Part shown: piece by piece, positions 1 through 64,000 of the stretch
Layout: every line of letters begins with the position of its first letter
How positions within the stretch are numbered: the first letter of the stretch is position 1
Source: a virus
IMG/VR virus record: IMGVR_UViG_3300031992_000005
Coordinates: 160,001-224,000 of that record
DNA: 64,000 nucleotides
Direction: 5' to 3' (one strand)
Notes under the pieces: generated by a model
Told to the model about the DNA's origin: nothing
The model's database searches: none
What the model saw: only the letters and a program-made list of their open reading frames with translations
Made by a program: the position numbers and the translations under genes

Positions 1-120
1 GACGAACTTCTCGCCAGTGGATTTAATACGAGACAGACTGATGTAAGACCAGCAAACAGTATTAATACTGCTTTGCAACTTGTAGCTGTAATATTCCAAC
101 TTCAGAGTTTACAGCAATTT
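1..120 (+). CDS. nrdD: anaerobic ribonucleoside-triphosphate reductase NrdD, exon a (5' end outside window)
   Basis: Frame 1 is open from the window edge (...INTALQLVAVIFQLQSLQQFG). It continues as GVSASHLDWTLVPYVKKSF at 387 once 121..386 is removed. Confidence 0.75.
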
Positions 121-386
121 GGTAGGCAAAACTGCCTGTTAAGCCCTTTCCACTAATCAGTGGGGTATAGATGTAATCTATGCTAACGATGAAGCCTAAG
201 TGTTCAGTGATGCGACATAAGGTAATATCGTGGGAATGTAATTTAATAAAATTACAAGCCTGTATCGACTATCTGCGGATCGGCAGAGTAAGGCAACTAT
301 TGATACGTTGTTTGAAATGGGCTTTGCTAGATTTATTAAGTCTAGTTAAGATATAGTCAGTGCATATAGAAATATATGATAAAACG
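121..386 (+). mobile_element. group I intron, ORF-less (nrdD intron 1)
   Basis: The 5' exon ends in U. It has gtatcgactat (P7 5' strand) and aagatatagtcagtgc (classic S element GATATAGTC). The P9 hairpin is catata-gaaa-tatatg and the terminal G is at 386. Confidence 0.65.
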
Positions 387-658
387 GGTGTATCGGCATC
401 ACACCTCGATTGGACTCTTGTTCCATACGTTAAGAAATCGTTTTATAAGCATTTCAAGACAGGAGCAGAATTCATTGAAGGAGTAACAATTCCTATTGAG
501 GAATTTAACGATAAAATGTCGCTCGATGATGAGAAGTATAAGTCGAGCGGAAAAGTTTATACATTTGCTATTAAGCAGACAGAGAAAGAACTAAAGCAAG
601 CAGTGGAGGGAATGTATCATAATCTCAATACACTCCAATCACGTAGTGGGAACCAATT
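387..658 (+). CDS. nrdD: NrdD exon b
   Basis: Reads GVSASHLDWTLVPYVKKSF...MYHNLNTLQSRSGNQ(L). ORF 360..662 runs into a stop just past the junction. Confidence 0.75.
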
Positions 659-1830
659 ATAACTTGCTGATTATCAGCTAGTTACGAAAGTAGCGAAATA
701 TTGATTGGCTATGTAGAAATACATTGAAATAATCGGGGCAAAATCGGTGAACCCTAAATTTTAAATTGTAAAAATTAATTCATTTCACTTTAATAGAAAT
801 TATTATATGGGTAAAAGAGTAAAAATCACAGAAGAATTAAAAAAAGATATTATAAATTTTTATCGCAGTAAGCCAATGTCATTTCTTACAGTAAGCGAAA
901 AATACGGTTTATGTTTGCCAACAATAAGTAAGATTTTAAAAGACGAAGAAAGATACAAGAAAGCGTCTATTTTTAATCCAGACTTTGATGAAGCGTATTT
1001 TGAAAATATTGATACAGAAGCAAAGGCATACTTTTTTGGATTAATAATTGCTGACGGTAATGTTTTTATCGACGAAAAAAATAAAAAAGCGAATAGGCAA
1101 GCAGTTATATCAATAATGCTAAATTCAAGTGATGAATATATACTAGAGCGCTTTAAAAACGAGGTAAAAACAAATACTATTGTTGGACATGATGGTAGAG
1201 GGTGTTCACAAATAGCGGTTAGAAGTAATAAAATGTCAAAAGACTTGGAAAAATATGGTGTTGTGCCAAGAAAAAGTTTTATAACTTATTTACCACAAAT
1301 AGATAAAGAGTTAATGCCGCATTTAATAAGGGGCATAATGGATGGAGACGGCAGTATAAATGCCCATTTAATTAAAAGTGGTAGATTTTTACATTCGATT
1401 GCATTTTGTGGAACTCATAGATTAATGTCTGAAATATCTGATTTTATATATTCTAATGCGAATTTGAATACAAAACCCAAAGTGTATGATTATAAAACTA
1501 GAACACTTAGTGAAATTGCTGTAAGAGGTATCGATGATATGTTTAAACTTGGGGAATTTATTTATAACAATTCAACCATATACTTAAACAGAAAAAGAGA
1601 AACTTATAATATGTTTTTAGAACATTACAATTTTTAAAACAAGGGAATACCGAGGTAATTTCTGAGATTGCGAAAGGCTCAGAAATACCGTAGAGCGTAG
1701 GAGGTGAATAAATATAATCCTCCCAAGAGTGTCCCCCCTTAGCGAGTAAAGTCGAAGGTGAAAATGTACGCCGACCTTATGGGAAACCATAAGAACTATG
1801 GGATAAAAAGCCTGTAGGATAACATAAGTG
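659..1830 (+). mobile_element. group I-like intron carrying a LAGLIDADG homing endonuclease gene (nrdD intron 2)
   Basis: P1 is AAUU/GAUU with U.G at 658. The 3' module ctatgggataaaaagcctgtaggataacataagtg ends in G at 1830. The same 5' (ggggcaaaatcggtgaa) and 3' modules recur in two polA introns. Confidence 0.7.
807..1637 (+). CDS. LAGLIDADG-family homing endonuclease (intron-encoded)
   Basis: Two LAGLIDADG-type motifs, FFGLIIADGNV and LIRGIMDGDGSI. The ORF lies wholly inside the intron. Confidence 0.85.
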   Translation: MGKRVKITEELKKDIINFYRSKPMSFLTVSEKYGLCLPTISKILKDEERYKKASIFNPDFDEAYFENIDTEAKAYFFGLIIADGNVFIDEKNKKANRQAVISIMLNSSDEYILERFKNEVKTNTIVGHDGRGCSQIAVRSNKMSKDLEKYGVVPRKSFITYLPQIDKELMPHLIRGIMDGDGSINAHLIKSGRFLHSIAFCGTHRLMSEISDFIYSNANLNTKPKVYDYKTRTLSEIAVRGIDDMFKLGEFIYNNSTIYLNRKRETYNMFLEHYNF

Positions 1831-1951
1831 GCCATTTACATCTATCAATTACGGTACATGTACGTCCGTAGAAGGTAGAATGGTGATAAAAGCCTTGCTT
1901 GAAGGTTCGATTAATGGTGTGGGTAAATTTCATAGAACATCCATATTCCCT
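1831..1951 (+). CDS. nrdD: NrdD exon c
   Basis: Reads (L)PFTSINYGTCTSVEGRMVIKALLEGSINGVGKFHRTSIFP, containing the NrdD PF(S/T)SINYG block. It is absent from the ORF track because it is short. Confidence 0.75.
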
Positions 1952-2266
1952 AAAAGTACCATTGGGGAAATAAAACAAGGTGAACTGTCAGAGACAGGTG
2001 TGGAAGTAGAATATAGTAGGAAATGACTATTGAGATACTTTTGCTAACAGGGGAAATCTAAACTTTAAATTAAAGCACGACAATCCTGTGCCAAGTTCTT
2101 TTATAGAAAAGGTCAAACGACTATCCTATGACGTTATTTAACTGAGGAGTAGGTCTATAGCGATATAGTTCCGAAGTGCCTTGTACTACTGAAGAGTAGT
2201 AATGATATAGTCTAATCCGGCTTCCTAGTAAGCGTTAAAGTATTGCGAAAGCAACGGTATATAATG
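1952..2266 (+). mobile_element. group I intron, ORF-less (nrdD intron 3)
   Basis: P1 is UCCCU/GGGGA with U.G at 1951. It has aacgactatcctatgacg ... aatgatatagtctaatcc and terminal G at 2266. The core is nearly the same as polA intron 59638..59932. Confidence 0.7.
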
Positions 2267-2449
2267 TGTGGAATTTTCCAGTATATGAAGGGTGTTAATG
2301 ATAAGCCTGGAACGCCAAATTATGATATGTATAAACTTGCATTAGAGTCAACAGCAAAACGTTTGTATCCAAATTATGCGAACGTTGACTGGAGTGGGAA
2401 TGCTGGATATGATAGAAATGATCCAAAAACTTACTTCAGCACGATGGGT
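2267..2449 (+). CDS. nrdD: NrdD exon d
   Basis: Reads CGIFQYMKGVNDKPGTPNYDMYKLALESTAKRLYPNYANVDW...YFSTMG. The N-terminal MRKQRYIM of ORF 2243..2452 is intron read-through. Confidence 0.75.
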
Positions 2450-2703
2450 TAGTGTAAATGTAGCTCATCTAAAATCTCTTGAACCGTGCCAACGGGTGTC
2501 CAGAAATGGGCTAACTGCCAGGCCCTAAAGTTTTAGGGTGAAGCAGTGCTAAGCTTAGAAGAATTTCTAAGAAAGTGTATCGACTATTGGTGATGAATGT
2601 AGCCAAGTAGGGGAGGAGATAGGCACCTCTTCGAAGCGGGAGACTTCTCAGGAAAATGAGAAGAAGATATAGTCAGTGCCTTTGGTAACAAAGGGTTAAC
2701 ATG
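2450..2703 (+). mobile_element. group I intron, ORF-less (nrdD intron 4)
   Basis: P1 is AUGGGU/GCUCAU with U.G at 2449. It has gtatcgactat ... aagatatagtcagtgc, P9 cctttg-gtaa-caaagg and terminal G at 2703. Confidence 0.7.
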
Positions 2704-3642
2704 TGCAGAACTGCAAACGGTTTTGATATAAATGGTTTAGGTCAGTTAAAGGATGGTAGAGGAAATGTATGTCCAGTTACTATCATTATGCCGACCTTAG
2801 CGATGGAAGCCGACAGAGATGTAGAGAAGTTCATGCGTCTCTTAGGAAGAAAAATTGAAGAAGCAAAAGACATGTTAATTGAGAGATTCAACTGGATTTG
2901 TAGTCAAAGTCCAGAGTCTGCTAGATTTATGTATGAGAATAATACTATGGCGGGTTATGTTCCGTCAGAGGGTATTAGGTCTGCATTAAAGCATGGAACT
3001 CTCAGTTTAGGTCAGCTTGGCTTAGCAGAAACTCTCCAGTTATTGATTGGAACGGATCATACAACAGAGGAGGGTATGAAGTTAGCCAAGAGAATTGAGT
3101 CTCTTTTCAAGAAGAGATGTGCAGAATATAAAGAAAAGTATAAATTAAACTTTGGTGTATACTACACACCAGCCGAAAATCTCTGTTATACTGCATTGAA
3201 GAAATTCAGAACAAAATATGGAGTAATAAAGGATGTAAGTGATAAGGAATTTTTCACTAATTCCATCCATGTTCCTGTATGGAGAGATATGAACCCATTT
3301 GAGAAGATTGATATTGAATCTCAGCTCACGGGTTATTCTTCGGCGGGTTGTATTACTTATGTTGAACTCCCATCCACAGTATTAAATAATATTGAGGCTT
3401 TGGAGACGTTAGTGAATTATGCAATGGATAAGGATATTCCTTATTTTGCAGTTAATGTCCCAAATGATACTTGTATGGAATGTGGTCATACTGGTGAGTT
3501 CGATGTTTGTCCTGAATGTGGTTCAGATAATGTAAGTCAGTTAAAGCGAGTTACTGGCTACTTGAATCTAGATTACAGAACTTCTTTCAATGAAGGAAAG
3601 CAGGATGAAGTACGGTATAGAGTAAAACACATCAAAGGTTAG
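2704..3642 (+). CDS. nrdD: NrdD exon e (C-terminal part, glycyl-radical region)
   Basis: Reads CRTANGFD...GRGNVCPVTIIMPTLA. It has a C-terminal Zn ribbon CMECGHTGEFDVCPECG followed by KRVTGYL (glycyl radical motif RVxGY). Confidence 0.85.
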   Translation, partial: CRTANGFDINGLGQLKDGRGNVCPVTIIMPTLAMEADRDVEKFMRLLGRKIEEAKDMLIERFNWICSQSPESARFMYENNTMAGYVPSEGIRSALKHGTLSLGQLGLAETLQLLIGTDHTTEEGMKLAKRIESLFKKRCAEYKEKYKLNFGVYYTPAENLCYTALKKFRTKYGVIKDVSDKEFFTNSIHVPVWRDMNPFEKIDIESQLTGYSSAGCITYVELPSTVLNNIEALETLVNYAMDKDIPYFAVNVPNDTCMECGHTGEFDVCPECGSDNVSQLKRVTGYLNLDYRTSFNEGKQDEVRYRVKHIKG

Positions 3643-3645
3643 TTT

Positions 3646-4143
3646 ATGAGGTATATTAAAATAACAGGCCCTGATGTAGAAAATGGTCTAGGTTTTAGAA
3701 CTACGTTATGGATTTCTGGGTGTAAGTGCCATTGTGAGGGATGTCATAATCCTGAAACATGGTCCTTCACATTCGGAAAGGAGTTCACTGATGAATCTTA
3801 TCAGGAGCTAAAGGAAAATTTATCCAAGCCTTATATCAAGGGGCTAACTTTATCTGGTGGTAATCCAGTTGATTCCCCGGAAGATTTATTAAGTTTATTG
3901 AAAAGAGTAAGAGAGGATTTTGGTAATTCAAAGGACATTTGGCTTTATTCTGGCTATGTATTTGAAGATCTCCTAAAGGATCCTCTATGTAAAGAAATTT
4001 TAGGCTTAGTTGATATAGTGGTAGATGGTCCATTTATCCTAAGCAAAAGAAATACAGCGCTCCCCTTCAGAGGTTCAGAGAATCAAAGAATTATCTTGGT
4101 TCAAGAATCCCTGAAAGAGGGAAATATAATCCTAAAGCAATAA
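3646..4143 (+). CDS. nrdG: anaerobic ribonucleotide reductase activating protein (radical SAM)
   Basis: Has the CxxxCxxC cluster in GCKCHCEGCHNPETW. It starts 3 nt after the nrdD stop. Confidence 0.85.
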   Translation: MRYIKITGPDVENGLGFRTTLWISGCKCHCEGCHNPETWSFTFGKEFTDESYQELKENLSKPYIKGLTLSGGNPVDSPEDLLSLLKRVREDFGNSKDIWLYSGYVFEDLLKDPLCKEILGLVDIVVDGPFILSKRNTALPFRGSENQRIILVQESLKEGNIILKQ

Positions 4144-4493
4144 TAAATAATCCATTCCTCAGGAGAAAACTCTTGGGGAATGGCATCTGCTGAATGAAAA
4201 ATATTCATTTATATCAAAAAATATTCAAAAATAAGCAAGCTTTTTAAAATCACGTGATATTTATATATGAATACTAAGATAAATAATAAAAAAAAATAAG
4301 TGAACTTATGAAACATAAAAATATTAAAGTTGTTTCGATTGACACTGAAAATATGTTGTATACTTGTGACGATGGTAATGAATCCATTAATGGATGGGCT
4401 TGAAACATTGTCAATAGAAGAGTTACAGAAACACATAGATAGTGCAAAACAAGCAACACTTGATATAATTGAAAAAAAAATAGAAAGTAGGCT

Positions 4494-6134
4494 ATGATTA
4501 TACAGAGTAAGTATACAAAGATATTCCATTCAAAGGATTTAACTCGTCAGAAGTATGATGAGTTAAATGACTTTGCTGTGCTTATTCAAAACCATAAAAA
4601 CACCGTGTCACAATACGTTAATGATAACATTCTTCATTTCTTGGAATACAATAAGTTCCAATTCCTTAAGGTAATGAGAGAACGTTTCAAAGAAGTTATC
4701 CCAAGTTCATTTGATGCACAACTTTATACACAAGTGTTCACTTGTTATCAGAATAAATTCGATGCAATACAACGTAAACTTGTCTTTGAAATCGTTACAT
4801 TTAAAGGATTTGAGTTTTATAAACGTGATACCAAGAAACATAAGGAAGGTGACTTGAAAAAAGTAGTTTTTGATAAGAAACAAACACCATTATCTAACTG
4901 TCTTACTTATCTTGCGAGATACAGTAATGAGAATACAATAGACTACATCAATGACAATATAAGCAAGTGTGACGAGAAGAAACGTGAGTTCTATAACAAC
5001 ATACTAAGATGTTGTGATAAATTCGGATTTGAACGTCTCTACAATCTTGCTTTGTCAAAAAGAAAACGTGTTGTCAAGCATTATTCTGAATATCCTATTG
5101 AGTTCAAGTCATTAACGTTCAGTGGTAGGTGTAGGAAGACAAGGATAATAGACTACAACAGTAGGTTTGGTTCAGTAATCAATTCATTCGTAAGTCTCAG
5201 TGGAATTGGTAGGAAATCATTTGATGTACCAGTTACCTTTAATAAAGGTTGGCATGGAAGTATGAAGGATTACAGAAAGAAAAATAACGATTATGAATAC
5301 ACGCTTACATTTAATGAAAAGAATCACCAAGTGAATATTCATCTGTGTAAAGATGGAGAAAGGTATATACCACAAGTACATGGTGAAACAATAGGCATTG
5401 ATGTTAATTGCAAACATAATTTGTTCAGTTTGTCAGATGAAACCACTTATGACTATGATAGAAAACTTGTTAATGACTTCTGTAAACTATCTCTTGAAAT
5501 AGATAAATTGAAAGAAAAAGATAAAAAATATAAGGTTGGTAAACGTAAACAGCAGAAACTTGATACTCTCAAATCCAAAATGATTAAGTCTGAGCAGCAA
5601 CTTATTGCTAATATGTGTAAGGTATTACATTCACAAGGTGTGGGGCATATTGTAATGGAAGACCTTGATAATGGATTTGGCAAATGCTATGTTAAAGATA
5701 AGGATAATGAGAATATAAATTACAACAGAAAGGTTAAATTCCTTGGCTTGAGTAGTCTTAAACAAGAAGTTGAGCGTATTGCAAAGAAATATGATATTGC
5801 GGTTTCAACAGTTCAAGCAAGTTATACATCGAAGATGTGTCCTATGTGTGGATGTATTGAGGACGAAAACAGACCAAACCAAGAAACATTTGAATGTGTT
5901 GAATGTGGACATAAAGATAATGCAGACTTTAATGCTGCAAAGAACATAAGGAACAGAGTGCTTGTAATCGTGTTACGAGATTTGCTCTTAAAACAAAAGG
6001 ATAATGGTGCTTTTGAGCCTAAGAAACTTAAACGTGAGAAGGTAAAGGAGGTATTGTTATCGTTTCGAAGAAGCCTACAAAATGTAGGAAGTGAATGTAC
6101 AGAAAGTAGTGTGACTACTTTTGACTATGTTTAA
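4494..6134 (+). CDS. tnpB: TnpB-like (IS200/IS605 OrfB / Cas12-ancestor) RNA-guided endonuclease, no tnpA nearby
   Basis: RuvC-I is IGIDVN, RuvC-II is HIVMEDL, the Zn ribbon is CPMCG...CVECGH and RuvC-III is NADFNAAKNI. All catalytic positions are present. Confidence 0.85.
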   Translation: MIIQSKYTKIFHSKDLTRQKYDELNDFAVLIQNHKNTVSQYVNDNILHFLEYNKFQFLKVMRERFKEVIPSSFDAQLYTQVFTCYQNKFDAIQRKLVFEIVTFKGFEFYKRDTKKHKEGDLKKVVFDKKQTPLSNCLTYLARYSNENTIDYINDNISKCDEKKREFYNNILRCCDKFGFERLYNLALSKRKRVVKHYSEYPIEFKSLTFSGRCRKTRIIDYNSRFGSVINSFVSLSGIGRKSFDVPVTFNKGWHGSMKDYRKKNNDYEYTLTFNEKNHQVNIHLCKDGERYIPQVHGETIGIDVNCKHNLFSLSDETTYDYDRKLVNDFCKLSLEIDKLKEKDKKYKVGKRKQQKLDTLKSKMIKSEQQLIANMCKVLHSQGVGHIVMEDLDNGFGKCYVKDKDNENINYNRKVKFLGLSSLKQEVERIAKKYDIAVSTVQASYTSKMCPMCGCIEDENRPNQETFECVECGHKDNADFNAAKNIRNRVLVIVLRDLLLKQKDNGAFEPKKLKREKVKEVLLSFRRSLQNVGSECTESSVTTFDYV

Positions 6135-6164
6135 TTCTTCGGAATGGAGTAAATTAATAGTGAG

Positions 6165-6419
6165 ATGGAATTATACAAAGAAGATTTATTTGGTATAGGT
6201 ATTCCTGATAAAGATTCAGAAGATAATACCTTTTTTGCACTTGAGCATGGTTCTGGCACTTATGTAGCCAAAATTATTCTTAGAGAAGTTTTAAGGCTTT
6301 GGAATTATGAAATCAAGGAGGAGAAGGACATTGTTATGGATTCTCAATTCATGTTAGGTTGTTATACTAACATGCCTTGGTCTGTATTTAAAGATTTTCG
6401 CAAAAATTTTGTGAAATAA
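6165..6419 (+). CDS. hypothetical protein
   Basis: From the ORF track. It starts 30 nt after tnpB and could overlap the TnpB guide-RNA region. No motif recognised. Confidence 0.4.
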   Translation: MELYKEDLFGIGIPDKDSEDNTFFALEHGSGTYVAKIILREVLRLWNYEIKEEKDIVMDSQFMLGCYTNMPWSVFKDFRKNFVK

Positions 6420-6489
6420 TAGTAGGTTGTTGTTAATAATAGATTAATGAACCTATAAAATTACATTTAAGATGAAGTAAAGAATCGTT

Positions 6490-6870
6490 ATGACGGAGAA
6501 GCAGATAGATCTTTTAATAGATCTAAGAAATCAATGTATAGGAAGAGGTGTAATGTATTTAACCATTCCTGAGCAGAAGCCGGAGTCTATTAGTAGTAGT
6601 ACTAGTATTATTGCTTCTACTCCTAAGAATCCGTTCACAAAGGAAGAGGTAGACCTTCTTATTCAGATGTTATTGAAGACATTTGAATTTAAGGGAATTA
6701 TGAAAAAGGGTGATGAGCATTTTCTATGGTCGAGTATCCTAGGAGATCATGCAACAAATCCTTTTTACATATTCGAGTCTCCTGGTTATCGCATTGAACT
6801 GACAACAGTAGATAAGCGCTTTATAGCTGAATTAAGGGCAACTGTCGAGGAAACATCTTCCAAATCGTAA
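6490..6870 (+). CDS. hypothetical protein
   Basis: From the ORF track, tiling with same-strand neighbours. No motif recognised. Confidence 0.5.
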   Translation: MTEKQIDLLIDLRNQCIGRGVMYLTIPEQKPESISSSTSIIASTPKNPFTKEEVDLLIQMLLKTFEFKGIMKKGDEHFLWSSILGDHATNPFYIFESPGYRIELTTVDKRFIAELRATVEETSSKS

Positions 6871-6972
6871 AAACTCTGTTATGAGAACTTAAAACTCTTA
6901 CTTAAGATTAAACAAAAAGAGATTCAGGTCTCTGTTGAGTTAGATTATAACAATTAATTTTTTATATATTAT

Positions 6973-8103
6973 ATGTTTGATGATGAAGATTTTCTTCTAG
7001 ATGATGAAGATTCAGATTCGGGTTATATAGTAACCCCAGCGGATGAAGATGCTGAGGATGACAATGACGATGAGAATGGGTCGGAAGTTGAAGAAGAAGC
7101 CAAACCCACTAGAAAAAAGAAAGCAACTGAGGATGATTATGATAATCGAATGACTCATGATGAGTTAGCCCTTAGTAGTGCTTACGATGATATTCGGGCT
7201 GCTAGTAAGAATCCGGATAAGATTTCTGTGGGTGGTAAAATGTTTGATCAAAACATTATAGATGCGGTAAGAACTATTATTGGTTGTTCACCAGCTAATA
7301 CTTCTACTCACTTTATTGAGAAGATAACACTTGAATTCTTCCAATCTCAGGGTCATAATCGTATTCCATCCAGCGTATATACTCCAGATCAGCCATTACG
7401 TGGAAGTTCAATTGGTGAGGAATTTGGTGGTCAGGATGATAATGGTTTCAATGAGCAATATGCTAAAGAAGCCAGAGAGCAGATTGCGAGGTTTATAAAA
7501 TACTTGGCGGATAGAGATTTGAGTAAAGATTCTACTGTAAGTAGAAAAAGGAAGTTAAGACAGCTCCCTGCTTTTATCATTTTCCTATTCAGTTCTGGTA
7601 TGTACGACCTTCTCCTGAACTGTGAGACATTACCACCGGAGTATAAAACTCAGGTGAATAATGCTTTCAAGAGAATTCAGAAACAGAAATATGATATTGT
7701 TGAGGCATTGGCTAAGCGTTATGAAGAGCTAGGTAGGCAGGCTATAGCAGATAGAGTGAGAAAAATGGGTCTCACTTGGTTTGATAAGGAGCCAGCTGAA
7801 TTAACGGGGTTAAAGACTTTCAAAGATCTTGACCTAACCCATGAGGATATCATGGTATATCGTGAATTTAGACCTAGATATGTAAACGCTAGTAAAAATA
7901 TAACTCAGGAATTAATATCAGATATGATTGAAGTTGTCTTAGTCCCTGGCAAGATTTATGAAAAGCTAAAGGATAAGACTAGATTTGATGCTATCTCTGA
8001 TGTTAAGCAAGTCTACAAAGATTGGTCCGCTAATAATGCAGTGGATTCTGAGCTTGCCTCAAAAATTATCTGGAAAGATCCTAAATTAGTAAATAAACAA
8101 TAA
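6973..8103 (+). CDS. hypothetical protein with highly acidic N-terminus, immediately upstream of RNAP beta-prime gene
   Basis: A 376-aa ORF with an N-terminal D/E-rich run. Its stop is 2 nt before the beta-prime start. Confidence 0.6.
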   Translation: MFDDEDFLLDDEDSDSGYIVTPADEDAEDDNDDENGSEVEEEAKPTRKKKATEDDYDNRMTHDELALSSAYDDIRAASKNPDKISVGGKMFDQNIIDAVRTIIGCSPANTSTHFIEKITLEFFQSQGHNRIPSSVYTPDQPLRGSSIGEEFGGQDDNGFNEQYAKEAREQIARFIKYLADRDLSKDSTVSRKRKLRQLPAFIIFLFSSGMYDLLLNCETLPPEYKTQVNNAFKRIQKQKYDIVEALAKRYEELGRQAIADRVRKMGLTWFDKEPAELTGLKTFKDLDLTHEDIMVYREFRPRYVNASKNITQELISDMIEVVLVPGKIYEKLKDKTRFDAISDVKQVYKDWSANNAVDSELASKIIWKDPKLVNKQ

Positions 8104-8105
8104 AT

Positions 8106-9244
8106 ATGGCAGATGTAAATCTAGAATTATTAACAGACGAAGATATTATTGACTATACTAGATCAGATGGTCGTGATAGAATTGTTAATAATCATAGAGA
8201 CTTAAACTTAAGGTTTGATTACATAAAACCAGAAGGTGGTGGAGTGTATGATACTGAAATTTTTGGTTCCCCATATGAAGATAGATGTATTTGTGGTTAT
8301 ATTAGACAACCCTCGGCAGAGCCTTGTCCTAACTGCGGAGCACGTGTATATTCTATGGAAGAAGGCTTGAGACGTTTTGCCAGAGTTGAATTACCATTTT
8401 ATTATCTTAATGAACTTAGATTTAATATCTTTAAGGAATTTTTCGATAAGATATTTGAAGGGAGTACCATTAAGCTTGAATTTTTTGGTGATGACTTAAG
8501 GAGAAACGGTTATGCTGAAGGACGAAGTAAGAAAAAGCTTGGTATTAAAGTTTTTGATACTTGCCAGTTTGAGTATAATAAAGCTAAGAAGGAACTAACT
8601 ATTTCAGAGTTTATTACCGACGAATCCAAATGTTCCTACGAAGGTCTCATGAAGATTATTGAGGAAAATTTTCCTGAGAGTCTCATGGACTATAAACGGC
8701 TGATCAATAGATATTATCTTATACTACCAGCTATGATGAGAAGATTTAGTCTTGTCAAGGAAGGTACATCTACGAAGATGAATACTAACAAGCTGAGTAT
8801 ATGGTATTCTATTATAATTCGTCTCTGTTGTGTAGAAGATGATAAGAAAAATCCATCCAACTATAAAACAGTGATGGACATGTTTAAGACTCCTGGTGAG
8901 AGAGTAAGATATACTGCTCTCCTAAGAGCTCTTATTAATGTAGGTAAGAAACAGTCAACGGAGCTTCTAAATACTTCAAAGAAAAACTTATCACGAAAGG
9001 TTTATTCAGTTCGTGTAAAGAATTCTGCCAGAAGCCCTATTGTTCCAAGTACTACCTTGAAAGTAGATGAACTAGGTGTTCCTAGATATCTTGCTTATGA
9101 AATGTGTAGAGAGGGATTCATAAAATATCTTTGTGAAGAACTAAACTTTACTCCAGAACAAGCAAGAAAATCTACAAAAGATGAATCTGATAATCTTGAA
9201 CTGCAAAGACTCTTTAAGGAGTATGCAGAGAAAAGATACGTGCT
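8106..9244 (+). CDS. multisubunit RNA polymerase beta-prime-like subunit, exon 1
   Basis: N-terminal Zn motif CICGY...CPNCG. It ends ...KRYVL, and YVL|VTRQPVLH is restored after splicing (cf. LNRAPTLH). Confidence 0.8.
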
Positions 9245-9958
9245 AGTGTACTAATTGGTACGTAATTTTGAGAATTGCTGAAACCTGAATAAATCCGGGA
9301 ACCAGCAGCTAGTTTTGGGTTTCTACAAAATAATGCCTATGATAGAAGAAGAAAAGCCCTGGTCTAGGAGTGAACATATGAAATACCTACACAGTCAAGG
9401 AAGATATCTTGGCACAAGTAAGATAGGTCAATGGAATTCTAGTCCAGAGAAACATCTTAGGATGATATCAATTCGTGAAAAGAATCTCTTAGATAAATCG
9501 TCTCATGGTTATGGGTCGGAATATCATATGAGGTTAGCAAATAGAACCCTATTACATAATAAATTTCAAGGAGAGGAAGGTTTTCTTTATTTCTTAGATT
9601 TTCCCGCTAGTGTTAAAGTGGGATTTTCAAAAGATTGGGAAAGAAGGATTAACCAACAATTGCCAAAGCAGATATTAGGTGGGAAAGTTATAGCGATTAT
9701 ATCAGGTCCCACTAATGACCTGGCTGATCTGGAATTTGATACTTTTGTCAAGTTCCAGAAATATACTAAATTAGATTCCACCGGAACTAGGTATACTGAA
9801 TTCTTGGAGAAAAGAAAAAAATCAGAAATCTATAAGTTCTTGAAAGAGTCTGTTAAAAATAATAAGAACCTTAAATTTGAAATTCAAAACTAGTTCAACG
9901 ACTATGTGCAAAAGAAAAAGATATAGTCTGTCCTAGGTCGAAAGACTTAGGGGTAACG
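9245..9958 (+). mobile_element. group I intron with endonuclease-like ORF (beta-prime intron 1)
   Basis: P1 is GUGCU/GGUAC with U.G at 9244. It has aagatatagtctgtcc, P9 cctaggtc-gaaa-gacttagg and terminal G at 9958. Confidence 0.7.
9315..9893 (+). CDS. intron-encoded protein, T5orf172/GIY-YIG-superfamily-like putative homing endonuclease
   Basis: GFLYFLDF...VKVGFSKDWERRI ... YTEFL resembles the T5orf172 pattern (GxVYIL...KIGxT...R...EWF). It lies inside the intron. Confidence 0.5.
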   Translation: MGFYKIMPMIEEEKPWSRSEHMKYLHSQGRYLGTSKIGQWNSSPEKHLRMISIREKNLLDKSSHGYGSEYHMRLANRTLLHNKFQGEEGFLYFLDFPASVKVGFSKDWERRINQQLPKQILGGKVIAIISGPTNDLADLEFDTFVKFQKYTKLDSTGTRYTEFLEKRKKSEIYKFLKESVKNNKNLKFEIQN

Positions 9959-10978
9959 AGTAACACGACAGCCAGTACTTCATGAATATAATATTTACTG
10001 TCAGAAGATTAGGATAGTTGATCAAGATGCAGTAGCTTATCCAATTGAGCTCTGTGGACCACTTAACGCTGACTTTGATGGTGATACTGTATCTATGATC
10101 CTGGTTCCTGATGAAGTAGCTGAGGATACCTATAAAAAGATGAGTCCTAGGTATAACAAGATTTATAAGAAAAATCTTGAAAATGTCTTTGTATTCAATC
10201 ATGAAACTCTTAATGGTCTAGCCAATGCTACTGAATATACTCCTGACGATCCTAATGATCTGAAGGAACCTAAGTATTATTACACTGATTATACAGAACT
10301 CCTAAAAGATGTTGAGGTTAATCATAAGATTAATTATGGTACACCTATTGTCTTTACAGGAAAAATAGGGGATGTAGATTATCAGAGTAAGATTACTACA
10401 TACGGACGTCTTAGAATATCTAAGATAATTGATGCAGACCTTGATGAGATCCGAGTAGAAGGTAAGCCTATTATGGAAAATCCGTATGAAAGACTAAACG
10501 CGAAGACAGCAGGTAAACTGATGTCTTATCTCTATGGTTTCGATAACTGGGTAGAGAAGGCAAATGAATTACAAAAATTTGCCCTAAAGGTTGTAACTAA
10601 GACAGGTGTAGTAACATTTGACTATTCAACCTTGTATGCTGATACTGATAATGAAACTTATAGAGATATTAGAAAAATTGCTGATTCGGAAGATCTTACA
10701 GATAAGCAGAAACTTACCTTAATTACAGAGAGATATGGAAAATATCTCAAAGGCCTTGAGAGAGATTTTAGTTCCGACCTGAAGAAAGAACTAGATAGAT
10801 CTGCTAGGGTAAAGTTAAATTCCATTATTGCTATTAATGCACCGTCATTGATTATCAATGGTCCGGAAGAAAAGGTAGTAGTAACTCATGGAAATCTTTT
10901 GGAAGGTTTTAGTGAAAAGGAATACTTGTATCATGCTATCGAAAATAGATCCCTCCTGACGATCAAGCAGAGTGGCGT
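9959..10978 (+). CDS. RNAP beta-prime-like subunit, exon 2 (catalytic loop)
   Basis: Reads VTRQPVLHEYNIYCQKIRIVDQDAVAYPIELCGPLNADFDGDTVSM. The absolutely conserved NADFDGD is at about 10065..10085. Confidence 0.8.
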
Positions 10979-11344
10979 CAATAGTTTTTATCGGTGCGTC
11001 ACTATAAAAACCACAACTATTGCTGGAAAATAATAAAATAAATTATAATCAGCAACTTATTATGAAAGAAAAAGTATTAAATTGGGTAGAACTACTAACT
11101 GCAGTGGCAGCTGTTATTGGTGGTATTGGAGAGATCCTCAAGCAATTTGGAATTGCCTCTGACAAAGTGAAGGAGACAATTAAAGCTAAGAGGGAAGAGG
11201 CTTTTATGAATAATAAGCCCAACGACTATTGTTGTGGCACTCAGGAAGAACAGAGTGAGAAACCTGAGTGATGGTATAGTCTATCCTGGATTGAAAGATT
11301 CAGGGCGGCGTGGGTTGAAAACTAACTCACGTCTGGCCGATTGG
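10979..11344 (+). mobile_element. group I intron (beta-prime intron 2)
   Basis: P1 is GCGU/GUGC with U.G at 10978. It has cgactat ... ggtatagtctatcc and P9 cctggatt-gaaa-gattcagg. The 3' site was chosen so that ...KQSGV|GYLTRQ is restored, so the boundary is +/-3 nt. Confidence 0.6.
11020..11271 (+). CDS. possible small intron-internal ORF (one hydrophobic segment)
   Basis: An 83-aa ORF inside the 366-nt intron, overlapping the P7 5' strand. It may be fortuitous. Confidence 0.25.
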   Translation: MLENNKINYNQQLIMKEKVLNWVELLTAVAAVIGGIGEILKQFGIASDKVKETIKAKREEAFMNNKPNDYCCGTQEEQSEKPE

Positions 11345-12545
11345 TGGTTATTTAACTAGACAGATCTCATTCTTGTTGAATAATTACACTTATAGAGAAA
11401 AGGGAGAAGATAAGGAAAATCCTGGTCTTCTTATTCCTAGATACGTGGCTACTGGTAGAACTTCTCCTACAGGAAAGGTATATCCAGCAGTTACAAAGAA
11501 AAATGAAGATGAACTAGTACCTGTTAGATCTATTGTAACTAAATGTAAAGGAAACTTATATGAAGTTACTCCAGATCTCTTGGGCAAAGCTTTCTTAAAG
11601 GCTAGTTTTCCTGATGGATCTGCAATCGGTCCTAGTGTTGGTACTAGTTTTACAGAAAGTACTACTCAAGGTATCCTTGCTCTTAAACATGGTGGTCATG
11701 AAAGAAAGCAAGCAGTTGAAGGAAACTTATATGCACCTAAAGATTGCGAGCTTATTGAAGATGGTAAGTTCTTGAAACTAAAAGTAAGAGGTAACAAAGA
11801 ATTAGTCTATCCTAAACCTAGTAATTGGGTTGGACTTGGTAAAACGGAGTTCAAGGAAGGTGAATTGGTCGGTACTGCTTACAATACTTCTTCGCCAATT
11901 ATCATGCTTAATTCTGTCTTAAAGCTTATGCAGGCTAAGGGCGGAACTGGTAGTAAATACTTTGAAAAGGATAACGTTATTATATCAGACTGTTATGCTT
12001 ATGAAGAAGGTGTAATAAACTACGTTGAGGATAAGCATGGAAGAATGAATGTAACTATTGGAAATAGATACTATGCTTATAATCCAGAGGCTATGTATTA
12101 TTATCCTTCAGGAACTACTATTAAGAAGTTTCAGAGATTTTGTTCTGGTGTAGTTAATATGAGACAGGTTTCTTCTGACTTAGGTGGTGATCTTAGCTCA
12201 ATCTTTAATATTTTCCGAAGACAATATTATACATTGGTTAAGGATGATTTTATTGAAAATGGAGTTGGACCACATGATATGCCAGAGGAAATTGTAGAGA
12301 TTGTATTTGCTGGACTTACTAATATTGTTAGAACAGATAAGGGCGATGTAACTGAAGTAGAGTTTCAGGGAACTCAGACGTCTATTACAAACAATAAGAG
12401 TAAATCATTCTTTACTGCTCTGTCATTCGGTTGGTCAGAAAGTGCAGTCGATAAGGCTATTAGAGGAGAACTTAATCTTGAAAAGGATACCATGACTGAA
12501 ACAGTACTTGGTTTGTTATTAAATGATAATTTAGATAAAGTTTAG
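11345..12545 (+). CDS. RNAP beta-prime-like subunit, exon 3
   Basis: Begins (V)GYLTRQISFLL (cf. SGYLTRRLVDV) and stays open to the stop at 12545. Confidence 0.75.
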
Positions 12546-12547
12546 TA

Positions 12548-12775
12548 ATGGGATTAGTAAAATTTGAAGTAGAAATCCCAGACTTTGACAATGAATTAAC
12601 GATTTCAGTTACTTTAAAAAAGGACGGTGAAGTAGTAGAGGAAAATACTACTTCACTTCCTGATCAAAGTCAGGGGAAAAGAAAAATTGCCAGAACTAAG
12701 CCGGTTAATAATTCAGGGGGAACTGAAGCAAAACCGGCAAGAGTTGCTGGAAACTTAATGAACGAAGATTTCTAA
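12548..12775 (+). CDS. hypothetical protein (between RNAP subunit genes)
   Basis: From the ORF track. It starts 2 nt after the beta-prime stop. Confidence 0.5.
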   Translation: MGLVKFEVEIPDFDNELTISVTLKKDGEVVEENTTSLPDQSQGKRKIARTKPVNNSGGTEAKPARVAGNLMNEDF

Positions 12776-12783
12776 GAACGGCT

Positions 12784-13149
12784 ATGAATAAAAATAATGA
12801 TAGTTATTATTACAAAATAGTTTTGGCGTATGAAATACCATACAACGTCTTAGATAGTAACGATCCTGATAAGATCTTAGCTAGGGAGAATCTATATCAA
12901 GCGATAACTAAGATTATTCCCACTAGTAAGTATGATAAATTTTCAGTTAAACTTATGCTTTTTCAATTAAAGGATACGTTTAACTACGTGGTGATGTTTG
13001 ACTCTTTCTTTAGGTCTACAGAAGGTTTACCTATGAGTGAGTACACTGAGGCTAGTAAGATTAAACAGGCAGCTAAGGATGAACTAGAGAAATACTTTAA
13101 TTCACTCGACTGCGATTATAAACCACTGAATATAATTACATTATTATAA
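12784..13149 (+). CDS. hypothetical protein (between RNAP subunit genes)
   Basis: From the ORF track. Its stop overlaps the beta start (ATAATG). Confidence 0.55.
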   Translation: MNKNNDSYYYKIVLAYEIPYNVLDSNDPDKILARENLYQAITKIIPTSKYDKFSVKLMLFQLKDTFNYVVMFDSFFRSTEGLPMSEYTEASKIKQAAKDELEKYFNSLDCDYKPLNIITLL

Positions 13150-16100
13150 TGAGTAATTTTAATCAATTTTTCAAAAATCAAGGGGCAAAGACGATGGTAG
13201 AGCGTTTCTTTACCGGAATAGATGAATATACGCCAAATAAGAAACTAACAAACCTAACTTGGCATCTAGCCGAAGAAGATAAACGCCCAGCTTCATATTT
13301 CATAGAAAATGGATTAACTGCAACTCATAAGGTAATCCTGGAGTATACAATTAACTATGATGATGAAATTCGTACATCTGAGTTTGAAGTCCCTAGAGAA
13401 ATAGACGGTGTATTTATTATAGAAGGAGCTTATCGTATTGCTACTAATAACCTAGGAAAAGACTATGATTGTAGAATCAATATGTCAGGTACTGGTAGAC
13501 AATACATTAACTTTGACTATGGTAGAGAATATGACATCAAGACTGGTATTCTTAAAATAAAGAGGGTAAATCCTGACTTAGGTTTACCTGAAAAAGTAAG
13601 AGAATATAAGTTAGATGAAATAGATGAACTCAGTGGTATTGAAAAAGAAGTTCTAAAACTTTCTGAAAGACAGAGAAAGAAGTTTCAGGTAAAGCTTGAT
13701 ATTGATTATTCCCCGGATTATATTTCAAAGAAGCTTATCGAGGATTGTATTGCTTATGGCGATGATAGAATTCGAGATCTTATTATTGATAAGAAGATTG
13801 ATTCTGTTCCCGTTGGTTTTATGAAGTATATCTTCAATGGAGGTAATAATAAGAACTTCTATGGTACAAAATCCCAACTAAGAAACTATTGGAGTAAGCA
13901 AGGTAAGTTACAGGACCAGATTAATGTACTTACAAATCTTTGTGCTAGATACTGGAAAGGTAGTAGTTCAAAGAAGAAAGGAGAGGATAATGATGTTCAA
14001 GTTTCTCCTGGTGTAAATGCCATGAACCTGGAAAGTATCACGAATAAAATCTATATTCCTGAAACTGTAGCTTATAATACTACCTTTAGTGACTTGATTT
14101 GTGTTGGTGCTACACCAAATAATGGTAACATCGGTAAGCAGAATGCCTTGACTGTATCTACCCATATTACAGATGAGGATGTTCTCTTTGACTGTTATAC
14201 TACCAAGTTTCAAAAGATCACTATCCCATACTTGGATTATCTTAATCATAAGGTATGTGCTAGTGAGTACGTTGACTATGATACTAATACCGTTAAACCC
14301 GATAAGGATGGTAAGGTAGAAGTTAAGCATAGAATGCGTAGAAAGATGGTACCAGTGGAGGAAATTGAGTTAATTGACCTTCACCCAGACTATCGTTTAT
14401 CAGAAGAAGTAAGACGTATACCGTTTGTGAATTTTACTGACTCTGTTCGTATCTGTATGGGTAGTGGTATGTTAAAGCAAGCTATTCCACTTGTTAATGC
14501 AGAAAGACCTCTAGTAGATACAGGTAACTATGAAGAGCTTCATACAAACGTCTTGAATGAACGTTTTAAAGAAGAGTCTGGTGTAGTTAAGGATGTAAAT
14601 GAAGAGGGAGTATTAATAGAACTTCCTAATAAGGATGAAATTCTTATTCCAAGAAAAACTGCTATTCAGAGTATAAATGATGTTGACGTCTTTACTGAGC
14701 CTAAAGTTAAGAAAGGCCAAAAGGTAAAGAAGGGTGATGTTATTACTGGAGCAGTTGGCTTGGAAGAAGATACCTATAAAATGGGTATTAATGCTCTCGT
14801 CTTATTCCATGCAATGTTTGGTGATGTCAATGAAGATGCCTTAGTAGTTAGTGAGTCTTTCTCAAAGAAAATGCACTCTTACTCTGTTATCGACCTGATA
14901 TATGAAGTAAGAACTAATGAGGCAATCAAATGGATAGCTCCAATAGGTCAACAGGTAAAGTCTAAAGATCCCGTCATGATGACCTATAAGGCTGTTAAAC
15001 TTGACTTAGTCAATAAGGCCTTGAATGATAAATTAGGTGGTATCTTTGGAGATCAAAAACTAGATCTCTCTGAATATACTATTGAAAGTAACTTGGAAGT
15101 TCCTAATGACATTGATGAAGCTTATGTTAGTGATGTTAGAATTCAGGAAAATTTACACCCTAGAGTTCCTGGTGGTACTAAGAGACCTGACTTAACTTAT
15201 GCTCATACATCAGAGGAGACTATCAAAGATTATAATTTTGATAGAAAAATTATCTATGATAGATATCCAGAATATATTGCAGCAGATAGACTTAAGGATA
15301 TATCATTAGCAGATAAGGATTATAAGATTGTTTATGTAGTTCGTATTAGACTTATTAAGAGAACAAATCTTATGATCGGATCTAAGGTTACCAACCGTTA
15401 TGGTGGTAAGGGTGTCATTTCTAAGATCTTGCCAGATGATAAGATGCCAATCATGGTAGAATCTGCAACTGGTAATAAGAAAGTTGTGGATATTGTCATG
15501 AACCCTTATAGTACAATTAACCGAAAGATTCCTTCTGTTAATATGGAGAGTCTCTTAGGTTCAATTGCGCATAGAATTCATGACATAGTAGATGAGAGGA
15601 AAAATGATAAGAAAAAACAGGAAACTATCATGCCTCTTGTTCAGAAGTATTATCCTGGTCGATTTGATGGAATGACATTAGAGAAGTTCTTGAAGTTACA
15701 TGAAAATAGTAAACTTGAGGACGTATATTACTTCAATGTAGGTAGTTACTCTAGACTTACTCCAAAGCAGATAGATGAATGGGCAAAGGAATTAGGTGTT
15801 ACACCTCAATCAAAGATTCTCATGCCTAGTGATACTATCGCTGACCTTGATGAGCTTAAAGCGAACTTAAGTGAGGAAGAATATAATACCGCCGTTAAGA
15901 ACTTGACAGGTAGATACGTAGAAGTTGAAAAGCCACTTAGTGTTGGTTATATGACTATGGAAGAACTATATCAAATTCCAACTTATAGTGATAAGGTAAC
16001 TTCTAGTATGTTCGGTGTTGATGTTAATGAGTGGGTAGATTCTCCTATTATGGGTAGAGGTGGTTATAGAAAAACTGGTCAGATTATCGGTGAAATGGAG

Positions 16101-16310
16101 CTCATGGCATACTTGTCAAGAAATGCCAGAGATTTCATTAAGCTCTCTAGAGGAGATACCTCAAGAGAAGATAATCAGCTCTTCTTGAATAACCTCTTAG
16201 GTCTTGGTCTAACTGTTACAGACAGTAAGGGTTATAATCAGGGCGGTTCATCTCTCAAGAGTAGACTTGGTGAGATGAAGACTAAATTCAGACTAAAGAA
16301 TCAGAAATAA
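13149..16310 (+). CDS. multisubunit RNA polymerase beta-like subunit
   Basis: TNRYGGKGVISKILP (cf. SRHGNKGVISKI), VDIVMNPYSTINRKIPS (cf. LNPLGVPSRMN) and GQIIGEMELMAYLS (cf. GEMEVWALEAYG). Uninterrupted, 1053 aa. Confidence 0.85.
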   Translation: MSNFNQFFKNQGAKTMVERFFTGIDEYTPNKKLTNLTWHLAEEDKRPASYFIENGLTATHKVILEYTINYDDEIRTSEFEVPREIDGVFIIEGAYRIATNNLGKDYDCRINMSGTGRQYINFDYGREYDIKTGILKIKRVNPDLGLPEKVREYKLDEIDELSGIEKEVLKLSERQRKKFQVKLDIDYSPDYISKKLIEDCIAYGDDRIRDLIIDKKIDSVPVGFMKYIFNGGNNKNFYGTKSQLRNYWSKQGKLQDQINVLTNLCARYWKGSSSKKKGEDNDVQVSPGVNAMNLESITNKIYIPETVAYNTTFSDLICVGATPNNGNIGKQNALTVSTHITDEDVLFDCYTTKFQKITIPYLDYLNHKVCASEYVDYDTNTVKPDKDGKVEVKHRMRRKMVPVEEIELIDLHPDYRLSEEVRRIPFVNFTDSVRICMGSGMLKQAIPLVNAERPLVDTGNYEELHTNVLNERFKEESGVVKDVNEEGVLIELPNKDEILIPRKTAIQSINDVDVFTEPKVKKGQKVKKGDVITGAVGLEEDTYKMGINALVLFHAMFGDVNEDALVVSESFSKKMHSYSVIDLIYEVRTNEAIKWIAPIGQQVKSKDPVMMTYKAVKLDLVNKALNDKLGGIFGDQKLDLSEYTIESNLEVPNDIDEAYVSDVRIQENLHPRVPGGTKRPDLTYAHTSEETIKDYNFDRKIIYDRYPEYIAADRLKDISLADKDYKIVYVVRIRLIKRTNLMIGSKVTNRYGGKGVISKILPDDKMPIMVESATGNKKVVDIVMNPYSTINRKIPSVNMESLLGSIAHRIHDIVDERKNDKKKQETIMPLVQKYYPGRFDGMTLEKFLKLHENSKLEDVYYFNVGSYSRLTPKQIDEWAKELGVTPQSKILMPSDTIADLDELKANLSEEEYNTAVKNLTGRYVEVEKPLSVGYMTMEELYQIPTYSDKVTSSMFGVDVNEWVDSPIMGRGGYRKTGQIIGEMELMAYLSRNARDFIKLSRGDTSREDNQLFLNNLLGLGLTVTDSKGYNQGGSSLKSRLGEMKTKFRLKNQK

Positions 16311-16311
16311 A

Positions 16312-16974
16312 ATGGAAGATACTCAGAACATTAGTAGCAGCTGTATTATGTTAGCTGCTAATCTCAGTACTCCCGTGTCTATGAAGGCTATTTTTGATTC
16401 GGGAGATCTGAAGGATACAGGAATTGAATTTGATTCACATATAACATTACTCTATGCCAGGAAGTTTATTGATAAGAGAGAAATATTACCTCTTCTTAGA
16501 ACCTTTGATTTTGGAGATATTCCAGACTTAGGTGGAAGAAATATACAGGACTTCTTGGAATATCAGAAGAATCCACTAGACTTTTCATGTCCAGTTTATG
16601 ATATTTTTGAATTGAGTAGTTTTGAAAATGATAGTGGGTATGTTATATTGAAGTTGAAAAATAATAATCTCTGGTATGATGTATGTTCCCAGATCAATAA
16701 GGTATTTGGGAAATATTATAATGTAACCAGTGATTTTAGTACTTACACACCTCATCTAACTTTAGCAGAATTAGAGCCAGGATTAACTGAAAAATATCTT
16801 GACAATGAGACTCTAAAGTTAGTTCTAAGGGATAGTATTGTTCATTTTGAAGACTTAGTTATCTCCTATAGTAGGGAAGATTCTAAGGAGTATGATCAAT
16901 ATAATATCACAACTAATCGTGCTGTTGATAGATTCTTTAGAGAAAGGGAGCTTAGGAGCGTCGAAATTGAGTAA
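16312..16974 (+). CDS. 2H phosphoesterase superfamily protein (LigT / 2',5'-RNA ligase / cyclic phosphodiesterase-like)
   Basis: Two H-x-T-x motifs about 100 aa apart, FDSHITLLYA and YTPHLTLAEL. Confidence 0.65.
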   Translation: MEDTQNISSSCIMLAANLSTPVSMKAIFDSGDLKDTGIEFDSHITLLYARKFIDKREILPLLRTFDFGDIPDLGGRNIQDFLEYQKNPLDFSCPVYDIFELSSFENDSGYVILKLKNNNLWYDVCSQINKVFGKYYNVTSDFSTYTPHLTLAELEPGLTEKYLDNETLKLVLRDSIVHFEDLVISYSREDSKEYDQYNITTNRAVDRFFRERELRSVEIE

Positions 16975-16994
16975 AAACTCACTTCCTGAGCTGG

Positions 16995-17195
16995 GAAATC
17001 CTTATGTGTGTGGAAATAAGTCTCAGTTGAGAGGGCTTGCGGGGAAAATCAATGAATACGTGGCGCAGTATTCTCCGGTCTGTTTTATCAGGATAAAAAT
17101 TGAGAAAACCTCTCCTTAAAAAATAAAAACCTCGCCTCTTTTTTCGAGGGGTCATGCGTAATATAGGCGCTCTACAAGGTTCGAATCCTTGGTGG
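16995..17195 (+). promoter_or_regulatory. promoter-like motif plus about 190-nt structured leader ending in a tRNA T-arm/acceptor-like element
   Basis: gggaaatccttatgtgtg matches the phage promoter consensus. There is a hairpin cctcg...cgagg, and caaggTTCGAATccttg+gtggcct looks like a tRNA T-arm plus 3' acceptor strand. No complete tRNA can be drawn. Confidence 0.3.
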
Positions 17196-17205
17196 CCTCC
17201 TAATT

Positions 17206-17409
17206 ATGTTACAGAATTTTAGTTTAAACAATATTGAGTACGAACGTGCTCAGCAATTTGAAAAAGACCATAGTCACAGAGAAGAAGGTGGTGCAATCGG
17301 CGGTTACATTTCAGTTAGATTTAATATAACTAGTATTGGTACACTAAAAACCATAAAATGTAGTGTATGTGATTGTGAGATGAATATAACAGACTACGAT
17401 TCAATTTAA
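17206..17409 (+). CDS. hypothetical small protein (first ORF of methyltransferase operon)
   Basis: From the ORF track. It has a C-terminal CSVCDC and its stop is 5 nt before the MTase start. Confidence 0.45.
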   Translation: MLQNFSLNNIEYERAQQFEKDHSHREEGGAIGGYISVRFNITSIGTLKTIKCSVCDCEMNITDYDSI

Positions 17410-17414
17410 GGAAA

Positions 17415-18524
17415 ATGAGAAAGAAAAAAGAAAAAGAAAAAGTAAAAGTAGATCAGCCTGAATTGATCGAAGAGGTTGTAGAACAACAGCCTGAAGAAAA
17501 CCTGGCTAAGGAAAATTCGGCTGAAGAAAAAGTTGTAGCGGAAGTTCCTAAGAAAAAGACTTCGAGAAATTCAAATCTTCACGAAGCTAAACGTGCGAAG
17601 AATGATGAATTCTATACTCAATTAACGGATATTGAAAAGGAATTGTCACATTATAAAAAACATTTTAAAGGGAAAGTTGTTTTTTGTAACTGTAATGATG
17701 CAATTCATGGTAACTTTGCCAAATATTTTTCTTTAAGCTTTGAAGCCCTAGGATTAAAACAACTAATCTGTACTTCCTATGGAGAGAATGCTAAGGTCTT
17801 TATCTATAGTGGAGATAAGAATGGCAATAGAGTCCCAGACTTAGAAGATTGGGAAATTCAAGACTTAAAGGGTGACGGTGATTTCAGGAGTGATGAAATG
17901 ATTGAACTCCTTAAGAAGGCTGATATTGTTTGTACAAATCCACCATTTTCTTTGTTTAGGGAGTATATCGCTCAGTTAATTCAGTTTGATAAAAAATTCC
18001 TCATCATTGGTAATGGAAATGCTGTTACATACAAGGAGTTTTTCCCACTTATAAAAGAAAATAAAGTATGGCTTGGATGCACCTTATTCTGTGGAAAAAT
18101 GCCTTTTTTTAAGGTTCCAAATGACACAGATGTTTCTAAAGGCGCAAAGCATTACTATGATAAGAACGGAGAGCTTTTTAAACAAGTAAATTCTATTGCA
18201 TGGTTTACTAATCTTGACCATAACCGTCGTCATCAGCCAATAGATTTATATAAGAAATATACTCCAGAGGAATTTCCAAAGTATGACAATTATGACGCTA
18301 TCAACGTAGACAAAACTTGTGATATTCCAATAGATTATAATGGAGTTATGGGTGTGCCAATTTCATTTCTAGATAAATATTGTCCTACTCAATTTCAAAT
18401 CATAGGAATAACAGAAAATGCGAATTATCTAAGTGGTTTATATATTAAAGGCTGTGATAAATATGACAGACCTTATATTAATGGGAAAAGAATGTATAGT
18501 AGAATTTTAATTAAGAAACTATAA
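17415..18524 (+). CDS. N6-adenine DNA methyltransferase (EcoRI-methylase-like family)
   Basis: NDEFYTQ ... VFCNCND ... IVCTNPPFSLF (motif IV NPPF). The N-terminus is K/E-rich. Confidence 0.8.
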   Translation: MRKKKEKEKVKVDQPELIEEVVEQQPEENLAKENSAEEKVVAEVPKKKTSRNSNLHEAKRAKNDEFYTQLTDIEKELSHYKKHFKGKVVFCNCNDAIHGNFAKYFSLSFEALGLKQLICTSYGENAKVFIYSGDKNGNRVPDLEDWEIQDLKGDGDFRSDEMIELLKKADIVCTNPPFSLFREYIAQLIQFDKKFLIIGNGNAVTYKEFFPLIKENKVWLGCTLFCGKMPFFKVPNDTDVSKGAKHYYDKNGELFKQVNSIAWFTNLDHNRRHQPIDLYKKYTPEEFPKYDNYDAINVDKTCDIPIDYNGVMGVPISFLDKYCPTQFQIIGITENANYLSGLYIKGCDKYDRPYINGKRMYSRILIKKL

Positions 18525-18532
18525 TTTTCACA

Positions 18533-19630
18533 ATGAACATTACTCATAGATCAATAGCGATAAGAGAAATTTTTGAAGGTTATAAGGACAATCAAGAAGA
18601 AGGTGTTACAGCATTTAATGGAAAATTAAATGTTAGGCCACCTTATCAGAGAGAATTTGTTTATGACGATAAAAAGCGAAATGCCGTCATAGAGACCATT
18701 AAGAAAGGTTTTCCGCTTAATGTTATGTATTGGGCGAAGAATTCAGACGATTCTTATGAAGTTCTTGATGGTCAGCAGAGAACTATTTCATTTTGTCAAT
18801 ACTTAAATGGTGATTTTTCAGTAGATAATTTATATTTTTATAATCTCACTGATGTTGATCAGAGTAAGATATTGAATTATGAAGTAGAAATATACATCTG
18901 CGAAGGGAATGATAAAGAAAGGCTGGATTGGTTTGAGACTATAAATATAGCAGGTGAAAGATTAACCAAACAGGAGCTTAGAAATATTAACTATACTGGA
19001 AAATGGTTATCTGATGCTAAGAGAAAATTCTCAAAGACCAACTGTGTTGCCTATAAAATAGGATCGAAATACTTAAAAGGATCCCCTATTAGACAAGAGT
19101 ACCTGGAGACTGTCTTATCTTGGATAAGTCACGGAGATATTGAAGGTTACATGGCATTCCACCAGAAGGATGATAATGCTTCTGCGCTCTTGGCATATTT
19201 TACTGCTGTAATAGACTGGATTACTAAGGTATTTCCTCCTAAGTATTATCGAAAAGAATTGCAGGGCTTAGATTGGGGAAGATTATACGAAGCTTATCAT
19301 AAAAATGAGTATTCCCCAGAAGAGATGGAGAAGAAAGTAAAGGAGCTAATTTTAGACGATGAAGTGACGAGTAAGAAAGGTATTTTTGAATATCTTTTGT
19401 CAGGCTGTACTAAAGAGTCCTGCCTTAGTCTTAGAAAGTTTTCAGATGCTCAGAAATTAGCGGCTTATGAAAAGCAAAAGGGTATTTGTCCTATTTGCGG
19501 AAAGAAATTTTCTATCGATGATATGGACGGTGATCATATAGTTCCTTGGTCACAGGGAGGAAAGACAACTCCAGATAATCTGCAGCTCTTATGTCGTACC
19601 TGCAATCTGAAAAAGGGAGCAAAAAAATAA
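18533..19630 (+). CDS. DUF262 (GmrS/ParB-like) domain protein fused to C-terminal HNH nuclease
   Basis: RPPYQREFV ... VLDGQQRT (DUF262 signature). The C-terminus is CPICG...DGDHIVPWSQGG...NLQLLCRTCNLKKG (HNH). Confidence 0.8.
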   Translation: MNITHRSIAIREIFEGYKDNQEEGVTAFNGKLNVRPPYQREFVYDDKKRNAVIETIKKGFPLNVMYWAKNSDDSYEVLDGQQRTISFCQYLNGDFSVDNLYFYNLTDVDQSKILNYEVEIYICEGNDKERLDWFETINIAGERLTKQELRNINYTGKWLSDAKRKFSKTNCVAYKIGSKYLKGSPIRQEYLETVLSWISHGDIEGYMAFHQKDDNASALLAYFTAVIDWITKVFPPKYYRKELQGLDWGRLYEAYHKNEYSPEEMEKKVKELILDDEVTSKKGIFEYLLSGCTKESCLSLRKFSDAQKLAAYEKQKGICPICGKKFSIDDMDGDHIVPWSQGGKTTPDNLQLLCRTCNLKKGAKK

Positions 19631-19732
19631 AGCTATTTGTTTGTCATACAATTGGGGGATTGGATAGAAATCTTATCCAAAAGTTCGTTCAATCCCCTAC
19701 TTTTTTGCTTACACATTTGAATTAAACTAAGT

Positions 19733-20365
19733 ATGATAACTTTTAGACCTAAACCTACTGCCACTATAGAACTTTCTTCAACTTCAGTTAAACTGATTCA
19801 GGGTGGTAAATTCTATAAGACCGTTACTAATACAGCTTCTTATCTAAAGAATAACATCTTAGATCCGGAGCTATACAAGGAAAATGTTCTTCCAGCTATA
19901 AAGGAATATGTAAAGATGTCGGGAGTTTCCCCAGACAGGATTAACTGTATTGGTACGGCTGTTTATAGAAATTCCAGGAATATCGATGAAATTAAAGCTA
20001 TAATTCGGAAAGAAACTGGGCTTAGATTACGAGTATTATCTGGAAAGGAAGAGGCAATGCTGCCACTTCAGAAATACATGGGATATACCAAGAAATATGA
20101 CTACGTATTGACTATAGATGCAGGTGGTTTGAGTACGGATATAGCTTGTTCCTCTGATGATTGGATATCGCTGAATGTCGGATCCAGGGACTCCAGTAAG
20201 CTAACGAAAGAACTTCAGAGGCTAGAGAAGGCTTTTGGTTGGTTGAGAAATGAAGATAGTGTTATTATGATAGGACTAGGAAAATTACATAGTTCTCCTA
20301 GGCCAAAATATTTGGTGGAAATCTTAGAGGTTCTTGGAAACCATAAACTTATATTGGAGAGGTGA
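19733..20365 (+). CDS. Ppx/GppA-like ASKHA-fold phosphatase (single N-terminal domain)
   Basis: Phosphate-1-like TIELSSTSVKLI and phosphate-2-like TIDAGGLSTDIA. Confidence 0.5.
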   Translation: MITFRPKPTATIELSSTSVKLIQGGKFYKTVTNTASYLKNNILDPELYKENVLPAIKEYVKMSGVSPDRINCIGTAVYRNSRNIDEIKAIIRKETGLRLRVLSGKEEAMLPLQKYMGYTKKYDYVLTIDAGGLSTDIACSSDDWISLNVGSRDSSKLTKELQRLEKAFGWLRNEDSVIMIGLGKLHSSPRPKYLVEILEVLGNHKLILER

Positions 20366-20385
20366 GTCCATCGCAAAATATATAT

Positions 20386-20458
20386 CGCGGGATGGAGCAG
20401 TTGGTAGCTCGCCAGCCCCATAAGCTGGAGGTCGGGGGTTCGAATCCTTCTCCCGCAA
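20386..20458 (+). tRNA. tRNA-Met (CAT), initiator-like
   Basis: Cloverleaf is CGCGGGA-TG-GAGC/AGTTGGTA/GCTC-G-CCAGC/CCCATAA/GCTGG-AGGTC-GGGGG/TTCGAAT/CCTTC-TCCCGCA-A. It has a C1.A72 mismatch as in bacterial tRNA-fMet. No CCA is encoded. Confidence 0.85.
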
Positions 20459-20537
20459 CTATAATAATTTTTAAGGCCACCCAAATCCTTATAATTGTAC
20501 TAAAATTCAATTTTTTATTAACTTAATTAAAGTGTTT

Positions 20538-21599
20538 ATGAAAAAAATTTTATTTACTTTGGCACTTATTTTAGTAAGTGTATTGGACATTAACGCGCAA
20601 TCAGCACGAGAAGTTTCTTCGGGTGTTTTTGACGGTACTTATGTTGGCGTCAATTTCGGATTATCAAGCAAGACGGTTCAGCCAGGCGGAGGTTGGTTTA
20701 AGCAGACCTTCGAAAATCTCAATACGAACGCAGGAATCCGTCTAGGTAAGTGGATTACTCCTGTTTGGGGTGTGGCTATTGATGCAGATGCTTATTTCCG
20801 GAATGCTCCAGCTCCAAGTACGGGCACCTTTGTTCGAGCAGCAGACTTTACTGCCCTCGCTACAATGAACCTATCTAATCTTATTGGTAGATACAAAGGC
20901 TATCCTAGGACATTTGAAGTTATTCCTGTTGCTGGTTTTGGAATCGGAAAAGTCTTCCGAGAGTCTCATTCAGATCATCCTAAGGTGAAGCGAGGTTATC
21001 TTACTACAAAACTTGGTATTGACTTTGCATGGAACTTAGGAAAAGCGAAGGCTTGGCAATTTTATCTAGAACCTTCCATTAATCATATCCTGAATGCCAA
21101 TAAACACCTGGAATTCAATGTAAATCATTCGTTCCTTCAGGTAAAGGCTGGTGTAGTGTATAAGCTTCCATTCAAGGGTACTGGCCTGCACTACTTCCGA
21201 CTACATGATATTGATTATTACGACGCAAAGGTAGCGGCTCTCCAGAAGGACGTAGAGTATCAGAAGGAGCTCTTGGCCAATAGAAAGGGAGAGGTTGTTC
21301 CTGGGCAAGATCGAGTTGTAAAGATCTCTGATACTTATGTGGTAGAGTTTGCAAAAGATAGCTATGAACTTACCACAGTGGCTAGGGAAACTCTCAGCAA
21401 GATCAAGAAAGGCGTAGCAGTTGATATTACAGCTGGTGCTACCAATGAAGGATCTAGTGAATACAACCTAGTTCTCTCTCAGAATCGAGCAAACATTGTG
21501 GCTGAATATCTTCGCCAGAGAGGTGTAAGAATTGATTCAGTTAAGGGCCTTGGTGCGAGTGAGACAGGTAATCGTATTGCTATTGTCAAGATTAAGTGA
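20538..21599 (+). CDS. OmpA-family outer-membrane protein (beta-barrel + coiled coil + OmpA-like domain)
   Basis: Signal peptide MKKILFTLALILVSVLDINAQ. C-terminal block is NLVLSQNRANIVAEYLRQRGV...NRIAIVKIK. It is visibly richer in G+C than the surrounding genes. Confidence 0.8.
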   Translation: MKKILFTLALILVSVLDINAQSAREVSSGVFDGTYVGVNFGLSSKTVQPGGGWFKQTFENLNTNAGIRLGKWITPVWGVAIDADAYFRNAPAPSTGTFVRAADFTALATMNLSNLIGRYKGYPRTFEVIPVAGFGIGKVFRESHSDHPKVKRGYLTTKLGIDFAWNLGKAKAWQFYLEPSINHILNANKHLEFNVNHSFLQVKAGVVYKLPFKGTGLHYFRLHDIDYYDAKVAALQKDVEYQKELLANRKGEVVPGQDRVVKISDTYVVEFAKDSYELTTVARETLSKIKKGVAVDITAGATNEGSSEYNLVLSQNRANIVAEYLRQRGVRIDSVKGLGASETGNRIAIVKIK

Positions 21600-21822
21600 G
21601 AAATTATGGGGAAGTGATCTAAAGTCACTTCCCTTTCTCTTTATTAAGAATATCATATTTAACATAATAAAACCTTTTAGTGGTCACTGGAACCTAGCCA
21701 CAAACTCGACACTATTAAAGCTCTAATATGCCAAACTATTATCTGGTAATAGGTGTTGGAGTTACAAACAGTTATCTAGGCACGGGGAAGGAGAGGTTGA
21801 CTTCCCCCATTTTTTATATAAC

Positions 21823-22710
21823 ATGGACATCGATTTTGTTATTACTTATGTGGATTGTAATGATCCTGTTTGGCAAGAAACTTATGCCAAGAATGTAAAA
21901 AGAAAATCTTTCAATGCCTCAAGATATAGAAGTTGGGATAACCTAGTTTATCTCTTCAGAGGCGTAGCTAAATTTATGCCTTGGATACGTAACTTATATC
22001 TCGTTGTCCAAAGCGAAAGTCAGGTACCTGCTTGGGTAAATAGAAGTACCGTAAAGGTTATTACACATGATATGATTATACCTAAGAGGTTTCTTCCTAC
22101 ATTTAATTCGTGTACGATAGAAATGTTCTTATGGAAAATTCCAGGTCTTAGTGAGAATTGGATTTATTCAAATGATGATACGTTTCCCATCGGAGACTTA
22201 AAAGAATCTGATTTCTTTGCCTCCAATGGTTATCCTAAGATTCATTTTAAAGGCCCAATGAGATTTAATGATTTTAATCTTTTTAGAAGCCAGTGTAGAT
22301 CTGGAATGGATATCTCGGGAGTTTTCCCAGATGAAAGAAATATTATCATTAAGCCAGATCATATTTTCTTAGCTCATAGGAAATCGACTGGTGAAAGACT
22401 TTATGCTGCTAATAATAGCAGAATTCATGACACAATAACAAAAACTAGACACAGAAAAAACTGTAATCAATATATTTATTCTTACAGTGAATATAGATAT
22501 AAAACTTACATTGATCACAAAATAAATTATATTTATTCTTGTTTCTCACAAACACCACTTAAGAAAATGTTAAGTGCCATTACATCAGGAAAATATCAAG
22601 CAATATGCGTGAACGATGATATGATGGACATTGATTTTGAGTATTATAAAAAATCAATAAATTCTGCTTTCTCAGCTATCCTGGGAGAGAAATCTAAGTA
22701 TGAGATATAA
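21823..22710 (+). CDS. Stealth-family-like capsular sugar-phosphotransferase
   Basis: N-terminal DIDFVITYVDCNDPVWQ resembles Stealth CR1, and IYSNDDTFP resembles CR2. Confidence 0.6.
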   Translation: MDIDFVITYVDCNDPVWQETYAKNVKRKSFNASRYRSWDNLVYLFRGVAKFMPWIRNLYLVVQSESQVPAWVNRSTVKVITHDMIIPKRFLPTFNSCTIEMFLWKIPGLSENWIYSNDDTFPIGDLKESDFFASNGYPKIHFKGPMRFNDFNLFRSQCRSGMDISGVFPDERNIIIKPDHIFLAHRKSTGERLYAANNSRIHDTITKTRHRKNCNQYIYSYSEYRYKTYIDHKINYIYSCFSQTPLKKMLSAITSGKYQAICVNDDMMDIDFEYYKKSINSAFSAILGEKSKYEI

Positions 22711-23038
22711 CGAAGAATATTTAAACATTCCAATTAGTAAAGTAGCAATTGACTTAGCTTATAATAATCACGGGTACAGTGTCTTTTATAACGTATTAAT
22801 GAGAGTAGCTAAGCTATATAAGGGAGGAGATCCCCTCTTATTGAGAAGAATTATTGAAGACATTGCCTTGAAACACTCTAAGAGTATATACTACGGGAAA
22901 ATATGTGGAATATCAGGACAAGATTATTTTCCTAGTAGTATGGCTGAATTCATTCAACATACTCTTCTGAGATACATGGTTGTAGCTGAATTGGAATGGA
23001 ATATTAGTGGCATAATAAGTGAAAGATATGAACGATGA
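22700..23038 (+). CDS. hypothetical protein
   Basis: From the ORF track. It overlaps its neighbours at both ends (operonic). Confidence 0.5.
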   Translation: MRYNEEYLNIPISKVAIDLAYNNHGYSVFYNVLMRVAKLYKGGDPLLLRRIIEDIALKHSKSIYYGKICGISGQDYFPSSMAEFIQHTLLRYMVVAELEWNISGIISERYER

Positions 23039-25028
23039 ACAATATATGTTTGTATTTGATTCGGATGAAGAAAGAATAGCTCACGAAGAGGGAGACACTT
23101 ATACGGAACCATATGTCTCCCTTATTCGGGGAACGGATCAAGTACGTTATAATAGTGAAGGGGTAGAAGTGACTTACTTAATTCCCCAAAATATATGGAA
23201 TGGTCCAGGAATTTATCCTTTCTGGGCTGGAACTACAACGACAGACTACCCTTTTAATAGAATACTGGTTGATGGAAAAGACTCCTATGATATAGAAGAT
23301 CTTAATCCAAAGACCGGGGTTTTTTTTAATACCCCCGGAGTACATACAGTTAGATTTTTCTTAACTGATAAGACATTCTTTGGAAATACTGATAATAAGC
23401 CATTTTTTGAAAATATTCCATTAATGGTTTTAGGGATAAAATTTCCGAATACATTAACTGAAATTGGGGATAATTTATTAGCTGGTAGTGGTCAATACAT
23501 AGAACACCTAGTAATACCAGAAGGAGTTACTACGATAGGAAATCATGCATTTCCCGTTTGTGTAAAATTAAAGTCCCTTAGCCTTCCAAGTACATTAGTA
23601 AGTATTGGTACTGCAGCATTTCTTGCTATGGGATATGAAAATGAATCACCACTAAATATAGTATTACCTAACTCTGTTACTACTATAGGTACCGATTGTT
23701 TTCAGGATGCTAAGATAGGTTCAATTATATTGAGTTCTTCCTTAGAGAGAATTCCAGAGAGAGCATTTATGAATTGTACTTATTTAACAAGAATTGTTAT
23801 CCCTTCTAGTGTAGTTGATATTTTTGATCGTGCTTTTTATGGAGATACTTTACTGAGTACAGTTGAATTGTTTGAGGGAGAATTAGATTATATTGGAGTA
23901 AAGTCTTTTTTCGGGTGTCCAATTAATCGTCTTGTCATACCAGAGGGAGTAATTAGTTTGGGTTCAAATTTCATAACAAGCCATGAGTTAGAAACTTTAG
24001 TAATACCTGACTCTGTTACTGAAATAGATGGAAATTATTCATCACCCCTCTTTAGAGAAGAGGATGAAATTATTGTTCATAATCTAAAAATTGGCTCTGG
24101 ATTTCCATTTACTCACGGGTATACTTTAGGAATTCATCAAGTGGGAACTGTCGAATATAGTGGAAATACTATACCAGACCATTTTATTAGTAATAATTTC
24201 GGTAGTGTTGATGAAATTAAGTTAACAGGTTCTCCAACTACAATTGGAGAGAGTGCTTTTAGAGGATTTTATGGTGAGTACTTAGATTTACCACAGAGTA
24301 TAACTACGCTTGGGAGAGGTGCTTTTAGAGATTGTCCTGATTTGAAGAAGCTTATCATACCCCCATTAGTTACAGAATTACCTCCTGCTTTGTGTATGGG
24401 AAACAATTCCCTTAAAGAAGTTATTTTACCGAGGAACCTAGTATCTATGGGTGATAGTGCATTCTCTGATTGTATTTTTACTGAAATTACCCTACCTAGT
24501 ACGTTAACTTCTATAGGAGTCGAGGCTTTCCCTTATACTTTAAAAACAATAAATATACCAGCTAATATAAATCTACAGTATGTAGGAACTGGATCTTTGA
24601 CTGAAATTAAGTGGTATTCAACTTTAGTCGGTGAAGTATATATAGGAAAAGTATTAATTAAGCCAGTATTAGATTTGCAAGGTAGATATGTAGTCAAAGA
24701 GGGGACGACAAAAATATGTGATAAGACTTTTCAAAACTCAACATCATTGGTACGTGTAACTTTGCCAAGTACCCTAGTAGAGATAGGTGAGCATGCATTT
24801 GCTGGTTGTAGAAATTTATCTATTATAGTAAGCAATGCAGTGGAAGCACCTTTAGCTGAATATAGGGCATTTGGAGATAGCAGAGAAGGATATGCAGGTG
24901 CAGCTGGTAGTGTAAATCCAGGTACTAATAAATTATATGTTCCAATAGATGCAACTGGTTATGATCAAGATGAATGGTCAGTATTAATAAATGAATCTAA
25001 AGGAGGATTTCAAATTATAAATGGCTAA
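23019..25028 (+). CDS. BspA-type leucine-rich-repeat protein, putative tail fibre/receptor-binding protein
   Basis: Many repeats of the form IPEGVTTIGNHAF..C..L.S..LP.S (LRR_5-like). The true start is probably ATG 23028. Confidence 0.75.
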   Translation: MKDMNDEQYMFVFDSDEERIAHEEGDTYTEPYVSLIRGTDQVRYNSEGVEVTYLIPQNIWNGPGIYPFWAGTTTTDYPFNRILVDGKDSYDIEDLNPKTGVFFNTPGVHTVRFFLTDKTFFGNTDNKPFFENIPLMVLGIKFPNTLTEIGDNLLAGSGQYIEHLVIPEGVTTIGNHAFPVCVKLKSLSLPSTLVSIGTAAFLAMGYENESPLNIVLPNSVTTIGTDCFQDAKIGSIILSSSLERIPERAFMNCTYLTRIVIPSSVVDIFDRAFYGDTLLSTVELFEGELDYIGVKSFFGCPINRLVIPEGVISLGSNFITSHELETLVIPDSVTEIDGNYSSPLFREEDEIIVHNLKIGSGFPFTHGYTLGIHQVGTVEYSGNTIPDHFISNNFGSVDEIKLTGSPTTIGESAFRGFYGEYLDLPQSITTLGRGAFRDCPDLKKLIIPPLVTELPPALCMGNNSLKEVILPRNLVSMGDSAFSDCIFTEITLPSTLTSIGVEAFPYTLKTINIPANINLQYVGTGSLTEIKWYSTLVGEVYIGKVLIKPVLDLQGRYVVKEGTTKICDKTFQNSTSLVRVTLPSTLVEIGEHAFAGCRNLSIIVSNAVEAPLAEYRAFGDSREGYAGAAGSVNPGTNKLYVPIDATGYDQDEWSVLINESKGGFQIING

Positions 25029-28000
25029 TAAAAAATATATGCATAGGTTCAGTACTACAGTGGATAGACTGAACTATGAAGATAATCCTACTATCTACAC
25101 CGAGCCTTATCTTAGTGTAGTAGAGGAAAACAAACTAACAGTATATTATAATAAGTCAAGTGCAGAAACTGGATATCTGAAATTTACTCAACTTGGAGAA
25201 GATGGTGGTACAATTGGTATTATTGAAAATAATAATAATATCAACTTAGAATATTCTTTCGATGGGAAAATCTGGATTCCCTTTCCAGTATCTGGGTTAT
25301 TTTTGAATAGTGGTGAAAGTGCTCTCTTAAAGGGAAATAATACTACAATATATCCAGCTAGATTTACAATGACTGGATTAGTGAGAGCCTCTGGTAGTAT
25401 AATGTCTATTCTCTACGGCGAATCTTTCAAAGATAGTACTACTATTCCATCAGAGAATTGTTTTCAAGGATTATTTTCAAACTGTACTTCACTTACTTTT
25501 GCCCCTGAACTTCCCGCTACAACTTTAACGGAAGGTTGTTATGCAGCTATGTTTCAGGGCACTAGTATAACTAATTTCCCAACTTTACCTGCTTCATATG
25601 TACCTAACGGATCTTATGCTAGAATGTTTTTTGACTGTACGAATCTTAGGGGTACTGGTTATATATCAGCTCTAACTAGTGAGGAAAATTCGTTCTTTAG
25701 GATGTTTTCGAGAGCAGGTTTACAAGGGGAATTAACTATAGTTAGACCACCTAATGCTACTTGGCCAGTTGAAGAGTTTATAGGAGAGGGCGTTAATGTA
25801 ACATCAGTTCCAGACGAAAATGATAAGATCCAGGTAAGAAGATTGTATAAGACCGAAACAAAGTATTCTACTGATAATGGTAGTGTAGGAAATTTATACT
25901 ATGACGATGAAGAGTGGTATGAGTATGTAGGAAGACATGTAATCGATGGACATAGCTATTATTTGTGGGAAAAGAATGATAATAGGAGTAGTGGAAGTGA
26001 GCGGAATTCTGTTATGAAGCGTTATGCAATAACAGAAAATAGATACCCTACGTGTGATCTTGAATATCCATATACACCTCTAGGTTTCTTAACAAGCGAT
26101 TTTGATGCTAGTTATTCGGGTCCTGATATTAGTGACACTTTTTTTGTTTACTACGATTCACAAAACGATAGGTTGTATAAAGAGGCACTTAGTTACTTAG
26201 GACCAGACCTAGTAGATTGGTATGAATATTCGAACCCAATTATTATTGATGGGTATACATATCATGCGTGGAAAAAGAAAACTTCTTCTAGGGTCGAGGG
26301 AGAACACCTTATTAACACTGCAGGTACTACACGACCTTCTCATTTCTACCTTTTACTTGATACATTAAACCCTGTATGTAGTGGTAGTAATCCAATTACT
26401 GCATTAGGGTATTTGAGACCTGATCAGTCTATGTATTTTATGAATTCTGGGTCTGATTATATCATCAAGTATGATAGTCGGACGCTAGGTTGGAAAAGAT
26501 GGTGTAGGGCAGAGAACAACGAAACAGGCGCATATGCAGAATTTTTTACAATAGATGGATATAGCATTGAGTATGAGACTTTACGTAGTGTTTTCTTGGA
26601 TCAATTAGACGGTATCGCTGGGATAAAGCTAATTATTGGGTATGAAGGTTTATTAGATATTAATCTTGAGTTATTAGGGCTTTCTAGTCTAGTAAAAGAT
26701 TTAGTCCTAGTTGGTTCTCTAAAAAGTTGTAAAATACCTGGCATTAATTCACTACAGACATTAAATCTAGAAAATTCATCTATAACCGATCTTAATATTT
26801 CAAGTGGAAGTACTAATCTAAGAAGTATTGTTTTTCCACCTAACTTAGAGTTTATTGGAAGTATTAAGGAAACTGCGATGAGTGAGCTTGTAATACCTCC
26901 TACTGTAAAATATATAAGTTCTCATGCCTTTACGGGAAGCACACGTTTAAATAATGTGGTTTTATCAAGTGGATTGTCTGGTATTGGATCTGAAGCATTT
27001 GAAGGGTGTACTTCATTGGAAGAAATTGTTATTCCGAGAAGTGTTATTTATTTAGGGACAAACTTATTTTCTGATAGTGGGTTAAAAACTGTAGTTGTTA
27101 ATGCAAGTATTAAGTCTCTTCTTAAAGTCTTTAATGATTGCCCTAATTTATCCCAAGTAACTCTACCAGAGTGTTTGGAAAACATAGGTAACTATTGTTT
27201 TAGTTACTGTACTCAACTGACGAGTATTAATCTACCTAATGGATTAAATAGTCTAGATGACCATGCATTTTCGGCTTCAGGAATTACATCTATACAAATA
27301 CCCCCTCAGGTTAATGTTATAGGTAGTAGTGTTTTCTATGATTGCTCTGAACTTACCGATGTAGAGATACAGACTACCAATAATACTGTCGAGGTCCAAA
27401 AGAATGCTTTTTATAACTGTACTAAATTGACGCATATTAATTTAGAAAAATTAACAACTATAGACGAATATGCATTCTGTAATTGTAATAGTTTAACTTC
27501 TGTTAATTTAGAGAAAATTTCTACAATTAAGGCCAATGCTTTTGCGAGGTGTACTTCTTTAACCGATGTTAGCATTTCATCTCCAGTAACTAGAGTAATC
27601 TCCAGTAATACTATCTTTCCTAACTGTGATAATATAAAAACAGTTTATATCAATTGTACAAACTTTAGTACTTCAATTTTTTCCACAACTTCATTGAATA
27701 GTGTGGAGGAAGTTATACTTGGAACTAAGTGTTCATCTATTCCTGGAAAATTTACTAACTTCGCTAATCTTAGGTCTGTCATAATACAAGGAAATCTAAT
27801 AAGGTCTTTAGGTTTAAATTTATTTAAGGGTTGTACTAATCTGACCTCGCTTGAGATACCATCTTCTGTTACGAGTATTGGGTCTAATGCTTTTAAGGAA
27901 AGCGGTTTAGAAGAAATAACTATTCCAGATTCAGTAAAAACTATATCTTCTCATGCTTTCGACGGATGTACTAGTTTGGCGAGAGTTAGTGTTGGATCTG

Positions 28001-28620
28001 GCTTAACAAATGTTGGTGATAGTTCATTTGGTAACTGCTCTTCTCTAGAGTATTTATATGTTAATAATTCTAATATCGCCTTATATGATCTCGGATTGGA
28101 TGGGACAACAAATATTAAAGAAATTGTATTAGGTGACTTAGTTAATAGGGAATTTCTTGACTCTGGTCGTCTTGAATTACGAGAATATGAGCCTAATATA
28201 GAAACCTTTACTTTTGGTGCGGGCTTTGATAGACTTTGCAAAAAATTTTTCAAGAAGTGTACTAAATTGAAGTCTGTTACTCTTGGTAAAAACATGACTT
28301 CTATAGAAGAAAACGCCTTTCTTGGGTGTACTATGTTACCATCCATTGTTATTCCTGCGTCTGTAACTAGTATTGGTGAGTATGCTTTCTCAGATTGTAT
28401 TAGACTAAAGGATATCACTTCAAAAAATCCAACTCCACCAACAGTAGCGGATAATACTTTTGGAACTGGTCAGCCAGATAATGGATTTACTGGTCGAAAT
28501 ACATATAACCAGAATGTTAATAAACTTCATGTGCCTAAGGGAGCAACTGCCTATAATACTGCTTGGAGTAGGTTGTTGGTTTATTATTGGTCAGGATTTA
28601 CAGTAGAATACAATGGATAA
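25021..28620 (+). CDS. large BspA-type leucine-rich-repeat protein, putative tail fibre/receptor-binding protein
   Basis: 1199 aa. It has an N-terminal module shared with 23019 and 45748, an internal duplication (...WYEY...IDG.SY..W.K...) and a long LRR_5-like array. Confidence 0.75.
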   Translation: MANKKYMHRFSTTVDRLNYEDNPTIYTEPYLSVVEENKLTVYYNKSSAETGYLKFTQLGEDGGTIGIIENNNNINLEYSFDGKIWIPFPVSGLFLNSGESALLKGNNTTIYPARFTMTGLVRASGSIMSILYGESFKDSTTIPSENCFQGLFSNCTSLTFAPELPATTLTEGCYAAMFQGTSITNFPTLPASYVPNGSYARMFFDCTNLRGTGYISALTSEENSFFRMFSRAGLQGELTIVRPPNATWPVEEFIGEGVNVTSVPDENDKIQVRRLYKTETKYSTDNGSVGNLYYDDEEWYEYVGRHVIDGHSYYLWEKNDNRSSGSERNSVMKRYAITENRYPTCDLEYPYTPLGFLTSDFDASYSGPDISDTFFVYYDSQNDRLYKEALSYLGPDLVDWYEYSNPIIIDGYTYHAWKKKTSSRVEGEHLINTAGTTRPSHFYLLLDTLNPVCSGSNPITALGYLRPDQSMYFMNSGSDYIIKYDSRTLGWKRWCRAENNETGAYAEFFTIDGYSIEYETLRSVFLDQLDGIAGIKLIIGYEGLLDINLELLGLSSLVKDLVLVGSLKSCKIPGINSLQTLNLENSSITDLNISSGSTNLRSIVFPPNLEFIGSIKETAMSELVIPPTVKYISSHAFTGSTRLNNVVLSSGLSGIGSEAFEGCTSLEEIVIPRSVIYLGTNLFSDSGLKTVVVNASIKSLLKVFNDCPNLSQVTLPECLENIGNYCFSYCTQLTSINLPNGLNSLDDHAFSASGITSIQIPPQVNVIGSSVFYDCSELTDVEIQTTNNTVEVQKNAFYNCTKLTHINLEKLTTIDEYAFCNCNSLTSVNLEKISTIKANAFARCTSLTDVSISSPVTRVISSNTIFPNCDNIKTVYINCTNFSTSIFSTTSLNSVEEVILGTKCSSIPGKFTNFANLRSVIIQGNLIRSLGLNLFKGCTNLTSLEIPSSVTSIGSNAFKESGLEEITIPDSVKTISSHAFDGCTSLARVSVGSGLTNVGDSSFGNCSSLEYLYVNNSNIALYDLGLDGTTNIKEIVLGDLVNREFLDSGRLELREYEPNIETFTFGAGFDRLCKKFFKKCTKLKSVTLGKNMTSIEENAFLGCTMLPSIVIPASVTSIGEYAFSDCIRLKDITSKNPTPPTVADNTFGTGQPDNGFTGRNTYNQNVNKLHVPKGATAYNTAWSRLLVYYWSGFTVEYNG

Positions 28621-29044
28621 GGAAATTTTAGTAGGAAGTAGGGCTTTTTTCTCTGAGTTTCCAGATTTTAATTCAAAAGATAAAGATTTGGTTAAATTAG
28701 TAGATTCAAGCCCCTTCTTTAAAAAATATGGTCAGATACATTTAAGAAACCTTTGTTGTTTTGAATTTATCATGACCACAAAAGAACAATTTATACAAGA
28801 TGCGTTAGATTCAGAATTAGGGATGACATTGGGAAAATTTTTAGTTCCAGAATTTTGTAAAGAAATAGATTTTACAATAGAAGATCTTCCTAGGCTAAGA
28901 CACCTAGTTGAGATCTTAGACCCTAAACATTCTTATGAGAAGTTGATTTATGACTTCTACTTAGAGAATGGAGAAATGATTCTAACAAAAAATCAATTAC
29001 AAATAGTCTACGAAGAATATAAGAAAACTCGGGAGGCGGAATAA
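28613..29044 (+). CDS. hypothetical protein
   Basis: From the ORF track. Its start overlaps the stop of the LRR gene. Confidence 0.5.
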   Translation: MDKEILVGSRAFFSEFPDFNSKDKDLVKLVDSSPFFKKYGQIHLRNLCCFEFIMTTKEQFIQDALDSELGMTLGKFLVPEFCKEIDFTIEDLPRLRHLVEILDPKHSYEKLIYDFYLENGEMILTKNQLQIVYEEYKKTREAE

Positions 29045-29074
29045 TATGTTCCCCTCCCATTAATAATAATTGTT

Positions 29075-29497
29075 ATGAAGAAATTAGTTATGGCTGCCTT
29101 CCTCTTGTTGCTATCTTGGAAGGTTTTTGCTCAGGATTCAACCAATTATTGGACCCCGATTATAGAAGCAATAATAAAAGTAGAAAGTGGCGGAAATCCT
29201 AAGGCAGTGTCTAGGACAGGAGCTTACGTTGGTATACTTCAGATCTCAAAGGGCCTAGTTGATGATGTTAATTCTTACCTAAGACATAAAGGTGAAACAA
29301 CTAGGTACGCTTATTCCGATCGACTTAATCCTGATAAATCTAAGGAAATGTTTATCCTATATCAGGAAAAGTACAATAAGCATAAAAGTGTAGAAAAAGC
29401 AATAAGAATCTGGAACGGTGGTCCTAAGCATACCATCAAAGGAACACAAGCTTACCTAAAGAGAGTTCTGAGACACCTGGAACCAGGGGAGGGATAA
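29075..29497 (+). CDS. secreted lytic transglycosylase / lysozyme-like (SLT domain)
   Basis: Signal peptide MKKLVMAAFLLLLSWKVFAQ. Catalytic region is IKVESGGNPKAVS...GILQIS. Confidence 0.75.
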   Translation: MKKLVMAAFLLLLSWKVFAQDSTNYWTPIIEAIIKVESGGNPKAVSRTGAYVGILQISKGLVDDVNSYLRHKGETTRYAYSDRLNPDKSKEMFILYQEKYNKHKSVEKAIRIWNGGPKHTIKGTQAYLKRVLRHLEPGEG

Positions 29498-29541
29498 AAA
29501 CCTCCCTCTAGGAAGCCACTATTTCCTTACTAATGGAGGTT

Positions 29542-29627
29542 GCCGGGATGACGGAATGGGTGAGACGTGACAGATTTAAAATCTGTTGGCTATTGCAGCC
29601 GTGTGGGTTCGAATCCCATTCCCGGTA
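29542..29627 (+). tRNA. tRNA-Leu (TAA)
   Basis: Acceptor is GCCGGGA/TCCCGGT and the anticodon arm is ACAGA/TTTAAAA/TCTGT. The long variable arm is GGCTATTGCAGCC and the T-arm is GTGGG/TTCGAAT/CCCAT. Confidence 0.85.
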
Positions 29628-29706
29628 CTTACAGCATTCGAACATGATATTTTTATGGTTTTTTGGAAGGGTCCGTCCGTGAGGGATAGATCCTTCTTTT
29701 TTTCTT

Positions 29707-29727
29707 CCCCTTAATGCCTTATATATG
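29707..29727 (+). promoter_or_regulatory. phage promoter-like consensus
   Basis: CCCCTTAATGCCTTATATATG. Confidence 0.5.
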
Positions 29728-29841
29728 TAATGTTTATTTTTCATTATTAATTTATTTTATATGTAATGTTTATTTTTCATTATTAATTTATTTTGAATTG
29801 GGAAGAGTCAGTCCGGGATGGATAGACTCTTTTTTTTTTAT

Positions 29842-29864
29842 CCCCCCAATGCCTTATATATAAG
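29842..29864 (+). promoter_or_regulatory. phage promoter-like consensus
   Basis: CCCCCCAATGCCTTATATATAAG. Confidence 0.5.
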
Positions 29865-29936
29865 ATTCCATTTTTATATTTTTATATTGGTTTTAGAAGG
29901 ATCAGTCCGAGATGGATAGATCTTTCTTTTTTATTC

Positions 29937-29960
29937 CCCTTAATGCCTTATATATATAGA
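29937..29960 (+). promoter_or_regulatory. phage promoter-like consensus
   Basis: CCCCTTAATGCCTTATATATATAG. Confidence 0.5.
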
Positions 29961-30031
29961 AATTTTGTTTTTACCATATTTAAATTGGGAAGAGTCAGTC
30001 CGAGATGGATAGGCTCTTTTTTTTTACCCTT

Positions 30032-30056
30032 CCCCATTAATGCCTTATGTATATAA
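30032..30056 (+). promoter_or_regulatory. phage promoter-like consensus (drives gene at 30068)
   Basis: CCCCATTAATGCCTTATGTATATAA. The ATG at 30047 lies inside this motif. Confidence 0.5.
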
Positions 30057-30067
30057 ATTTAATAAAA

Positions 30068-30328
30068 ATGCAATGTATGAACTATGAAAGGTTATATTCC
30101 CCGGATACGAAAGTGGTTTGTAAAACAGTAGGGGAAGATATCTCTGCTACTCACATAGCGGAGATATTAAAGAATAAGTTTTTAGAGAATGATATCTTCC
30201 TTCAGGAGGGTGATCATTTTATATTGGGGAAATCGCAGTATTTCATTGTCCTAGTTTCCCCAGTGGTGAACGAAGGAATGGATTTCTTTGAGGAGATCCA
30301 ATTTACAGTTGAAACGGTAGAGATGTAG
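30068..30328 (+). CDS. hypothetical protein
   Basis: This is ORF 30047..30328 trimmed to the first ATG downstream of the promoter motif. A terminator hairpin agatgta-gaaa-tacatct overlaps the stop. Confidence 0.5.
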   Translation: MQCMNYERLYSPDTKVVCKTVGEDISATHIAEILKNKFLENDIFLQEGDHFILGKSQYFIVLVSPVVNEGMDFFEEIQFTVETVEM

Positions 30329-30396
30329 AAATACATCTTTACTTTTTTCTTTCCTTAAAAGCTTTAATAATGTATAGTTAATAAATAAGAAAAATT

Positions 30397-31059
30397 ATGA
30401 AATACCTATTAGAGTATTTAGAAGAAGTTGTTAAAATAACACCAAAAGGTGAAGTAACGACAGAAGAAGACGAAATTAATGGTCTTTCAGGTGAAAGTGT
30501 TTATATAGATGGTAAGTGTAGTGATATTTTCGTCGCCCACGTAGATTATCTTAGGTGGATTGAAAGAGTTTTAGAGGAAAGTATCGCTGATGAAAGATAT
30601 AATGTTGGCGATTGGGTTATCGACGAAGATGGATGCGCATGGTTTATTGAGGAAATTAATCCCGTAAGCTATAAATTAGTGTCTAAGTCAGCCCAAAGAA
30701 AACTGATAAGTAGATCTGAAGCTCGCACTACACTTAGACCTTGGACGATAGATGATGCTAAGGCATTCGATTACTTGATGGTGAGAAGCAAAGATTACGG
30801 CTATGTGGCTATTATTATGTGTGGTCAAGATAGTACTAATGGTCTCATTTGTGGTATATGTGGAATTGAGCTCGTAAAGAACGAAAACATACATGCTCCT
30901 TGGTTAAAAGGAATATCCACAAAGGATTATATTATTGTACCAGCATTAGATGGTCAGAGGCAAGAATTATCGAAACTTGGGCCAAACTCTCCCGAAGTAA
31001 TTATGAGTGAGGAGATGAGGAGAGAGTTCTTAGCTTATTCAATTACTAACCGATCATGA
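30397..31059 (+). CDS. hypothetical protein
   Basis: From the ORF track. Its stop overlaps the next start (ATGA). Confidence 0.55.
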   Translation: MKYLLEYLEEVVKITPKGEVTTEEDEINGLSGESVYIDGKCSDIFVAHVDYLRWIERVLEESIADERYNVGDWVIDEDGCAWFIEEINPVSYKLVSKSAQRKLISRSEARTTLRPWTIDDAKAFDYLMVRSKDYGYVAIIMCGQDSTNGLICGICGIELVKNENIHAPWLKGISTKDYIIVPALDGQRQELSKLGPNSPEVIMSEEMRREFLAYSITNRS

Positions 31060-31250
31060 CAAGTTCATCCAAGTATTTCTTTAAAAAGAATAGAAGACGT
31101 ATTGCAACCAGTATTTGGTTTATTGCATTTATCGTATGGTGTATTTATCTACCAACTGTAACGAGGATTGAACCTTTGTGGGTTTGGGTAGTACCGTACG
31201 TAATCGCATTCTTGTTTGCATCAATTGTTTACTTAGCTATAGTCAGATAA
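31056..31250 (+). CDS. small 2-TM membrane protein, paralog 1 of 7
   Basis: MTSSSKYFFKKNRRRIATSIWFIAFIVW... followed by a second hydrophobic segment. Confidence 0.6.
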   Translation: MTSSSKYFFKKNRRRIATSIWFIAFIVWCIYLPTVTRIEPLWVWVVPYVIAFLFASIVYLAIVR

Positions 31251-31251
31251 T

Positions 31252-31455
31252 ATGATAAGCAGTAGGAAGTATTTTTATGAGAGATATAAGGGTGCAATTG
31301 CATTTGTAATTGCAATAGTAGCACTTATGGTATTTTTCGCATTTCTCGTTAAAGTGATAGATACTGGAGATAATTTATTAATAGTGTCGTATGTAACGCT
31401 ATTCCTTATTACGTTTGCAGTATATTTATTCATCGTACTTTACAAATTTACATGA
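31252..31455 (+). CDS. small 2-TM membrane protein, paralog 2 of 7
   Basis: MISSRKYFYERYKGAIAFVIAIVALMVF... Confidence 0.6.
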   Translation: MISSRKYFYERYKGAIAFVIAIVALMVFFAFLVKVIDTGDNLLIVSYVTLFLITFAVYLFIVLYKFT

Positions 31456-31649
31456 AAAGTTCGTATAGTTATTTTACTGAAAAGTACTGGGAAGGCATTT
31501 CTATCGGTATTTGGATAGTAGCACTTATAGTTTGGGCAATATTTGCACCAACCGTAAAAGAGATAGGGGCTGTTTGGTTTATACTATATACGCTTTTATT
31601 CATTATTGCATCGCTCGCGTATTTTGTTATACTATCACGCCATGATTAG
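31452..31649 (+). CDS. small 2-TM membrane protein, paralog 3 of 7
   Basis: MKSSYSYFTEKYWEGISIGIWIVALIVW... Confidence 0.6.
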   Translation: MKSSYSYFTEKYWEGISIGIWIVALIVWAIFAPTVKEIGAVWFILYTLLFIIASLAYFVILSRHD

Positions 31650-31848
31650 TTCAAGGAAATACTTTTTTAAGAAAAATAGACGTATAATTGTTTTCTGTAT
31701 TTGGGCAATTATAGCTGTATTTTGGGGAATATATTTACCCAAAGCTGCATGTACTTCAATCTCAATCTTCCTGGTATACTTTATACTGGGCATTGCTATG
31801 TCGGTATTATTATTTCATAAGTACATTATACCGGAAGACGATGACTAG
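31642..31848 (+). CDS. small 2-TM membrane protein, paralog 4 of 7
   Basis: MISSRKYFFKKNRRIIVFCIWAIIAVFW... This is ORF 31606 trimmed to the family-conserved Met. Confidence 0.55.
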   Translation: MISSRKYFFKKNRRIIVFCIWAIIAVFWGIYLPKAACTSISIFLVYFILGIAMSVLLFHKYIIPEDDD

Positions 31849-32047
31849 TTATAGGAAATATTTATATAGAAAATATAAGAGCGGTTTATACTATTGTATT
31901 TCAGTAGTTCTTTCCGTAACTTATGCGATCTACTCAATTATGTTTATGGCTATGAATGGAATAAAGATATTCACATGGTTTTTATTCACTATTCCTATAG
32001 TTATATTAGTAATAATATTTTTAAACCACCTAGCAAGACATAGTTAA
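31841..32047 (+). CDS. small 2-TM membrane protein, paralog 5 of 7
   Basis: MTSYRKYLYRKYKSGLYYCISVVLSVTY... This is ORF 31793 trimmed to the family-conserved Met. Confidence 0.55.
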   Translation: MTSYRKYLYRKYKSGLYYCISVVLSVTYAIYSIMFMAMNGIKIFTWFLFTIPIVILVIIFLNHLARHS

Positions 32048-32048
32048 T

Positions 32049-32276
32049 ATGCAAAGTCCATTTAAGTATTTTCTAAAAAAGCATAAAGAAGATATATACT
32101 TTTATGTATGGGTATTGTTAACTATAGTAGATGCAATTTATTTGGCTATATCCTTGGCATTATCCATAATTGATGAAAGTAAAGGTGCTTTTTATGCGCG
32201 GTGTAGTACAATATTAGCTTTTTGCGCATTTGGAATCTTTACCGTGATATTAAGTTATTTAAAAGAAAAAGGTTGA
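32049..32276 (+). CDS. small 2-TM membrane protein, paralog 6 of 7
   Basis: MQSPFKYFLKKHKEDIYFYVWVLLTIVD... Confidence 0.6.
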   Translation: MQSPFKYFLKKHKEDIYFYVWVLLTIVDAIYLAISLALSIIDESKGAFYARCSTILAFCAFGIFTVILSYLKEKG

Positions 32277-32280
32277 AGAT

Positions 32281-32517
32281 ATGCAAAGTTCATTTAGTTA
32301 TTTCAGAAGAAAACACCTAGGTAATATCCTAGTAATTACGTGGGTACTAATAATAGTGGTAGGGTTAATTGATTTACTGGTTTTCGCAAATTGTTTGTTA
32401 TTTGAGGTTGAATCTGTGTGGAAACCAGCCTTACTTTGGTTTGGGATACTGTTTGCGGCATTTATTCTAATAACAGTATTAATGATGTACTTATTTGCTA
32501 CGAATCGGATAGAATAA
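32281..32517 (+). CDS. small 2-TM membrane protein, paralog 7 of 7
   Basis: MQSSFSYFRRKHLGNILVITWVLIIVVG... Confidence 0.6.
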   Translation: MQSSFSYFRRKHLGNILVITWVLIIVVGLIDLLVFANCLLFEVESVWKPALLWFGILFAAFILITVLMMYLFATNRIE

Positions 32518-32804
32518 TGACAAAAAAGTATTGGAATGATTGGAAAAGAAGAATAGGTGAAACTATAAATATACACCTATTCTGGAACCGCATAGATGGA
32601 ACAATAATACGGAAAGCCAATAGTGGATTATTAGATCCAGAGGATAGAATAGTCAAGGCGACATTTCATGAAAAATCTGTTGACTTAACTATCGAACGTA
32701 GCAATTATTATTATATCGGTTCACACTATCTTTCTAAAAATGAATATATTACTTTGGAAAGAGAAAAAATAGCATGTATAATTTTTAAGAAAAATGGAAA
32801 ATAG
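32517..32804 (+). CDS. hypothetical protein
   Basis: This is ORF 32418..32804 trimmed to ATG 32517 (TAATG overlap). It reads MTKKYWNDWKRR... Confidence 0.5.
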   Translation: MTKKYWNDWKRRIGETINIHLFWNRIDGTIIRKANSGLLDPEDRIVKATFHEKSVDLTIERSNYYYIGSHYLSKNEYITLEREKIACIIFKKNGK

Positions 32805-32946
32805 CTGGTTATTATTAGAGAACGGTAGAGTAATAGAAGAATATCCTTCTAAGACAAAAGCTAAAAATGCTAAGTGGTGGAAGGAAAAAGAAGCCAGAGA
32901 AAACTGGCTAGACCTAAGTTATGAAATTAAGCCAAAAACTGAATAA
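32794..32946 (+). CDS. hypothetical 50-aa protein (below ORF-track cutoff)
   Basis: Reads MENSWLLLENGRVIEEYPSKTKAKNAKWWKEKEARENWLDLSYEIKPKTE. It fills the gap between its neighbours. Confidence 0.35.
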   Translation: MENSWLLLENGRVIEEYPSKTKAKNAKWWKEKEARENWLDLSYEIKPKTE

Positions 32947-32947
32947 T

Positions 32948-33334
32948 ATGTTAACAGTTTATACTGCCGATGAATACGGTTTGTTACGATTAACTAGGAC
33001 AACCTATTCTTGGCCTGAAGAGAAAAGATCTCCTCGAGAACAGATTAATTGGATTAAGATTCGCATTAAGAATCTTAGGGGCAAAGAATCTATAAAAACT
33101 TTTAGTCCTTACATTTTGAATTATCTCAACTTAGCCCTTGAAAAGGGAGATATCAAGCCAGAAGATCTTGAGGTAATAGAAGTTATCAGATGTGATGATA
33201 GTGTCGAAGAAGTAAGCTTAAAAGTTAAAGATGATAAGGGGAGATGTTTAATAGATACTAGATCTCTATCAGATCCAATTTCTGAAATTTATCAAGAATT
33301 TAATAATCTTAGAAAAAATGAAAATCGAGTATGA
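32948..33334 (+). CDS. hypothetical protein
   Basis: In the ORF 32921..33334 frame. ATG 32948 directly follows the preceding stop. Confidence 0.5.
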   Translation: MLTVYTADEYGLLRLTRTTYSWPEEKRSPREQINWIKIRIKNLRGKESIKTFSPYILNYLNLALEKGDIKPEDLEVIEVIRCDDSVEEVSLKVKDDKGRCLIDTRSLSDPISEIYQEFNNLRKNENRV

Positions 33335-33608
33335 AGATTTAAAAAAGCACATGATCGTTCATTTAAAGATTAATAATGTAAACGTGATCGTATTTTATTT
33401 AACGGCTCAGGAAATAAAAAAGAAACGTATAAATGCTGATGAAGAAGGTTTCTATGGATTTAGAGGTCTTTGGTATAAAGGTAATGGTACGAGATATTCT
33501 TCCTATGGGAAAATTTATAACTTGAGCTATTACAAGAAAGACATGGAATTAGTAAGGACAGGTATTCATGGACTGTCGAAGAAAGAATTAAGGCATATTG
33601 TCAGGTAA
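33318..33608 (+). CDS. hypothetical protein
   Basis: From the ORF track, tiling on the same strand. Confidence 0.5.
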   Translation: MKIEYEDLKKHMIVHLKINNVNVIVFYLTAQEIKKKRINADEEGFYGFRGLWYKGNGTRYSSYGKIYNLSYYKKDMELVRTGIHGLSKKELRHIVR

Positions 33609-33609
33609 A

Positions 33610-33972
33610 ATGAGAAATTGTACTAACTTATCCCAATCGAAGGACTTGAAGAAGTACCTTCCACTTAATAGTGCGGATATGTATTATACTCCGCCCTTAG
33701 TGAATGGATTTACAGAATACTTAGTACATCCGATAAGAAAATTACCCATTGATTGGGAAGTAGAACAAGCTATTCCGTGTTGGACTTTGACTGCTTTGAT
33801 CAACATTCTACCAAGTTCAACACTTGATATATCCGACGATCATTATTGTAGAGTTTCTACGATGAATAGGAGTTCTGAATGGCATGGTAATCCAGTTGAT
33901 GCTTGCGTAGAAATGATTAAGAGATTACATAATTTAGGATTGATGAAAAATGGGAAAGTACGTAGACGTTGA
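33610..33972 (+). CDS. hypothetical protein
   Basis: This is ORF 33598..33972 trimmed to its first ATG. Confidence 0.5.
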   Translation: MRNCTNLSQSKDLKKYLPLNSADMYYTPPLVNGFTEYLVHPIRKLPIDWEVEQAIPCWTLTALINILPSSTLDISDDHYCRVSTMNRSSEWHGNPVDACVEMIKRLHNLGLMKNGKVRRR

Positions 33973-34072
33973 TGCAGTTATTGCAGAGTTAAAGAAAAGA
34001 AAAAAGAAAAACCCCCTAAACGAAGGCGCTTTTGAGGAAGATATTAAACTTCATGAACAAAAACTACTGTAG
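33950..34072 (+). CDS. hypothetical 40-aa protein (below ORF-track cutoff)
   Basis: Reads MGKYVDVDAVIAELKKRKKKNPLNEGAFEEDIKLHEQKLL. It fills the gap between its neighbours. Confidence 0.3.
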   Translation: MGKYVDVDAVIAELKKRKKKNPLNEGAFEEDIKLHEQKLL

Positions 34073-34074
34073 GT

Positions 34075-34380
34075 ATGGGACGACAATATATAGAAAAAAG
34101 TGAATTAGTAAAGGAGATAGAGAAAAGAATAAAAAAATTAAAGGATCTTCATTTTGATACAGTTACGGGTTATGCTGGAGAAATTTCAGGCTTAGAAAGA
34201 CTACTTTCTTTCCTCGATACTCTTGAGACGAAAGAGGTTGTGGCAGAACAGGAAGGTATATGTAATGGCATACTCAATACCATTATAGGAGATACTACTT
34301 GGCATCTTAAGATCCCACTTGATAAGGTAGGGTTAAAACACGGAGATAAAGTAAAAATATTCATAACAAAAGAAAAGTAG
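34075..34380 (+). CDS. hypothetical protein
   Basis: From the ORF track. Confidence 0.5.
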   Translation: MGRQYIEKSELVKEIEKRIKKLKDLHFDTVTGYAGEISGLERLLSFLDTLETKEVVAEQEGICNGILNTIIGDTTWHLKIPLDKVGLKHGDKVKIFITKEK

Positions 34381-34387
34381 TTTGATT

Positions 34388-34729
34388 ATGAAAGCAAAAA
34401 TACGAAAAACAGGTGAAATAGTAGACGTAATTTGTTATGGAGGGAGTCCTAATAGGAGAAGTGATGCACTTGACTACGTGAATTATATTGATTCACGGGG
34501 TGTTGAGCATACAGAATCAAATAACTTAAATTATTATTGGGACTTTGAACCAATAGAGACTACTGATGAGTATTGGCAAGAAGTAAGAAAACGTGCTGCT
34601 ATTGCTGCTTTACAGGGTCTTTCAGCAAATCCCGATTTAGTCTATGATAACGGTGATGAGAAAGTAGACATTGTTGCAAGAGCAATGAGATACGCTGATA
34701 AACTTGTTGAGAGACTTAAAAAGAAATAA
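34388..34729 (+). CDS. hypothetical protein
   Basis: This is ORF 34382..34729 trimmed to its first ATG. Confidence 0.5.
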   Translation: MKAKIRKTGEIVDVICYGGSPNRRSDALDYVNYIDSRGVEHTESNNLNYYWDFEPIETTDEYWQEVRKRAAIAALQGLSANPDLVYDNGDEKVDIVARAMRYADKLVERLKKK

Positions 34730-34731
34730 TT

Positions 34732-35100
34732 ATGGCAACGATTAAGAGCAATTTACTAATTAAAATTGACAGCTTAAAAAACGCTGTAGAAAAAGAAGAT
34801 GTAGAGGTTTTAATCCACTTAATTGATGATATGGGTTTTGACAACAGAAAATCATCAATGATAGTGGATTTTGCAAAACAAATCATTATAAATTTTATAT
34901 CAGACTATATTAAGGAAAAAGATATAGAGACATTAAGAATAAGTAGAACTGGTGAGTATGGCACAAAAACATACGATACATATAGGAGATGTAAAGAAGA
35001 GCTTTTCCGAAATGGAACTAATGTGCAATGGACTTCTTTAGGTAAACTATATCAGGCGTATAAGTATATAAAGTATTGTATAAAGTATGGCAACAATTAA
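34732..35100 (+). CDS. hypothetical protein
   Basis: From the ORF track. Confidence 0.5.
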   Translation: MATIKSNLLIKIDSLKNAVEKEDVEVLIHLIDDMGFDNRKSSMIVDFAKQIIINFISDYIKEKDIETLRISRTGEYGTKTYDTYRRCKEELFRNGTNVQWTSLGKLYQAYKYIKYCIKYGNN

Positions 35101-35111
35101 GTCATTTGATT

Positions 35112-35360
35112 ATGGAACAAATTTTAGTGAATTTAAGTAACAGTCAAGTACAAGATATCTTAGAAGAACTTGGAATGCTTGAAGATGGCAATTGTTCTTA
35201 TACTGCGGAGGAAATATTTATAGCAGGAATGGAATATGCTATAAATAACGGATTATCGTGGTTAGATAAAAATATAGATTTTGAGCACGACTATCCATCA
35301 TCCAAAGAGGAACTAATTGAAAATTTACTTAAAGCAATGAAAGCAGAAAAAGTAGAATAA
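35112..35360 (+). CDS. hypothetical protein
   Basis: This is ORF 35076..35360 trimmed to the ATG after the upstream stop. Confidence 0.5.
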   Translation: MEQILVNLSNSQVQDILEELGMLEDGNCSYTAEEIFIAGMEYAINNGLSWLDKNIDFEHDYPSSKEELIENLLKAMKAEKVE

Positions 35361-36046
35361 TGTTTATGGAAAATAAATTTAAGATTAAGAAAGGTAATTG
35401 GTATGTTTGCATAAGAAGTTTAGACGATGATTATGGAACAAGGGCATTTCGTAAAGGAGATGTGTATTACTCCACAAAGGATGAAACTCTTATGCCAGAC
35501 AATTCTAACGTTCCTACTAAATTCTCATATTGTTGCCTAGATCAGTATTTCCGTCCTTGGTCTATTAAAGATGCAAGGGAAGGTGACATACTTGCATCTA
35601 AATCAGGGAAAAGAATATTTTCGTATAGCGGAAAACTTGATTTAAAGAATAGACCTTGTGCAAATTATGGTATTTACGAAACATATGATGGATTTATTCT
35701 AACTAAATGTGCTTTTGGTAATTTCTTTACATATGAAGAAGTATATCCTGCCACTAGAGACCAACATAATTTCCTTTTGAGGAAAATGCAAGAGGCTAAT
35801 TGGTCTTGGGATATAAGTAGTAACATGAAGTTAGGCATAAATACAAGAGGGAAGGATGTAGTCATATTTTCTAATGAGACAACTCAGTCTTTTAAGCAGA
35901 ACCATACTTGGAGTGAAGAGGATGAAGAAATGTTCGACTATGCTCTTGATATGGTAGAATGGTATGGAGGTAAAAATGAAGGAAAATCAAGAGATGTATC
36001 TGATTGGATTAAATCTCTTAAGCAAAGAATAAAAGGAAATGGCTGA
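35360..36046 (+). CDS. hypothetical protein
   Basis: From the ORF track. It has start/stop overlaps at both ends. Confidence 0.55.
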   Translation: MFMENKFKIKKGNWYVCIRSLDDDYGTRAFRKGDVYYSTKDETLMPDNSNVPTKFSYCCLDQYFRPWSIKDAREGDILASKSGKRIFSYSGKLDLKNRPCANYGIYETYDGFILTKCAFGNFFTYEEVYPATRDQHNFLLRKMQEANWSWDISSNMKLGINTRGKDVVIFSNETTQSFKQNHTWSEEDEEMFDYALDMVEWYGGKNEGKSRDVSDWIKSLKQRIKGNG

Positions 36047-36326
36047 AAAGATAGGTGGAAAATACAAGCAACCTTGGACTGAAGATCTTCTTGCGCAGAT
36101 AAACAACGAAGATAGTATTACCAAGCGACATCATTTAATCTCAAGGTATCTTCATCAAAGGGAACAACAGATAGAACGTATACTCGCCAATATTGAAAAC
36201 GATGATATTGACTTAACTCTTGTCGTTGAACAGTTATGGGAAGACCTAAAACTCGCCCATAAACAAATTCGACATACAATGGACAGAAGTGATTTTTATG
36301 CTAAATATTATAAATTAGATAAATAA
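36039..36326 (+). CDS. hypothetical protein
   Basis: From the ORF track. Confidence 0.5.
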   Translation: MAEKIGGKYKQPWTEDLLAQINNEDSITKRHHLISRYLHQREQQIERILANIENDDIDLTLVVEQLWEDLKLAHKQIRHTMDRSDFYAKYYKLDK

Positions 36327-36826
36327 TGGACATAAAGGAAGAGCACGTAAGCTTTGAAATAGCAAAACTCCTTAGAGAAAAGGGGTTTGATGAGCATACT
36401 GTTTGTAGATATGTTGACGACAATGGAGCAACTGAGAAATGGTATGACAATTACAGAGAAAAAGTATTACGGTTTGAGCTAAATGCAGGTGACCTAATAG
36501 AACCATCAATAGAACCTAAAGAAAAATACGAACTATATGGTGATACGATCCCTGCACCAACTCTCTATGGGGTAATGGAGTGGTTGAGAAAAAAGTATAA
36601 GCTCTTCTTAGGAGTTGGATTTGGTAATGATGATAAAGGCGAGTTTCTCTATATGGTAGATATTTATGACTTAACTGGCGAAGCTATTGAGGGTAAATAT
36701 AAACCTATTGTAGAAGCAGACGATTATCTTACTGTTAATCCGAAAACTCCAGCAGAAGCTATAGGAGAAGCATTAAAATATTTACTCAAAAAATCTGATT
36801 TATTGGAATGTTATTATAAAAAATAA
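36326..36826 (+). CDS. hypothetical protein
   Basis: From the ORF track. Confidence 0.55.
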   Translation: MDIKEEHVSFEIAKLLREKGFDEHTVCRYVDDNGATEKWYDNYREKVLRFELNAGDLIEPSIEPKEKYELYGDTIPAPTLYGVMEWLRKKYKLFLGVGFGNDDKGEFLYMVDIYDLTGEAIEGKYKPIVEADDYLTVNPKTPAEAIGEALKYLLKKSDLLECYYKK

Positions 36827-36838
36827 AATAATATAGGT

Positions 36839-37126
36839 ATGGACGATAAAATTAAGCTTGATGTGGAAATTAATCCAGTCGTAACACTAAGATTACATGG
36901 TGTTAATAAATATGGTGGTATTATGGATATTAACTATAAGGACATCGAAAGGGTTAGAATTGATCGTGGTAAAACAATGATTCTGTATAAAACAGGTATT
37001 GAGGATAAACCTCTTGATGGATTTTATGTTCAAGAGTCTGTTGAAGAAGTCAATATGCTTATTGAAAAGGCAAAAGAAACTTATTCAATGGCATTAATAA
37101 GTTATAAAGCAGTCAAAATAGATTAA
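36839..37126 (+). CDS. hypothetical protein
   Basis: From the ORF track. Confidence 0.5.
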   Translation: MDDKIKLDVEINPVVTLRLHGVNKYGGIMDINYKDIERVRIDRGKTMILYKTGIEDKPLDGFYVQESVEEVNMLIEKAKETYSMALISYKAVKID

Positions 37127-37168
37127 TTCGATAACGTTAAGAGCAATTAAGTATTGTTTAAAAAAATT

Positions 37169-37393
37169 ATGAAACAGTATAAGTATATAGACAAAGATGC
37201 TTTAGTAGCAGAGTTAGAGAATAAGAAAAAGTACGCTCAGACTTTAGGCGATAATGCTATTAACGGAAGTATGCAGCAGTTCTATGATGGAATGAAGCAA
37301 GGTTGTGTTGATATTCTTTCTTTTGTCAATTCTCTTAAAGTAGTAAAAGTGGATTTGGATGAAGAAATTAAGCGCCTTAAAAGAACTTTATGA
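37169..37393 (+). CDS. hypothetical protein
   Basis: This is ORF 37154..37393 trimmed to its first ATG. Confidence 0.45.
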   Translation: MKQYKYIDKDALVAELENKKKYAQTLGDNAINGSMQQFYDGMKQGCVDILSFVNSLKVVKVDLDEEIKRLKRTL

Positions 37394-37496
37394 AACTAAA
37401 GTGTAATAAGAACAGTCGCCAAATACTTCTATGAACTTGGTCTTAGGAAATAGATCCTATTAATTCTATATTTATATAACATAAACTTATAGTATT

Positions 37497-38288
37497 ATGG
37501 ATAATTGTATAGAAGAATTAAGACAAAATTTGAAAGAATTAGAACTAAAATCAGAGTGGGAAACTTTACATGAGAAGTACTTATCAAAGAAGAAACTGTT
37601 TGAAGGTAAGTGTCTCAGCTCTCATGCACTCGCAAAGCCGCTTTATTCCTATAGTGGGAGAGAAGGGACCTATTTCTCGGCTAATCGTATAGATAAGGTC
37701 TATATTGGCCTCTCATCCTACGGCTACAGAGGCGAAGGACCTGTTATAGAAACCTTCGAGGATTTCAAGGCAATCGGTGGGCAATCCGCGATAATTGCAA
37801 AAGGCGAATGTATATCAATCCGGTTACTACCAGATAATGAGTATGAAATACAATCTAGATCCTTCAGGGAGATATTTGGCCCATCAACTTCTTTTGGTGA
37901 ATATGCACTGTCATTACAGTTATATGAATCACTCAAGGGATTGTTGCGTGGATCTTGTGACAATTTTTTCCACGTTGCTACTAAGAAGTTACAATTTGAT
38001 GTTCACCCTTGTAAGGAACAACTAGAACTATTAGAGGCACATGGGGCAAAGATGATAGACCTGGAGGATGATGAAGTGTACCTATTACATGACAAACCTT
38101 TCAGGTATGGAAGAAAATTGGTAGTGAACGAGATTTCACGGGCAATAATAAAAGATCTTTTAAGGGATGCTAGGGATAGCGACCTAAAAGATAATGGGTT
38201 CTCCGTTAAAGGTGTGTATTATCCACCAACTGGATTTTATAAGAGGATGGTAACTACATTAAGTAATGTCCTAGCAAAAATGAATTAA
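37497..38288 (+). CDS. hypothetical protein
   Basis: From the ORF track, 263 aa. Confidence 0.6.
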   Translation: MDNCIEELRQNLKELELKSEWETLHEKYLSKKKLFEGKCLSSHALAKPLYSYSGREGTYFSANRIDKVYIGLSSYGYRGEGPVIETFEDFKAIGGQSAIIAKGECISIRLLPDNEYEIQSRSFREIFGPSTSFGEYALSLQLYESLKGLLRGSCDNFFHVATKKLQFDVHPCKEQLELLEAHGAKMIDLEDDEVYLLHDKPFRYGRKLVVNEISRAIIKDLLRDARDSDLKDNGFSVKGVYYPPTGFYKRMVTTLSNVLAKMN

Positions 38289-38644
38289 TGGAAAAGAAGA
38301 AAATAATCCCAATCGCTACAAATTACGAACAGGGAAAGATCTTAGAAGAACTTATTGGCACGGATAGTGCAGATATGGTTTATATAGACTATGGATATGC
38401 AACACGACTCTTACCAAAGAATGATATTGATGCAAATTCATATCCTGTAATATGTTGTGCATGGTCATTGCCAGCATTACTTGATATATTGCCTGAGATA
38501 CAGGGTACGTCGCCTGTAGTCCATACTCATGATAATTCTATATCTTATGCAGGTAAGGATGGGTTGACTGTCGTGTCGGATTCTCTTATCAGTGCTAGTT
38601 ATGAGATTATATTAAAACTTCATAAATTAAACTATGTTGGATAA
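38288..38644 (+). CDS. hypothetical protein
   Basis: From the ORF track. Loosely similar to 33610..33972 (...CWTLTALINILPS / CAWSLPALLDILPE...). Confidence 0.5.
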   Translation: MEKKKIIPIATNYEQGKILEELIGTDSADMVYIDYGYATRLLPKNDIDANSYPVICCAWSLPALLDILPEIQGTSPVVHTHDNSISYAGKDGLTVVSDSLISASYEIILKLHKLNYVG

Positions 38645-38972
38645 TTTAAAAATTTGGTTGAGCAGAATCTTTAGGCTTCCAGTATCAAGAAAGGCAATTC
38701 TTAATCGAGTAGTAAAATTGTATAAGGGGAAAACTGATGGATTGTGTGAAGCATTGGAGTGGTCATTGATAGATTATGGGATCTATCTTCATGCAGCTGA
38801 TGTTTTTTCTGAATTTCTTACTCAAGAGAATGCTAAGGGATTTGGTGGTATCCTTCCTGGTTTTTGGTGGCCAAGAAAAGACTGGACGTCTGGAAGATCA
38901 GAGTTCCTAGATTGGCTAATTGAACAGTACAAGAATGATAAAACAAACCTAAGAAATTATGTTCAAAGATAA
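38634..38972 (+). CDS. hypothetical protein
   Basis: From the ORF track. Confidence 0.5.
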   Translation: MLDNLKIWLSRIFRLPVSRKAILNRVVKLYKGKTDGLCEALEWSLIDYGIYLHAADVFSEFLTQENAKGFGGILPGFWWPRKDWTSGRSEFLDWLIEQYKNDKTNLRNYVQR

Positions 38973-39333
38973 TTGTCCTTGGGGAGCTGATGTACCAGAG
39001 GCACCCTGGAATAGAACGGATGCGCCAGAGGAGAACTTTAATGTAGCCATAACTCAAGTTTTGGTCAAGGAAACGGAGATTATGACTAATGATTATAAGT
39101 TAATACCCGGCAGCGAGAACCGAGATACTGATAATACAGATTGGAAGAATGCTTATTACAACAATGATAAGTATACTCCCCTGGATTTGATCAATAAGTT
39201 CAAGGAACTCTTAGAGGAAAATATTCCAGATAAAAAAGTTGATCGCAAGAAGCATTTTTTATACAAAAAGCTTATAAAAGAATGCGATAACTGGATAGTA
39301 AGCGATCTGAATTTTGAAAGAATAGGGGGATAA
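38959..39333 (+). CDS. hypothetical protein
   Basis: From the ORF track. It is followed by the terminator gggggataatatctccc plus a T-run. Confidence 0.5.
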   Translation: MFKDNCPWGADVPEAPWNRTDAPEENFNVAITQVLVKETEIMTNDYKLIPGSENRDTDNTDWKNAYYNNDKYTPLDLINKFKELLEENIPDKKVDRKKHFLYKKLIKECDNWIVSDLNFERIGG

Positions 39334-39354
39334 TATCTCCCTTTCTTTTTTCCT

Positions 39355-39384
39355 CCCCAAAGAAAAAGAAATGCCTTATATATG
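39355..39384 (+). promoter_or_regulatory. phage promoter-like consensus
   Basis: CCCCAAAGAAAAAGAAATGCCTTATATATG. Confidence 0.5.
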
Positions 39385-39442
39385 TAAGAGGAGATATCGG
39401 GATGCCTATAAAAGAACCGGTTAACTTTTAAATATTTAGATT

Positions 39443-39637
39443 ATGTTAAGTAAAGAACAGCGTGAGAAATATCTAGAAATTCTTCGTAAGTGTCTGAAAG
39501 ACGAAGAAGACGAAGAAAATTCTGATATTGAGGGCAATCATAGAATTGCCGACATGGTCTTGACCGATGCTCTTTTGGCATTGGGAGAGAAAGAAATAGT
39601 ACAGGAGTGGGAAAAGCTCGAGAAATGGTATGCATGA
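39443..39637 (+). CDS. hypothetical acidic protein
   Basis: From the ORF track. It lies downstream of a promoter motif, and the antisense ORF 39441..39641 is rejected. Confidence 0.5.
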   Translation: MLSKEQREKYLEILRKCLKDEEDEENSDIEGNHRIADMVLTDALLALGEKEIVQEWEKLEKWYA

Positions 39638-39658
39638 TCATTTCTCATTCGATTAGAA

Positions 39659-39693
39659 GAAAGGAAGCAGAGATTGTTTCCCTTTCTTTTTTT
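39659..39693 (+). terminator. intrinsic terminator, copy 1 of a 3-copy hairpin family preceding tRNA cassettes
   Basis: GAAAGGAAGCAGAGATTGTTTCCCTTTC plus a T-run. The same hairpin occurs on the - strand at 52031-52058 and 52807-52834. Confidence 0.6.
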
Positions 39694-39734
39694 CTTCTCA
39701 GAACCGCCTAAATCCTTACTACTGTAATAAAGTC

Positions 39735-39810
39735 GGGCCTTTAGCTCAGTTGGTCAGTTAGCAACACGCTCATAACGTGGAGGTCGTGGGTTCAAGTCCC
39801 TCAAGGCCCA
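39735..39810 (+). tRNA. tRNA with CAT anticodon (elongator Met or Ile2)
   Basis: Acceptor is GGGCCTT/AAGGCCC and the anticodon loop is CTCATAA. The T-arm is GTGGG/TTCAAGT/CCCTC. Confidence 0.8.
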
Positions 39811-39858
39811 CTTTATTTTTTATTTTTATAGAAACAATAACAAATTAAGAGAAAAAAA

Positions 39859-40047
39859 ATGATTACATTAACTTTCAATTTTTGGTGGATTCCAGTTATA
39901 ATTATTGTATTGTTTGGAATCATCGTATTTATTAAAGCGTATGTCAATAAGAATGATAAATTTGGTTTTGGCGCATTCTTTGGTCTCATTGTTCTCATTG
40001 GTTGTATATTATTGGCGGTTGCTATAGGAGGGTTTACGATTTGGTGA
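39859..40047 (+). CDS. small 2-TM membrane protein
   Basis: From the ORF track, with two hydrophobic segments. The antisense ORF 39813..39998 is rejected. Confidence 0.5.
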   Translation: MITLTFNFWWIPVIIIVLFGIIVFIKAYVNKNDKFGFGAFFGLIVLIGCILLAVAIGGFTIW

Positions 40048-40098
40048 AGATGAAATATTTTTACAGTGATAATAAAATTATTAGTATTTTATTAAACT

Positions 40099-40506
40099 AT
40101 GAATAAAACAGAGATAGTTGAGAAAATTCAGTCAAAGGTTGATTATAAGGTCGGAGATTGGGTTGAAACATGTAATTTTCTCCCAGGCATAGTGCAGAGC
40201 ATTGACATAGGGTATGTCAAGAGAGATGACTATGTGAAAGATGTAGTTGAGATATTTTACCCTCATATGGCTTTTGACAAGAAATATAATGGGAAATATT
40301 GTGGAGGAAGTATTTGTTCCGCCGATAATTGTGGAATACATAAAATCACTTCAGAATATGCCTGTAAACTCATGGCATTGGGTTATGATAGACTTAGTAA
40401 TCTTTGGGAAAGAGCTTGTGAATATTGGAAAACTGATGATAAAAAAGCATGGAAGGATTTTGTAGAAGAAGAGTATAAAAAAGTATTTGAAAGAGCAGAC
40501 CAATAG
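40099..40506 (+). CDS. hypothetical protein
   Basis: From the ORF track. Confidence 0.5.
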   Translation: MNKTEIVEKIQSKVDYKVGDWVETCNFLPGIVQSIDIGYVKRDDYVKDVVEIFYPHMAFDKKYNGKYCGGSICSADNCGIHKITSEYACKLMALGYDRLSNLWERACEYWKTDDKKAWKDFVEEEYKKVFERADQ

Positions 40507-40593
40507 TGGCTCTGCTTTTTATTTTTCCCTTCAATGCCTTAATAATAAGAGATAATTAAAAATAGTATTAACTTTTTAAAATCAAAAAAAAAA

Positions 40594-41001
40594 ATGAGTG
40601 ATGTTAAATTTGGTAGGCAGAAAGGAAATCCAAATGTTGATGATAAGGTAATCATCCGAACTCAAGAAGCTAGAATAAGAAGTCTTGAGGAAAAGCTCGA
40701 GGCTAGTGAAAGAAAAAATAAAACCCTACAGGATGTAATTGATAGGTATCAAGAACACGACAAAAGGCAAAAAGAGATATTCTACGAAGGAACTCTAAAA
40801 AATGCCGTTGACTTCCTATTAAAGTCAATTAAGAGTAAAGAGGAGAACTGTCGTATTATCCTAGACGAGACTAATCAAATGATTAATCTAAATAGCTCTT
40901 GCAGAGGAAAAATTCGAAGCCTGATCAACTACTTAACAAAAACCAGGCTGAAGGAAGAAACTCTTTTAGAGAAACTTCAAGCAATGCTAGAAAATTCCTA
41001 G
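40594..41001 (+). CDS. hypothetical coiled-coil protein
   Basis: From the ORF track. A promoter-like cccttcaatgccttaataataag lies upstream. Confidence 0.5.
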   Translation: MSDVKFGRQKGNPNVDDKVIIRTQEARIRSLEEKLEASERKNKTLQDVIDRYQEHDKRQKEIFYEGTLKNAVDFLLKSIKSKEENCRIILDETNQMINLNSSCRGKIRSLINYLTKTRLKEETLLEKLQAMLENS

Positions 41002-41088
41002 GTTTCCCTAGGGATTTTTTTTTCATCTCAAATCCCTTTAAAATCTTATAGATAGATATAATAATTAAAAATACAAATTTCAAAGATC

Positions 41089-41709
41089 ATGAAAATTACA
41101 ATTACTAGAGCATTAGCAAAATTAACTTCTTTAAAGAAAGAGGTAAAGAAAGACATTCTCACTTATACACCTACAGCTGTTCAGCACGGTAAGATCTTAA
41201 GATCTCCTCATTCAGCTATGACAAGAGAAGTGTTTGAAGATAAGGCGAAGAGTGGTTTCCAATCACTTCATGATAAGCTTAGTTTAATCGAAAAGTTAAA
41301 CAAAGCAATTCTTATCTCAAATGCTACTACTGAAATCGAGATAGCAGGTGTTGTAATGACAGTTGAACAGGCTCTTCTTATTAAGAGGGAAGTTATTCCT
41401 TTAAAGGAAGATATGCTTAGTAGGTATAAGTCGGTCTGGACTGAAACTCGTAAATCCTATGAAGCTGCGCTTAGTGAAAATGAAGCGAAAGTAGAGAGGA
41501 TGATTAGAGATGCTGGTGATAATGACCAGAAGAAGTCCAGAATTGATGCAGAGACTTACGTAAATCAGTCTAAGGCAGTGGATATTGTTGACCCATTGAA
41601 ATTACCTGATGTGATTGAGTCTCTAGAGAAGGAAATAAATGACTTCAATCTTAACGTAGACTATGCTCTCAGCGAGAGTAATAGTACTACATTCATTGAG
41701 ATTGATTAA
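41089..41709 (+). CDS. hypothetical protein
   Basis: From the ORF track. It is the last gene of the + block. Confidence 0.55.
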   Translation: MKITITRALAKLTSLKKEVKKDILTYTPTAVQHGKILRSPHSAMTREVFEDKAKSGFQSLHDKLSLIEKLNKAILISNATTEIEIAGVVMTVEQALLIKREVIPLKEDMLSRYKSVWTETRKSYEAALSENEAKVERMIRDAGDNDQKKSRIDAETYVNQSKAVDIVDPLKLPDVIESLEKEINDFNLNVDYALSESNSTTFIEID

Positions 41710-41717
41710 GTAATATA

Positions 41718-42040
41718 TTCGATGTCATATCGAAAGTGGGCAAAAATAACGCCTTCTTTTGTGTCAAGAAGTGAAATAATGATACGTTATGTAAATCGCA
41801 AACTTACATTGTTAAATCACTTCAAAGCTCAAAGGAAAAAGCTCAAAGCTCAAAGATCAAAGTTTAACTGTTCACTACAATTTAACTTGGTGGAGTTATG
41901 ACTGTCGGTAGTGAACATCAAAGCTTAAACATGAAAGATCCAAAGCTTTACAAAATCCCTGAGTTAATTCATCATGGCAACATGTAGGAGTTTTGCAGTT
42001 ATGCCTCCGCTTACTTATACAGGGCTGATATGACATTGAA
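41718..42040 (+). other. ORF-free element bounded by 14-nt inverted repeats, with a 6x heptamer (CAAAGNT) tract and nested hairpins. Candidate ncRNA or iteron/origin-like region
   Basis: TTCGATGTCATATC (41718) pairs with GATATGACATTGAA (42027). The tract caaagct caaagga aaaagct caaagct caaagat caaagtt spans 41823-41864. Stems are GAAGTGA/TCACTTC and GTTCACTAC/GTAGTGAAC. Confidence 0.4.
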
Positions 42041-42045
42041 TTTTG

Positions 42046-42089
42046 AAAAAAAAAAGAGGTTGAGAATAAAACTCAGCTTCTTTTTTTTT
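42046..42089. terminator. bidirectional intrinsic terminator between convergent blocks
   Basis: A-run, then aggttgag-aataaaa-ctcagctt, then a T-run. Confidence 0.65.
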
Positions 42090-42098
42090 ATTGGCTCA

Positions 42099-42605
42099 TC
42101 AAAGAGCCGCGATTTTACTCAAGAGGCGGGTTAGTTTTGAGTTATCCACCTCCTTCACTGCATAACTTCCTTGGAGGTCACACAATGCCAACTTCGCTAG
42201 ATTTTGGATTGTGCATCCCTCTGGCATATTAGCCAGCTTCTGAGCATCCTCTACGGATCTCCAGAAAAGTGGCTTGATGTGGTTTTGAATATACCACTTT
42301 ATTTCCTCAAAGTGAGGATGATCACGTGGTATAAACTGATTTAAAATCTCTCCACCCACTTTTGCGTGGTTTGGGTAAGACCAGTCCCCTTTGCCATTGC
42401 GGACTGATGTCTTAATTTTTCCAATATCATGGAGAAGGGCAACTAATTGCATGGTTTTATTGCCCTTGAATATTTTTCTTGCTGCCCGCCATACTAAGAT
42501 TGTGTGTTGGTAGGCATTTCCTTCACGGTGGTATTTTACGTGCCCACCAATACACTTTAATACTTGAAGGCGTTTGATTACCCTCCTTGTTGTGCATCTT
42601 TTCAT
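42099..42605 (-). CDS. HD-domain phosphohydrolase
   Basis: VALLHDIGK plus an upstream His (NAYQHT). Confidence 0.65.
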   Translation of the reverse strand: MKRCTTRRVIKRLQVLKCIGGHVKYHREGNAYQHTILVWRAARKIFKGNKTMQLVALLHDIGKIKTSVRNGKGDWSYPNHAKVGGEILNQFIPRDHPHFEEIKWYIQNHIKPLFWRSVEDAQKLANMPEGCTIQNLAKLALCDLQGSYAVKEVDNSKLTRLLSKIAAL

Positions 42606-42713
42606 ACACAGACTGACCTATAGCTTCAAAAGCCCCGGACGTCAGATTCCGGTAATTTATATTCTATTAATAAGGCATTAATAGTAGGAAGGAGAGGAAA
42701 AAAGAAGGGAGGA

Positions 42714-43019
42714 CTATGCCTCTACCTTCTCTTCTCTTGGTCCAAGCAATGAAAGCAATTCTTCATACGAAGAGCATCCCAGAATATTCTGACTAAATTC
42801 CTCAATGTTTTTTCCTTTCATGGCTAACAGTTTTACCTGTGTGCCAATTTTAATCATTTCGAGAATATCCTCAGGATCTTTGCTATTCTGCTTACTGAAA
42901 AATTTATCTCTTAGTTCTCTCGAAGTATGAGCGGCCTCTTCAGCCTCCTTCTTTAGAACATTTAACATCTCAGTCTTCATAAACATGAAGCCGAGTAGTT
43001 GTTCAAAGTTTTCGTTCAT
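42714..43019 (-). CDS. hypothetical protein
   Basis: This is ORF 42714..43043 trimmed to ATG (MNENFEQLL...). The promoter motif ctctatatataaggcatt lies upstream on the - strand. Confidence 0.5.
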   Translation of the reverse strand: MNENFEQLLGFMFMKTEMLNVLKKEAEEAAHTSRELRDKFFSKQNSKDPEDILEMIKIGTQVKLLAMKGKNIEEFSQNILGCSSYEELLSLLGPREEKVEA

Positions 43020-43109
43020 AATTTTTTGCTTTTTATTGAACACTTAGTTATTTAACTCTATATATAAGGCATTTCTTTTACTTTGGGAAGGAAAAAAGAA
43101 AGGGAAGAA

Positions 43110-43316
43110 TTATCTTCCCCCTTCTATGAATTCATCAAAGGCCCTATCTATGTCAGCATATGTCTCGGCCTTTTCTAAGGATTCCTCTAGGCTAGATAAA
43201 TCCCAGCCAAAAAGTGCATTAGATCTTGCTTTTTCATCATCATCTTTGTCATTAACACTTTTTGAAAGTTCTATTTTTTCTTGTTTCACTAATAATATAA
43301 ATTCTATTACATTCAT
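43110..43316 (-). CDS. hypothetical acidic protein
   Basis: From the ORF track. A - strand promoter motif is at about 43345-43370, and the antisense ORF 43126..43335 is rejected. Confidence 0.5.
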   Translation of the reverse strand: MNVIEFILLVKQEKIELSKSVNDKDDDEKARSNALFGWDLSSLEESLEKAETYADIDRAFDEFIEGGR

Positions 43317-43424
43317 TTTTGTTTTTTTTTATTAAGTTAATAATTATATATATAAGGCTTTAAGGGGAAAAACTCACTTGAGGACCCCTCTATTCTTTAC
43401 CTATGAATATAAATTTAAAGTTTA

Positions 43425-43805
43425 ATGTTGAAAAGATTATTATTTATTATACTTCTTGCATTGTTTGGGAGTTCTATATATGCTCAGAATACATACACAA
43501 AGCAATATGAACTGTCAGGGGTAGAAGAAGTTGATTCAGGAAAAATCAAAAAAGCCACTGGATGCGTTAAAGTCAAGTATAACAATGATTTTAATGTAGT
43601 GGAATTAAAGTACATAGTGAATCCAGAGTCCTACTGGCATTTGATTAAGTTGGAAGATGTTATCCTAGAATCTTCTCCTAGGTCTTTTATCTGTAAAAGA
43701 GAAGATGATATTATTTTTGAAATAAAGGAATCCGGAGACGGATATTCCTACATATTAATAAATTATAGTAAAATTAAAAACAAAAACAATGAAGCAAGTA
43801 ATTAA
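43425..43805 (+). CDS. secreted hypothetical protein
   Basis: Signal peptide MLKRLLFIILLALFGSSIYAQ. Confidence 0.55.
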   Translation: MLKRLLFIILLALFGSSIYAQNTYTKQYELSGVEEVDSGKIKKATGCVKVKYNNDFNVVELKYIVNPESYWHLIKLEDVILESSPRSFICKREDDIIFEIKESGDGYSYILINYSKIKNKNNEASN

Positions 43806-44349
43806 ACCTGGTATGGAGTATATACCAGAAAGAGAAAATGTTCGTATTTTCTTAGCGGGAACAATCGACAACGGTTCTTCCGAAGATTGGCAGAAAGAGT
43901 TAACAGACGCTGTAAAAGATGATGCCCCTATTACATTCTTTAATCCTAGACGAGATAAATGGAATCCTGATGAGGGTGAAGAAGGTCTAATTAGGCAGAT
44001 CAAGTGGGAACAGTATTATCTGGATAAGGCAGATGTTATTCTACTGAACTTCGTGGGTAGTAGTAAGTCTCCAATTAGTCTATTGGAGTTGGGTATCTAT
44101 TCTCAGACTAATAAACTTATCGTTCTTTGTCCAAAAGAATACTATAGGTTTATGAATGTAAAGCTAACTTGTGAGAAATATGGTATTCCACTAGTTGAGT
44201 CTGATGATTGGGCAGATCAATTAAATGTACTCAGTCAGATTCTGGAGTTAGAAGGCCCAGCATTACTCGTTAAGCCAGAGTACCTTGAGGATTCCGTTGA
44301 GGAAGAGAATGTAGAGGAAGGAAATAATGATGAATCTGGAAAAGCTTAG
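43789..44349 (+). CDS. nucleoside 2-deoxyribosyltransferase-like protein
   Basis: IFLAGTIDNG (Rossmann-like start) and SPISLLELGIY (catalytic-Glu context of the NDT/Rcl fold). Confidence 0.55.
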   Translation: MKQVIKPGMEYIPERENVRIFLAGTIDNGSSEDWQKELTDAVKDDAPITFFNPRRDKWNPDEGEEGLIRQIKWEQYYLDKADVILLNFVGSSKSPISLLELGIYSQTNKLIVLCPKEYYRFMNVKLTCEKYGIPLVESDDWADQLNVLSQILELEGPALLVKPEYLEDSVEEENVEEGNNDESGKA

Positions 44350-44941
44350 CCTATACCTTAGATCTTGTTTCGCAGGTATATGTATAAGTTTAGGTTGTAT
44401 AATATATCTTAAAGTTGGTGGAGTTATTGGGGCCTGTCTATTCTCGATAGGCCTCATCTCCGTCGTAAGATATGAACTCGACTTATACACTGGTAAAGCT
44501 GGATTTATCAATCTCTTAGGCTTACCTGATTATGCTTACCTAGGAAGAGTTCTTTTGGGCAATATTATAGGATGCCTAATAGTAGGACTCTTATGTAGAT
44601 TTGCATTACCTGACTTGATCGAACCTGCTCAACATATCATTGAGACTAGGGTAACAAAAGGTCCATTAGCAAATGGAATACTTGGAATTGGTTGTGGCAT
44701 GTTAATGACAACCGCAGTATTATTTGCTAAGGCGGATGATGATTATGTACCACTTCTCTTTGCGGTTCCAGTATTTATCTTATCTGGGTTTGTACACTCC
44801 ATCGCAGATTCATGTTACTTCGTAATATCTGGAGGACTTCATTTCTTTACTTATGTATTGAATTACCTCTTTATAGTAATCGGAAATTTTATCGGATGCA
44901 ATGTGTACAGATTTTCTAAAAAGCCTGATGAAATCAATTAA
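44327..44941 (+). CDS. formate/nitrite transporter (FNT) family-like channel, short form
   Basis: YELDLYTGK (cf. ELFTGN), GIGCGMLMTTAV (cf. GILCNWLVCLAV) and GFVHSIADS (cf. GFEHSIANM). There are six hydrophobic segments. Confidence 0.6.
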   Translation: MMNLEKLSLYLRSCFAGICISLGCIIYLKVGGVIGACLFSIGLISVVRYELDLYTGKAGFINLLGLPDYAYLGRVLLGNIIGCLIVGLLCRFALPDLIEPAQHIIETRVTKGPLANGILGIGCGMLMTTAVLFAKADDDYVPLLFAVPVFILSGFVHSIADSCYFVISGGLHFFTYVLNYLFIVIGNFIGCNVYRFSKKPDEIN

Positions 44942-45200
44942 ACGTTTTCTGAGATTAGGCCCAATTGAAGATTATCCAAAGAAAGTGAAAAACCTTAAGC
45001 CTGGAGATGTAGTATTTGGACTAGATGATGGAACATTCTTAGGCACAAGAACTAGGGTTAAAACAATTAGCAGTGATGGTGGAATTTTTAAAGTTTCATT
45101 TGAAAATGATAGTCATAGCTTCTCCGTTGATATTCCAAAAATCTCGGGGAATAGACTAGCATATACATCACAAGAACAGCTTAATAATTATTACAAGTAA
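44928..45200 (+). CDS. hypothetical protein
   Basis: This is ORF 44901..45200 trimmed to ATG 44928. Confidence 0.45.
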   Translation: MKSIKRFLRLGPIEDYPKKVKNLKPGDVVFGLDDGTFLGTRTRVKTISSDGGIFKVSFENDSHSFSVDIPKISGNRLAYTSQEQLNNYYK

Positions 45201-45201
45201 T

Positions 45202-45312
45202 ATGATTTATCTTATCATTGGTTTAGTAGTTGGCTTCTTCTTAGGCCAGCGTTTTTCAGATGTATCTATTAAAGATATTTATCTAAAGATAAAAGAAAAA
45301 ATTAAGAAATAA
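45202..45312 (+). CDS. hypothetical 36-aa single-TM peptide (below ORF-track cutoff)
   Basis: Reads MIYLIIGLVVGFFLGQRFSDVSIKDIYLKIKEKIKK. Its stop overlaps the next ATG (TAATG). Confidence 0.35.
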   Translation: MIYLIIGLVVGFFLGQRFSDVSIKDIYLKIKEKIKK

Positions 45313-45716
45313 TGACAGTAGAAGAAATTCTCAGGCTCGAATCGTTATTAGAAAAACGAGGCTATGTAAAATCCTCAAGTAAAGGGCTTAGATTAACTAA
45401 TGAAGACCATTACTGGTATAAAGGGTTTGGAAGAAAAAATAATCCTTATGAAGAAGGAAGAGCACAATACCAAGTGTTCTTTGCCATATGGGATTTTGAG
45501 AAATATCAGAGGGATGCGGGTTGGAGTTATCAAGTTTATGTGGAAGTAAGTAGGACTGTCTCTGAACTTGTTAAAATAGTCCTGACATCTATTGATAGTA
45601 GTTCTACTATTGAAGAAGTAGAACAAATGGCCGAGAAATTCTTTAAGTTCGTGGATGAGAATTTTTCTATAGGACAAGAATGGATATTAATTAAAAATAA
45701 TAAGAGTAATCCTTGA
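45312..45716 (+). CDS. hypothetical protein
   Basis: From the ORF track. The antisense ORF 45393..45677 is rejected. Confidence 0.5.
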   Translation: MTVEEILRLESLLEKRGYVKSSSKGLRLTNEDHYWYKGFGRKNNPYEEGRAQYQVFFAIWDFEKYQRDAGWSYQVYVEVSRTVSELVKIVLTSIDSSSTIEEVEQMAEKFFKFVDENFSIGQEWILIKNNKSNP

Positions 45717-45747
45717 TTTATTCAAGGGTTACCCTTTCTTTTTCATT

Positions 45748-47004
45748 ATGGAAGAATATATAAAATATTTTGAAACTCAAGAAGAGTATGATGAGTATGT
45801 AACAAGTGGAAATATGAAAAACCCCAATGTATCTTATTGTGAAGATGTTAAGGATGTGCATTATAATCCTTGGACTTGGGCTGATGAATATTTTACAACA
45901 GTTGCATTGGAGAATGGCACGATAACGTTAAACGTACCAGGACATATAGATACACATAATATTTCGTATGTTTCTTATTCAATAAATGGTGGAGCATCAT
46001 GGGTTGACACTGTTGATGTAAATGACTTTGTGGAAGAAACCCCAATAACTATCAATGTTTCTAAGGGTGATGCAATTTTGTGGAAATGTGGAAGTAAGTA
46101 TTATGAAATTCCAAGTGGACTTGGTGGGTGCTTTTTCTCATCTACGTGTAATTTTAACGTAATGGGAAATATAATGTCATTGGCATGTGGTGACAACTTT
46201 AAGGGAGCAAATAGAGGTTCAGAATTTAGCAACTTATTTAAAGATGTTAATGGGAACAAAGAGTGCCTTTTGGTAGATGCATCAAATCTTATCTTTCCAG
46301 CAGTATCTATTGGCTGTAAATCAATGTTTAGTGGCTGTACGAGCTTAGTAAAAGCTCCAAAACTTCCCGCTACTACATTATTGTACTACCAATGTTATTA
46401 TAGTATGTTCCAAGGTTGTACTTCATTAACTACCGCTCCTGAACTTCCTGCTACAACATTAGTTAGTGATTGTTATAGTAGTATGTTCTCTAATTGTACA
46501 AGTTTAACTACCGCCCCTGAGCTTCCCGCTACTACGTTGGCAGACCACTGCTATAGTAGCATGTTCAGTGGTTGTATCTCATTAACTACTGCACCTGAAC
46601 TTCCTGCTACAACGTTGGCAGATTATTGTTATAGCGGTATGTTCAAAGGTTGTACTTCATTAATTGCTGCACCTGAGCTTCCTGCAACGACATTAAGTAG
46701 TAGCTGCTATAGCTGTTATCAGAGTATGTTCGAAGGTTGTACAAGTTTAACAACTGCTCCTGAGCTCCCTATAATAAATCTTAATTCTAGTTATGGTTGT
46801 TATTGGAGAATGTTCTATGGTTGTACAAGTCTTAATTATATTAAAGCGATGTTCACAACAGAACCTTCTTCAGCATATACAAGAGATTGGGTTGATGGTG
46901 TTTCTGCAAATGGTACATTTGTGAAAAATGCAAATGCAACATGGGATGTAAGTGGAACTAATGGTATTCCGACCGGTTGGACAGTAGAAACAGTGACAGT
47001 ATAA
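45748..47004 (+). CDS. repeat protein (GCTSLTTAPELPATTL...CY..MF units), putative fibre/receptor-binding protein
   Basis: It has 7-8 tandem units of about 24 aa. The same unit occurs in 25021..28620 (NCTSLTFAPELPATTLTEGCYAAMF). The N-terminal module is shared with both LRR proteins. Confidence 0.65.
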   Translation: MEEYIKYFETQEEYDEYVTSGNMKNPNVSYCEDVKDVHYNPWTWADEYFTTVALENGTITLNVPGHIDTHNISYVSYSINGGASWVDTVDVNDFVEETPITINVSKGDAILWKCGSKYYEIPSGLGGCFFSSTCNFNVMGNIMSLACGDNFKGANRGSEFSNLFKDVNGNKECLLVDASNLIFPAVSIGCKSMFSGCTSLVKAPKLPATTLLYYQCYYSMFQGCTSLTTAPELPATTLVSDCYSSMFSNCTSLTTAPELPATTLADHCYSSMFSGCISLTTAPELPATTLADYCYSGMFKGCTSLIAAPELPATTLSSSCYSCYQSMFEGCTSLTTAPELPIINLNSSYGCYWRMFYGCTSLNYIKAMFTTEPSSAYTRDWVDGVSANGTFVKNANATWDVSGTNGIPTGWTVETVTV

Positions 47005-47092
47005 ATTTAGGGGAAGACTAGTAATAGTCTTCTCCGTTCTTTTTCCTTTAAATCCTTACATGTGTATTATTATAAATAAAATTTTAAATATT

Positions 47093-48082
47093 ATGGAAAA
47101 AGCAGTAAAAGAAAAGAAAGGATCTGTAGTAAATGACATGTTAAACATGTGTGTTATCTATGCTTCAGATTTTGTAGAAAGAATGAATGCGGCTTCAACT
47201 CAGTCAAAGAAAGCTGAGCTCCTGAACAAAGTAGGTTTTGTAAATACTATTGAGTCCGTTAAGTACAAGGAGATGAGTGCGCTCTTTAAGAGAGCAGAAG
47301 GTTTTTACAAAATTCTCAATCCGATTATTGAGGGTAATTCCCAGGCTTTTTTCGTACCAGCGCAAGGTTTCTTAGAGGTATTGAAGAAATATGACCTTGT
47401 ATGTGGTACATTCAAGCAATATAAGGGCGATGTTCCCCTAGAGAACTTGGAAATAATTAATGATATTCAAGATAAGTACATTAGGAATTACTACCGCTAT
47501 GACTTCTACGGCCTTGATTATCGGACTGATATGGTAAGTGAGATTCGTCCGCACATCAGTCTCAGTAGTAGATGTAGTAGCGCTGATCGGGATTACCTGG
47601 AGAGCTACTTTGTAGATAAAGATTACTGTGAGCTGGATATCATGAAGGATCTCAATCGATTCCCATTCCTGGGTATGATAGATGATTTTGACGATGACGC
47701 AATTGAACGTAAGATTAGGACGCACCTCTTCAAGAAGACTGCAAATGTATTTCAGCGCATATTTAACATATCCAGTTTCTTTGAGAAGAATGCTACTATT
47801 AGAACTACAACTATGACAGAAACAAAGGATAACCTGTTTATCTGTGCGCCAAGAGTGGATATGGTACCTAATATCATAGAAGTAAAGGCTAACGTTGAAC
47901 TGGAAGTGGTGAAGGATCCACTTATTGTATCTCTTGTCAAGACTAATGATATCAAGGGAGTCGTAGTTCATACTGGTTGGGGTATGGAAATCAATACAGA
48001 TGAGATGACCAGAATGAAAGATGCAACTGGAAATTTCATGAGAACTTTCAAGGACTTCGAAAAAAGGTTTTGTATTAAATAA
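47093..48082 (+). CDS. hypothetical protein, paralog of 48091..49041
   Basis: This is ORF 47060 trimmed to the ATG downstream of the promoter-like tttaaatccttacatgtg. It shares ...FICAP...VKDPLIVSL...VVHTGWGMEIN. Confidence 0.55.
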   Translation: MEKAVKEKKGSVVNDMLNMCVIYASDFVERMNAASTQSKKAELLNKVGFVNTIESVKYKEMSALFKRAEGFYKILNPIIEGNSQAFFVPAQGFLEVLKKYDLVCGTFKQYKGDVPLENLEIINDIQDKYIRNYYRYDFYGLDYRTDMVSEIRPHISLSSRCSSADRDYLESYFVDKDYCELDIMKDLNRFPFLGMIDDFDDDAIERKIRTHLFKKTANVFQRIFNISSFFEKNATIRTTTMTETKDNLFICAPRVDMVPNIIEVKANVELEVVKDPLIVSLVKTNDIKGVVVHTGWGMEINTDEMTRMKDATGNFMRTFKDFEKRFCIK

Positions 48083-48090
48083 TTAGTGTT

Positions 48091-49041
48091 ATGGGATATT
48101 TTAGTAAACTGATCAAGAGAGCTCCCACAATGGATGTGGCAGATAGCCTCTTGGTTAAGAGTGACAAGATGTTACTCGGATTAGTGGAGCAGATGAGAGA
48201 ACTGGTTCTCCAGGCGGAGAAAGTAAAGCTTATCCGTGAACTAGGTTTTACTAACTCAGAAGAATCCAGTAAAGTAAAGAAAGTAATAAATCTACTTGAA
48301 GAGATTGAAGAAACCTATAATATTCTGAAATCCCTGACGGATAAAAATGATGACACATTCTTTATTCCATTTCAGGTTTTCAAGGATATCCTGAAAGAAT
48401 ACAACCTTTTCTGCGGAACTTTTGACAAGTACAAAGGAGACATTCCACTAGAGAGCTTGAGGACTATTAAGAAAGTCAAGGATAATATGGATAAAACGAG
48501 CCCATATATCCCGGCTCGAATTGATGTATGTGATAGAATTGATATAATTATTCGTACATTCTATTCATACCAACAAAGTCCAATTACTGACGAGATTAAT
48601 CAGGCATTCTTAAATGGTAGACTTTCATCTATCCTAATGGATTTTCTCAGATTACCATTATCAGATCATAATCTTCCACAAGTTTATGCCAATATACAGA
48701 GATTTATTTCTGAAACGGCCTATGCTCATAATCTATATCCAGTTAATATGCACCAAACTATCAATATCAATAAGAAGAATGTCGAAAATCTTCTTATCTG
48801 TGCACCCGCTGATAAAATGAATACAATGGTGGAGAAAATAACATTCGACGTAAAAGAGGTTAAGCCAATAACAAAGGACCCACTGATAATATCAATTACT
48901 AGATCTTCTTCGGGGGTCATTGTTCATACCGGTTGGGGTATGGAAATGAACTTAGATGTTGTAAAAAGTTATCAGGAATCAACTAAGAGGTTCTTAGAAA
49001 AAGCAGAGCCTTTTATGGAGGGAATGAAACAAATCGTATGA
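48091..49041 (+). CDS. hypothetical protein, paralog of 47093..48082
   Basis: Shares ...LICAP...TKDPLIISI...IVHTGWGMEMN and N-terminal KVGFVNT/ELGFTNS blocks. Confidence 0.55.
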   Translation: MGYFSKLIKRAPTMDVADSLLVKSDKMLLGLVEQMRELVLQAEKVKLIRELGFTNSEESSKVKKVINLLEEIEETYNILKSLTDKNDDTFFIPFQVFKDILKEYNLFCGTFDKYKGDIPLESLRTIKKVKDNMDKTSPYIPARIDVCDRIDIIIRTFYSYQQSPITDEINQAFLNGRLSSILMDFLRLPLSDHNLPQVYANIQRFISETAYAHNLYPVNMHQTININKKNVENLLICAPADKMNTMVEKITFDVKEVKPITKDPLIISITRSSSGVIVHTGWGMEMNLDVVKSYQESTKRFLEKAEPFMEGMKQIV

Positions 49042-49457
49042 AACAATTTCTTGTAAAAAAGCCAATTAAGACGTTTAAGATCGTTAAGCTGTTAAAGGAT
49101 AATACATTTGTTCCTTACTTCTTTAGCGATTCTATGAACTACAAACTTGGCGAGTTGTATGAAAAAGACGACTTTTCATTCGAGAAAAAAGACGCCTACT
49201 TTTCATATGACATGAAGAAAAGAGGTTTTTGGATAACAGATACTAAAATCATTACGTTTGAATTACTATTAGGCTTTATCCCAAATCTGTTTACAATATT
49301 TACGTATAGGAAGCATCCTGGCTCATTTGACCTTGCTATTCTGGAGTGTGAAATCCCAGAGGGATCTTATGCTACAAATATAGGGCAGGGGAAAATAGCT
49401 AGTAATAAGTTAAGAGTTAAGCACATAATGTATGTGTTGGACTGGGAAATCTTCTGA
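49038..49457 (+). CDS. hypothetical protein, paralog of 49432..49941
   Basis: KPIKTFKIVKLL...FVPYF compares with KPVVTFKLVVLK...FSPMY. Confidence 0.5.
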   Translation: MKQFLVKKPIKTFKIVKLLKDNTFVPYFFSDSMNYKLGELYEKDDFSFEKKDAYFSYDMKKRGFWITDTKIITFELLLGFIPNLFTIFTYRKHPGSFDLAILECEIPEGSYATNIGQGKIASNKLRVKHIMYVLDWEIF

Positions 49458-49941
49458 TAGAAAATTTGCGTTTAAACCAGTAGTGACTTTTAAACTAGTG
49501 GTATTAAAAGCAAGCGGATTATTTTCCCCAATGTACGCTCTGTCTAACTTCTTCTATTACAAAGGAAGACGATGTGATAGGGTTGAGTTAGTAGAGGAAC
49601 CATCAGAACTATTTCAAGGGCTAATTGATATACATAAAGGATATCATTCTTATTCTCAGGATAAAGTAAGATTTTCTGCAAATAAGCTAAAAATTATAAC
49701 CAGCATAGATATACTTAATGCTGATAATAAACTGATCGATAAGATAATAACCTATATGGATATCAATGGTGAAATACGAGAAATGTGTAACAAGGAAGTA
49801 CTAGTATTCTTAAGATGTACTGTACCACAAGGATCACCCTATTACGAAAATTCTGATGGAGAAATAGTAAGCGAATTCTTGGATATAGAGGAAAGTTGGA
49901 CTGTAAATGAACTTATGAAATATCATGACTCCAGAAACTAG
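49432..49941 (+). CDS. hypothetical protein, paralog of 49038..49457
   Basis: From the ORF track. It overlaps the upstream gene by 26 nt. Confidence 0.5.
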   Translation: MCWTGKSSDRKFAFKPVVTFKLVVLKASGLFSPMYALSNFFYYKGRRCDRVELVEEPSELFQGLIDIHKGYHSYSQDKVRFSANKLKIITSIDILNADNKLIDKIITYMDINGEIREMCNKEVLVFLRCTVPQGSPYYENSDGEIVSEFLDIEESWTVNELMKYHDSRN

Positions 49942-50419
49942 ATATAAAAGTGATAGAGAGAAATATCTGAAAAAAGAAGAATTAGGTTATTCAACTATAG
50001 ATGTTGAATTTGGGCCTAATTATAACATATATACTTTGAATTTTAAGGATAATATTGTCGTAAATCTTTGGATCTCATTAGATGATGATACTGAACCAGA
50101 TGATGAAGCCATAGCATCTTTTGAGAAGAATGGAGTCCTAATGAGAATCCTCCCAGTGAGGTTGAAAATTCTATCTTCATTCCTAAAAGAGAATACAACA
50201 ACGCTCAAAGAATATATTAAGCCGCAAATAAAAGAAAAGATTGAAGTAAAAACTAACATCCTATCAAAGGAGGGAGAAGAACCGGAGCCTAATTCAGGAC
50301 AAGAAGAACTTCCTCTCCCAGAACCTAAGAAGGTTTATCACAAACCAAAGATGAAGGTAAAAAAAGATACTGGCTTCATTGGACTAGTAAGAAATCTTTG
50401 GAAAGCATGGATAGGATAA
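49925..50419 (+). CDS. hypothetical protein
   Basis: From the ORF track. It is the last gene of this + block. Confidence 0.5.
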   Translation: MTPETRYKSDREKYLKKEELGYSTIDVEFGPNYNIYTLNFKDNIVVNLWISLDDDTEPDDEAIASFEKNGVLMRILPVRLKILSSFLKENTTTLKEYIKPQIKEKIEVKTNILSKEGEEPEPNSGQEELPLPEPKKVYHKPKMKVKKDTGFIGLVRNLWKAWIG

Positions 50420-50437
50420 AAAAGAAAGGGAACCCCA

Positions 50438-51028
50438 TTAAGAGGGGCTCTCTTTTTTTATTGTTCCCGTCCACCTACCTTTGGCGGTAGTGCCAGGAGT
50501 TAAGATGTCGATTCTCCTAATCCATCTGGGATTCATTCTATCATGGATGGTATATGTTCCATCCACGGAGCCAGTACCTGTTAAGGTAATTCGGTCTCCA
50601 TACTTAAAATGTTCCAGAAGATCAGGGGAGATTGCAATCCACTTTTCCTTCCCGGTTTTTATCTTACTACCATCGGCCGTAATAGATGGTGTACTATCAC
50701 ACTGCGACCGAACTGGATTATACCTAGTTACGGTCACCCTAATTTCCTTTACCTGTCGTATGGGTACAGGCCTAGGGGTTTCTTTGAGCCTCAATGCGTC
50801 CTCACGACGCTGCTGAAGCTCCTTCTCATAATCATCTAGATCGACATTGTACAAGACTGTGTCGACCCTAAGGTCATAATGCTCCTCCTCATACTCCCGG
50901 AGCAAGTGGGAGCGGTGCTGTTCCTTTGCCGCACCGAACAGAAAGTATAATACTACCCCTAAAAAGAAGTAGAGTATTATCTTACCTATGTAGTCAATGA
51001 CCACAGGGTTGTTAATAGGATTTTTCAT
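50438..51028 (-). CDS. membrane-anchored 3D-domain (MltA/RlpA-like) cell-wall hydrolase
   Basis: N-terminal TM segment. It has VTVTRYNP..QCDSTPSITADGSKI...IAISPDLL...GDRITL...YTIHDRMNPRW..RIDIL. Confidence 0.65.
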   Translation of the reverse strand: MKNPINNPVVIDYIGKIILYFFLGVVLYFLFGAAKEQHRSHLLREYEEEHYDLRVDTVLYNVDLDDYEKELQQRREDALRLKETPRPVPIRQVKEIRVTVTRYNPVRSQCDSTPSITADGSKIKTGKEKWIAISPDLLEHFKYGDRITLTGTGSVDGTYTIHDRMNPRWIRRIDILTPGTTAKGRWTGTIKKESPS

Positions 51029-51068
51029 AATTCTTAATTTTTTTTTCGTTAGACATTTTCTTTATAAA

Positions 51069-51093
51069 CTCTATATATAAGGCATTAATGGGG
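51069..51093 (-). promoter_or_regulatory. phage promoter-like consensus (- strand, drives 50438..51028)
   Basis: Reverse complement is CCCCATTAATGCCTTATATATAGAG. Confidence 0.5.
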
Positions 51094-51150
51094 AGAACAA
51101 AAAAAAACACAGCGTTTACTGTGTTTTTTGAAAAGCTTCAACAGTTCCTC

Positions 51151-51447
51151 TTATAAATCTCCAGCTTTTACGAGCTGTTCGAGGAACGACTGAAGGTCGT
51201 CCTTCTTCAAAGGATTTCCGGCCATATCAAAAAGGCCGTATCCCCCGACGTTAACCTTCTTGCCACCTACGATATAGTCGCAAGAAGCAACTATGTCACT
51301 TAAGTAAGCCTTATGGTTGTCGACGTATTCTAACGCCTTATACCTTACGTCAACAACCATTCCGGCGAATTTACCGGAAGTTGGGATCATCTCAATAATG
51401 TGATAGACCCGAGATCCATCATCATGCTTTGAAAATAAGTATTCCAT
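51151..51447 (-). CDS. hypothetical protein
   Basis: From the ORF track. It has its own upstream promoter motif (ctcataaataaggcattg). Confidence 0.55.
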   Translation of the reverse strand: MEYLFSKHDDGSRVYHIIEMIPTSGKFAGMVVDVRYKALEYVDNHKAYLSDIVASCDYIVGGKKVNVGGYGLFDMAGNPLKKDDLQSFLEQLVKAGDL

Positions 51448-51531
51448 AATCTTTTTTTTAAATTAAACATTAATTAATTATCTCATAAATAAGGCATTGA
51501 TTATTCTTTGGGGAAGAAAAAAGGGGAGGCC

Positions 51532-51843
51532 TTAGACCTCCTCCTCTTTAAACTCGTTTATTACACTTAACAGAGTATCCTCGGTTTCCTTTACCAAGGA
51601 TACTATGAAATTTTTCGCTTCTTTGTCATTTTCGACTTCTCTTTCTGAAATTTTTAAAACCTCTATCAGATATCTTAACTCATTACATTGAAAAACAAGA
51701 TTAAGCATCAATAGAGATACTATATCTTTTTCACTTGCCTCATTTGCCGCTAACCACTTTTGAATCTCCTCTGCAGTCCCTTTGCATCTAACTCCAAGGT
51801 CTTTGGCCCTGAGTGCTAAATTTTTTAATACTTTTGTTTCCAT
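51532..51843 (-). CDS. hypothetical protein
   Basis: From the ORF track. It has its own upstream promoter motif (cctatatataaggcaata). Confidence 0.55.
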   Translation of the reverse strand: METKVLKNLALRAKDLGVRCKGTAEEIQKWLAANEASEKDIVSLLMLNLVFQCNELRYLIEVLKISEREVENDKEAKNFIVSLVKETEDTLLSVINEFKEEEV

Positions 51844-51920
51844 CTTTTTTGTTTTTTATAAATTAAACCTATATATAAGGCAATAACGACATTGATTAAC
51901 ATTTGGGGAAGAAAAAAAAA

Positions 51921-51994
51921 TAATCCGAGAGGGATTCGAACCCTCGACCCCAACATTAAAAGTGTTGTGCTCTGGCCAACTGAGCTATCGAATT
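51921..51994 (-). tRNA. tRNA-Lys (TTT)
   Basis: Cloverleaf is AATTCGA-TA-GCTC/AGTTGGCCA/GAGC-A-CAACA/CTTTTAA/TGTTG-GGGTC-GAGGG/TTCGAAT/CCCTC-TCGGATT-A. The promoter motif ctcatatataaggtttt is directly upstream. Confidence 0.85.
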
Positions 51995-52030
51995 ATATCT
52001 CATATATAAGGTTTTGAAGGGAAAGAAAAA

Positions 52031-52058
52031 GAAAGGGAAACAATCTCTGCTTCCTTTC
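52031..52058 (-). terminator. terminator hairpin family copy 2
   Basis: Reverse complement is GAAAGGAAGCAGAGATTGTTTCCCTTTC plus a U-run. Confidence 0.55.
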
Positions 52059-52085
52059 TTTTCTTATCCTAGTTCTCTCTCAGAC

Positions 52086-52592
52086 CTAAAACAATCGTTC
52101 GAGAACTTGTTGGAATTGAAGTTCATTACCTGTTTGCCACTTGTCTTGGCAAAGATGTAACTGAACCTCGCCCCACTTGGAGGCAAACGTTATCACTTCC
52201 CCTTCTTTTCTCCCTTCGAATAATTCTATTGGGAGATAGCTTGGGAATCTATAATTATCTCGGAGAGCAAGCCACTCTCCTACTGCTGTGCTTTTTCGTG
52301 GCACAAAGGCATCAATACCCTCTTTTGCCCAATCGGACAATGTGCCAATACCTAAGTTACATGACTCGCAGTGGACCCTAACCAGTCCCTTAGAGTCCTT
52401 GAACTCCTTGATTCCGGAATTATTTGCATAAGCATCTAGAATCTCGGAATAACGATCACTGTTCTTCTCTGAAATAGTATCAGTATCGATGCCAAGAACG
52501 ATCGATACGTTACCTTCCAAAACTTGTTCCATACTTGTCTCCATATTCAAATACACTAAATACGTGTCGTGCGCAACATCTAAATTAAACAT
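52086..52592 (-). CDS. hypothetical protein
   Basis: From the ORF track, with a promoter motif upstream. Confidence 0.55.
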   Translation of the reverse strand: MFNLDVAHDTYLVYLNMETSMEQVLEGNVSIVLGIDTDTISEKNSDRYSEILDAYANNSGIKEFKDSKGLVRVHCESCNLGIGTLSDWAKEGIDAFVPRKSTAVGEWLALRDNYRFPSYLPIELFEGRKEGEVITFASKWGEVQLHLCQDKWQTGNELQFQQVLERLF

Positions 52593-52640
52593 TACTCTAT
52601 ATATAAGGCATTAGTTAACATTTGGGGAAGAAAAAAAAAA

Positions 52641-52761
52641 TAATTCGAGAGGGAATCGAACCCCCGACCTCCCCGATATATTAGCTTTATATACCTGGTG
52701 TTCTACCTCAGAAAACCTAAACATAAGATCTAATCGTAGATTTTCTCTGAACTATCGAATT
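52641..52761 (-). tRNA. aberrant 121-nt tRNA-like gene (canonical acceptor and T-arm, expanded D-loop and anticodon arm, anticodon undetermined)
   Basis: AATTCGA-TA-GTTC-[45-nt loop with hairpin AGAAAATCTA...TAGGTTTTCT]-GAAC-A-[28-nt arm CCAGGTATAT/AAAGCTA/ATATATCGGG]-AGGTC-GGGGG/TTCGATT/CCCTC-TCGAATT-A. It has the same promoter/terminator cassette as tRNA-Lys. Confidence 0.45.
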
Positions 52762-52806
52762 ATTCTTATATATAAGGCTTTGAAGGGTTATATGGAAGAA
52801 AAAAAA

Positions 52807-52834
52807 GAAAGGGAAACAATTTCTGCTTCCTTTC
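52807..52834 (-). terminator. terminator hairpin family copy 3
   Basis: Reverse complement is GAAAGGAAGCAGAAATTGTTTCCCTTTC plus a U-run. Confidence 0.55.
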
Positions 52835-52856
52835 TTTTTATGTTGTTTTAGAAGGG

Positions 52857-53066
52857 TTATTTCCTTCTGATAATGTACCCCTTCTTTTCGAGGTAGTCAA
52901 CCTCGCTCTCCAGAATGGTATATTCGTCACCCTTATTCGTGGTGAGAGTATAAGAGAAAACGCCTTTTGGGTCTCTTACACATTTGTAAAAATCTTCAGG
53001 ATTTAACATTACCGTTGTTGGCGATACTACTGCTTTTTGATCCCAAATTTTAATTTCAACTAACAT
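52857..53066 (-). CDS. hypothetical protein
   Basis: From the ORF track, with a promoter motif upstream. Confidence 0.5.
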   Translation of the reverse strand: MLVEIKIWDQKAVVSPTTVMLNPEDFYKCVRDPKGVFSYTLTTNKGDEYTILESEVDYLEKKGYIIRRK

Positions 53067-53211
53067 AATTTTCTTAATTTTATTAAATTTAACATCATAT
53101 TAATTATCTCTATATATATAAGGCACTAATATGGTTTTGGGGAAGGAAAAAAAGATCCACCTTCACAGGCAGATCCTTTCATAATTCTCGAAAAATTCAA
53201 CAATACATATG

Positions 53212-53285
53212 TGATCCGGAAGAGATTCGGACTCTTGACCTACAGTTTAGAAGACTGTTGCTCTATCCAGCTGAGCTACCGGACC
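53212..53285 (-). tRNA. tRNA-Arg (TCT)
   Basis: Cloverleaf is GGTCCGG-TA-GCTC/AGCTGGATA/GAGC-A-ACAGT/CTTCTAA/ACTGT-AGGTC-AAGAG/TCCGAAT/CTCTT-CCGGATC-A. A family hairpin terminator lies at 53151-53179. Confidence 0.85.
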
Positions 53286-53366
53286 ATTATACTCTATTTA
53301 TAAGATTTTAAGGGGATTTGAGATGAAAAAAAAAAAGAAGTGGCCATTACCACCCCTTTACTATGT

Positions 53367-53819
53367 TTATGCGAACAGGCATATTAAGCTCGCAACAAAG
53401 TAGACTATATGGCAAACTACGTTAGTCGCAAACGCAGCTTCATCGTTATCCTTTGAAGCTTTTTGCCATCTTCGCCACGAAACAATGCTTAATACCAAGA
53501 GAAATATTCCAATTACTATTCCCAAAATATCTGTGTATAATAATTTCCAGATTACTATACCGATGGCAACTCTTCCTAGGTGTGTATTTGAAATTCTCTG
53601 AGCTGAACCCTCAATCGCTCTAAGGCATTCATTAACAGCTATGCCTATCTGCTTGCCAATGTTTGCCCACTTATCGGCGGATTCACTACTCTTCTGGAAG
53701 TTAATCTTTTCTCTTGTTTCACTAGGCAGCTGATTCCACTGCTCTTCTGTTAATACTCTGTCTGCTTGAACATTTAGTCCAAAAAACAGAACACTAAATA
53801 AAAATAATAATCTCTTCAT
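53367..53819 (-). CDS. membrane protein with signal peptide and two C-terminal TM segments
   Basis: MKRLLFLFSVLFFGLNVQA, then hydrophobic segments VAIGIVIWKLL...IVIGIFLLVLSIV and VVCHIVYFVASLICLF. Confidence 0.55.
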   Translation of the reverse strand: MKRLLFLFSVLFFGLNVQADRVLTEEQWNQLPSETREKINFQKSSESADKWANIGKQIGIAVNECLRAIEGSAQRISNTHLGRVAIGIVIWKLLYTDILGIVIGIFLLVLSIVSWRRWQKASKDNDEAAFATNVVCHIVYFVASLICLFA

Positions 53820-53926
53820 AATTGTTGTTTTTAAGTTAATATTAATATATTAGTAAGGATTTTGGGGGATAAAAAAGAAAGAGGTATAGACCTCTGTTCT
53901 TTCTGTACTTTGAAAAGTCAGTTTGA

Positions 53927-54205
53927 CTATGAAACACCAAAGAAAGATACCTCTCTTGTGTTTCCTAAGAATACCTCAGTAAATACTGGCTTTTCGTTAG
54001 CAAATTGTTTGGGCGTGCCTGCCCACAGTATTTTTTCCCCTTCGAAAAGGTAAGGGGCAACCTGATTCTTAGTACCTGCTAGTGCAGATACATAAAAACC
54101 TCCCTCATAGTCAGGGGATTGAATTACACAAAATCCTTTCCCCTCGTTGAATAAGTTGGCTTTCGCCAAAATCTGTAAACTAGTAACTTCCATGACTCTC
54201 ATCAA
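53927..54205 (-). CDS. hypothetical protein
   Basis: From the ORF track, with the - strand promoter motif ctcatatataaggcattt upstream. The overlapping + ORF 53862..54053 is rejected. Confidence 0.5.
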   Translation of the reverse strand: MMRVMEVTSLQILAKANLFNEGKGFCVIQSPDYEGGFYVSALAGTKNQVAPYLFEGEKILWAGTPKQFANEKPVFTEVFLGNTREVSFFGVS

Positions 54206-54267
54206 TTTAAGTTAAACAAATGAATTATCTATCTCATATATAAGGCATTTCTTTTACTTCGGGAAGG

Positions 54268-54375
54268 AAAAAAAATCCATAGCTAGGTAAGACACATTCT
54301 GTCGTTTAGTTGGCTGAGCGGGTTATGTGAATTACTAAGAATCACCGCAAGCATCTTATCTGCTATGGACTATAG
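54268..54375 (-). ncRNA. candidate structured RNA co-transcribed 3' of tRNA-Leu (8-bp closing stem plus U-tract)
   Basis: On the - strand, TCCATAGC...(78 nt)...GCTATGGA is followed by U8. An internal arm GTGATT/CTTAGTA/AATCAC mimics a TAG anticodon loop, and there is no T-loop. Confidence 0.3.
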
Positions 54376-54458
54376 TGCGCCTGACAGGACTCGAACCTGC
54401 ACGTCACCGAGACACTTGATCCTAAGTCAAGCTTGGCTACCAATTACAACACAGGCGC
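54376..54458 (-). tRNA. tRNA-Leu (TAG)
   Basis: Acceptor is GCGCCTG/CAGGCGC and the anticodon arm is CTTGA/CTTAGGA/TCAAG. It has a long variable arm, and the T-arm is GCAGG/TTCGAGT/CCTGT. Confidence 0.85.
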
Positions 54459-54513
54459 ACATAATATACATTAGTAAGGTTTTTGGACTTCCTCAGCTTC
54501 CTTTTCCTTATTT

Positions 54514-55920
54514 ATGAAAAATATTAACATTATGGTATATATATTAACTTGTGAAGAAAGACGTTATTGTTACATTGGATTTGACAATAATGAACAAACA
54601 ATAGAGCAAATCTTGGAGGTGTTTGTGAAATATAATCCAAGTATAGAAGAATATCTTGTCTTAGATGAAGCTAATGAGGAGGATGCATTATCATTGAGTC
54701 TGTTATTTAAAGACCAGGAACATTGCCCGGGTTGGTACAAGTCTGAAAAAATTCTAGAGTTCCTAGGGAAATATGATAGACTGGATCTACTTAGAAAAGA
54801 ATTACCCCATACGAAAGCTAACCTAAGTCCCCAAGATATTGATCAGGGCATGGTTAATTCAATAATGGAATTTTGTGAAGTAAATTCGCAAGAAGACTTA
54901 GTCATATCTATGGTAAATCAAGGAATAGCTACGGGAGATTCATTTAAGTTATTCCTGTCCCATGATTTTCCAGAAAAAGATCAGTTAATTTATGAGTTTT
55001 GGGAAGGTAGGAAAGGAAAGTGGAGTGCAGATGATATTATTACTTACAGTAAGATAAAAGACCTGGTAAAGGGCATAAGTAGTAAAGCTGAACTTTATAA
55101 GTACTTATGTACTATCGATCTTCCTTTCATTGGACTCTTAGAAAAAGACGGGTTATATGAAGCTAAAGTAGTAGTTACTCTTGGAAAAAGAAGAGTAAGG
55201 GGGAATCCAGATCCTGAATATGACTATGAACTTCGTCAAATAGATCAAGTGGCATTGGAAGAGGAGATAAGAAATTCTTTCAAGCTATGGTCTTGCTATA
55301 CAAATCAGGAAATAGAAAACATTTTTTGTGGAATAAAAAGGAGATTAGAAATATCACCTAAGATTCATCTTAATATTAATAAGTATTTCTCTTTTGAGAA
55401 TACTAAAGTAAGAAGACCAGGGACGAGACATTTCCAATCCGCAAAGATACTGTGTGATTGGCTTGGTGATGAACCTAATGCAGAGTCCAGTTTTAAAAAA
55501 GAGCTTTTTAAACTCTTTCCTATTGGGGATAAAATGCCAGTAACTGTGGCAAGAAATAGGTTAAACTATCTCTATAGTAAAGTACAAGGATTTACAAAAA
55601 CTGCAAAAGCAACTGACCTTAGTAGATGGTTTGTGGTTAAATATTGTTGGGTTGATAAGCTCTATAGGGGCGTAGAGATAAAAGCTAAATTGGGAGATCC
55701 TAGTCCACAAAATTTTATTGATATACTAAAACCTCTTGTCCTAGAGAAGTTTAAGTATCAAACTAAAGCAAGTACTGCATCTATAATGGTGTTCCTGGAC
55801 CAATTGTTTCAAGGTTGTGGGTATTGGAGAAAGCCAAAAATAAAGTATATAAAATATTGGTATCCAAATTCAAAGAAATGTATGGTCCTAGGAAAACCTG
55901 GATATAAATTCAATAAATAA
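54514..55920 (+). CDS. hypothetical protein (468 aa), lone + strand gene between - strand blocks
   Basis: From the ORF track. No motif recognised. Confidence 0.6.
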   Translation: MKNINIMVYILTCEERRYCYIGFDNNEQTIEQILEVFVKYNPSIEEYLVLDEANEEDALSLSLLFKDQEHCPGWYKSEKILEFLGKYDRLDLLRKELPHTKANLSPQDIDQGMVNSIMEFCEVNSQEDLVISMVNQGIATGDSFKLFLSHDFPEKDQLIYEFWEGRKGKWSADDIITYSKIKDLVKGISSKAELYKYLCTIDLPFIGLLEKDGLYEAKVVVTLGKRRVRGNPDPEYDYELRQIDQVALEEEIRNSFKLWSCYTNQEIENIFCGIKRRLEISPKIHLNINKYFSFENTKVRRPGTRHFQSAKILCDWLGDEPNAESSFKKELFKLFPIGDKMPVTVARNRLNYLYSKVQGFTKTAKATDLSRWFVVKYCWVDKLYRGVEIKAKLGDPSPQNFIDILKPLVLEKFKYQTKASTASIMVFLDQLFQGCGYWRKPKIKYIKYWYPNSKKCMVLGKPGYKFNK

Positions 55921-55963
55921 AAAAAAGTGAGCAAATCCTTTTGGGACTAGCTCACTCTCTCTT

Positions 55964-56242
55964 TCATTGGAAGGATTGAATTATTCTCTCTTTCACTTCA
56001 TCAAAAAGAGAATAAATTAATTCTATTGGTTGGTTTCTTAACCTTTCCTTTTCCCCCGTTGGTATGGTTCTGTAATAAACTATATCAGATTCTAATACCA
56101 ACTCGTGGTGTGAGTCTTCTTTCAGTGGAAAGATTTCCATCTCCCCCTTCTTCATCCACTTCCCGATAAAGTGGCATCTTGAAAACTTATTGTTACATAA
56201 AGATGCCAAATCTTTTAAGAATTGTTCCTTGTCTAGTTTCAT
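55964..56242 (-). CDS. hypothetical protein
   Basis: From the ORF track, with the promoter motif cttatatatataaggcattaataggg upstream. Confidence 0.5.
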   Translation of the reverse strand: MKLDKEQFLKDLASLCNNKFSRCHFIGKWMKKGEMEIFPLKEDSHHELVLESDIVYYRTIPTGEKERLRNQPIELIYSLFDEVKERIIQSFQ

Positions 56243-56351
56243 ATTTAATCATTTTTTTTTATTGTTAAACTTATATATATAAGGCATTAATAGGGAAGGA
56301 TAAAAAAAAGTAGACCAACCGCCGTTAGTCTACTATAATACGAATTCTTGT

Positions 56352-56861
56352 TTACTTAATGATAAGTCCGCCCTCTTCTTTCCAAACATTCCTGAAATTT
56401 TCTGTCTTCCTCAAAGACTTAATGAGCTCTTTGAACTCTCTTAGGTTACGGTTCTTAATCTTGACACTGATAGCGGTGTCACTGGACTTTCCCCAAATGT
56501 TTTCAGAGGAAAAGTATTGACGATCTTTTGGATCAGCTAGAACTTCATCAAGCTCCTTCTCACGAAAACAGCTTCCGATAGTATCAGCTACAATGTCACG
56601 TGCAGATACCTCCTTTGCCGTGTCATAACCCGAACCAAGGAGAACATCAATCAACCTCTTTTGTGCCTCCTGACTTCTAACCAAGATATAAATCTCAGAT
56701 ACTCTACCATTGAGCGAAGTCTGAAAAAGGTCATTCAAGTCTTCCGTCAGACATTCCTCTTCACAAGAATAGTTTAAGTACGGATATACCTCAATAATCC
56801 CGAACTCTTTCGCTTCATTTTCTTTTGAAGCCTCAATCTTTACATAATACTCGTCGTTCAT
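56352..56861 (-). CDS. hypothetical protein
   Basis: From the ORF track, with the promoter-like aaagtaaggcattgagggg upstream. Confidence 0.55.
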   Translation of the reverse strand: MNDEYYVKIEASKENEAKEFGIIEVYPYLNYSCEEECLTEDLNDLFQTSLNGRVSEIYILVRSQEAQKRLIDVLLGSGYDTAKEVSARDIVADTIGSCFREKELDEVLADPKDRQYFSSENIWGKSSDTAISVKIKNRNLREFKELIKSLRKTENFRNVWKEEGGLIIK

Positions 56862-56938
56862 AGAATTAAAAAAATTAAATATTATTTACAATACAAAAGT
56901 AAGGCATTGAGGGGAGAAAAAAAATACCCCTTCAGAAA

Positions 56939-57369
56939 GGGGATAATGCCTTATATATGTAATTTATATTATCTTTCATACATGTTTACTAAAGGGGATC
57001 GTCCGTGATGGATATATCCCCTCATTTTTTTGTTCAAAAAAAATAGGATCGAGATATACATATTACTATGTATAACCCTGACTGACTATTCTTTTTGAGA
57101 TTTATTATACTCTATATATATCTATTTATAAGGCATTAAGGGGAGAAAAAATACCGCCCCAGAAAGAGAAAAATGCCTTATATATAGAAACAGACGCATA
57201 ATAATTTAATTTCATAATAATAACTAGGGGATCGGTTCGTGATGAATAGATCCTTTTTTTTTCATATCCCTTTAATGCTTTATATATGATCATAAAAAAT
57301 ATTTTTTTAAGTTTGAAAATAATGATTGGAGGATCAGTCCGGGATGGATAGATCCTCTTTTTTTTTTTG
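56939..57369. repeat. four ORF-less mini-cassettes (three on +, one on -)
   Basis: + promoters are at 56939, 57170 and 57267, with family hairpins at 56993-57022, 57226-57255 and 57328-57357 plus T-runs. The - promoter is at 57110-57145, with a hairpin plus U-run at 57036-57075. Confidence 0.55.
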
Positions 57370-57403
57370 TTCAAAAAAAATCCCCCGACACGGGGATTCC
57401 TTT

Positions 57404-57655
57404 TTATACACTTACGTTGAAGCCTAGGATATATTTATAAAATAAATCAGAGATCCTTTCATATATGCTTGGCTTTCCTGTGTAAAATTTTAATACTGAT
57501 CTTCCACTCTTAGTTAGTTTCCATGTTTCACCACTTGGAGAAACTGAAACGCTAATGTAGCCAAGCCTTAGTAATTCATCTACGTCTACTAAGCTTTCAA
57601 TGTCCTTCAATAGGCCTTTAGTTGAACTTAAAGCGTCTTTTAAATTTTTATTCAT
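57404..57655 (-). CDS. hypothetical protein
   Basis: From the ORF track. Its terminator is aatccccgtgtcgggggatt plus a U-run, with the promoter-like cccctcttaatacctt upstream. Confidence 0.55.
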   Translation of the reverse strand: MNKNLKDALSSTKGLLKDIESLVDVDELLRLGYISVSVSPSGETWKLTKSGRSVLKFYTGKPSIYERISDLFYKYILGFNVSV

Positions 57656-57702
57656 AATTGTTAGGTGTTGTGTTTATATACTCTTAAGGTATTAAGAGGG
57701 AA

Positions 57703-57848
57703 GAAAAAAAAAGAGAGGGGAACCCGTTTTAGAGAGTTGACTGATCGTCTGTGCGTCTGTGGGTTCCCCGGAGTGCAGCTGAGCCCGTCCTTTCGATCAT
57801 CGGCGGGGTCCGATCTGCTGCAATTTTCTAAAATCTAATTCCTTTATG
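57703..57848 (-). ncRNA. candidate G+C-rich structured ncRNA of unknown class with own promoter and terminator
   Basis: The - strand promoter CCCCTTAAATCCTTATATATG is at 57851-57871. Stems are TGCAGC/GCTGCA, ATCGG/CCGAT and GGGGAACCC/GGGTTCCCC plus a U-run. It is strikingly GC-rich in an AT-rich context and has no ORF. Confidence 0.5.
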
Positions 57849-57850
57849 TT

Positions 57851-57871
57851 CATATATAAGGATTTAAGGGG
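57851..57871 (-). promoter_or_regulatory. phage promoter-like consensus (- strand)
   Basis: Reverse complement is CCCCTTAAATCCTTATATATG. Confidence 0.5.
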
Positions 57872-57885
57872 ATTTCAGATTCTTC

Positions 57886-58497
57886 AAAAAAAAGAGAGGA
57901 TCTATCCGTCTCGGACCAATCCTCTAAAAATTATTTAACCTAAATATGATTGTTATGAATGTTTTACATATATAAGAGTTTAAGGGGATAAAAAAAAGAG
58001 GATGACCTATCACAGGCGACCCTCTTCTTCAATAACAAAAATTTAAATCTTTAAATCTATGGATATAATATACAACATATATAAGGGTTTAAAGGGATAA
58101 AAAAAAGAGGAGATCTATCCATCTCGGACTGATCTCCACCTGACATCTGAATATACATCATACTAAAATGAGAGTATTACACGTTAATAAGGAATTAAGG
58201 GGATAAAAAAAAAGAGAATCTATCCATCTCGGACTGATCCTCTAATAAGAAACATTCTATTAATTCTTAAACTTTTACATATATAAGAATTTAAGGGGAT
58301 GAAAAAAAAAAAGAGAATCTATCCATCACGAACTGATCCTCTTCAGAGTAAAATAAACATTACACGTACATATATAAGGCATTTAAGGGGTATAAAAAAA
58401 ATGACCGACTCATCACGAGCCAGCCATTGAATAATTTTTGAACTTTTTTTACCCAAGAAAAATAAGTACTTTCATTTATAAGAATTTAAAGGGATTT
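57886..58497 (-). repeat. tandem array of six ORF-less mini-cassettes directly downstream of polA
   Basis: Period is about 100 bp. Promoter motifs are at about 57967, 58073, 58175, 58272, 58363 and 58470. Family hairpins are at 57894-57925, 57998-58027, 58107-58137, 58214-58243, 58313-58344 and 58402-58426, each with a U-run. Confidence 0.6.
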
Positions 58498-58545
58498 GAG
58501 AAAATAGACCAGCCCCACATTAAAGGCTGGCCCACAGAATTAATA

Positions 58546-58935
58546 TTATAGTCGGTGAAACCTAACGGTCACCTTTGATACATCCATCGATATAGAACAA
58601 CCATTTTCTAAGATTGTTCTGTAATATGGATCTTCAATCATCTTCTTTTCTGATACTAGCTCTTCCCTAGTCTTATCACATTCACACCTGATACTAGGGG
58701 AATTCATTAATTTGTCATAAATTAATATAAGATTACTAGCAGGACCAGAAAATTCTATCGTATTTTTGTCTATCTGCGTTAATGGACATGCAGATTCATA
58801 TCCATATCCACACAAAAGATCAAACAGTAACTTTATCTTTGGCCCAATAGTTGCACAATAATCCGTATATTTTTCATCATAATATGCCCTAATATCAAAT
58901 ATGTGATCTATTGGAATAAGATTAGTATTAGAATC
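58546..58935 (-). CDS. polA: family-A DNA polymerase, last exon
   Basis: Begins DSNTNLIPIDHIF..., and joining to ...QPIITVH restores motif C (VHD). The first 4 codons of ORF 58546..58947 are intron. Confidence 0.65.
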   Translation of the reverse strand, partial: DSNTNLIPIDHIFDIRAYYDEKYTDYCATIGPKIKLLFDLLCGYGYESACPLTQIDKNTIEFSGPASNLILIYDKLMNSPSIRCECDKTREELVSEKKMIEDPYYRTILENGCSISMDVSKVTVRFHRL

Positions 58936-59237
58936 CGTTCTCTTCACATAAATTCGCTACATTTATGCCGGGCAATGCCACAGCTAATCATCTCTGATTA
59001 GACGAGACTATATCTTCAGTAAATAATTACTGCCTACTTTTTCGAACACCCATCGCTTGTGCTCTACTCTACTCACTTCTTCAGGTTTCCCCTATGCTTT
59101 CGATAGTCGTTGAATAAGTTTATAACTTACTGCTGATTGACTCTATTCATTGGATTTTTACTTCTATTCGATAGTACCAATGACCTAACAAGTTGTTCCA
59201 GCAATTAAGTAGGTTTATAGTGCACCATAAACTAACA
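58936..59237 (-). mobile_element. group I intron, ORF-less (polA intron 5)
   Basis: P1 is GUGCAU/GUGCAC with U.G at 59238. It has the Q element AATCAGCAG, CGACTATCG ... AAGATATAGTCTCG and terminal G at 58936. It is homologous to the ends of intron 60663..62159. Confidence 0.7.
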
Positions 59238-59637
59238 ATGCACTGTAATAATAGGTTGTAATGGTTGCTTCCAACCATCTTTAATTGATGACCTAATATT
59301 ATTAAAGAATCCACTAGCCATAATTGTACTAGTTCCTCCTTGAATAGGTAAATTTACACCTAATCTTTTGATTCTGGCAATTATATTTTGCGCTTCTTTT
59401 TGATCTTTTGCTTTTGGCAAATATTCATAATACTCCCTTAACCTTAATTTGTCTCCTAACATGGTATTAATGTAACCATCATGATCTAATGGATACTGAC
59501 CCTGAGACTCCACATATTCCCTGAGCTTTGGAAAAGACTTATATAAACTCTGGATAATATTCTCAGCTTCTTCAACAGAACTATCTAGTCGAGCTGCTAA
59601 GGAATTTTTCCCTAAGCCGTACAATACACCCAAGAAT
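59238..59637 (-). CDS. polA: family-A DNA polymerase exon (fingers/motif B)
   Basis: Reads (I)FLGVLYGLGKNSLAARL... and NLPIQGGTSTIMASGF (cf. N.PIQGSAAD), ending ...IITVH. Confidence 0.8.
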
Positions 59638-59932
59638 CATTACTACTCATAATTTCTTATGAGATTAGACTATATCATTATCCGATTATTCGGATAGGTT
59701 GCACTTCGGAATAGAGAATTTCACTCTAAACCTACTCCTCGGTTAAAATTATTTTAACGTCATAGGATAGTCGTTACACTTTCTTAGACTAATCTAAGCT
59801 TAGCACGGTATTGGCATATCTTATTATTAAGACTTAGCTTTCCACCGTTAGCACTAATAAATTAGTACACCCTAGATTTCTAGGTTCACAACCTTTTCAT
59901 TAACTAATTACTTAGTTATGCCACATCTATCT
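59638..59932 (-). mobile_element. group I intron, ORF-less (polA intron 4)
   Basis: P1 is CCAU/GUGG with U.G at 59933. It has AACGACTATCCTATGACG ... AATGATATAGTCTAATC and terminal G at 59638. It is near-identical in core to nrdD intron 3. Confidence 0.7.
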
Positions 59933-60080
59933 ATGGTCTTGAATTTCTTTCTATAAGTCTTTTGTTCTTTTTTACTAAGGTTATTCCAACCTTCTTCACC
60001 TAAATATAGTTTCGAACTATATATGTATATGTCTTCTCCAGCGTTGAACTTACTTATTAGATCAGGATCCAAAGACGCGT
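59933..60080 (-). CDS. polA: family-A DNA polymerase exon
   Basis: Reads (Y)ASLDPDLISKFNAGEDIYIYSSKLYLGEEGWNNLSKKEQKTYRKKFKT(I), cf. Pol I ...S.D..L..AF..G.DIH..TA......R..AK..NFG. Confidence 0.7.
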
Positions 60081-60336
60081 CAATTTTGTTATCCTTAGAA
60101 CTTTTTATTTCTAAGTTCAATTGATTCTTAATTCTCAATTGTTCAGCATATATTTTCACCCTATTAGATAGGGTGGGGAACACTCGTGGTAGGATTATTC
60201 TATTCGTCACCTACTATGCGTTACACTACTAGGATACCTTTAATATTATCTTAGTTAGCACGGTATTGGCATCTCAGCTTTCACCGTTTTTGCTCCCTGT
60301 ACCCCGTAATATTACTATTACGGTGGGCAATTTTTT
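60081..60336 (-). mobile_element. group I-like intron, ORF-less (polA intron 3, same family as nrdD intron 2)
   Basis: P1 is GGGU/GCCC with U.G at 60337. It has GGGAGCAAAAACGGTGAAAGCTGAGATGCCAATACCGTGCTAAC. The 3' module CTTAGAAATAAAAAGTTCTAAGGATAACAAAATTG ends in G at 60081. Confidence 0.6.
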
Positions 60337-60350
60337 ACCCCGCGCTCTTA
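60337..60350 (-). CDS. polA: inferred 14-nt polA micro-exon
   Basis: TAAGAGCGCGGGGT supplies ..(I)KSAG(Y).. between two introns, which keeps the frame and motif A. Confidence 0.4.
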
Positions 60351-60647
60351 CAGATTGTTACCCTATAGGCTTTTTATCCTATAGTTCTATGGATTCATTT
60401 TATCCATAGCTCGGCATATATTTTCATCCTAGATAACTAGGATGACGGACACTCGTGGAGAGATTATATTTATTCACTCTCTATGCTCTACACTACTTAC
60501 TTAACCTTTCGCAATTTAAATAAGTTAGCACGGTATTGGCATCTCAGCTTTCACCGTTTTTGCCCGTTTATTATCACTTACATTACTATAAGTGACGGCT
60601 AAATTTTAACCTCGGCACTACTACATTGTGTTCAGGAGGCACGTTAC
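60351..60647 (-). mobile_element. group I-like intron, ORF-less (polA intron 2, same family as nrdD intron 2)
   Basis: P1 is GGAGAU/GCCUCC with U.G at 60648. It has GGGCAAAAACGGTGAAAGCTGAGATGCCAATACCGTGCTAAC. The 3' module CTATAGGATAAAAAGCCTATAGGGTAACAATCTG ends in G at 60351. Confidence 0.6.
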
Positions 60648-60662
60648 ATCTCCCGGTTCTCA
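60648..60662 (-). CDS. polA: inferred 15-nt polA micro-exon
   Basis: TGAGAACCGGGAGAT supplies (I)ENRE(I). Its Glu aligns with the conserved motif-A Glu (DYSQIELR). Confidence 0.4.
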
Positions 60663-62159
60663 CTTAGCTAAAACTAAGATGAACTCCTACATATCTCTAT
60701 GCAGATCAGACTATATCTTAATCTCATTTCTGAGATTCTTACCGTTTCCACTTAACGATTTCAAGTGTACTCCCATTACTGGGATAGTCGTTGGGGTTTA
60801 AGAATTTAATCAGTTAGTCGGGCTGATTTTCTTTTATTTTTTGAATAAGGACATTACTGTCTGTAATTACTTCAGTGAAATATCCATATTTTTCGTAAAT
60901 TTTTATTTCATTAGTGAAATATAATAATGGTATATTATTTTTCTTAGCATAATCGTACTTCAGATGATCCCTTTTTATAGCAATTTCTGAATAACGTTTA
61001 TCGTTAGGATCAAAATGTTGACACCCATGATACTCTACTAAGATATTATATTCTGGTAAATAAAAGTCAAACCTAAGATGTGATATATTCTTTAAATCTG
61101 GGTAAGTTTTCTCAGATGTAAATTCAATATTATTTCCCGTAAATAGGTCTGCCAAAAATAGTTCCCCATTAGAGTTAATGAGCGGGAATATGCTATCTTT
61201 ATCATCATCAGATAATAATAAGAACCTATAATAGCAATTACGAAATCTTCTATAAAAATCCTTCCTAGATAGGATATTATTGTCAGCAATAAATACCTTA
61301 AAATCTTCTACCGTATTAATATTAGAGTAATCTCTATTATTGTTTGGTAATAGACTTTCTTTCTCCTCTTTAGATAAGAGTCTACTAAATCTGCAATATA
61401 CTTGCTCAAATCTACGACAAAGATCTATTCTGGAGGTTATATTATTTTCTTGAATAAATGAACGAAAATCCTCATATGTATTTATATACGAATAATCTTT
61501 TAGCATACTAGGGAGAATTCTATTTTGATCTTCACTACTCAATTTAATAAACTTATTATATCCTCCTCGAAATCTTTTTTGAAAATCATAACGGCCTACA
61601 ATTTCGTATGTTTTAATGAATTTCCTAAAATCATCCTCAGTATTCAAAGTAGAGTAATCTGCCTTTTTTATAGTTCCTTTATAAGGTAAAATAGTTTCTT
61701 GCTCTTCCTTTGATAGAAAGTTTAAGAACCTAAGATAAGCCCCAGGATATTCAGTATGTAATGTTTTTCGAGAGTGAATATTATTAGTTTTAATAAACCT
61801 TTTAAAGTCGTTTGCAGTATTGAGATTAGAATAATTACCTAAGTTCGAAGGCAGTAATTTTTCTTGTTCATCATTACTTAATTTCTTGAAGCAATTATAA
61901 ACCTTTCTATACTCCTCTCTCAGCCTAGACCTCTTCTCAATACCATTATCTTTTATAAATTTTTTTATTTCCTCATAATCCATTTTTTTTTTAAATTTTA
62001 ATTTTTTTCGTTCTTCTTAAACCTGCTGATTAACTCTATTCCCTAGATTGTTACTGCCGTGACTAAATCGGCTAGTACTAGAGACCTAACAAGTCTTTCC
62101 AGCATTTAGTAAGTTTGTTTTTCATAAGGTCACCCTTATGTGACACTAGTTTCTAGTTA
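60663..62159 (-). mobile_element. group I intron with homing endonuclease gene (polA intron 1)
   Basis: P1 is GACAU/AGUGUC with U.G at 62160. It has the Q element TTAATCAGCAGG, CGACTATCC ... AAGATATAGTCTGATC and P9 CTGCATA-GAGA-TATGTAG. The terminal G is at 60663. Confidence 0.7.
60814..61983 (-). CDS. intron-encoded homing endonuclease, PD-(D/E)xK / Vsr-like (EDxHD-type) nuclease domain with 5 N-terminal tandem repeats
   Basis: It has five repeats of about 55 aa (N.x.DF+.FI..NNI.SR...). The C-terminus is ELFLADLF...LRFDFYLPEYNILVEYHGCQHF...KRDHLKYDYAKKNNIPLLYF. Confidence 0.65.
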   Translation of the reverse strand: MDYEEIKKFIKDNGIEKRSRLREEYRKVYNCFKKLSNDEQEKLLPSNLGNYSNLNTANDFKRFIKTNNIHSRKTLHTEYPGAYLRFLNFLSKEEQETILPYKGTIKKADYSTLNTEDDFRKFIKTYEIVGRYDFQKRFRGGYNKFIKLSSEDQNRILPSMLKDYSYINTYEDFRSFIQENNITSRIDLCRRFEQVYCRFSRLLSKEEKESLLPNNNRDYSNINTVEDFKVFIADNNILSRKDFYRRFRNCYYRFLLLSDDDKDSIFPLINSNGELFLADLFTGNNIEFTSEKTYPDLKNISHLRFDFYLPEYNILVEYHGCQHFDPNDKRYSEIAIKRDHLKYDYAKKNNIPLLYFTNEIKIYEKYGYFTEVITDSNVLIQKIKENQPD

Positions 62160-64000
62160 ATGTCAAAATATGTTAGTAATTGGTCATCCCCACCATATAT
62201 GATATTTCCATTTTTGTTCCGAATTGGAGCAGGAATTAAGCAATTTTTGACAGGGCTATGTGAGGGAATCGTATGAAAACTTGATGACCAGCGTTTACTT
62301 GATTTTTTGAGTACTTCGTATGGAGTAAAATTCTTCTTTACTGCTCCTGGTTCATCCGGATCTGCATCTCTAATTGGAATATGATGCTCATCTTCAATTA
62401 CCCATTTTGCCCTCTTATTAAACATTCCATCTGGACCTACATACACACTTAACATTTTCGCATGTTTCTTATATATGAGGTAGTTGAGTGTGAATTTTCT
62501 CATAAAGTAGAAATCATTACTGAGATCTACCTCAGGATCAAATGGGCTTTCATAATTTAAGTAATCACCCTGATACTCTGGAAAAAGTTGTGTTTGTGTG
62601 TTAAATCCAAGAAAATCTGTCCAAATTTCCTTTACTTTATCTGCGGTTTGATATAAAACTGTCTCTACACCTTTCACACTAACTTTTTTTCCAAGTTTAG
62701 GGCTACCATAAAATTCGAATGCTAGGTCAAATACTTTCTTCGGGTATAATGGGCTTTCGTATTCGCCATTACTGTCATAATACTTTTTCCATTCATCTAA
62801 CATTTCTTGATAACCTTCATCTATATCAGTAATACCTCTACTTGAATAGAATTTTGTTGTCTCAGGTAACTGCTGGATACTTTCTGACATGGCAGCTAAG
62901 AAAGCAGTTTTTCCTTTAAGTCCAGGAATGATAGGATTAACCATCATATCATATACGATTTTATCATTCTGTTCTGGACTAAGACACATGAAATAATTAT
63001 CAGATAGAAACTTAGAATACTCCAAGAGATCCATTTTCTTACCAAAGATATATATTTTCTCTGGGATATTATGAATATCCTTAAGCTGTTTTTTATTTAT
63101 TTTTTCCAGCTCAGTATATATCTTTCGATAATACATGTATTTCTCAAGTTCTATATGCTTCTTATTAATCTTTCCCTCTGAATCAAATTTAAGACTATCA
63201 ATTCCGAAGAGATGTATTGTTTTTTCTGCCAGGACCCCTAAGAATTTCTTTTTCCTAATAATACCTTCGTCGATCTTACCCTTTAACTTAACTTCGCTTG
63301 CAGCTTGTCTAACAAAATCTACGAATTTTTCTCCAAAGTCCTGTCCATATTTCATAACAAGTCCTCCCTCATTTAATCCAGTTTCTGTTGAATCTAGGTA
63401 ATCGAGATTACTTGTTAAGATATATTTTAAGATTTCAATTATATTACCTTGAAAAAAGTTTCCTTCTTCCAATAGTTTTACAGCAATTGGCTTATATCTC
63501 TTTATATTAGTAGCCAAGGATTGATGTTTTTGCATCTTTATCCAACAAAGAGCTCTAGTTGCCCAAGTACTAGACCAAGCCATCATCTCCTTACAATACT
63601 TTTCAAATCTAAGTCTGAATGGCTCATCTATATAGTGGCCATGTGACATAAGTCTTGCGCCAAGTCTCAGGTTATCTAAGAAAACGTTGAAACACTCTTC
63701 TGTATACTCAGACTTTTTCTTAAGATAAATCATAAGAGTATAGAATGAGTCAAGGCAGCAATACTTTCCTAAGATTTCACTTGGGATAGGCATGAATTGA
63801 TTTCCCCAATACTCTAAGATCAGTTCCTTAAATTCATCTTCATATCCAGGATATCTCTTACAAATTTCTCCCCATTCAGGAGTATTTGTAAAGTTTTCTG
63901 GGGTTACTTTTAATTCTAGGTGAATGTCCTTCTTAAGTTTACCAACTTCCTCCAATAGCATGTGTTCAATTAAGTCACTAAGTCTATCGAAGTCAGAATC
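62160..64000 (-). CDS. polA: family-A DNA polymerase, upstream exon (5' end outside window)
   Basis: The frame is open to the window edge (DSDFDRLSDLIEHMLLEEV...). It ends ...GGDDQLLTYFD(I) at the start of motif A. Confidence 0.75.

Follow-up and report, generated by a model that had tools for sequence, protein, structure and literature searches.

When group I introns in unrelated genes of one phage genome resemble one another, have they been copied from gene to gene within that genome, or do they belong to lineages that reach well beyond it? The question is raised by nrdD and polA of a jumbo phage (genome of ~354 kb), which contain four and five group I introns, respectively, within the window (the whole 64,000-nt stretch of DNA analysed here), and whose shared intron families had been ascribed to intragenomic spread in a sequence-only reading. 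The polymerase of this phage, which has 51-58% identity to proteins encoded on 250-400 kb contigs in IMG/VR, links it to the Jug gut phages, its published relatives; its nrdD is nearest to that of Firmicutes phages (Thomasclavelia phage TR-TP2, 71%). Megablast of the nrdD and polA regions against GenBank phages gave almost no matches, and the N-terminal part of the polymerase had no Pfam match and no phage tblastn match. Exon boundaries were placed by mapping against homologous proteins, which yields the following features for nrdD:

1-123, plus strand: nrdD exon; the gene starts upstream of the window (tblastn with TR-TP2 NrdD, 88% identity)
124-386, plus strand: nrdD intron 1, group I, without ORF, outside all three families defined below (exon mapping)
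387-658, plus strand: nrdD exon (exon mapping)
659-1830, plus strand: nrdD intron 2, group I of family A, whose P1 loop is long and which carries a LAGLIDADG ORF
807-1637, plus strand: LAGLIDADG ORF of nrdD intron 2, sitting in the P5 loop
1796-1817, plus strand: covarying hairpin capped by ATAAAAAG in nrdD intron 2, a P9.x element of family A
1831-1951, plus strand: nrdD exon (exon mapping)
1952-2266, plus strand: nrdD intron 3, group I of family B, without ORF (Rfam RF00028, 39.8 bits, E 7e-8)
2127-2145, plus strand: hairpin extension TATGACGTTATTTAACTGA in nrdD intron 3, common to polA intron 4 only
2267-2449, plus strand: nrdD exon (exon mapping)
2450-2703, plus strand: nrdD intron 4, group I, without ORF, outside the three families (Rfam, 35.2 bits)
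2704-3642, plus strand: last nrdD exon, with the glycyl-radical domain (Pfam NRDD, 6.8e-80)

Spliced in this way, nrdD encodes a stop-free product of 546 aa. Its intron 1 ends in G, forms a P1 that includes a U.G pair, contains the R-like element CGACTA and the S element AAGATATAGTC, and is 75% identical to same-site orthologs in the related loci L092, L100, L112 and L113; the site of intron 4 is often occupied in relatives, TR-TP2 included. The ORF of intron 2 matches the Pfam LAGLIDADG family weakly and the endonuclease PHROG 4645 at 1.7e-43. The features of polA, in the direction of the gene, are these:

62160-64000, minus strand: polA exon 1, whose N-terminal part runs past the window end
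60624-62159, minus strand: polA intron 1, belonging to family C in its 5' part (3' core: Rfam, 38 bits)
60814-61983, minus strand: ORF of polA intron 1, a 389-aa homing endonuclease (PHROG 9084, 5e-19)
60609-60623, minus strand: 15-nt micro-exon TAGTAGTGCCGAGGT, encoding (I)SSAEV of the motif YFDISSAEVKSAGYAS conserved in homologs
60351-60608, minus strand: polA intron 2, family A, without ORF (Rfam, 38 bits)
60337-60350, minus strand: 14-nt micro-exon TAAGAGCGCGGGGT, encoding KSAG(Y) (homolog mapping)
60081-60336, minus strand: polA intron 3, family A, without ORF (Rfam, 17.2 bits)
59933-60080, minus strand: polA exon (homolog mapping)
59638-59932, minus strand: polA intron 4, family B, without ORF (Rfam, 49.6 bits)
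59739-59764, minus strand: hairpin extension TATGACGTTAAAATAATTTTAACCGA in polA intron 4, common to nrdD intron 3 only
59238-59637, minus strand: polA exon, from the end of motif B to VH of motif C (Pfam DNA_pol_A, 5.5e-14)
58936-59237, minus strand: polA intron 5, 5' part of family C, without ORF (Rfam, 63 bits)
58546-58935, minus strand: last polA exon (homolog mapping)

The 3' boundary of polA intron 5 was fixed here because the conservation of the last exon begins at DSNTN. The coordinates given earlier for nrdD introns 2 and 3 and for polA introns 3 and 4 proved exact; polA intron 2, which had been put at 60351-60647, was drawn 39 nt too far at its 5' end (correctly, 60351-60608), because 60609-60623 is the 15-nt micro-exon and polA intron 1 reaches 60624. 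Between them, introns 1, 2 and 3 of polA enclose 29 coding nt, split into exons of 15 and 14 nt, both of which fall inside polymerase motif A.

Are all nine insertions introns of the same general kind? Each is preceded by U and ends in G, and in each, a P1 can form that involves 3-7 exon base pairs and places a U.G pair at the splice site, with the guide sequence lying within the first 20 nt of the intron except in nrdD intron 2, where it is found at 44-50. Predicted splicing restores an open frame in both genes, with homolog alignment across every junction. Rfam group I matches were obtained for seven of the nine, with the 63 bits of polA intron 5 exceeding the RF00028 gathering score of 50 and the other six (polA intron 4, nrdD intron 3, polA intron 1, polA intron 2, nrdD intron 4 and polA intron 3) staying below it at 49.6-17.2 bits (E 1e-10 to 0.6). 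The RF00028 scan gave no match for nrdD introns 1 and 2; the latter can be aligned to polA intron 2, and its P7 pair covaries (GCGUA/UACGC vs GCAUA/UAUGC). We infer from these sequence features that the nine insertions are spliced out as group I introns. Two further intron-like insertions, located by motif search and not by Rfam, interrupt an RNA polymerase beta'-like gene (~9255-9985 and ~11034-11372) and make an earlier count of 11 introns plausible; in the middle 54 kb, Rfam returned tRNAs alone. A GATATAGTC match at 51271 was dismissed as an intron on account of its position within coding sequence.

Could introns that resemble each other, with exons of 15 and 14 nt between them, be a product of metagenome misassembly? 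The 4-kb polA region is 99.8-100% identical across contigs from five independent samples, all with the same five introns, the 15-nt micro-exon recurs in L004, a divergent relative, and the joined exons give unbroken products that agree with homologs; on these grounds, misassembly was rejected and its probability is to be regarded as negligible. Among the near-identical contigs, no strain-level differences in intron presence or absence were found. The polymerase has no relative with an identity between 72% and 98%, and the gains of nrdD intron 3 and polA intron 3, which have a special place in what follows, are therefore undatable.

That intron families are common to unrelated host genes is borne out by three kinds of comparison. 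Family A comprises nrdD intron 2 and polA introns 2 and 3, family B nrdD intron 3 and polA intron 4, and family C the 5' parts of polA introns 1 and 5. By blastn, nrdD intron 2 is 73.4% identical to polA intron 2 over 188 nt (E 1e-26), polA intron 2 to polA intron 3 73.6% over 261 nt (E 2e-36), nrdD intron 3 to polA intron 4 70.5% over 193 nt (E 1e-21), and polA intron 1 to polA intron 5 72.6% over 95 nt (E 2e-11), these 5' 95 nt being all that the last two have in common. Dinucleotide-shuffle z values range from 13 to 55 for family pairs and are at most 12, mostly below 6, for other pairs, and scoring with nhmmer profiles over the window recovers exactly three copies of family A (E-values of 3.6e-47, 5.3e-46 and 2.8e-34) and two of family B. 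The similarity extends past the universal group I core, although a part of the module by which family B had been recognized consists of R and S elements that belong to the universal core (ACGACUA and AAGAUAUAGUC). In an alignment of 16 introns of family A, which has no classical R/S core, with the structure predicted by RNAalifold, 32 of the 38 predicted pairs show compensatory changes, and the ATAAAAAG-capped hairpin (columns 225-246) retains all seven of its pairs through such changes, which upholds the covariation proposed for it.

Do such similarities, far above chance as they are, mean that the introns were recently transposed between nrdD and polA and among the polA sites, either by reverse splicing, reverse transcription and recombination or after ectopic endonuclease cleavage? 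The occupancy of the sites, scored over 80 related nrdD loci and 42 related polA loci, lends this idea some support: nrdD site 3 is empty in 80/80 and polA site 3 in 42/42, so that both are occupied in the window phage only. Each of the remaining seven has an intron in one relative or more, and the survey for intron-minus alleles that had been proposed turned up intron-free alleles for every site. Moreover, polA introns 2 and 3 lie 14 nt apart, both insert after GGU, and their guide sequences (TTAGCC and TTGCCC) are similar. The insertion targets in general, however, tell against transposition. The exons end in CCAATT, GAGGT and GGGGT at the family A sites, in TTCCCT and GACCAT at those of family B, and in TGACAT and GTGCAT at those of family C; the sites of family members have at most 3 nt in common, each guide sequence fits its own site, and comparison of the +/-15 nt flanks revealed no similarity, so that the insertion sites offer no support for a common endonuclease or IGS target.

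Comparison with same-site introns elsewhere weighs further against recent copying. The in-genome partners, at 70.5-73.6% identity, are less similar than same-site orthologs (77.6-84.7%) from phages whose polymerases are only 58-72% identical: polA intron 2 is 77.6% identical to the intron at site 2 of L004, and nrdD intron 2 is 83.5-84.7% identical to its same-site ortholog in L067. Likewise, polA intron 4 is 78.7% and 74.7% identical to the site-4 introns of L003 and L004, respectively. Neighbour-joining trees, for which the short RNAs supplied 180-280 columns and in which several nodes are weak (51-67%), join nrdD intron 2 with the L067 nrdD intron (98% bootstrap), apart from polA introns 2 and 3, and place polA intron 4 in one clade with the site-4 introns of L003 and L004 (100% bootstrap), with nrdD intron 3 elsewhere. 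Neither nrdD intron is thus grouped with its polA partner, and in these trees the in-genome copies are not each other's closest relatives, save for a weak cluster of polA intron 2, polA intron 3 and L004 site 2 (51%), which would agree with transposition. Reverse-splicing mobility of group I introns, for its part, is without direct experimental support according to a review (PMC3984707). Taken together, recent transposition within this genome is unlikely. What stands of the proposed intragenomic spread are the two unique sites, the weak grouping of polA intron 3 and a hairpin discussed below; the closer orthologs, the trees and the targets are at odds with it.

Where, then, does the resemblance come from? 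The answer probably lies in the distribution of family A, which was found in 39 GenBank phage records, in phages of Bacillus, Staphylococcus and Clostridioides as well as crAss-like and cyanobacterial phages, its host genes overall encoding helicase, terminase, polymerase and primase. Members reside in the RecD-like helicase gene of Bacillus phage PJN02, the DNA polymerase gene of Leptolyngbya phage JY46 (with a LAGLIDADG ORF homologous to that of nrdD intron 2), terL of Staphylococcus phage SA2, the ATPase and helicase genes of crAss-like phages and the primase-polymerase gene of Dulem virus 41. Compared with polA intron 2, the copies from phages of other phyla have identities of 69-79% and are thus as near to it as nrdD intron 2 (73%) or nearer. 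The family is marked by the motifs CAAAAnCGGTGAA, AATACCG, GTGAAAATrTAyGC, GATAAAAAG and GATAACAA plus covarying helices, to all of which the window copies conform. The modules that nrdD intron 2 had been said to share with the polA introns are indeed present, but they are not specific to this genome: all family A members have them, and the 3' module (GTGAAAATGTAyGCC, hairpin-ATAAAAAG-hairpin, GGATAACAAAAyTG) is kept in every one. Judged by these sequences, family A represents an intron lineage with a cosmopolitan distribution among phages. The family B motif ACGACTATCC...GGAGTAGG has >120 matches in IMG/VR. As for family C, the similarity of polA introns 1 and 5 is real; its interpretation as specific to this genome was rejected, since in other phages, too, introns from site 1 and site 5 match one another at 66-77%. 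Same-site orthologs of polA intron 1 occur in L003 and L004, and those of polA intron 5 are 70-72% identical. The shared 5' part is clade-wide and was therefore inherited and not recently swapped.

Because the lineages are shared among phages, the resemblance of the nrdD and polA introns amounts to common lineage membership and not to recent copying here. We consider it rather likely that these introns are old, widespread lineages, placed by rare ectopic insertion and then retained at their sites. At least three such lineages would have come to occupy many different genes in many phages, by ectopic insertions that were rare and spread over a long stretch of evolution, and, once inserted, they may have persisted by vertical descent together with homing and co-conversion. 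The drivers of co-conversion would be the endonuclease-bearing introns of the same gene, i.e. nrdD intron 2 with its LAGLIDADG ORF and polA intron 1 with its 389-aa endonuclease; every ORF-less intron of nrdD and polA has one of the two within ~580 nt of exon sequence.

A single feature, the hairpin TATGACGTTA...TTTAACYGA, is common to nrdD intron 3 and polA intron 4 alone, which again would speak for transposition. It matches in 38/48 aligned columns between the two, as against 21-23/41 in other relatives, and a search of IMG/VR and JGI metagenomes for it gave zero matches. The possibility that nrdD intron 3 derives wholly from polA intron 4 was nevertheless rejected: outside a patch of ~45 nt, it is no nearer to polA intron 4 than to L231, L182 and L003, and is as near or nearer to L231 and L182. 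It is rather a mosaic, whose 5' half and P2.1 resemble L231/L182, whose central hairpin resembles polA intron 4 (38/48) and whose 3' tail resembles L182 (32/52 columns). Might the families as a whole then reflect non-allelic recombination among co-resident introns, with ACGACTATCC and GGAGTAGG serving as short homology patches and peripheral modules being swapped within the genome or between co-infecting phages? This patchwork, like the restriction of the match between polA introns 1 and 5 to the 5' 95 nt, is what such an explanation can build on, but only a single short patch is specific to the window genome, the 5' part of family C is inherited, and extended hairpins occupy the position of the shared one in about one-third of the variants of the wider class, allowing partial convergence; we regard mosaicism as quite improbable as a general account. 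For the hairpin itself, its confinement to these two introns suggests that some exchange within the genome probably happened.

Within the preferred reading of old lineages retained at their sites, there is thus room for local additions. polA intron 3 may have arisen from the site-2 lineage as a paralog placed 14 nt downstream, and nrdD intron 3 and polA intron 4 may have traded one peripheral hairpin via short-patch gene conversion. A scenario of precisely two rare events, in which a copy of the intron at polA site 2 arrived, by reverse splicing or some other route, at the following GGU of the same transcript or gene, 14 nt further downstream, creating intron 3 and the 14-nt exon, and in which non-allelic short-patch gene conversion carried the hairpin between the nrdD and polA introns ~60 kb apart, is offered as a tentative one with a rather low chance of being correct. 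If true, it would represent natural phage evidence of co-resident group I introns seeding neighbouring sites and exchanging modules.

The main value of these findings is a corrected inference: resemblance among introns of one genome is no evidence of copying there unless same-site introns elsewhere are compared. For annotation, nrdD and polA would be miscalled as fragments, and no gene caller would pick up exons of 15 and 14 nt. As a natural test case, the cluster of three introns could show how tandem ribozymes with 73% identity avoid exon skipping.

How does the window phage compare with known systems? The td, nrdB and nrdD (sunY) introns of phage T4 were the subject of work by the Shub and Belfort laboratories in the 1980s-90s. 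They are homologous group I introns in different nucleotide-metabolism genes of one phage, some with homing endonucleases and some immobile (PMC1865063). Both phages use nrdD as an intron host; T4, however, has one intron per gene, whereas the window phage has 4-5 per gene, from several lineages, with family A devoid of the classical R/S core. Staphylococcus phage Twort carries, according to Landthaler & Shub, three introns in orf142 and another two in nrdE, with exon skipping between tandem introns reportedly observed. Twort thus resembles the window phage in having several related group I introns within a single gene; unlike Twort, the window polA has three introns in 29 nt, with exons of 15 and 14 nt. 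We know of no phage precedent for three introns within 29 nt of coding sequence, and a literature search for a phage precedent of such micro-exons found none.

The Jug phages (Sci Adv 2026) have genomes of 360-402 kb with a mean of 18.5 group I introns, nrdD in up to four fragments, split terL and DNA polymerase genes and many HNH, PD-(D/E)XK, GIY-YIG and LAGLIDADG endonucleases, and the splicing of some of their introns was confirmed from metatranscriptomes, as described in passages of that report (PMC12880540). The window phage, a more distant relative, has the split nrdD and DNA polymerase genes and the many introns in common with them; intron relatedness, micro-exons and site occupancy, not treated in the same passages, are covered by the present analysis. 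In fungal rDNA, related group I introns at different sites have been read as spread by reverse splicing (PMC1299323). There as here, the case for ectopic transposition is a circumstantial one, made from related introns at heterologous sites; the fungal argument, however, needs introns at different sites to be sisters, which in the window is true, weakly, only for polA introns 2 and 3. In Bastillevirinae phages, 45 introns fall into nine clades in four gene families, intron clade is decoupled from nuclease type, and some clades also occur in T4-like and Twort-like phages (PMC11878797); this is a different phage group, with fewer introns per gene than the window phage. Cosmopolitan phage group I lineages, intron-rich jumbo gut phages, and homing combined with rare ectopic insertion are already established.

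The left end of the window carries the 3' two-thirds of nrdD (anaerobic ribonucleotide reductase, + strand), with nrdG next to it, and the right end carries polA, a family-A DNA polymerase gene (- strand). Alignment with NrdD of Thomasclavelia phage TR-TP2 (tblastn, 71% identical) divides nrdD into five exons separated by four insertions. For polA, the N-terminal polymerase ORF (602 aa) retrieved about 190 homologs in a database search; the majority end directly past YFDI, and a few are longer, reading YFDISSAEVKSAGYASGDPDLI...FKTIFLGVLYGLG...IVVH. The latter, together with the conserved start of the last exon (DSNTN), were used to map the insertions, which are numbered below by site within each gene.

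Introns and micro-exons of nrdD (tblastn exon mapping) and polA (mapping to longer homologs; for I5, to homologs and the DSNTN start of the last exon)
124-386, + strand, nrdD I1
659-1830, + strand, nrdD I2
1952-2266, + strand, nrdD I3
2450-2703, + strand, nrdD I4
60624-62159, - strand, polA I1
60609-60623, - strand, polA micro-exon of 15 nt
60351-60608, - strand, polA I2
60337-60350, - strand, polA micro-exon of 14 nt
60081-60336, - strand, polA I3
59638-59932, - strand, polA I4
58936-59237, - strand, polA I5

Joining the exons of either gene gives a product without stop codons that is collinear with its homologs. Given the two micro-exons, 29 nt of motif A coding sequence are interrupted by three introns, and a literature search found no phage precedent for three group I introns in 29 nt of coding sequence. 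The site-5 intron lies exactly between H and D of motif C, which reads VHDS throughout the polymerase clade of the window phage (58936-59240 and relatives); in family-A polymerases this motif is usually VHDE.

All nine insertions come after a U and have G as their last base, and in each a P1 helix places a U.G pair at the 5' splice site. The Rfam group I model matches seven of them, polA I5 with 63 bits, above the gathering threshold, and the other six with 17-50 bits; nrdD I1 has classical R-like and S core sequences. The P5 loop of nrdD I2 holds an 830-nt LAGLIDADG ORF, without which this intron aligns over its full length with polA I2 and I3, and polA I1 contains a 389-aa ORF matching phage homing-endonuclease families. 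The ribozymes are presumed to be self-splicing; for introns of the related jumbo gut (Jug) phages, splicing is reported from metatranscriptomes (PMC12880540).

Several other features of the window may be mentioned here. Two more intron-like insertions, neither belonging to the families described below, interrupt a + strand RNA polymerase beta'-like gene (weak Pfam RNA_pol_Rpb1_2 match; NADFDGD motif at ~10067). That at ~9255-9985 has a 192-aa ORF that matches no family; only ~13 nt separate the R and S core elements of this insertion, so that P8 is seemingly missing; that at ~11034-11372 has an 83-aa ORF. With these two, the eleven introns counted by the sequence-only reading are plausible. 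Directly downstream of nrdG lies a 546-aa TnpB/Cas12f-like ORF (4494-6134, + strand; Pfam Cas12f1-like_TNB, 1e-16, and OrfB_IS605), whose 350 nt of upstream sequence contain no group I match and thus no sign of an IStron. A 37-nt motif, ACATATATAAGnnTTTAAGGGGATAAAAAAAA, recurs nine times in the ORF-poor stretch 56880-58510. Seven copies lie at intervals of 91-116 nt (57850-58508), and after several copies comes an inverted repeat, GAGGATC...GATCCTC. The stretch resembles a - strand array, either of promoter/terminator units or of genes for small RNAs.

All-against-all blastn with shuffle controls bore out the claim that nrdD and polA have intron families in common, three in number.

Intron families of the window (identity; aligned length; z against shuffle controls)
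Family A, nrdD I2 and polA I2: 73.4%; 188 nt; z 43
Family A, nrdD I2 and polA I3: 62%; 198 nt; z 13
Family A, polA I2 and polA I3, on either side of the 14-nt exon: 73.6%; 261 nt; z 55
Family B, nrdD I3 and polA I4: 70.5%; 193 nt; z 34
Family C, 5' parts of polA I1 and polA I5: 72.6%; 95 nt; z 19

Unrelated intron pairs reach at most z 12 and mostly stay below 6, and profile searches of the 64 kb return exactly three copies of family A and exactly two of family B. The hairpin capped by ATAAAAAG covaries, as had been noticed. The coordinates first proposed are exact except at the 5' end of polA I2, where 60609-60623 is exon and 60624-60647 belongs to polA I1. Among the strings listed for family B, ACGACTA and GATATAGTC correspond to the R and S elements of the universal core, and GGAGTAGG and TTCCGAAGTGC are conserved across a wider class. 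A 42-nt stretch of nrdD I4 and polA I4 (2546-2587 / 59767-59806; 86% identity, z 12), introns unrelated outside it, could represent one more small module that two introns have in common.

Intron-minus alleles, for which a survey of relatives had been suggested, exist for every site: about half of 42 IMG/VR loci with an orthologous polymerase (contigs up to 400 kb) lack introns in the C-terminal half, and the majority of 80 loci with NrdD 70-79% identical are uninterrupted. The closest divergent relative, L003 (polymerase 72% identical), carries introns at sites 1 and 4 of polA and, shifted by one codon at site 5, an insertion of ~138 nt (14224-14361) with P4/P6-like and P7-like segments (AATTGCTGG...CAGCAA, GACTG...CAGTC), possibly a group I-like intron of minimal size. 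A more distant locus, L004 (58% identical), has introns at polA sites 1, 2 and 4 and the same 15-nt micro-exon. Only the window phage has an intron at polA site 3 (42 loci compared) or at nrdD site 3 (80 loci). Over the 4-kb polA intron region, contigs of five independent samples agree at 99.8-100% identity, and all five introns are present in them; the arrangement in this ~354-kb genome is therefore real and stable.

Did the families then spread within this genome, as the sequence-only reading proposed? For family A, a sensitive search with polA I2 found 39 GenBank phage records, from phages of Bacillus, Staphylococcus, Clostridioides, Lactobacillus and Leptolyngbya as well as crAss-like phages, 69-79% identical to polA I2 along as much as 98% of its length, in genes including a RecD-like helicase, DNA polymerase, terminase large subunits, ATPase, helicase and primase-polymerase. 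All foreign introns examined have the 3' module and covarying hairpin first seen in the window, and 32 of 38 pairs, P7 among them, show compensatory changes in the RNAalifold analysis. Identities inside the window genome (69-73%) do not exceed those to foreign introns and are surpassed by those of polA I2 to the L004 site-2 intron (77.6%) and of nrdD I2 to its same-site ortholog in the viral contig L067 (83.5-84.7%). In a neighbour-joining tree, the latter two pair at 98% and next join the second L067 copy and a Staphylococcus phage intron (84%), and polA I2, polA I3 and the L004 intron form a separate, weak group (51%). The nrdD-polA likeness in family A therefore reflects membership of a shared lineage. 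Within it, polA I3 may be a paralog that arose locally from the site-2 lineage; GGU precedes polA I2 as well as polA I3, and their guide sequences resemble each other, an agreement of 3 nt only. L067 (15 kb) is a further genome with this lineage in two genes, its introns (810-1009 and 5575-5824) lying one at the nrdD I2 site and the other, 78-80% identical to nrdD I2, ~3 kb downstream of nrdD.

The relationship within family C is likewise older than the window genome, since its members match across phages: the 5' part of polA I1 is 66-76% identical to site-5 introns of other phages, and that of polA I5 is closer to the L003 site-1 intron (76.8%) than to the window's own polA I1. The observation of shared families thus stands, and its interpretation as intragenomic spread over-reaches.

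In family B, polA I4 forms a clade (bootstrap 100%) with same-site orthologs 78.7% and 74.7% identical to it; nrdD I3 sits apart on a long branch, grouping weakly with introns of other viral contigs, one of them at a different site in the distant nrdD of a 378-kb phage. A search for the motif ACGACTATCC...GGAGTAGG by itself gives >120 matches in IMG/VR. The hairpin extension TATGACGTTA...TTTAACYGA, between GGAGTAGG and TTCCGAAGTGC, is carried only by nrdD I3 and polA I4, with no match in IMG/VR or JGI metagenomes. Window-by-window identity reveals nrdD I3 as a mosaic, matching polA I4 best only in ~45 hairpin columns (38/48 versus 21-23/41 for other relatives), its 3' tail matching the L182 intron (32/52 versus 7-9/45). 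The simplest reading would be a short gene-conversion patch between the co-resident introns.

No particular ectopic mechanism finds support. At the insertion sites, where a comparison for endonuclease target similarity had been suggested, the flanks of family members have at most 3 nt in common. Group I mobility by reverse splicing is, according to a review, without direct evidence (PMC3984707). Each gene has one endonuclease-bearing intron, with ORF-less introns at 15-577 nt of exon sequence distance; these could reasonably be maintained by co-conversion during homing, as established homing biology suggests. That one phage can have related group I introns in more than one gene is familiar from T4 (td, nrdB and nrdD) and Twort. 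In Bastillevirinae, intron clades extend across gene families (PMC11878797), and jumbo gut phages are described as having ~18 introns per genome, with nrdD, terL and polymerase genes split (PMC12880540). Mildly unusual only in the 15- and 14-nt exons, the phage-unique site beside an intron homologous to its own and the hairpin patch common to nrdD I3 and polA I4, the window introns are further members of known lineages in a phage of a known kind.

Follow-up and report, generated by a model that had tools for sequence, protein, structure and literature searches.

The DNA between nrdG and the downstream phage gene ORF 6165 harbors a mobile element in the window, that is the whole 64,000-nt stretch of the virus record IMGVR_UViG_3300031992_000005 which was analyzed here. 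Our overall explanation, to which a probability of roughly 70% can be assigned, is that of a non-autonomous IS607 element from a family common in gut jumbo phages, which would spread by RNA-guided homing. Its nature as a tnpA-deleted, non-autonomous derivative of the IS607 family is nearly certain. A serine-transposase element entered the spacer from nrdG to ORF 6165 at a GG core, tnpA was lost and orfX was broken afterwards, and tnpB together with the RNA scaffold was kept under selection in the meantime. Taken alone, this copy is an ordinary decayed transposon; new here are the empty alleles, the haplotype tract, the overwrite of the left end and the evidence from fold and tree.

The genome carrying it is that of a complete 353-kb phage with a single copy of the element. 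Since close strains show the empty site, the insertion could be delimited by comparison of empty and filled alleles to 1,964 bp at a GG core, present at the left (4177-4178) and at the right (6141..6142) with family conservation ceasing one base beyond the latter (these and all following features lie on the + strand, only the identical tract described below being without strand). The left flank consists of the phage gene nrdG (3646..4143; Pfam Fer4_12) and an intergenic phage hairpin (4152..4183), the recipient of the insertion, which is found in empty alleles too. The target-adjacent position (4175..4178) reads GGGG, whereas TGGG occupies it in 16 of 19 insertions of the family. Next come the five outermost nucleotides of the left end (4179..4183). 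Where A-T-W-A-A is usual, the window copy repeats the initial 5 nt of the right flank, and the element is consequently bracketed by a 7-bp direct repeat. The conserved IS607 left end follows (4184..4266; 88-94% identity with tnpA-bearing copies). By eye, the two ends of the element look unrelated. As the element ends at 6142 and not at 6480, the limit set by the original prediction, positions 6143-6480 are phage DNA; they include an 84-aa phage gene of unassigned function (6165..6419), which in empty alleles directly follows nrdG.

The search for an empty site between nrdG and the next gene, proposed beforehand, was successful for 33 contigs of close strains (non-independent samples), in which nrdG lies 56-58 nt from ORF 6165, and the site is empty in most of the close strains sampled. 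Compared to the predicted guide of the window element, 19 of these 33 contigs match exactly, 10 carry mismatches and four carry deletions, making the perfectly matching allele the commonest one sampled. Without exception, GGGG and never TGGG precedes the target. The empty alleles differ at 5-12 or more of the 498 nrdG positions, hence the region is not simply invariant. Distant phages retrieved via ORF 6973 do not have this neighborhood. Reading the allele of L149 (three mismatches in 22 nt) as an escape allele was rejected, because its variants recur in strains that are divergent, and a match to the guide is the rule among empty alleles. The deletions of about 46 or 94 nt in the empty alleles L171, L176, L177 and L179 remove the target (equivalent to window 6149-6243) and start 6-7 nt beyond the core, while according to gene callers the downstream ORF stays open from an upstream TTG; they could be cleavage scars or hairpin-induced deletions.

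Homologs of the element form at least 1,774 clusters, the best 120 of them at 87-93% identity, and relatives of 85-92% identity are scattered over numerous unrelated sites in gut jumbo phages, in many cases along with an IS607 serine TnpA. At about 100 loci the DNA is conserved until 8-9 nt beyond the stop codon and thereafter different in every copy. Full copies comprise a left end, a 76-aa orfX, an IS607 serine transposase (184-190 bits with model NF033518, cut-off 110), optional cargo, tnpB and a right end, whereas reduced copies retain the helix-turn-helix (HTH) part of tnpA only, tnpB only or just the ends (mini-elements of 234-240 bp). Near-identical elements at two sites (L275/L276) and a phage record with four right ends complete this picture. 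The occurrence of the same element at unrelated sites points to mobility, as judged by sequence comparison, and supports the selfish element considered in the original prediction. That closely related elements with an IS607 tnpA occupy other sites had been named there as a refuting finding, and it speaks against a domesticated nuclease. GTDB genomes contained no protein relatives and a single right-end match, located on a 360-kb faecal-MAG contig (L274, labeled as a Bacilli MAG; truncated tnpA and a break in tnpB), which is possibly a binned phage. Cultured phages and plasmids yielded weak partial matches only. Since such scans detect close relatives only, the designation as phage-restricted is provisional.

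Several variants within the family were observed in addition. Cargo ORFs of 53, 104, 113 and 139 aa without a known family lie between tnpA and tnpB (L001, L275, L009 and L004). In a lineage comprising L003, L006, L010, L068 and L278, tnpA is replaced by a protein of 103 aa that has only the HTH and a helical tail; it is intact at many sites and a possible regulator. The mini-elements L212/L238 and L243 (G003) consist of a short left end and the omega-RNA scaffold, with a full element in the same phage; they are potential trans-acting guides. Some divergent copies (L094/L096, L110) have a GAT end instead of GG and a long two-sided flank similarity, which suggests another type of end or duplication. 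In the jumbo-phage records G003, G012 and G016 the family profile has 7-10 matches each, among them several unrelated TnpBs of about 400 aa.

The window left end is up to 94% identical to those of relatives, and the frameshifted small gene suspected upstream of tnpB turned out to be an orfX pseudogene (4267..4497). Its fragments match, in two frames, the orfX of L001 (L001:1565-1792, the conserved 76-aa gene before tnpA) at 97-100% in tblastn, and alignment to L275 places the frameshifts at +2 nt in an A-run (~4290) and -2 nt (~4382). The second of the two small ORFs ends at 4497 with an ATGA overlap, not at 4500 as first given. Programmed frameshifting was ruled out, as orfX is uninterrupted in the relatives, where the intact 76-aa gene lies between left end and tnpA. 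orfX matched no named family; its cluster in Atlas has 92 members, viral where recorded. Deletion of tnpA and of any cargo left an A-rich junction (4470..4487), the left side of which aligns with the end of orfX, the right side being similar to the sequence leading into tnpB in L008/L009. The complete 353-kb genome contains no resolvase-family gene and no match to IS607 tnpA, which bears out the earlier impression that no serine transposase is nearby. With tnpA deleted here and absent from the genome, the copy is a non-autonomous derivative.

The tnpB ORF (4494..6134; 546 aa) encodes a WED/REC lobe with an extra helical insertion (AlphaFold model, pLDDT 91), RuvC, a C-terminal TnpB/Cas12f zinc-finger domain and a C-terminal extension. 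An intact nuclease of this type had been predicted, and the alignment agrees: D303, E389, D478 and the four zinc-finger cysteines are kept in 81-82 of 82 diverse homologs, RuvC-I has the form D303-x-N305 with N305 invariant among family homologs, and the window protein conforms at all 51 well-conserved columns. Inactivating substitutions, sought in this alignment, were not found; an identity as TldR, a nuclease-dead TnpB, is ruled out since all catalytic residues are intact. The region of about 290 aa upstream of RuvC-I was confirmed as well. The protein scores below the cut-offs of the NCBI models for IS607 TnpB and guided_TnpB. Its dN/dS to close relatives is 0.06-0.09. These sequence data support the predicted role of TnpB as a probably active omega-RNA-guided nuclease, which likely acts on the empty site.

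For the corresponding RNA, a scaffold including the right end is predicted at 5955..6142, overlapping the last ~60 tnpB codons, ending in UUCGG and thus lying almost wholly within the ORF. The two stem-loops of the original prediction are real (6074-6088 and ~6102-6122), but both are located within the ORF and none in the spacer. The region 5940-6165 folds more stably than expected by chance (z = -4.7), and a structure of 54 pairs across 64 relatives is paired in 97.7% of cells with double changes in 19 of the 54 pairs, none of 500 shuffles being as good and slid controls scoring far lower, although scoring a structure on the alignment from which it was built favors it somewhat. In line with a scaffold at the 3' end of the gene, as had been proposed, tnpB dS is 2.7- to 31-fold lower within the overlap, and the scaffold is retained in the mini-elements. 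An Rfam search gave no credible match, including none to a group I intron. The predicted guide (6143..6162) is the right flank and thereby the empty-site sequence, and a guide of 16-20 nt would stop short of ORF 6165, into which it had been assumed to run. Its single 16-nt match in its own phage genome is itself; as guide and right flank are the same, the target would be the empty site and not the host. Taken together, these features indicate a structured right-end RNA followed by a variable, flank-derived guide. Scans for sigma-70 promoters and terminators remained at chance level.

Among known elements, CboIStron, for which a GG core, a TGGG TAM and a scaffold ending in UCGG have been described (doi 10.1101/2023.11.20.567912), and ISFba1 resemble the family in having a serine TnpA in full copies, the GG core with TGGG in the left flank, a scaffold end of UCGG, a guide from the right flank and frequent loss of tnpA. 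The family matches neither a group I intron nor RAGATH-18, and its TnpB of 546 aa here is larger than that of ISFba1 (~390 aa; PMC11061315). An IStron was rejected as candidate, given the missing Rfam intron match, a left end reaching only ~90 nt before orfX and the intergenic site. The family further differs from known IS607 elements by orfX and cargo, the left-end overwrite, a scaffold nearly all in the ORF and its occurrence essentially only on phage-like contigs.

Among solved structures, those of Casλ and Casλ2 are closest to the AlphaFold model (Z 19-21 with as many as 469 residues aligned, rmsd 4.4-7.5; best single match Casλ with Z 20.9, 468 aligned and rmsd 6.0), with lower values for Cas12f (Z 15.6) and both solved TnpBs (Z 14.6). 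In an unbiased comparison of the N-terminal 295 aa alone with 48,000 chains, Casλ again came first (Z 13.9, 250 aligned, rmsd 7.5), versus ~175 aligned residues at rmsd 3.5 for non-Casλ chains, which indicates that the extra length before RuvC is a Casλ-like REC insertion. A search with the N-terminal sequence profile found neither Casλ nor any solved relative. The family profile retrieved array-linked proteins of 772-814 aa in element-carrying phages, one of these proteins being confirmed as Casλ. Both groups share D-x-N at RuvC-I (D324/N326 in Casλ2), NAD at RuvC-III and an extension after RuvC-III, and hhalign related them with 97% and E 4e-11, the C-terminal extension included. In a RuvC tree calculated without this extension, the family grouped with Casλ at 97/91 to the exclusion of the 22 other TnpB-type proteins included, a value to be read with its sampling of three Casλ and few outgroups, five of them picked as the nearest non-family matches. 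HMM scores rank Cas12f above Casλ as a match to the family. Based on fold, motifs and tree, this TnpB lineage appears to be the closest transposon relative of Casλ among those compared, and it is fairly likely that the family is a sister or ancestor of Casλ.

The likeness to Casλ/Casλ2 (PDB 8DC2, 9IZP-9IZR; PMC12141684) thus covers the fold over the whole length and the N-terminal part, D-x-N, NAD and the C-terminal extension as well as the presence in the same phage genomes. The window TnpB differs in being ~200-270 aa shorter (Casλ about 740-815 aa) without the large RuvC insertions (D-to-E spacing 86 versus 202 in Casλ2), in keeping the zinc finger, in residing in a mobile element without CRISPR array and in a predicted G-rich TAM versus TTR. 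Since no array lies within window 3600-7200, whereas arrays are present at the Casλ loci L319-L322, and since the protein is much shorter, it is not a Casλ. Those loci carry Casλ-type genes (772, 781 and 814 aa) with arrays of ~5 to over 24 repeats, the array of L320 showing two repeat variants. Cas12f and Cas12f-like TnpBs are the best sequence matches for the RuvC/zinc-finger half, yet they lack ~75 aligned residues of the REC insertion and fall outside the branch of family and Casλ where sampled. In the literature searched, to which the Casλ discovery paper in Cell does not belong, Casλ and IS607 do not occur together and a TnpB ancestor is not identified. Through a mobile and abundant relative of 546 aa that uses a defined single omega-RNA, the step from TnpB to Casλ would become testable, and the family TnpB is a compact nuclease candidate.

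Traces of spread were found around the window element itself. The filled strains comprise at least two haplotypes. L144/L150, which have an additional HNH gene inserted in nrdD, show zero differences to the window over 3175..6699, a co-conversion-like tract including the element with ~1.0 kb of left and 0.56 kb of right flank, versus 52 differences in the next 3.7 kb (~1.4%); for L147/L148 the identity with the window extends to 7062. The longest identical run elsewhere, in ~14 kb compared, is 577 nt. Under a fixed rule, left-end bases equal right-flank bases in the window, L001, L212 and L278, thus in four of 19 copies versus 0.21 expected (p ~1e-5), it being noted that the idea of an overwrite arose from three of the copies later tested. 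The idea preceded the discovery of L212/L238, L278 and the L275/L276 pair, and L080 is a fifth match identified by hand. Most copies show no target duplication, while in the window copy and about a quarter of the others 5-7 bases of the target recur where left-end bases would be expected; we read these as a secondary overwrite.

A homing process might generate both traces. The tnpB transcript would be processed to an omega-RNA with the right flank as guide, the RNA-nuclease complex would cut a co-infecting sister phage at its empty allele, and the element would be copied together with its flanks when the cut phage is repaired by recombination. Incomplete trimming of the cut end would let target sequence overwrite the first bases of the left end in a one-sided manner, for which T4 intron homing provides the analog. 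Copied by cut and repair, the element would act as an RNA-guided homing endonuclease that needs no transposase. We consider it somewhat probable that homing explains both the tract and the overwrite. The joint proposition, a living transposon sister or ancestor of Casλ with an enlarged REC lobe and at the same time a phage-to-phage RNA-guided homing element that leaves scars, is tentative and falls a little short of even odds. The nuclease of ISFba1 cuts the non-target strand 16 nt past the TAM (PMC11061315), so that repair would have to remove the target tail as far as the junction. The TAM requirement of IS607 elements can be strict (PMC11061315), and the non-consensus GGGG is the main point against homing at the window site, which is homing-like if this TAM permits. 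Phage homing endonucleases and the plasmid TnpB gene drive (PMC13565253; PMC11870625) have in common with it that a co-resident genome is predicted to be cut at the empty allele and that flanking markers spread along; here, the process would be RNA-guided, IS607-derived and acting between jumbo-phage strains, as deduced from natural haplotypes only. TnpB homing is known from the laboratory for chromosomes and plasmids, to which the window locus adds traces between phages in natural populations, with the left-end overwrite as a sequence scar for which every copy can be scored.

The same GGGG would suit a passive remnant. In this reading a poor TAM has left the IS607 copy stranded at its site, and it spreads only by hitch-hiking and by ordinary recombination between strains. 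The absence of tnpA from copy and genome, the decayed orfX and the commonness of intact guide-matching empty alleles fit this reading, and the low dN/dS may predate the insertion in the window. We nevertheless regard it as unlikely, as the longest tract of identity between haplotypes is centered on the element, the overwrite requires a strand end at the junction and tnpB is undamaged while orfX has two frameshifts. The identity tracts taken by themselves could stem from ordinary recombination or chimeric assemblies. For the overwrite step only, the insertion reaction itself might duplicate bases, either by offset strand exchange or by a TnpA preferring targets similar to the left end. Targets indeed favor A at +1 and share the AT-richness of the left end, and the junction chemistry of TnpA-S shows unresolved oddities (doi 10.1101/2023.11.20.567912). 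Serine recombinases make no duplication, and none is left by IS607 insertion (PMC13565253); moreover, variant left ends also occur at non-matching targets (L079, L243, L068), and L275 and L276 differ at this position with two of three L276 changes matching its own flank, leaving this origin improbable, if slightly less so than the passive remnant. Very improbable is a domesticated nuclease used by the phage as a weapon against host or competitor DNA, the other option of the original prediction. An intact and selected enzyme without transposase would suit such a role, cutting empty sister phages would incidentally benefit the carrier, and its relative Casλ genuinely serves phages as a weapon. 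Against this stand the absence of the element from most sampled close strains, the retention of both transposon ends, a guide which is local flank and different in every copy, and the lack of a nearby CRISPR array.

Further insertions were observed upstream of the element. Several insertions that contain endonuclease-like ORFs and are polymorphic among strains interrupt nrdD (window 1-3642; also L144, L154, L162 and L170), L144 carrying an extra HNH insertion at ~3171. Additionally, an intein is annotated upstream.

What the first reader, a model, noticed from the sequence alone, without database searches (positions are those of the whole stretch)
8106..12545. Phage multisubunit-RNAP beta-prime gene interrupted by two group I introns flanking the NADFDGD exon
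The beta-prime-like ORF is broken at 9244 and 10978. Both breaks show U.G P1 pairings, GATATAGTC-type S elements, GAAA-capped P9 hairpins and a terminal G. Removal restores YVL|VTRQPVLH (cf. LNRAPTLH) and KQSGV|GYLTRQ (cf. SGYLTRR). The first intron carries a T5orf172/GIY-YIG-like ORF. The adjacent beta-like gene (13149-16310) is intact. Jumbo-phage RNAPs are known for having beta and beta-prime split into separate genes. Here the gene is instead interrupted at the RNA level, so production of the phage transcription machinery would depend on ribozyme splicing.
Basis: partly seen in the sequence, partly recalled or inferred. Interest (0 to 1): 0.65.

Follow-up and report, generated by a model that had tools for sequence, protein, structure and literature searches.

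The report
Two introns split phage RNA polymerase gene
A large phage's gene for the catalytic subunit of its own RNA polymerase is interrupted by two self-splicing-type (group I) introns either side of the active-site segment, a real but already known kind of arrangement, and one splice site needed correcting by 9 bases.

Summary
The beta-prime gene (8106-12545, + strand) is broken twice, and both intervening sequences have the architecture of group I introns.

Joining 9244|9959 aligns without a gap to about 37 uninterrupted homologs. The product is 1122 aa.

Covariation in relatives supports P1, the P3-P7 pseudoknot, P4-P6, P8 and P9. A covariance model built only from relatives ranks these two sites first and second in the 64-kb window (E 5e-9 and 5e-6). 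Rfam's own group I model misses both.

Exon 2 has no start codon upstream of NADFDGD, so it cannot be a stand-alone gene.

Intron 1 carries a 186-aa ORF linked to the GIY-YIG clan (T5orf172/MUG113) only through an intermediate homolog, and it lacks P2 and P8. Intron 2 carries a small conserved ORF.

Precedents exist: the PhiPA3 vRNAP intron, intron-rich Jug gut phages and crAss-like phages. This is a new member of a known kind. Splicing itself is inferred, not shown.

The parts
8106..9244 (+). beta-prime exon 1 (379 codons plus 2 nt). It ends in U9244, which pairs with G9257 in P1.
   Evidence: ORF and translation. Pfam RNA_pol_Rpb1_2 profile positions 3-39. Gapless alignment to full-length homologs.
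9245..9958 (+). Group I intron 1 (714 nt). Helices: P1 9238-9244/9257-9263; P3 9266-9270/9909-9913; P4 9276-9280/9303-9307; P5 9284-9287/9296-9299; P6 9309-9316/9886-9893 (encloses the ORF); P7 9900-9905/9923-9928; no P2 and no P8; P9 9932-9939/9944-9951 with a GAAA loop; terminal G9958.
   Evidence: Coordinates. Covariation test on 12 homologous introns: 80% of cells paired against 35-46% when slid. Out-of-sample model R1 hit at 9886-9955, 40.5 bits, E 4.8e-6, with P8 shown deleted. Homologous introns at the same site in L001, L002, L003-L007 and L089-L113.
9333..9893 (+). Intron-1 ORF, 186 aa, looped out of P6. Its stop codon lies inside the P6 3' strand. It is a probable GIY-YIG-clan (T5orf172/MUG113-like) protein and a presumed homing endonuclease.
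   Evidence: About 297 close homologs with no precomputed Pfam domain. The window ORF matches T5orf172 only at E 0.066. Distant family member P0262 passes the Pfam T5orf172 and MUG113 cut-offs. No PDB fold or sequence match. The same intron in L003/L006 carries an HNH-type ORF instead.
9959..10978 (+). beta-prime exon 2 (340 codons). It contains VTRQPVLH and NADFDGD (10065-10085) and ends in U10978.
   Evidence: Pfam RNA_pol_Rpb1_2 profile positions 104-155. The first in-frame ATG/GTG/TTG is codon 45, downstream of NADFDGD at residues 35-41. Alignment to PDB beta-prime chains.
10979..11335 (+). Group I intron 2 (357 nt). Helices: P1 10971-10978/10996-11003; P10 10990-10995/11336-11341; P3 11011-11017/11231-11237; P4 11021-11025/11050-11054; P5 11030-11034/11042-11046; P6 11056-11063/11210-11217; P7 11224-11229/11276-11281; P8 11238-11245/11263-11270; P9 11285-11291/11298-11304; a further hairpin 11309-11316/11324-11331; terminal G11335.
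Evidence: Coordinates. Covariation test on 11 introns: 82.7% paired against 31-46% when slid, 31 pairs with changes on both sides, 0/500 shuffles reach the observed values. Model R1 hit at 11210-11308, 55.4 bits, E 5.3e-9.
11062..11271 (+). Small ORF (69 aa) in the P6 loop of intron 2. Its conserved N-terminal part of about 28 aa is hydrophobic (..LLTAVAAVIGGIGEILKQF..). In this window it reads on through P7, P3' and P8.
   Evidence: Present at the same place in all 11 site-2 introns. pN/pS is 0.63 in frame against 0.86 and 1.24 out of frame, and pN<pS in 53/55 pairs. It is called as a gene of 39-63 aa in relatives. No family match.
11336..12545 (+). beta-prime exon 3 (403 codons including the shared first codon). 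It begins G|CCG ATT GGT GGT TAT, which reads (V)PIGGYLTRQ.
   Evidence: The first in-frame start codon is 12 codons into the exon.
13149..16310 (+). Uninterrupted beta-like subunit gene (1053 aa), the partner of beta-prime.
   Evidence: Pfam RNA_pol_Rpb2_6 E 1e-15. PHROG RNA polymerase beta subunit E 6e-30. No intron-model hit in it.

Best explanation
The region 8106-12545 is one gene for a phage-encoded multisubunit-RNAP beta-prime subunit of 1122 aa. It is interrupted by two mobile group I introns, 9245-9958 and 10979-11335.

How it most likely works:
1. The gene is transcribed as one precursor RNA.
2. Each intron folds into the group I core: P1 formed with the 5' exon, the P3-P7 pseudoknot, the P4-P6 domain and P9.
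3. An external guanosine attacks after U9244 or U10978, which is the U.G pair in P1.
4. The freed 5' exon then attacks after the terminal G (G9958 or G11335). For intron 2 this step is positioned by P10.
5. The exons are ligated, so ribosomes can make a continuous beta-prime containing VTRQPVLH, NADFDGD and the bridge-helix motif GYLTRQ.

Both introns sit in the most conserved, active-centre-coding parts of the gene. Each carries an ORF looped out of P6. The 186-aa intron-1 protein is probably a GIY-YIG-clan homing endonuclease that spreads the intron to intron-less alleles in co-infecting relatives.

Shown here: the gene structure, the RNA architecture with covariation, the presence/absence polymorphism, and the correct junctions.
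Inferred: actual splicing, whether it is autocatalytic, and nuclease activity of the ORF.
For: - Spliced ORF. It is continuous, 1122 aa. About 37 uninterrupted homologs of 1113-1158 aa cover 100% of it. Junction 1 is gapless, and junction 2 is gapless once moved to 11335|11336.
- Identity. The family profile matches bacterial RNAP beta-prime structures at E about 1e-36, with the alignment running through both junctions.
- Not separate genes. Exon 2 has no in-frame start codon before codon 45, beyond NADFDGD. Exon 3 has none for 12 codons.
- Intron 2 structure. 82.7% of cells pair against 31-46% in slid controls. 31 pairs have compensatory changes against 15-21. 0/500 shuffles reach the observed values. 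The exon-guide pair in P1 is C-G in 5 sequences and G-C in 5. All 8 pairs of P8 are compensatory.
- P10. It pairs 6/6 at 11336 and covaries in relatives.
- Intron 1 structure. 80% paired against 35-46%, and 17 pairs changed on both sides against 2-10.
- Out-of-sample test. Model R1, built without the window, gives its two best hits in the window at exactly these sites, E 5.3e-9 and 4.8e-6.
- Polymorphism. The same sites are occupied in some relatives and empty in others. L082-L088 lack intron 1, and P0001-P0037 lack both.
- ORF swapping. The same site-1 intron carries an HNH-type ORF in L003/L006.
- Context. The window holds one Intron_gpI hit above Rfam's gathering score (58984-59262 on the minus strand, 63 bits) and two significant sub-gathering hits in nrdD.
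- Precedent. Splicing of similar introns in huge gut phages was confirmed by metatranscriptomics for 37 of 76 predicted introns (PMC12880540).
Against: - No RNA data or splicing assay is available for this sequence.
- Rfam RF00028 does not detect either intron, even at E<=10.
- Intron 1 has no P2 and no P8. Only GAAAAA lies between P3' and P7', and P8 is normally part of the catalytic core. Autonomous self-splicing of intron 1 is therefore less certain.
- P10 for intron 1 is weak, 4/5 pairs.
- In this window the small intron-2 ORF runs on through P7, P3' and P8, and the exon-2 frame runs 18 codons into intron 2. Translation could compete with RNA folding.
- The window's intron-1 ORF is not itself recognisable as a nuclease.
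Confidence: 0.86

Rival explanations
1. The introns are real and are removed at the RNA level. However, intron 1, with its P2- and P8-less core of about 150 nt, is not autocatalytic. It needs a protein helper, either intron-encoded or supplied by the phage or host, to fold or splice.
For: - P8 is cleanly deleted in the window and in L001, while the L002-type copy of the same intron keeps a covarying P8.
- Spacers of 12-16 nt between the R and S elements, too short for P8, recur in many introns of relatives.
- The intron ORFs are conserved under purifying selection.
- From general knowledge, some group I introns depend on maturases or other protein cofactors.
Against: - All other core helices are kept and covary.
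- ORF-less P8-less introns exist in relatives, for example the 161-nt intron at L005 9354-9514. An intron-encoded helper is therefore not always present in cis.
- No maturase-like domain was detected.
Confidence: 0.25
2. The gene is truly split. Three separate polypeptides (8106-9254, about 10095-11033 and 11373-12545) assemble into the polymerase, as in jumbo-phage split beta-prime or cyanobacterial rpoC1/rpoC2. The intervening DNA is just spacer or selfish ORFs.
For: - Gene callers report separate ORFs, and relatives are annotated with proteins of about 720 aa.
- Split RNAP subunits are known in jumbo phages (general knowledge).
Against: - The breaks fall inside conserved motifs, within ..VL|VNRQPTLH and within SGV|P..GYLTRQ.
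- Exon 2 has no start codon upstream of NADFDGD.
- The spacers carry group I structure whose guide sequences covary with the flanking exons.
- Close relatives have the same gene uninterrupted.
Confidence: 0.04
3. The introns are decayed and no longer splice. The beta-prime gene in this genome is a pseudogene, or the contig is a defective variant.
For: - Rfam's model fails to detect the introns.
- Intron 1 lacks P8.
- The small ORF has lost its usual stop codon and reads into the core.
Against: - All three exons are intact, in frame and about 60-75% identical to homologs.
- The helices are complementary in the window itself, 8/8, 7/7 and so on.
- A near-identical intron ORF (97% identity) is found on independent contigs.
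- The P8-less form is shared with L001, whose exons have diverged. This argues that it has been kept by selection.
Confidence: 0.05
4. The insertions are inteins or are bypassed during translation, not removed from the RNA.
For: Inteins do occur in related huge and crAss-like phages (PMC12880540, PMC7886860).
Against: - Exon 1's frame meets a stop codon 8 nt into the insertion (9252-9254).
- The exons are in different frames relative to the insertions.
- Multiple stop codons lie upstream of exons 2 and 3 in their frames.
- No intein domains were found.
Confidence: 0.01

Closest known systems
PhiPA3 gp210 intron in the virion RNA polymerase gene gp211/209 (Birkholz et al., Science 2024, PMC11620839)
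   Same: - A jumbo-phage multisubunit-RNAP gene is interrupted by a putative group I intron that carries an endonuclease gene.
- The insertion is at highly conserved catalytic-site codons.
- An intron-less homolog exists in a related phage.
   Different: - PhiPA3 has one intron, with an HNH nickase whose activity and competitive role were shown experimentally.
- Here there are two introns, in an unsplit single-gene beta-prime of an unrelated, uncultured lineage.
- The ORFs here are a T5orf172-like protein and a small peptide, and nothing has been tested.
Group I introns of Jug (jumbo gut) phages (Sci Adv 2026, PMC12880540)
   Same: - Phage genomes of several hundred kb (360-402 kb for Jug; related contigs here 304-384 kb) are riddled with short group I introns and stand-alone endonuclease genes that split essential genes.
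- The window also has fragmented nrdD and DNA polymerase genes, as reported for Jug phages.
- Splicing was verified there by metatranscriptomes for 37 of 76 introns.
   Different: - That paper's main text names terL, nrdD and DNA polymerase as split. It uses RpoC only as a marker and does not describe it as interrupted.
- I could not establish whether this window belongs to the Jug clade.
T4 td / nrdB / nrdD(sunY) introns and other phage group I introns (from general knowledge)
   Same: - Compact phage group I introns in essential nucleotide-metabolism or replication genes.
- The endonuclease ORF is looped out of a peripheral helix, and a GIY-YIG enzyme (I-TevI) acts as the homing endonuclease.
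- The introns are present or absent among relatives.
   Different: - The T4 introns have P2, P7.1/7.2 and P8 and are detected by standard models.
- The present introns are shorter in the core, and intron 1 lacks P2 and P8.
- The host gene is the phage's own RNA polymerase.
Introns and inteins in crAss-like phage genes (Yutin et al. 2021, PMC7886860)
   Same: [quoted passage not shown]
   Different: A different phage order with a different, very divergent RNAP. I did not compare the details.
Gene-level split beta-prime (jumbo-phage RNAPs; cyanobacterial rpoC1/rpoC2; from general knowledge)
   Same: The beta-prime coding capacity is spread over several ORFs.
   Different: Those are separate genes, each with its own start codon, and the pieces assemble as proteins. 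Here the pieces lack start codons and are joined at the RNA level.

Membership tests
Group I intron | The 5' exon ends in U, which pairs with G in P1 formed with an internal guide sequence. | tested here: met
   Intron 1: ACGUGCU/GGUACGU, U9244.G9257. Intron 2: AGUGGCGU/GCGUCACU, U10978.G10996. In relatives the U.G pair is kept in 12/12 and 10/11 sequences, and a P1 exon-guide pair switches between C-G (5) and G-C (5).
Group I intron | The last intron nucleotide is G (omega G). | tested here: met
   G9958 and G11335. 10 of the 11 site-2 introns and all site-1 introns examined end in G at the protein-defined junction. L083 may be an exception.
Group I intron | A conserved core of P3-P7 pseudoknot, P4-P6 domain and P7 with R and S elements, supported by covariation. 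| tested here: met
   intron 2; intron 1. P3, P5, P6 and P7 show compensatory changes, and P4 is invariant. The slid and shuffled controls score far lower.
Group I intron | A P8 hairpin between P3' and P7'. | tested here: not met
   Intron 2 has P8 (8 bp, all 8 pairs compensatory across relatives). Intron 1 has only GAAAAA between P3' and P7' and so has no P8. The L002-type copy of the same intron does have a covarying P8.
Group I intron | P10 pairing of the 3' exon with the guide sequence. | tested here: met
   Intron 2: GCCGAU/AUCGGU, 6/6 pairs, covarying in 7 relatives. Intron 1: only 4/5 pairs, which is inconclusive.
Group I intron | A match to the curated covariance model (Rfam RF00028) at its gathering score. 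| tested here: not met
   No hit at 9245-9958 or 10979-11335, even at E<=10. The model also misses about 10 cores in L005. A lineage-specific model built without the window hits both sites, E 5e-9 and 5e-6.
Group I intron | Guanosine-dependent self-splicing with exon ligation. | not testable with these tools
   This needs RNA-seq junction reads or an in vitro splicing assay.
GIY-YIG clan endonuclease (T5orf172 / MUG113 branch), for the intron-1 ORF | A match to Pfam T5orf172, MUG113 or GIY-YIG above the curated cut-off. | tested here: inconclusive
   Window ORF: T5orf172 E 0.066, 14 bits against a cut-off of 20. Distant family member P0262 (E 2.5e-13 to the family profile) passes T5orf172 (22.6) and MUG113 (23.4). 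6 of the 9 other distant members scanned give sub-threshold T5orf172 hits in the same region.
GIY-YIG clan endonuclease (T5orf172 / MUG113 branch), for the intron-1 ORF | The GIY-YIG alpha/beta fold. | tested here: inconclusive
   AF2 model with pLDDT 73.6 and a confident beta-beta-alpha-beta-alpha C-terminal domain. Foldseek against the PDB gives a best E of 0.19 and TM of 0.2. The PDB sequence profile search found nothing.
GIY-YIG clan endonuclease (T5orf172 / MUG113 branch), for the intron-1 ORF | Site-specific cleavage of the intron-less allele. | not testable with these tools
   This needs a nuclease assay on an intron-less beta-prime target, for example the L082-type sequence.
Multisubunit RNAP beta-prime, for the spliced product | The NADFDGD catalytic loop, the NRxPxLH motif and the bridge-helix GYLTR motif, in order, with profile similarity to solved beta-prime structures. 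| tested here: met
   (E about 1e-36 to Thermus and E. coli beta-prime chains).

The most novel reading that the evidence does not exclude
This phage lineage carries a distinct, stripped-down class of group I ribozymes. Their cores are about 150-160 nt and lack P2 and P8. Examples are window intron 1 without its ORF and the 161-nt ORF-less intron at L005 9354-9514. These elements still splice, alone or with a small intron-encoded helper such as the conserved peptide of about 40-70 aa in intron 2. They have multiplied to at least 8-10 copies within a single beta-prime gene in relatives, leaving micro-exons of 10-25 codons. To my knowledge, which is unverified, they would be smaller than any characterised natural self-splicing group I intron. 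They are also invisible to the standard Rfam model.
Probability: 0.3. Interest if true: 0.65.

Novelty: new member of a known kind. Interest (0 to 1): 0.42.

Why it matters
- **Dependence on splicing.** If the introns splice as inferred, the phage cannot make the catalytic subunit of its own RNA polymerase without two RNA-splicing events. A mobile element thus sits in the middle of the phage's transcription machinery.
- **Possible competition between phages.** In PhiPA3 such an intron endonuclease acts as a weapon against co-infecting relatives. The presence/absence pattern seen here across many gut or human-associated jumbo-phage contigs suggests similar competition.
- **Annotation.** Gene callers and Rfam both miss these introns, so beta-prime is split into 2-8 'hypothetical' ORFs in public data.
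- **Ribozyme biology.** The very compact P8-less cores and the conserved small intron ORF are the parts that could teach something new about minimal ribozymes.

Tried and rejected
- **Rfam.** The gathering and E<=10 searches of the region found no group I hit at either site. A relaxed search of L005 also found none.
- **Megablast against GenBank phages.** No match. tblastn found only distant phage beta-prime genes of 21-31% identity.
- **First covariation run.** It used plain parentheses for the P3/P7 pseudoknot and mis-paired them. I discarded it and repeated the test correctly. One script also picked the wrong CAAAA for P3', fixed.
- **MAFFT register.** P5 and P9 are out of register in A2, and P5, P9 and part of P1 in A3. 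I left them as they were, so the pair counts are conservative.
- **Intron-1 ORF.** The PDB profile, PHROGs and Foldseek against the PDB all found nothing.
- **Small ORF.** The word-indexed search found only near-identical copies, and PHROGs found nothing.
- **Candidate R...S match at 51184-51279 (+).** It lies inside a minus-strand ORF, model R1 gives no hit there, and Rfam's gathering-level scan of the window lists nothing there. I treated it as chance.
- **Literature.** Searches for 'smallest group I intron' and 'lacks P8' found nothing. The supplements of the Jug-phage paper are not held, so I could not check whether RpoC introns are listed there.
- **Inteins and translational bypass.** Rejected from the reading frames.

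Full report
**1. The observation**

- ORF listing shows three same-strand ORFs that together resemble one RNAP beta-prime: 8106-9254, 10095-11033 (in frame from 9960) and 11373-12545.
- Pfam's RNA_pol_Rpb1_2 profile is split across the first break. Profile positions 3-39 fall in the first ORF and 104-155 in the second.
- The sequence in both gaps contains R-like (CAACGACTAT) and S-like (GATATAGTC / GGTATAGTC) elements and GAAA-capped hairpins.
- The composite R...S pattern is expected 0.00 times by chance in this window. The S element occurs 7 times against 1.22 expected.
- Rfam's Intron_gpI model does not report either gap, even at E<=10. It does hit a third intron elsewhere in the window, at 58984-59262 on the minus strand, 63 bits.

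**2. Uninterrupted homologs define the junctions**

- A search with the spliced product found about 37 full-length homologs of 1113-1158 aa, 52-61% identical, covering 100% of the query. A second group of about 700-750 aa equals exon 1 plus exon 2 and always ends right after ..IKQSGV.
- In the alignment, junction 1 (..YVL|VTRQPVLH..) is gapless.
Splicing at 11335|11336, which is also after a G, gives SGVPIGGYLTRQ.
- This version has one fewer gap and a higher score against P0001, 1363 against 1355 bits. The product is 1122 aa.
- The family profile matches solved bacterial beta-prime structures at E about 1e-36. The alignment passes through both junctions, the NADFDGD motif and the bridge-helix motif.

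**3. The pieces cannot be separate genes**

- Exon 2 has no in-frame ATG, GTG or TTG before codon 45, while NADFDGD is at residues 35-41 of the exon.
- Exon 3's first possible start is 12 codons in.
- The exon frames are closed by stop codons just upstream, and exon 1's frame stops 8 nt into the first gap.
- This excludes inteins and makes a protein-level split very unlikely.

**4. Relatives**

- tblastn mapping on related contigs (L001-L007, L082) shows a mixed pattern. Site 2 is occupied in all of them. Site 1 is occupied in L001-L007 but empty in L082. Some relatives have many more breaks.
- Six further contigs (L083-L088) have exon 1 and exon 2 fused, and an insertion of about 340-400 nt at site 2 with a small called gene inside.
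- Collection scans with the conserved 5' core of intron 1 retrieved 26 more loci, mostly on contigs of 326-350 kb.
- Both sites therefore show the presence/absence polymorphism expected of mobile introns.

**5. Intron 2 (10979-11335)**

- Eleven homologous insertions were aligned and the window's helices were mapped onto the alignment.
- My first pair count nested the P3/P7 pseudoknot wrongly, so I repeated it.
- The correct test gives 82.7% of cells paired against 31-46% when the 3' partners are slid. It gives 31 pairs with changes on both sides against 15-21, and a covariation score of 0.334 against at most 0.121. No shuffle out of 500 reaches any of the observed measures.
- The exon-guide pair in P1 is C-G in five sequences and G-C in five. 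All eight pairs of P8 show compensatory change. P7 changes from GACUAU/AUAGUC to GACUGU/ACAGUC.
- P10 was tested separately. The first six bases of the 3' exon pair 6/6 with the six bases just 5' of the P1 guide strand in the window (GCCGAU/AUCGGU).
- P10 also covaries in relatives: ACCUCU/AGAGGU, ACCCCU/AGGGGU, ACCCCA/UGGGGU and CCCAAU/GUUGGG.
- All elements have window coordinates.

**6. Intron 1 (9245-9958)**

- The site-1 insertions of the window, L001, L002 and its variants, and L003-L007 share the same ends and core.
- I trimmed the ORF at motif anchors, not at the pairing, and aligned 12 distinct sequences.
- The structure gives 80% paired cells against 35-46% when slid, 17 pairs changed on both sides against 2-10, and a covariation score of 0.190 against at most 0.107.
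- The window's copy has no P2 and no P8. Only GAAAAA separates P3' from P7'.
- The L002-type copy keeps a P8 that covaries even among close variants: AGAGUA/UACUCU, AGGAUA/UAUCCU and AAGGUA/UACCUU.

**7. Out-of-sample test**

- I built a covariance model of the 3' half (P6', P7, P3', P8, P7', P9) from ten relatives' site-2 introns, excluding the window.
- I searched all 64 kb with filters off. The two best hits are 11210-11308 (55.4 bits, E 5.3e-9) and 9886-9955 (40.5 bits, E 4.8e-6).
- Weaker hits follow in the fragmented DNA polymerase gene.
- The alignment of the second hit shows the P8 deletion directly.

**8. The intron ORFs**

*The 186-aa ORF in P6 of intron 1*
- It has about 297 close homologs of 65-97% identity without any precomputed Pfam domain.
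- Pfam gives T5orf172 only at E 0.066. PHROGs, a PDB sequence profile and Foldseek on an AlphaFold model (pLDDT 73.6) give nothing.
- An exhaustive HMMER search finds only 27 clusters among 1.84 billion representatives.
- One distant member, P0262 (E 2.5e-13), passes Pfam's own cut-offs for T5orf172 and MUG113. Six others give sub-threshold T5orf172 hits in the equivalent region, and one gives GIY-YIG at E 0.025.
- In L003/L006 the same intron carries an HNH-type ORF instead, which is typical cassette swapping.

*The small ORF in P6 of intron 2*
- It is present at the same place in all 11 introns.
- pN/pS is 0.63 in frame against 0.86 and 1.24 out of frame, and pN<pS in 53/55 pairs.
- In L003 it follows a separate 361-aa PD-(D/E)xK-like ORF.
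- Its function is unknown.

**9. Context and comparison with what is known**

- The window also holds a fragmented nrdD with two sub-gathering Rfam group I hits and a LAGLIDADG-type ORF.
- It holds a family-A DNA polymerase gene in at least four pieces, with three intron cores.
- This matches the description of Jug gut phages: 2513 group I introns in 136 of 139 genomes, nrdD, terL and DNA polymerase split, and splicing confirmed for 37 of 76 introns by metatranscriptomics (PMC12880540).
- A putative group I intron with an HNH homing endonuclease interrupts a PhiPA3 virion-RNAP gene at conserved aspartates, and it mediates competition with PhiKZ (PMC11620839).
- crAss-like phages also have multiply interrupted essential genes (PMC7886860).
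- The arrangement is therefore a new member of a known kind.
- I found no statement that this beta-prime is intron-bearing, and I could not decide whether the window belongs to the Jug clade.

**10. Verdict**

- Confidence that these are spliced group I introns is about 0.86.
- The main uncertainty is the absence of RNA or biochemical data, and the missing P8 in intron 1.
- The most novel reading left open is that this lineage carries unusually minimal P2/P8-less group I ribozymes, with a conserved small intron-encoded protein.

Noticed in passing
window 360-3642 (+), with nrdG at 3646-4143: The anaerobic ribonucleotide reductase gene nrdD is in at least four pieces (360-662, 2243-2452, 2701-3642 and others). 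A LAGLIDADG-type ORF sits at 807-1637. Two sub-gathering Rfam group I hits lie at 1942-2235 (39.8 bits) and 2355-2695 (35.2 bits).
   Followed up: partly
window 58546-63961 (-): A family-A DNA polymerase gene is fragmented into at least four ORFs. It contains three R...S intron cores (59006-59112, 59668-59776, 60709-60793), of which 58984-59262 passes Rfam's gathering score. A 389-aa repeat-rich endonuclease-like ORF sits at 60814-61983 (..VEYHGCQHF..).
   Followed up: partly
L005 4387-11379 (also L003, L004, L006, L007): In more distant relatives the same beta-prime gene carries at least 8-10 R...S intron cores between residues about 380 and 920. This leaves micro-exons of only 10-25 codons around the NADFDGD region. 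Rfam detects none of these cores, even at E<=1.
   Followed up: partly
L005 9354-9514: A 161-nt ORF-less intron-like element with P1, P3, P4-P6, P7 and P9 but no P2 or P8. Its removal restores ..LHAIENRSLQSIKVSGV.. without a gap. If it self-splices it would be exceptionally small. R-to-S spacers of 12-16 nt, too short for P8, recur in L001, L003, L005, L006 and L007.
   Followed up: partly
window 11062-11271; L001, L002, L082-L088, L005 at the equivalent place: A conserved small ORF (31-69 aa) with a hydrophobic N-terminal helix (..TIKILTAIGAI..GIGEILRQF..) sits in the P6 loop of every site-2 intron. It has a coding-type substitution pattern. It has no match in PHROGs, and the homology search found only near-identical copies. 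In L003 it sits downstream of a separate PD-(D/E)xK-like ORF.
   Followed up: partly
L003 and L006, site-1 intron (about 6127-7820): The same intron that carries the T5orf172-like ORF in the window carries instead an HNH-motif ORF with repeated GKxLSEEHKxKIS units. This means endonuclease cassettes are exchanged within one intron backbone.
   Followed up: no
L083 5020-5030: Going by the protein alignment and P10 (UCCUCU/AGAGGA), the site-2 intron of this relative seems to end in A, not the usual terminal G. Alternatively the product has one extra residue.
   Followed up: no
window 20386-20458, 29542-29627, 39735-39810 (+); 51921-51994, 53212-53285, 54376-54458 (-): Six tRNA genes are scattered through the window, consistent with a large phage genome that carries its own tRNA set.
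   Followed up: no
window 16312-16974 (+): The ORF directly after the beta gene gives a weak PHROG match to RNA ligase (E 1e-3).
   Followed up: no
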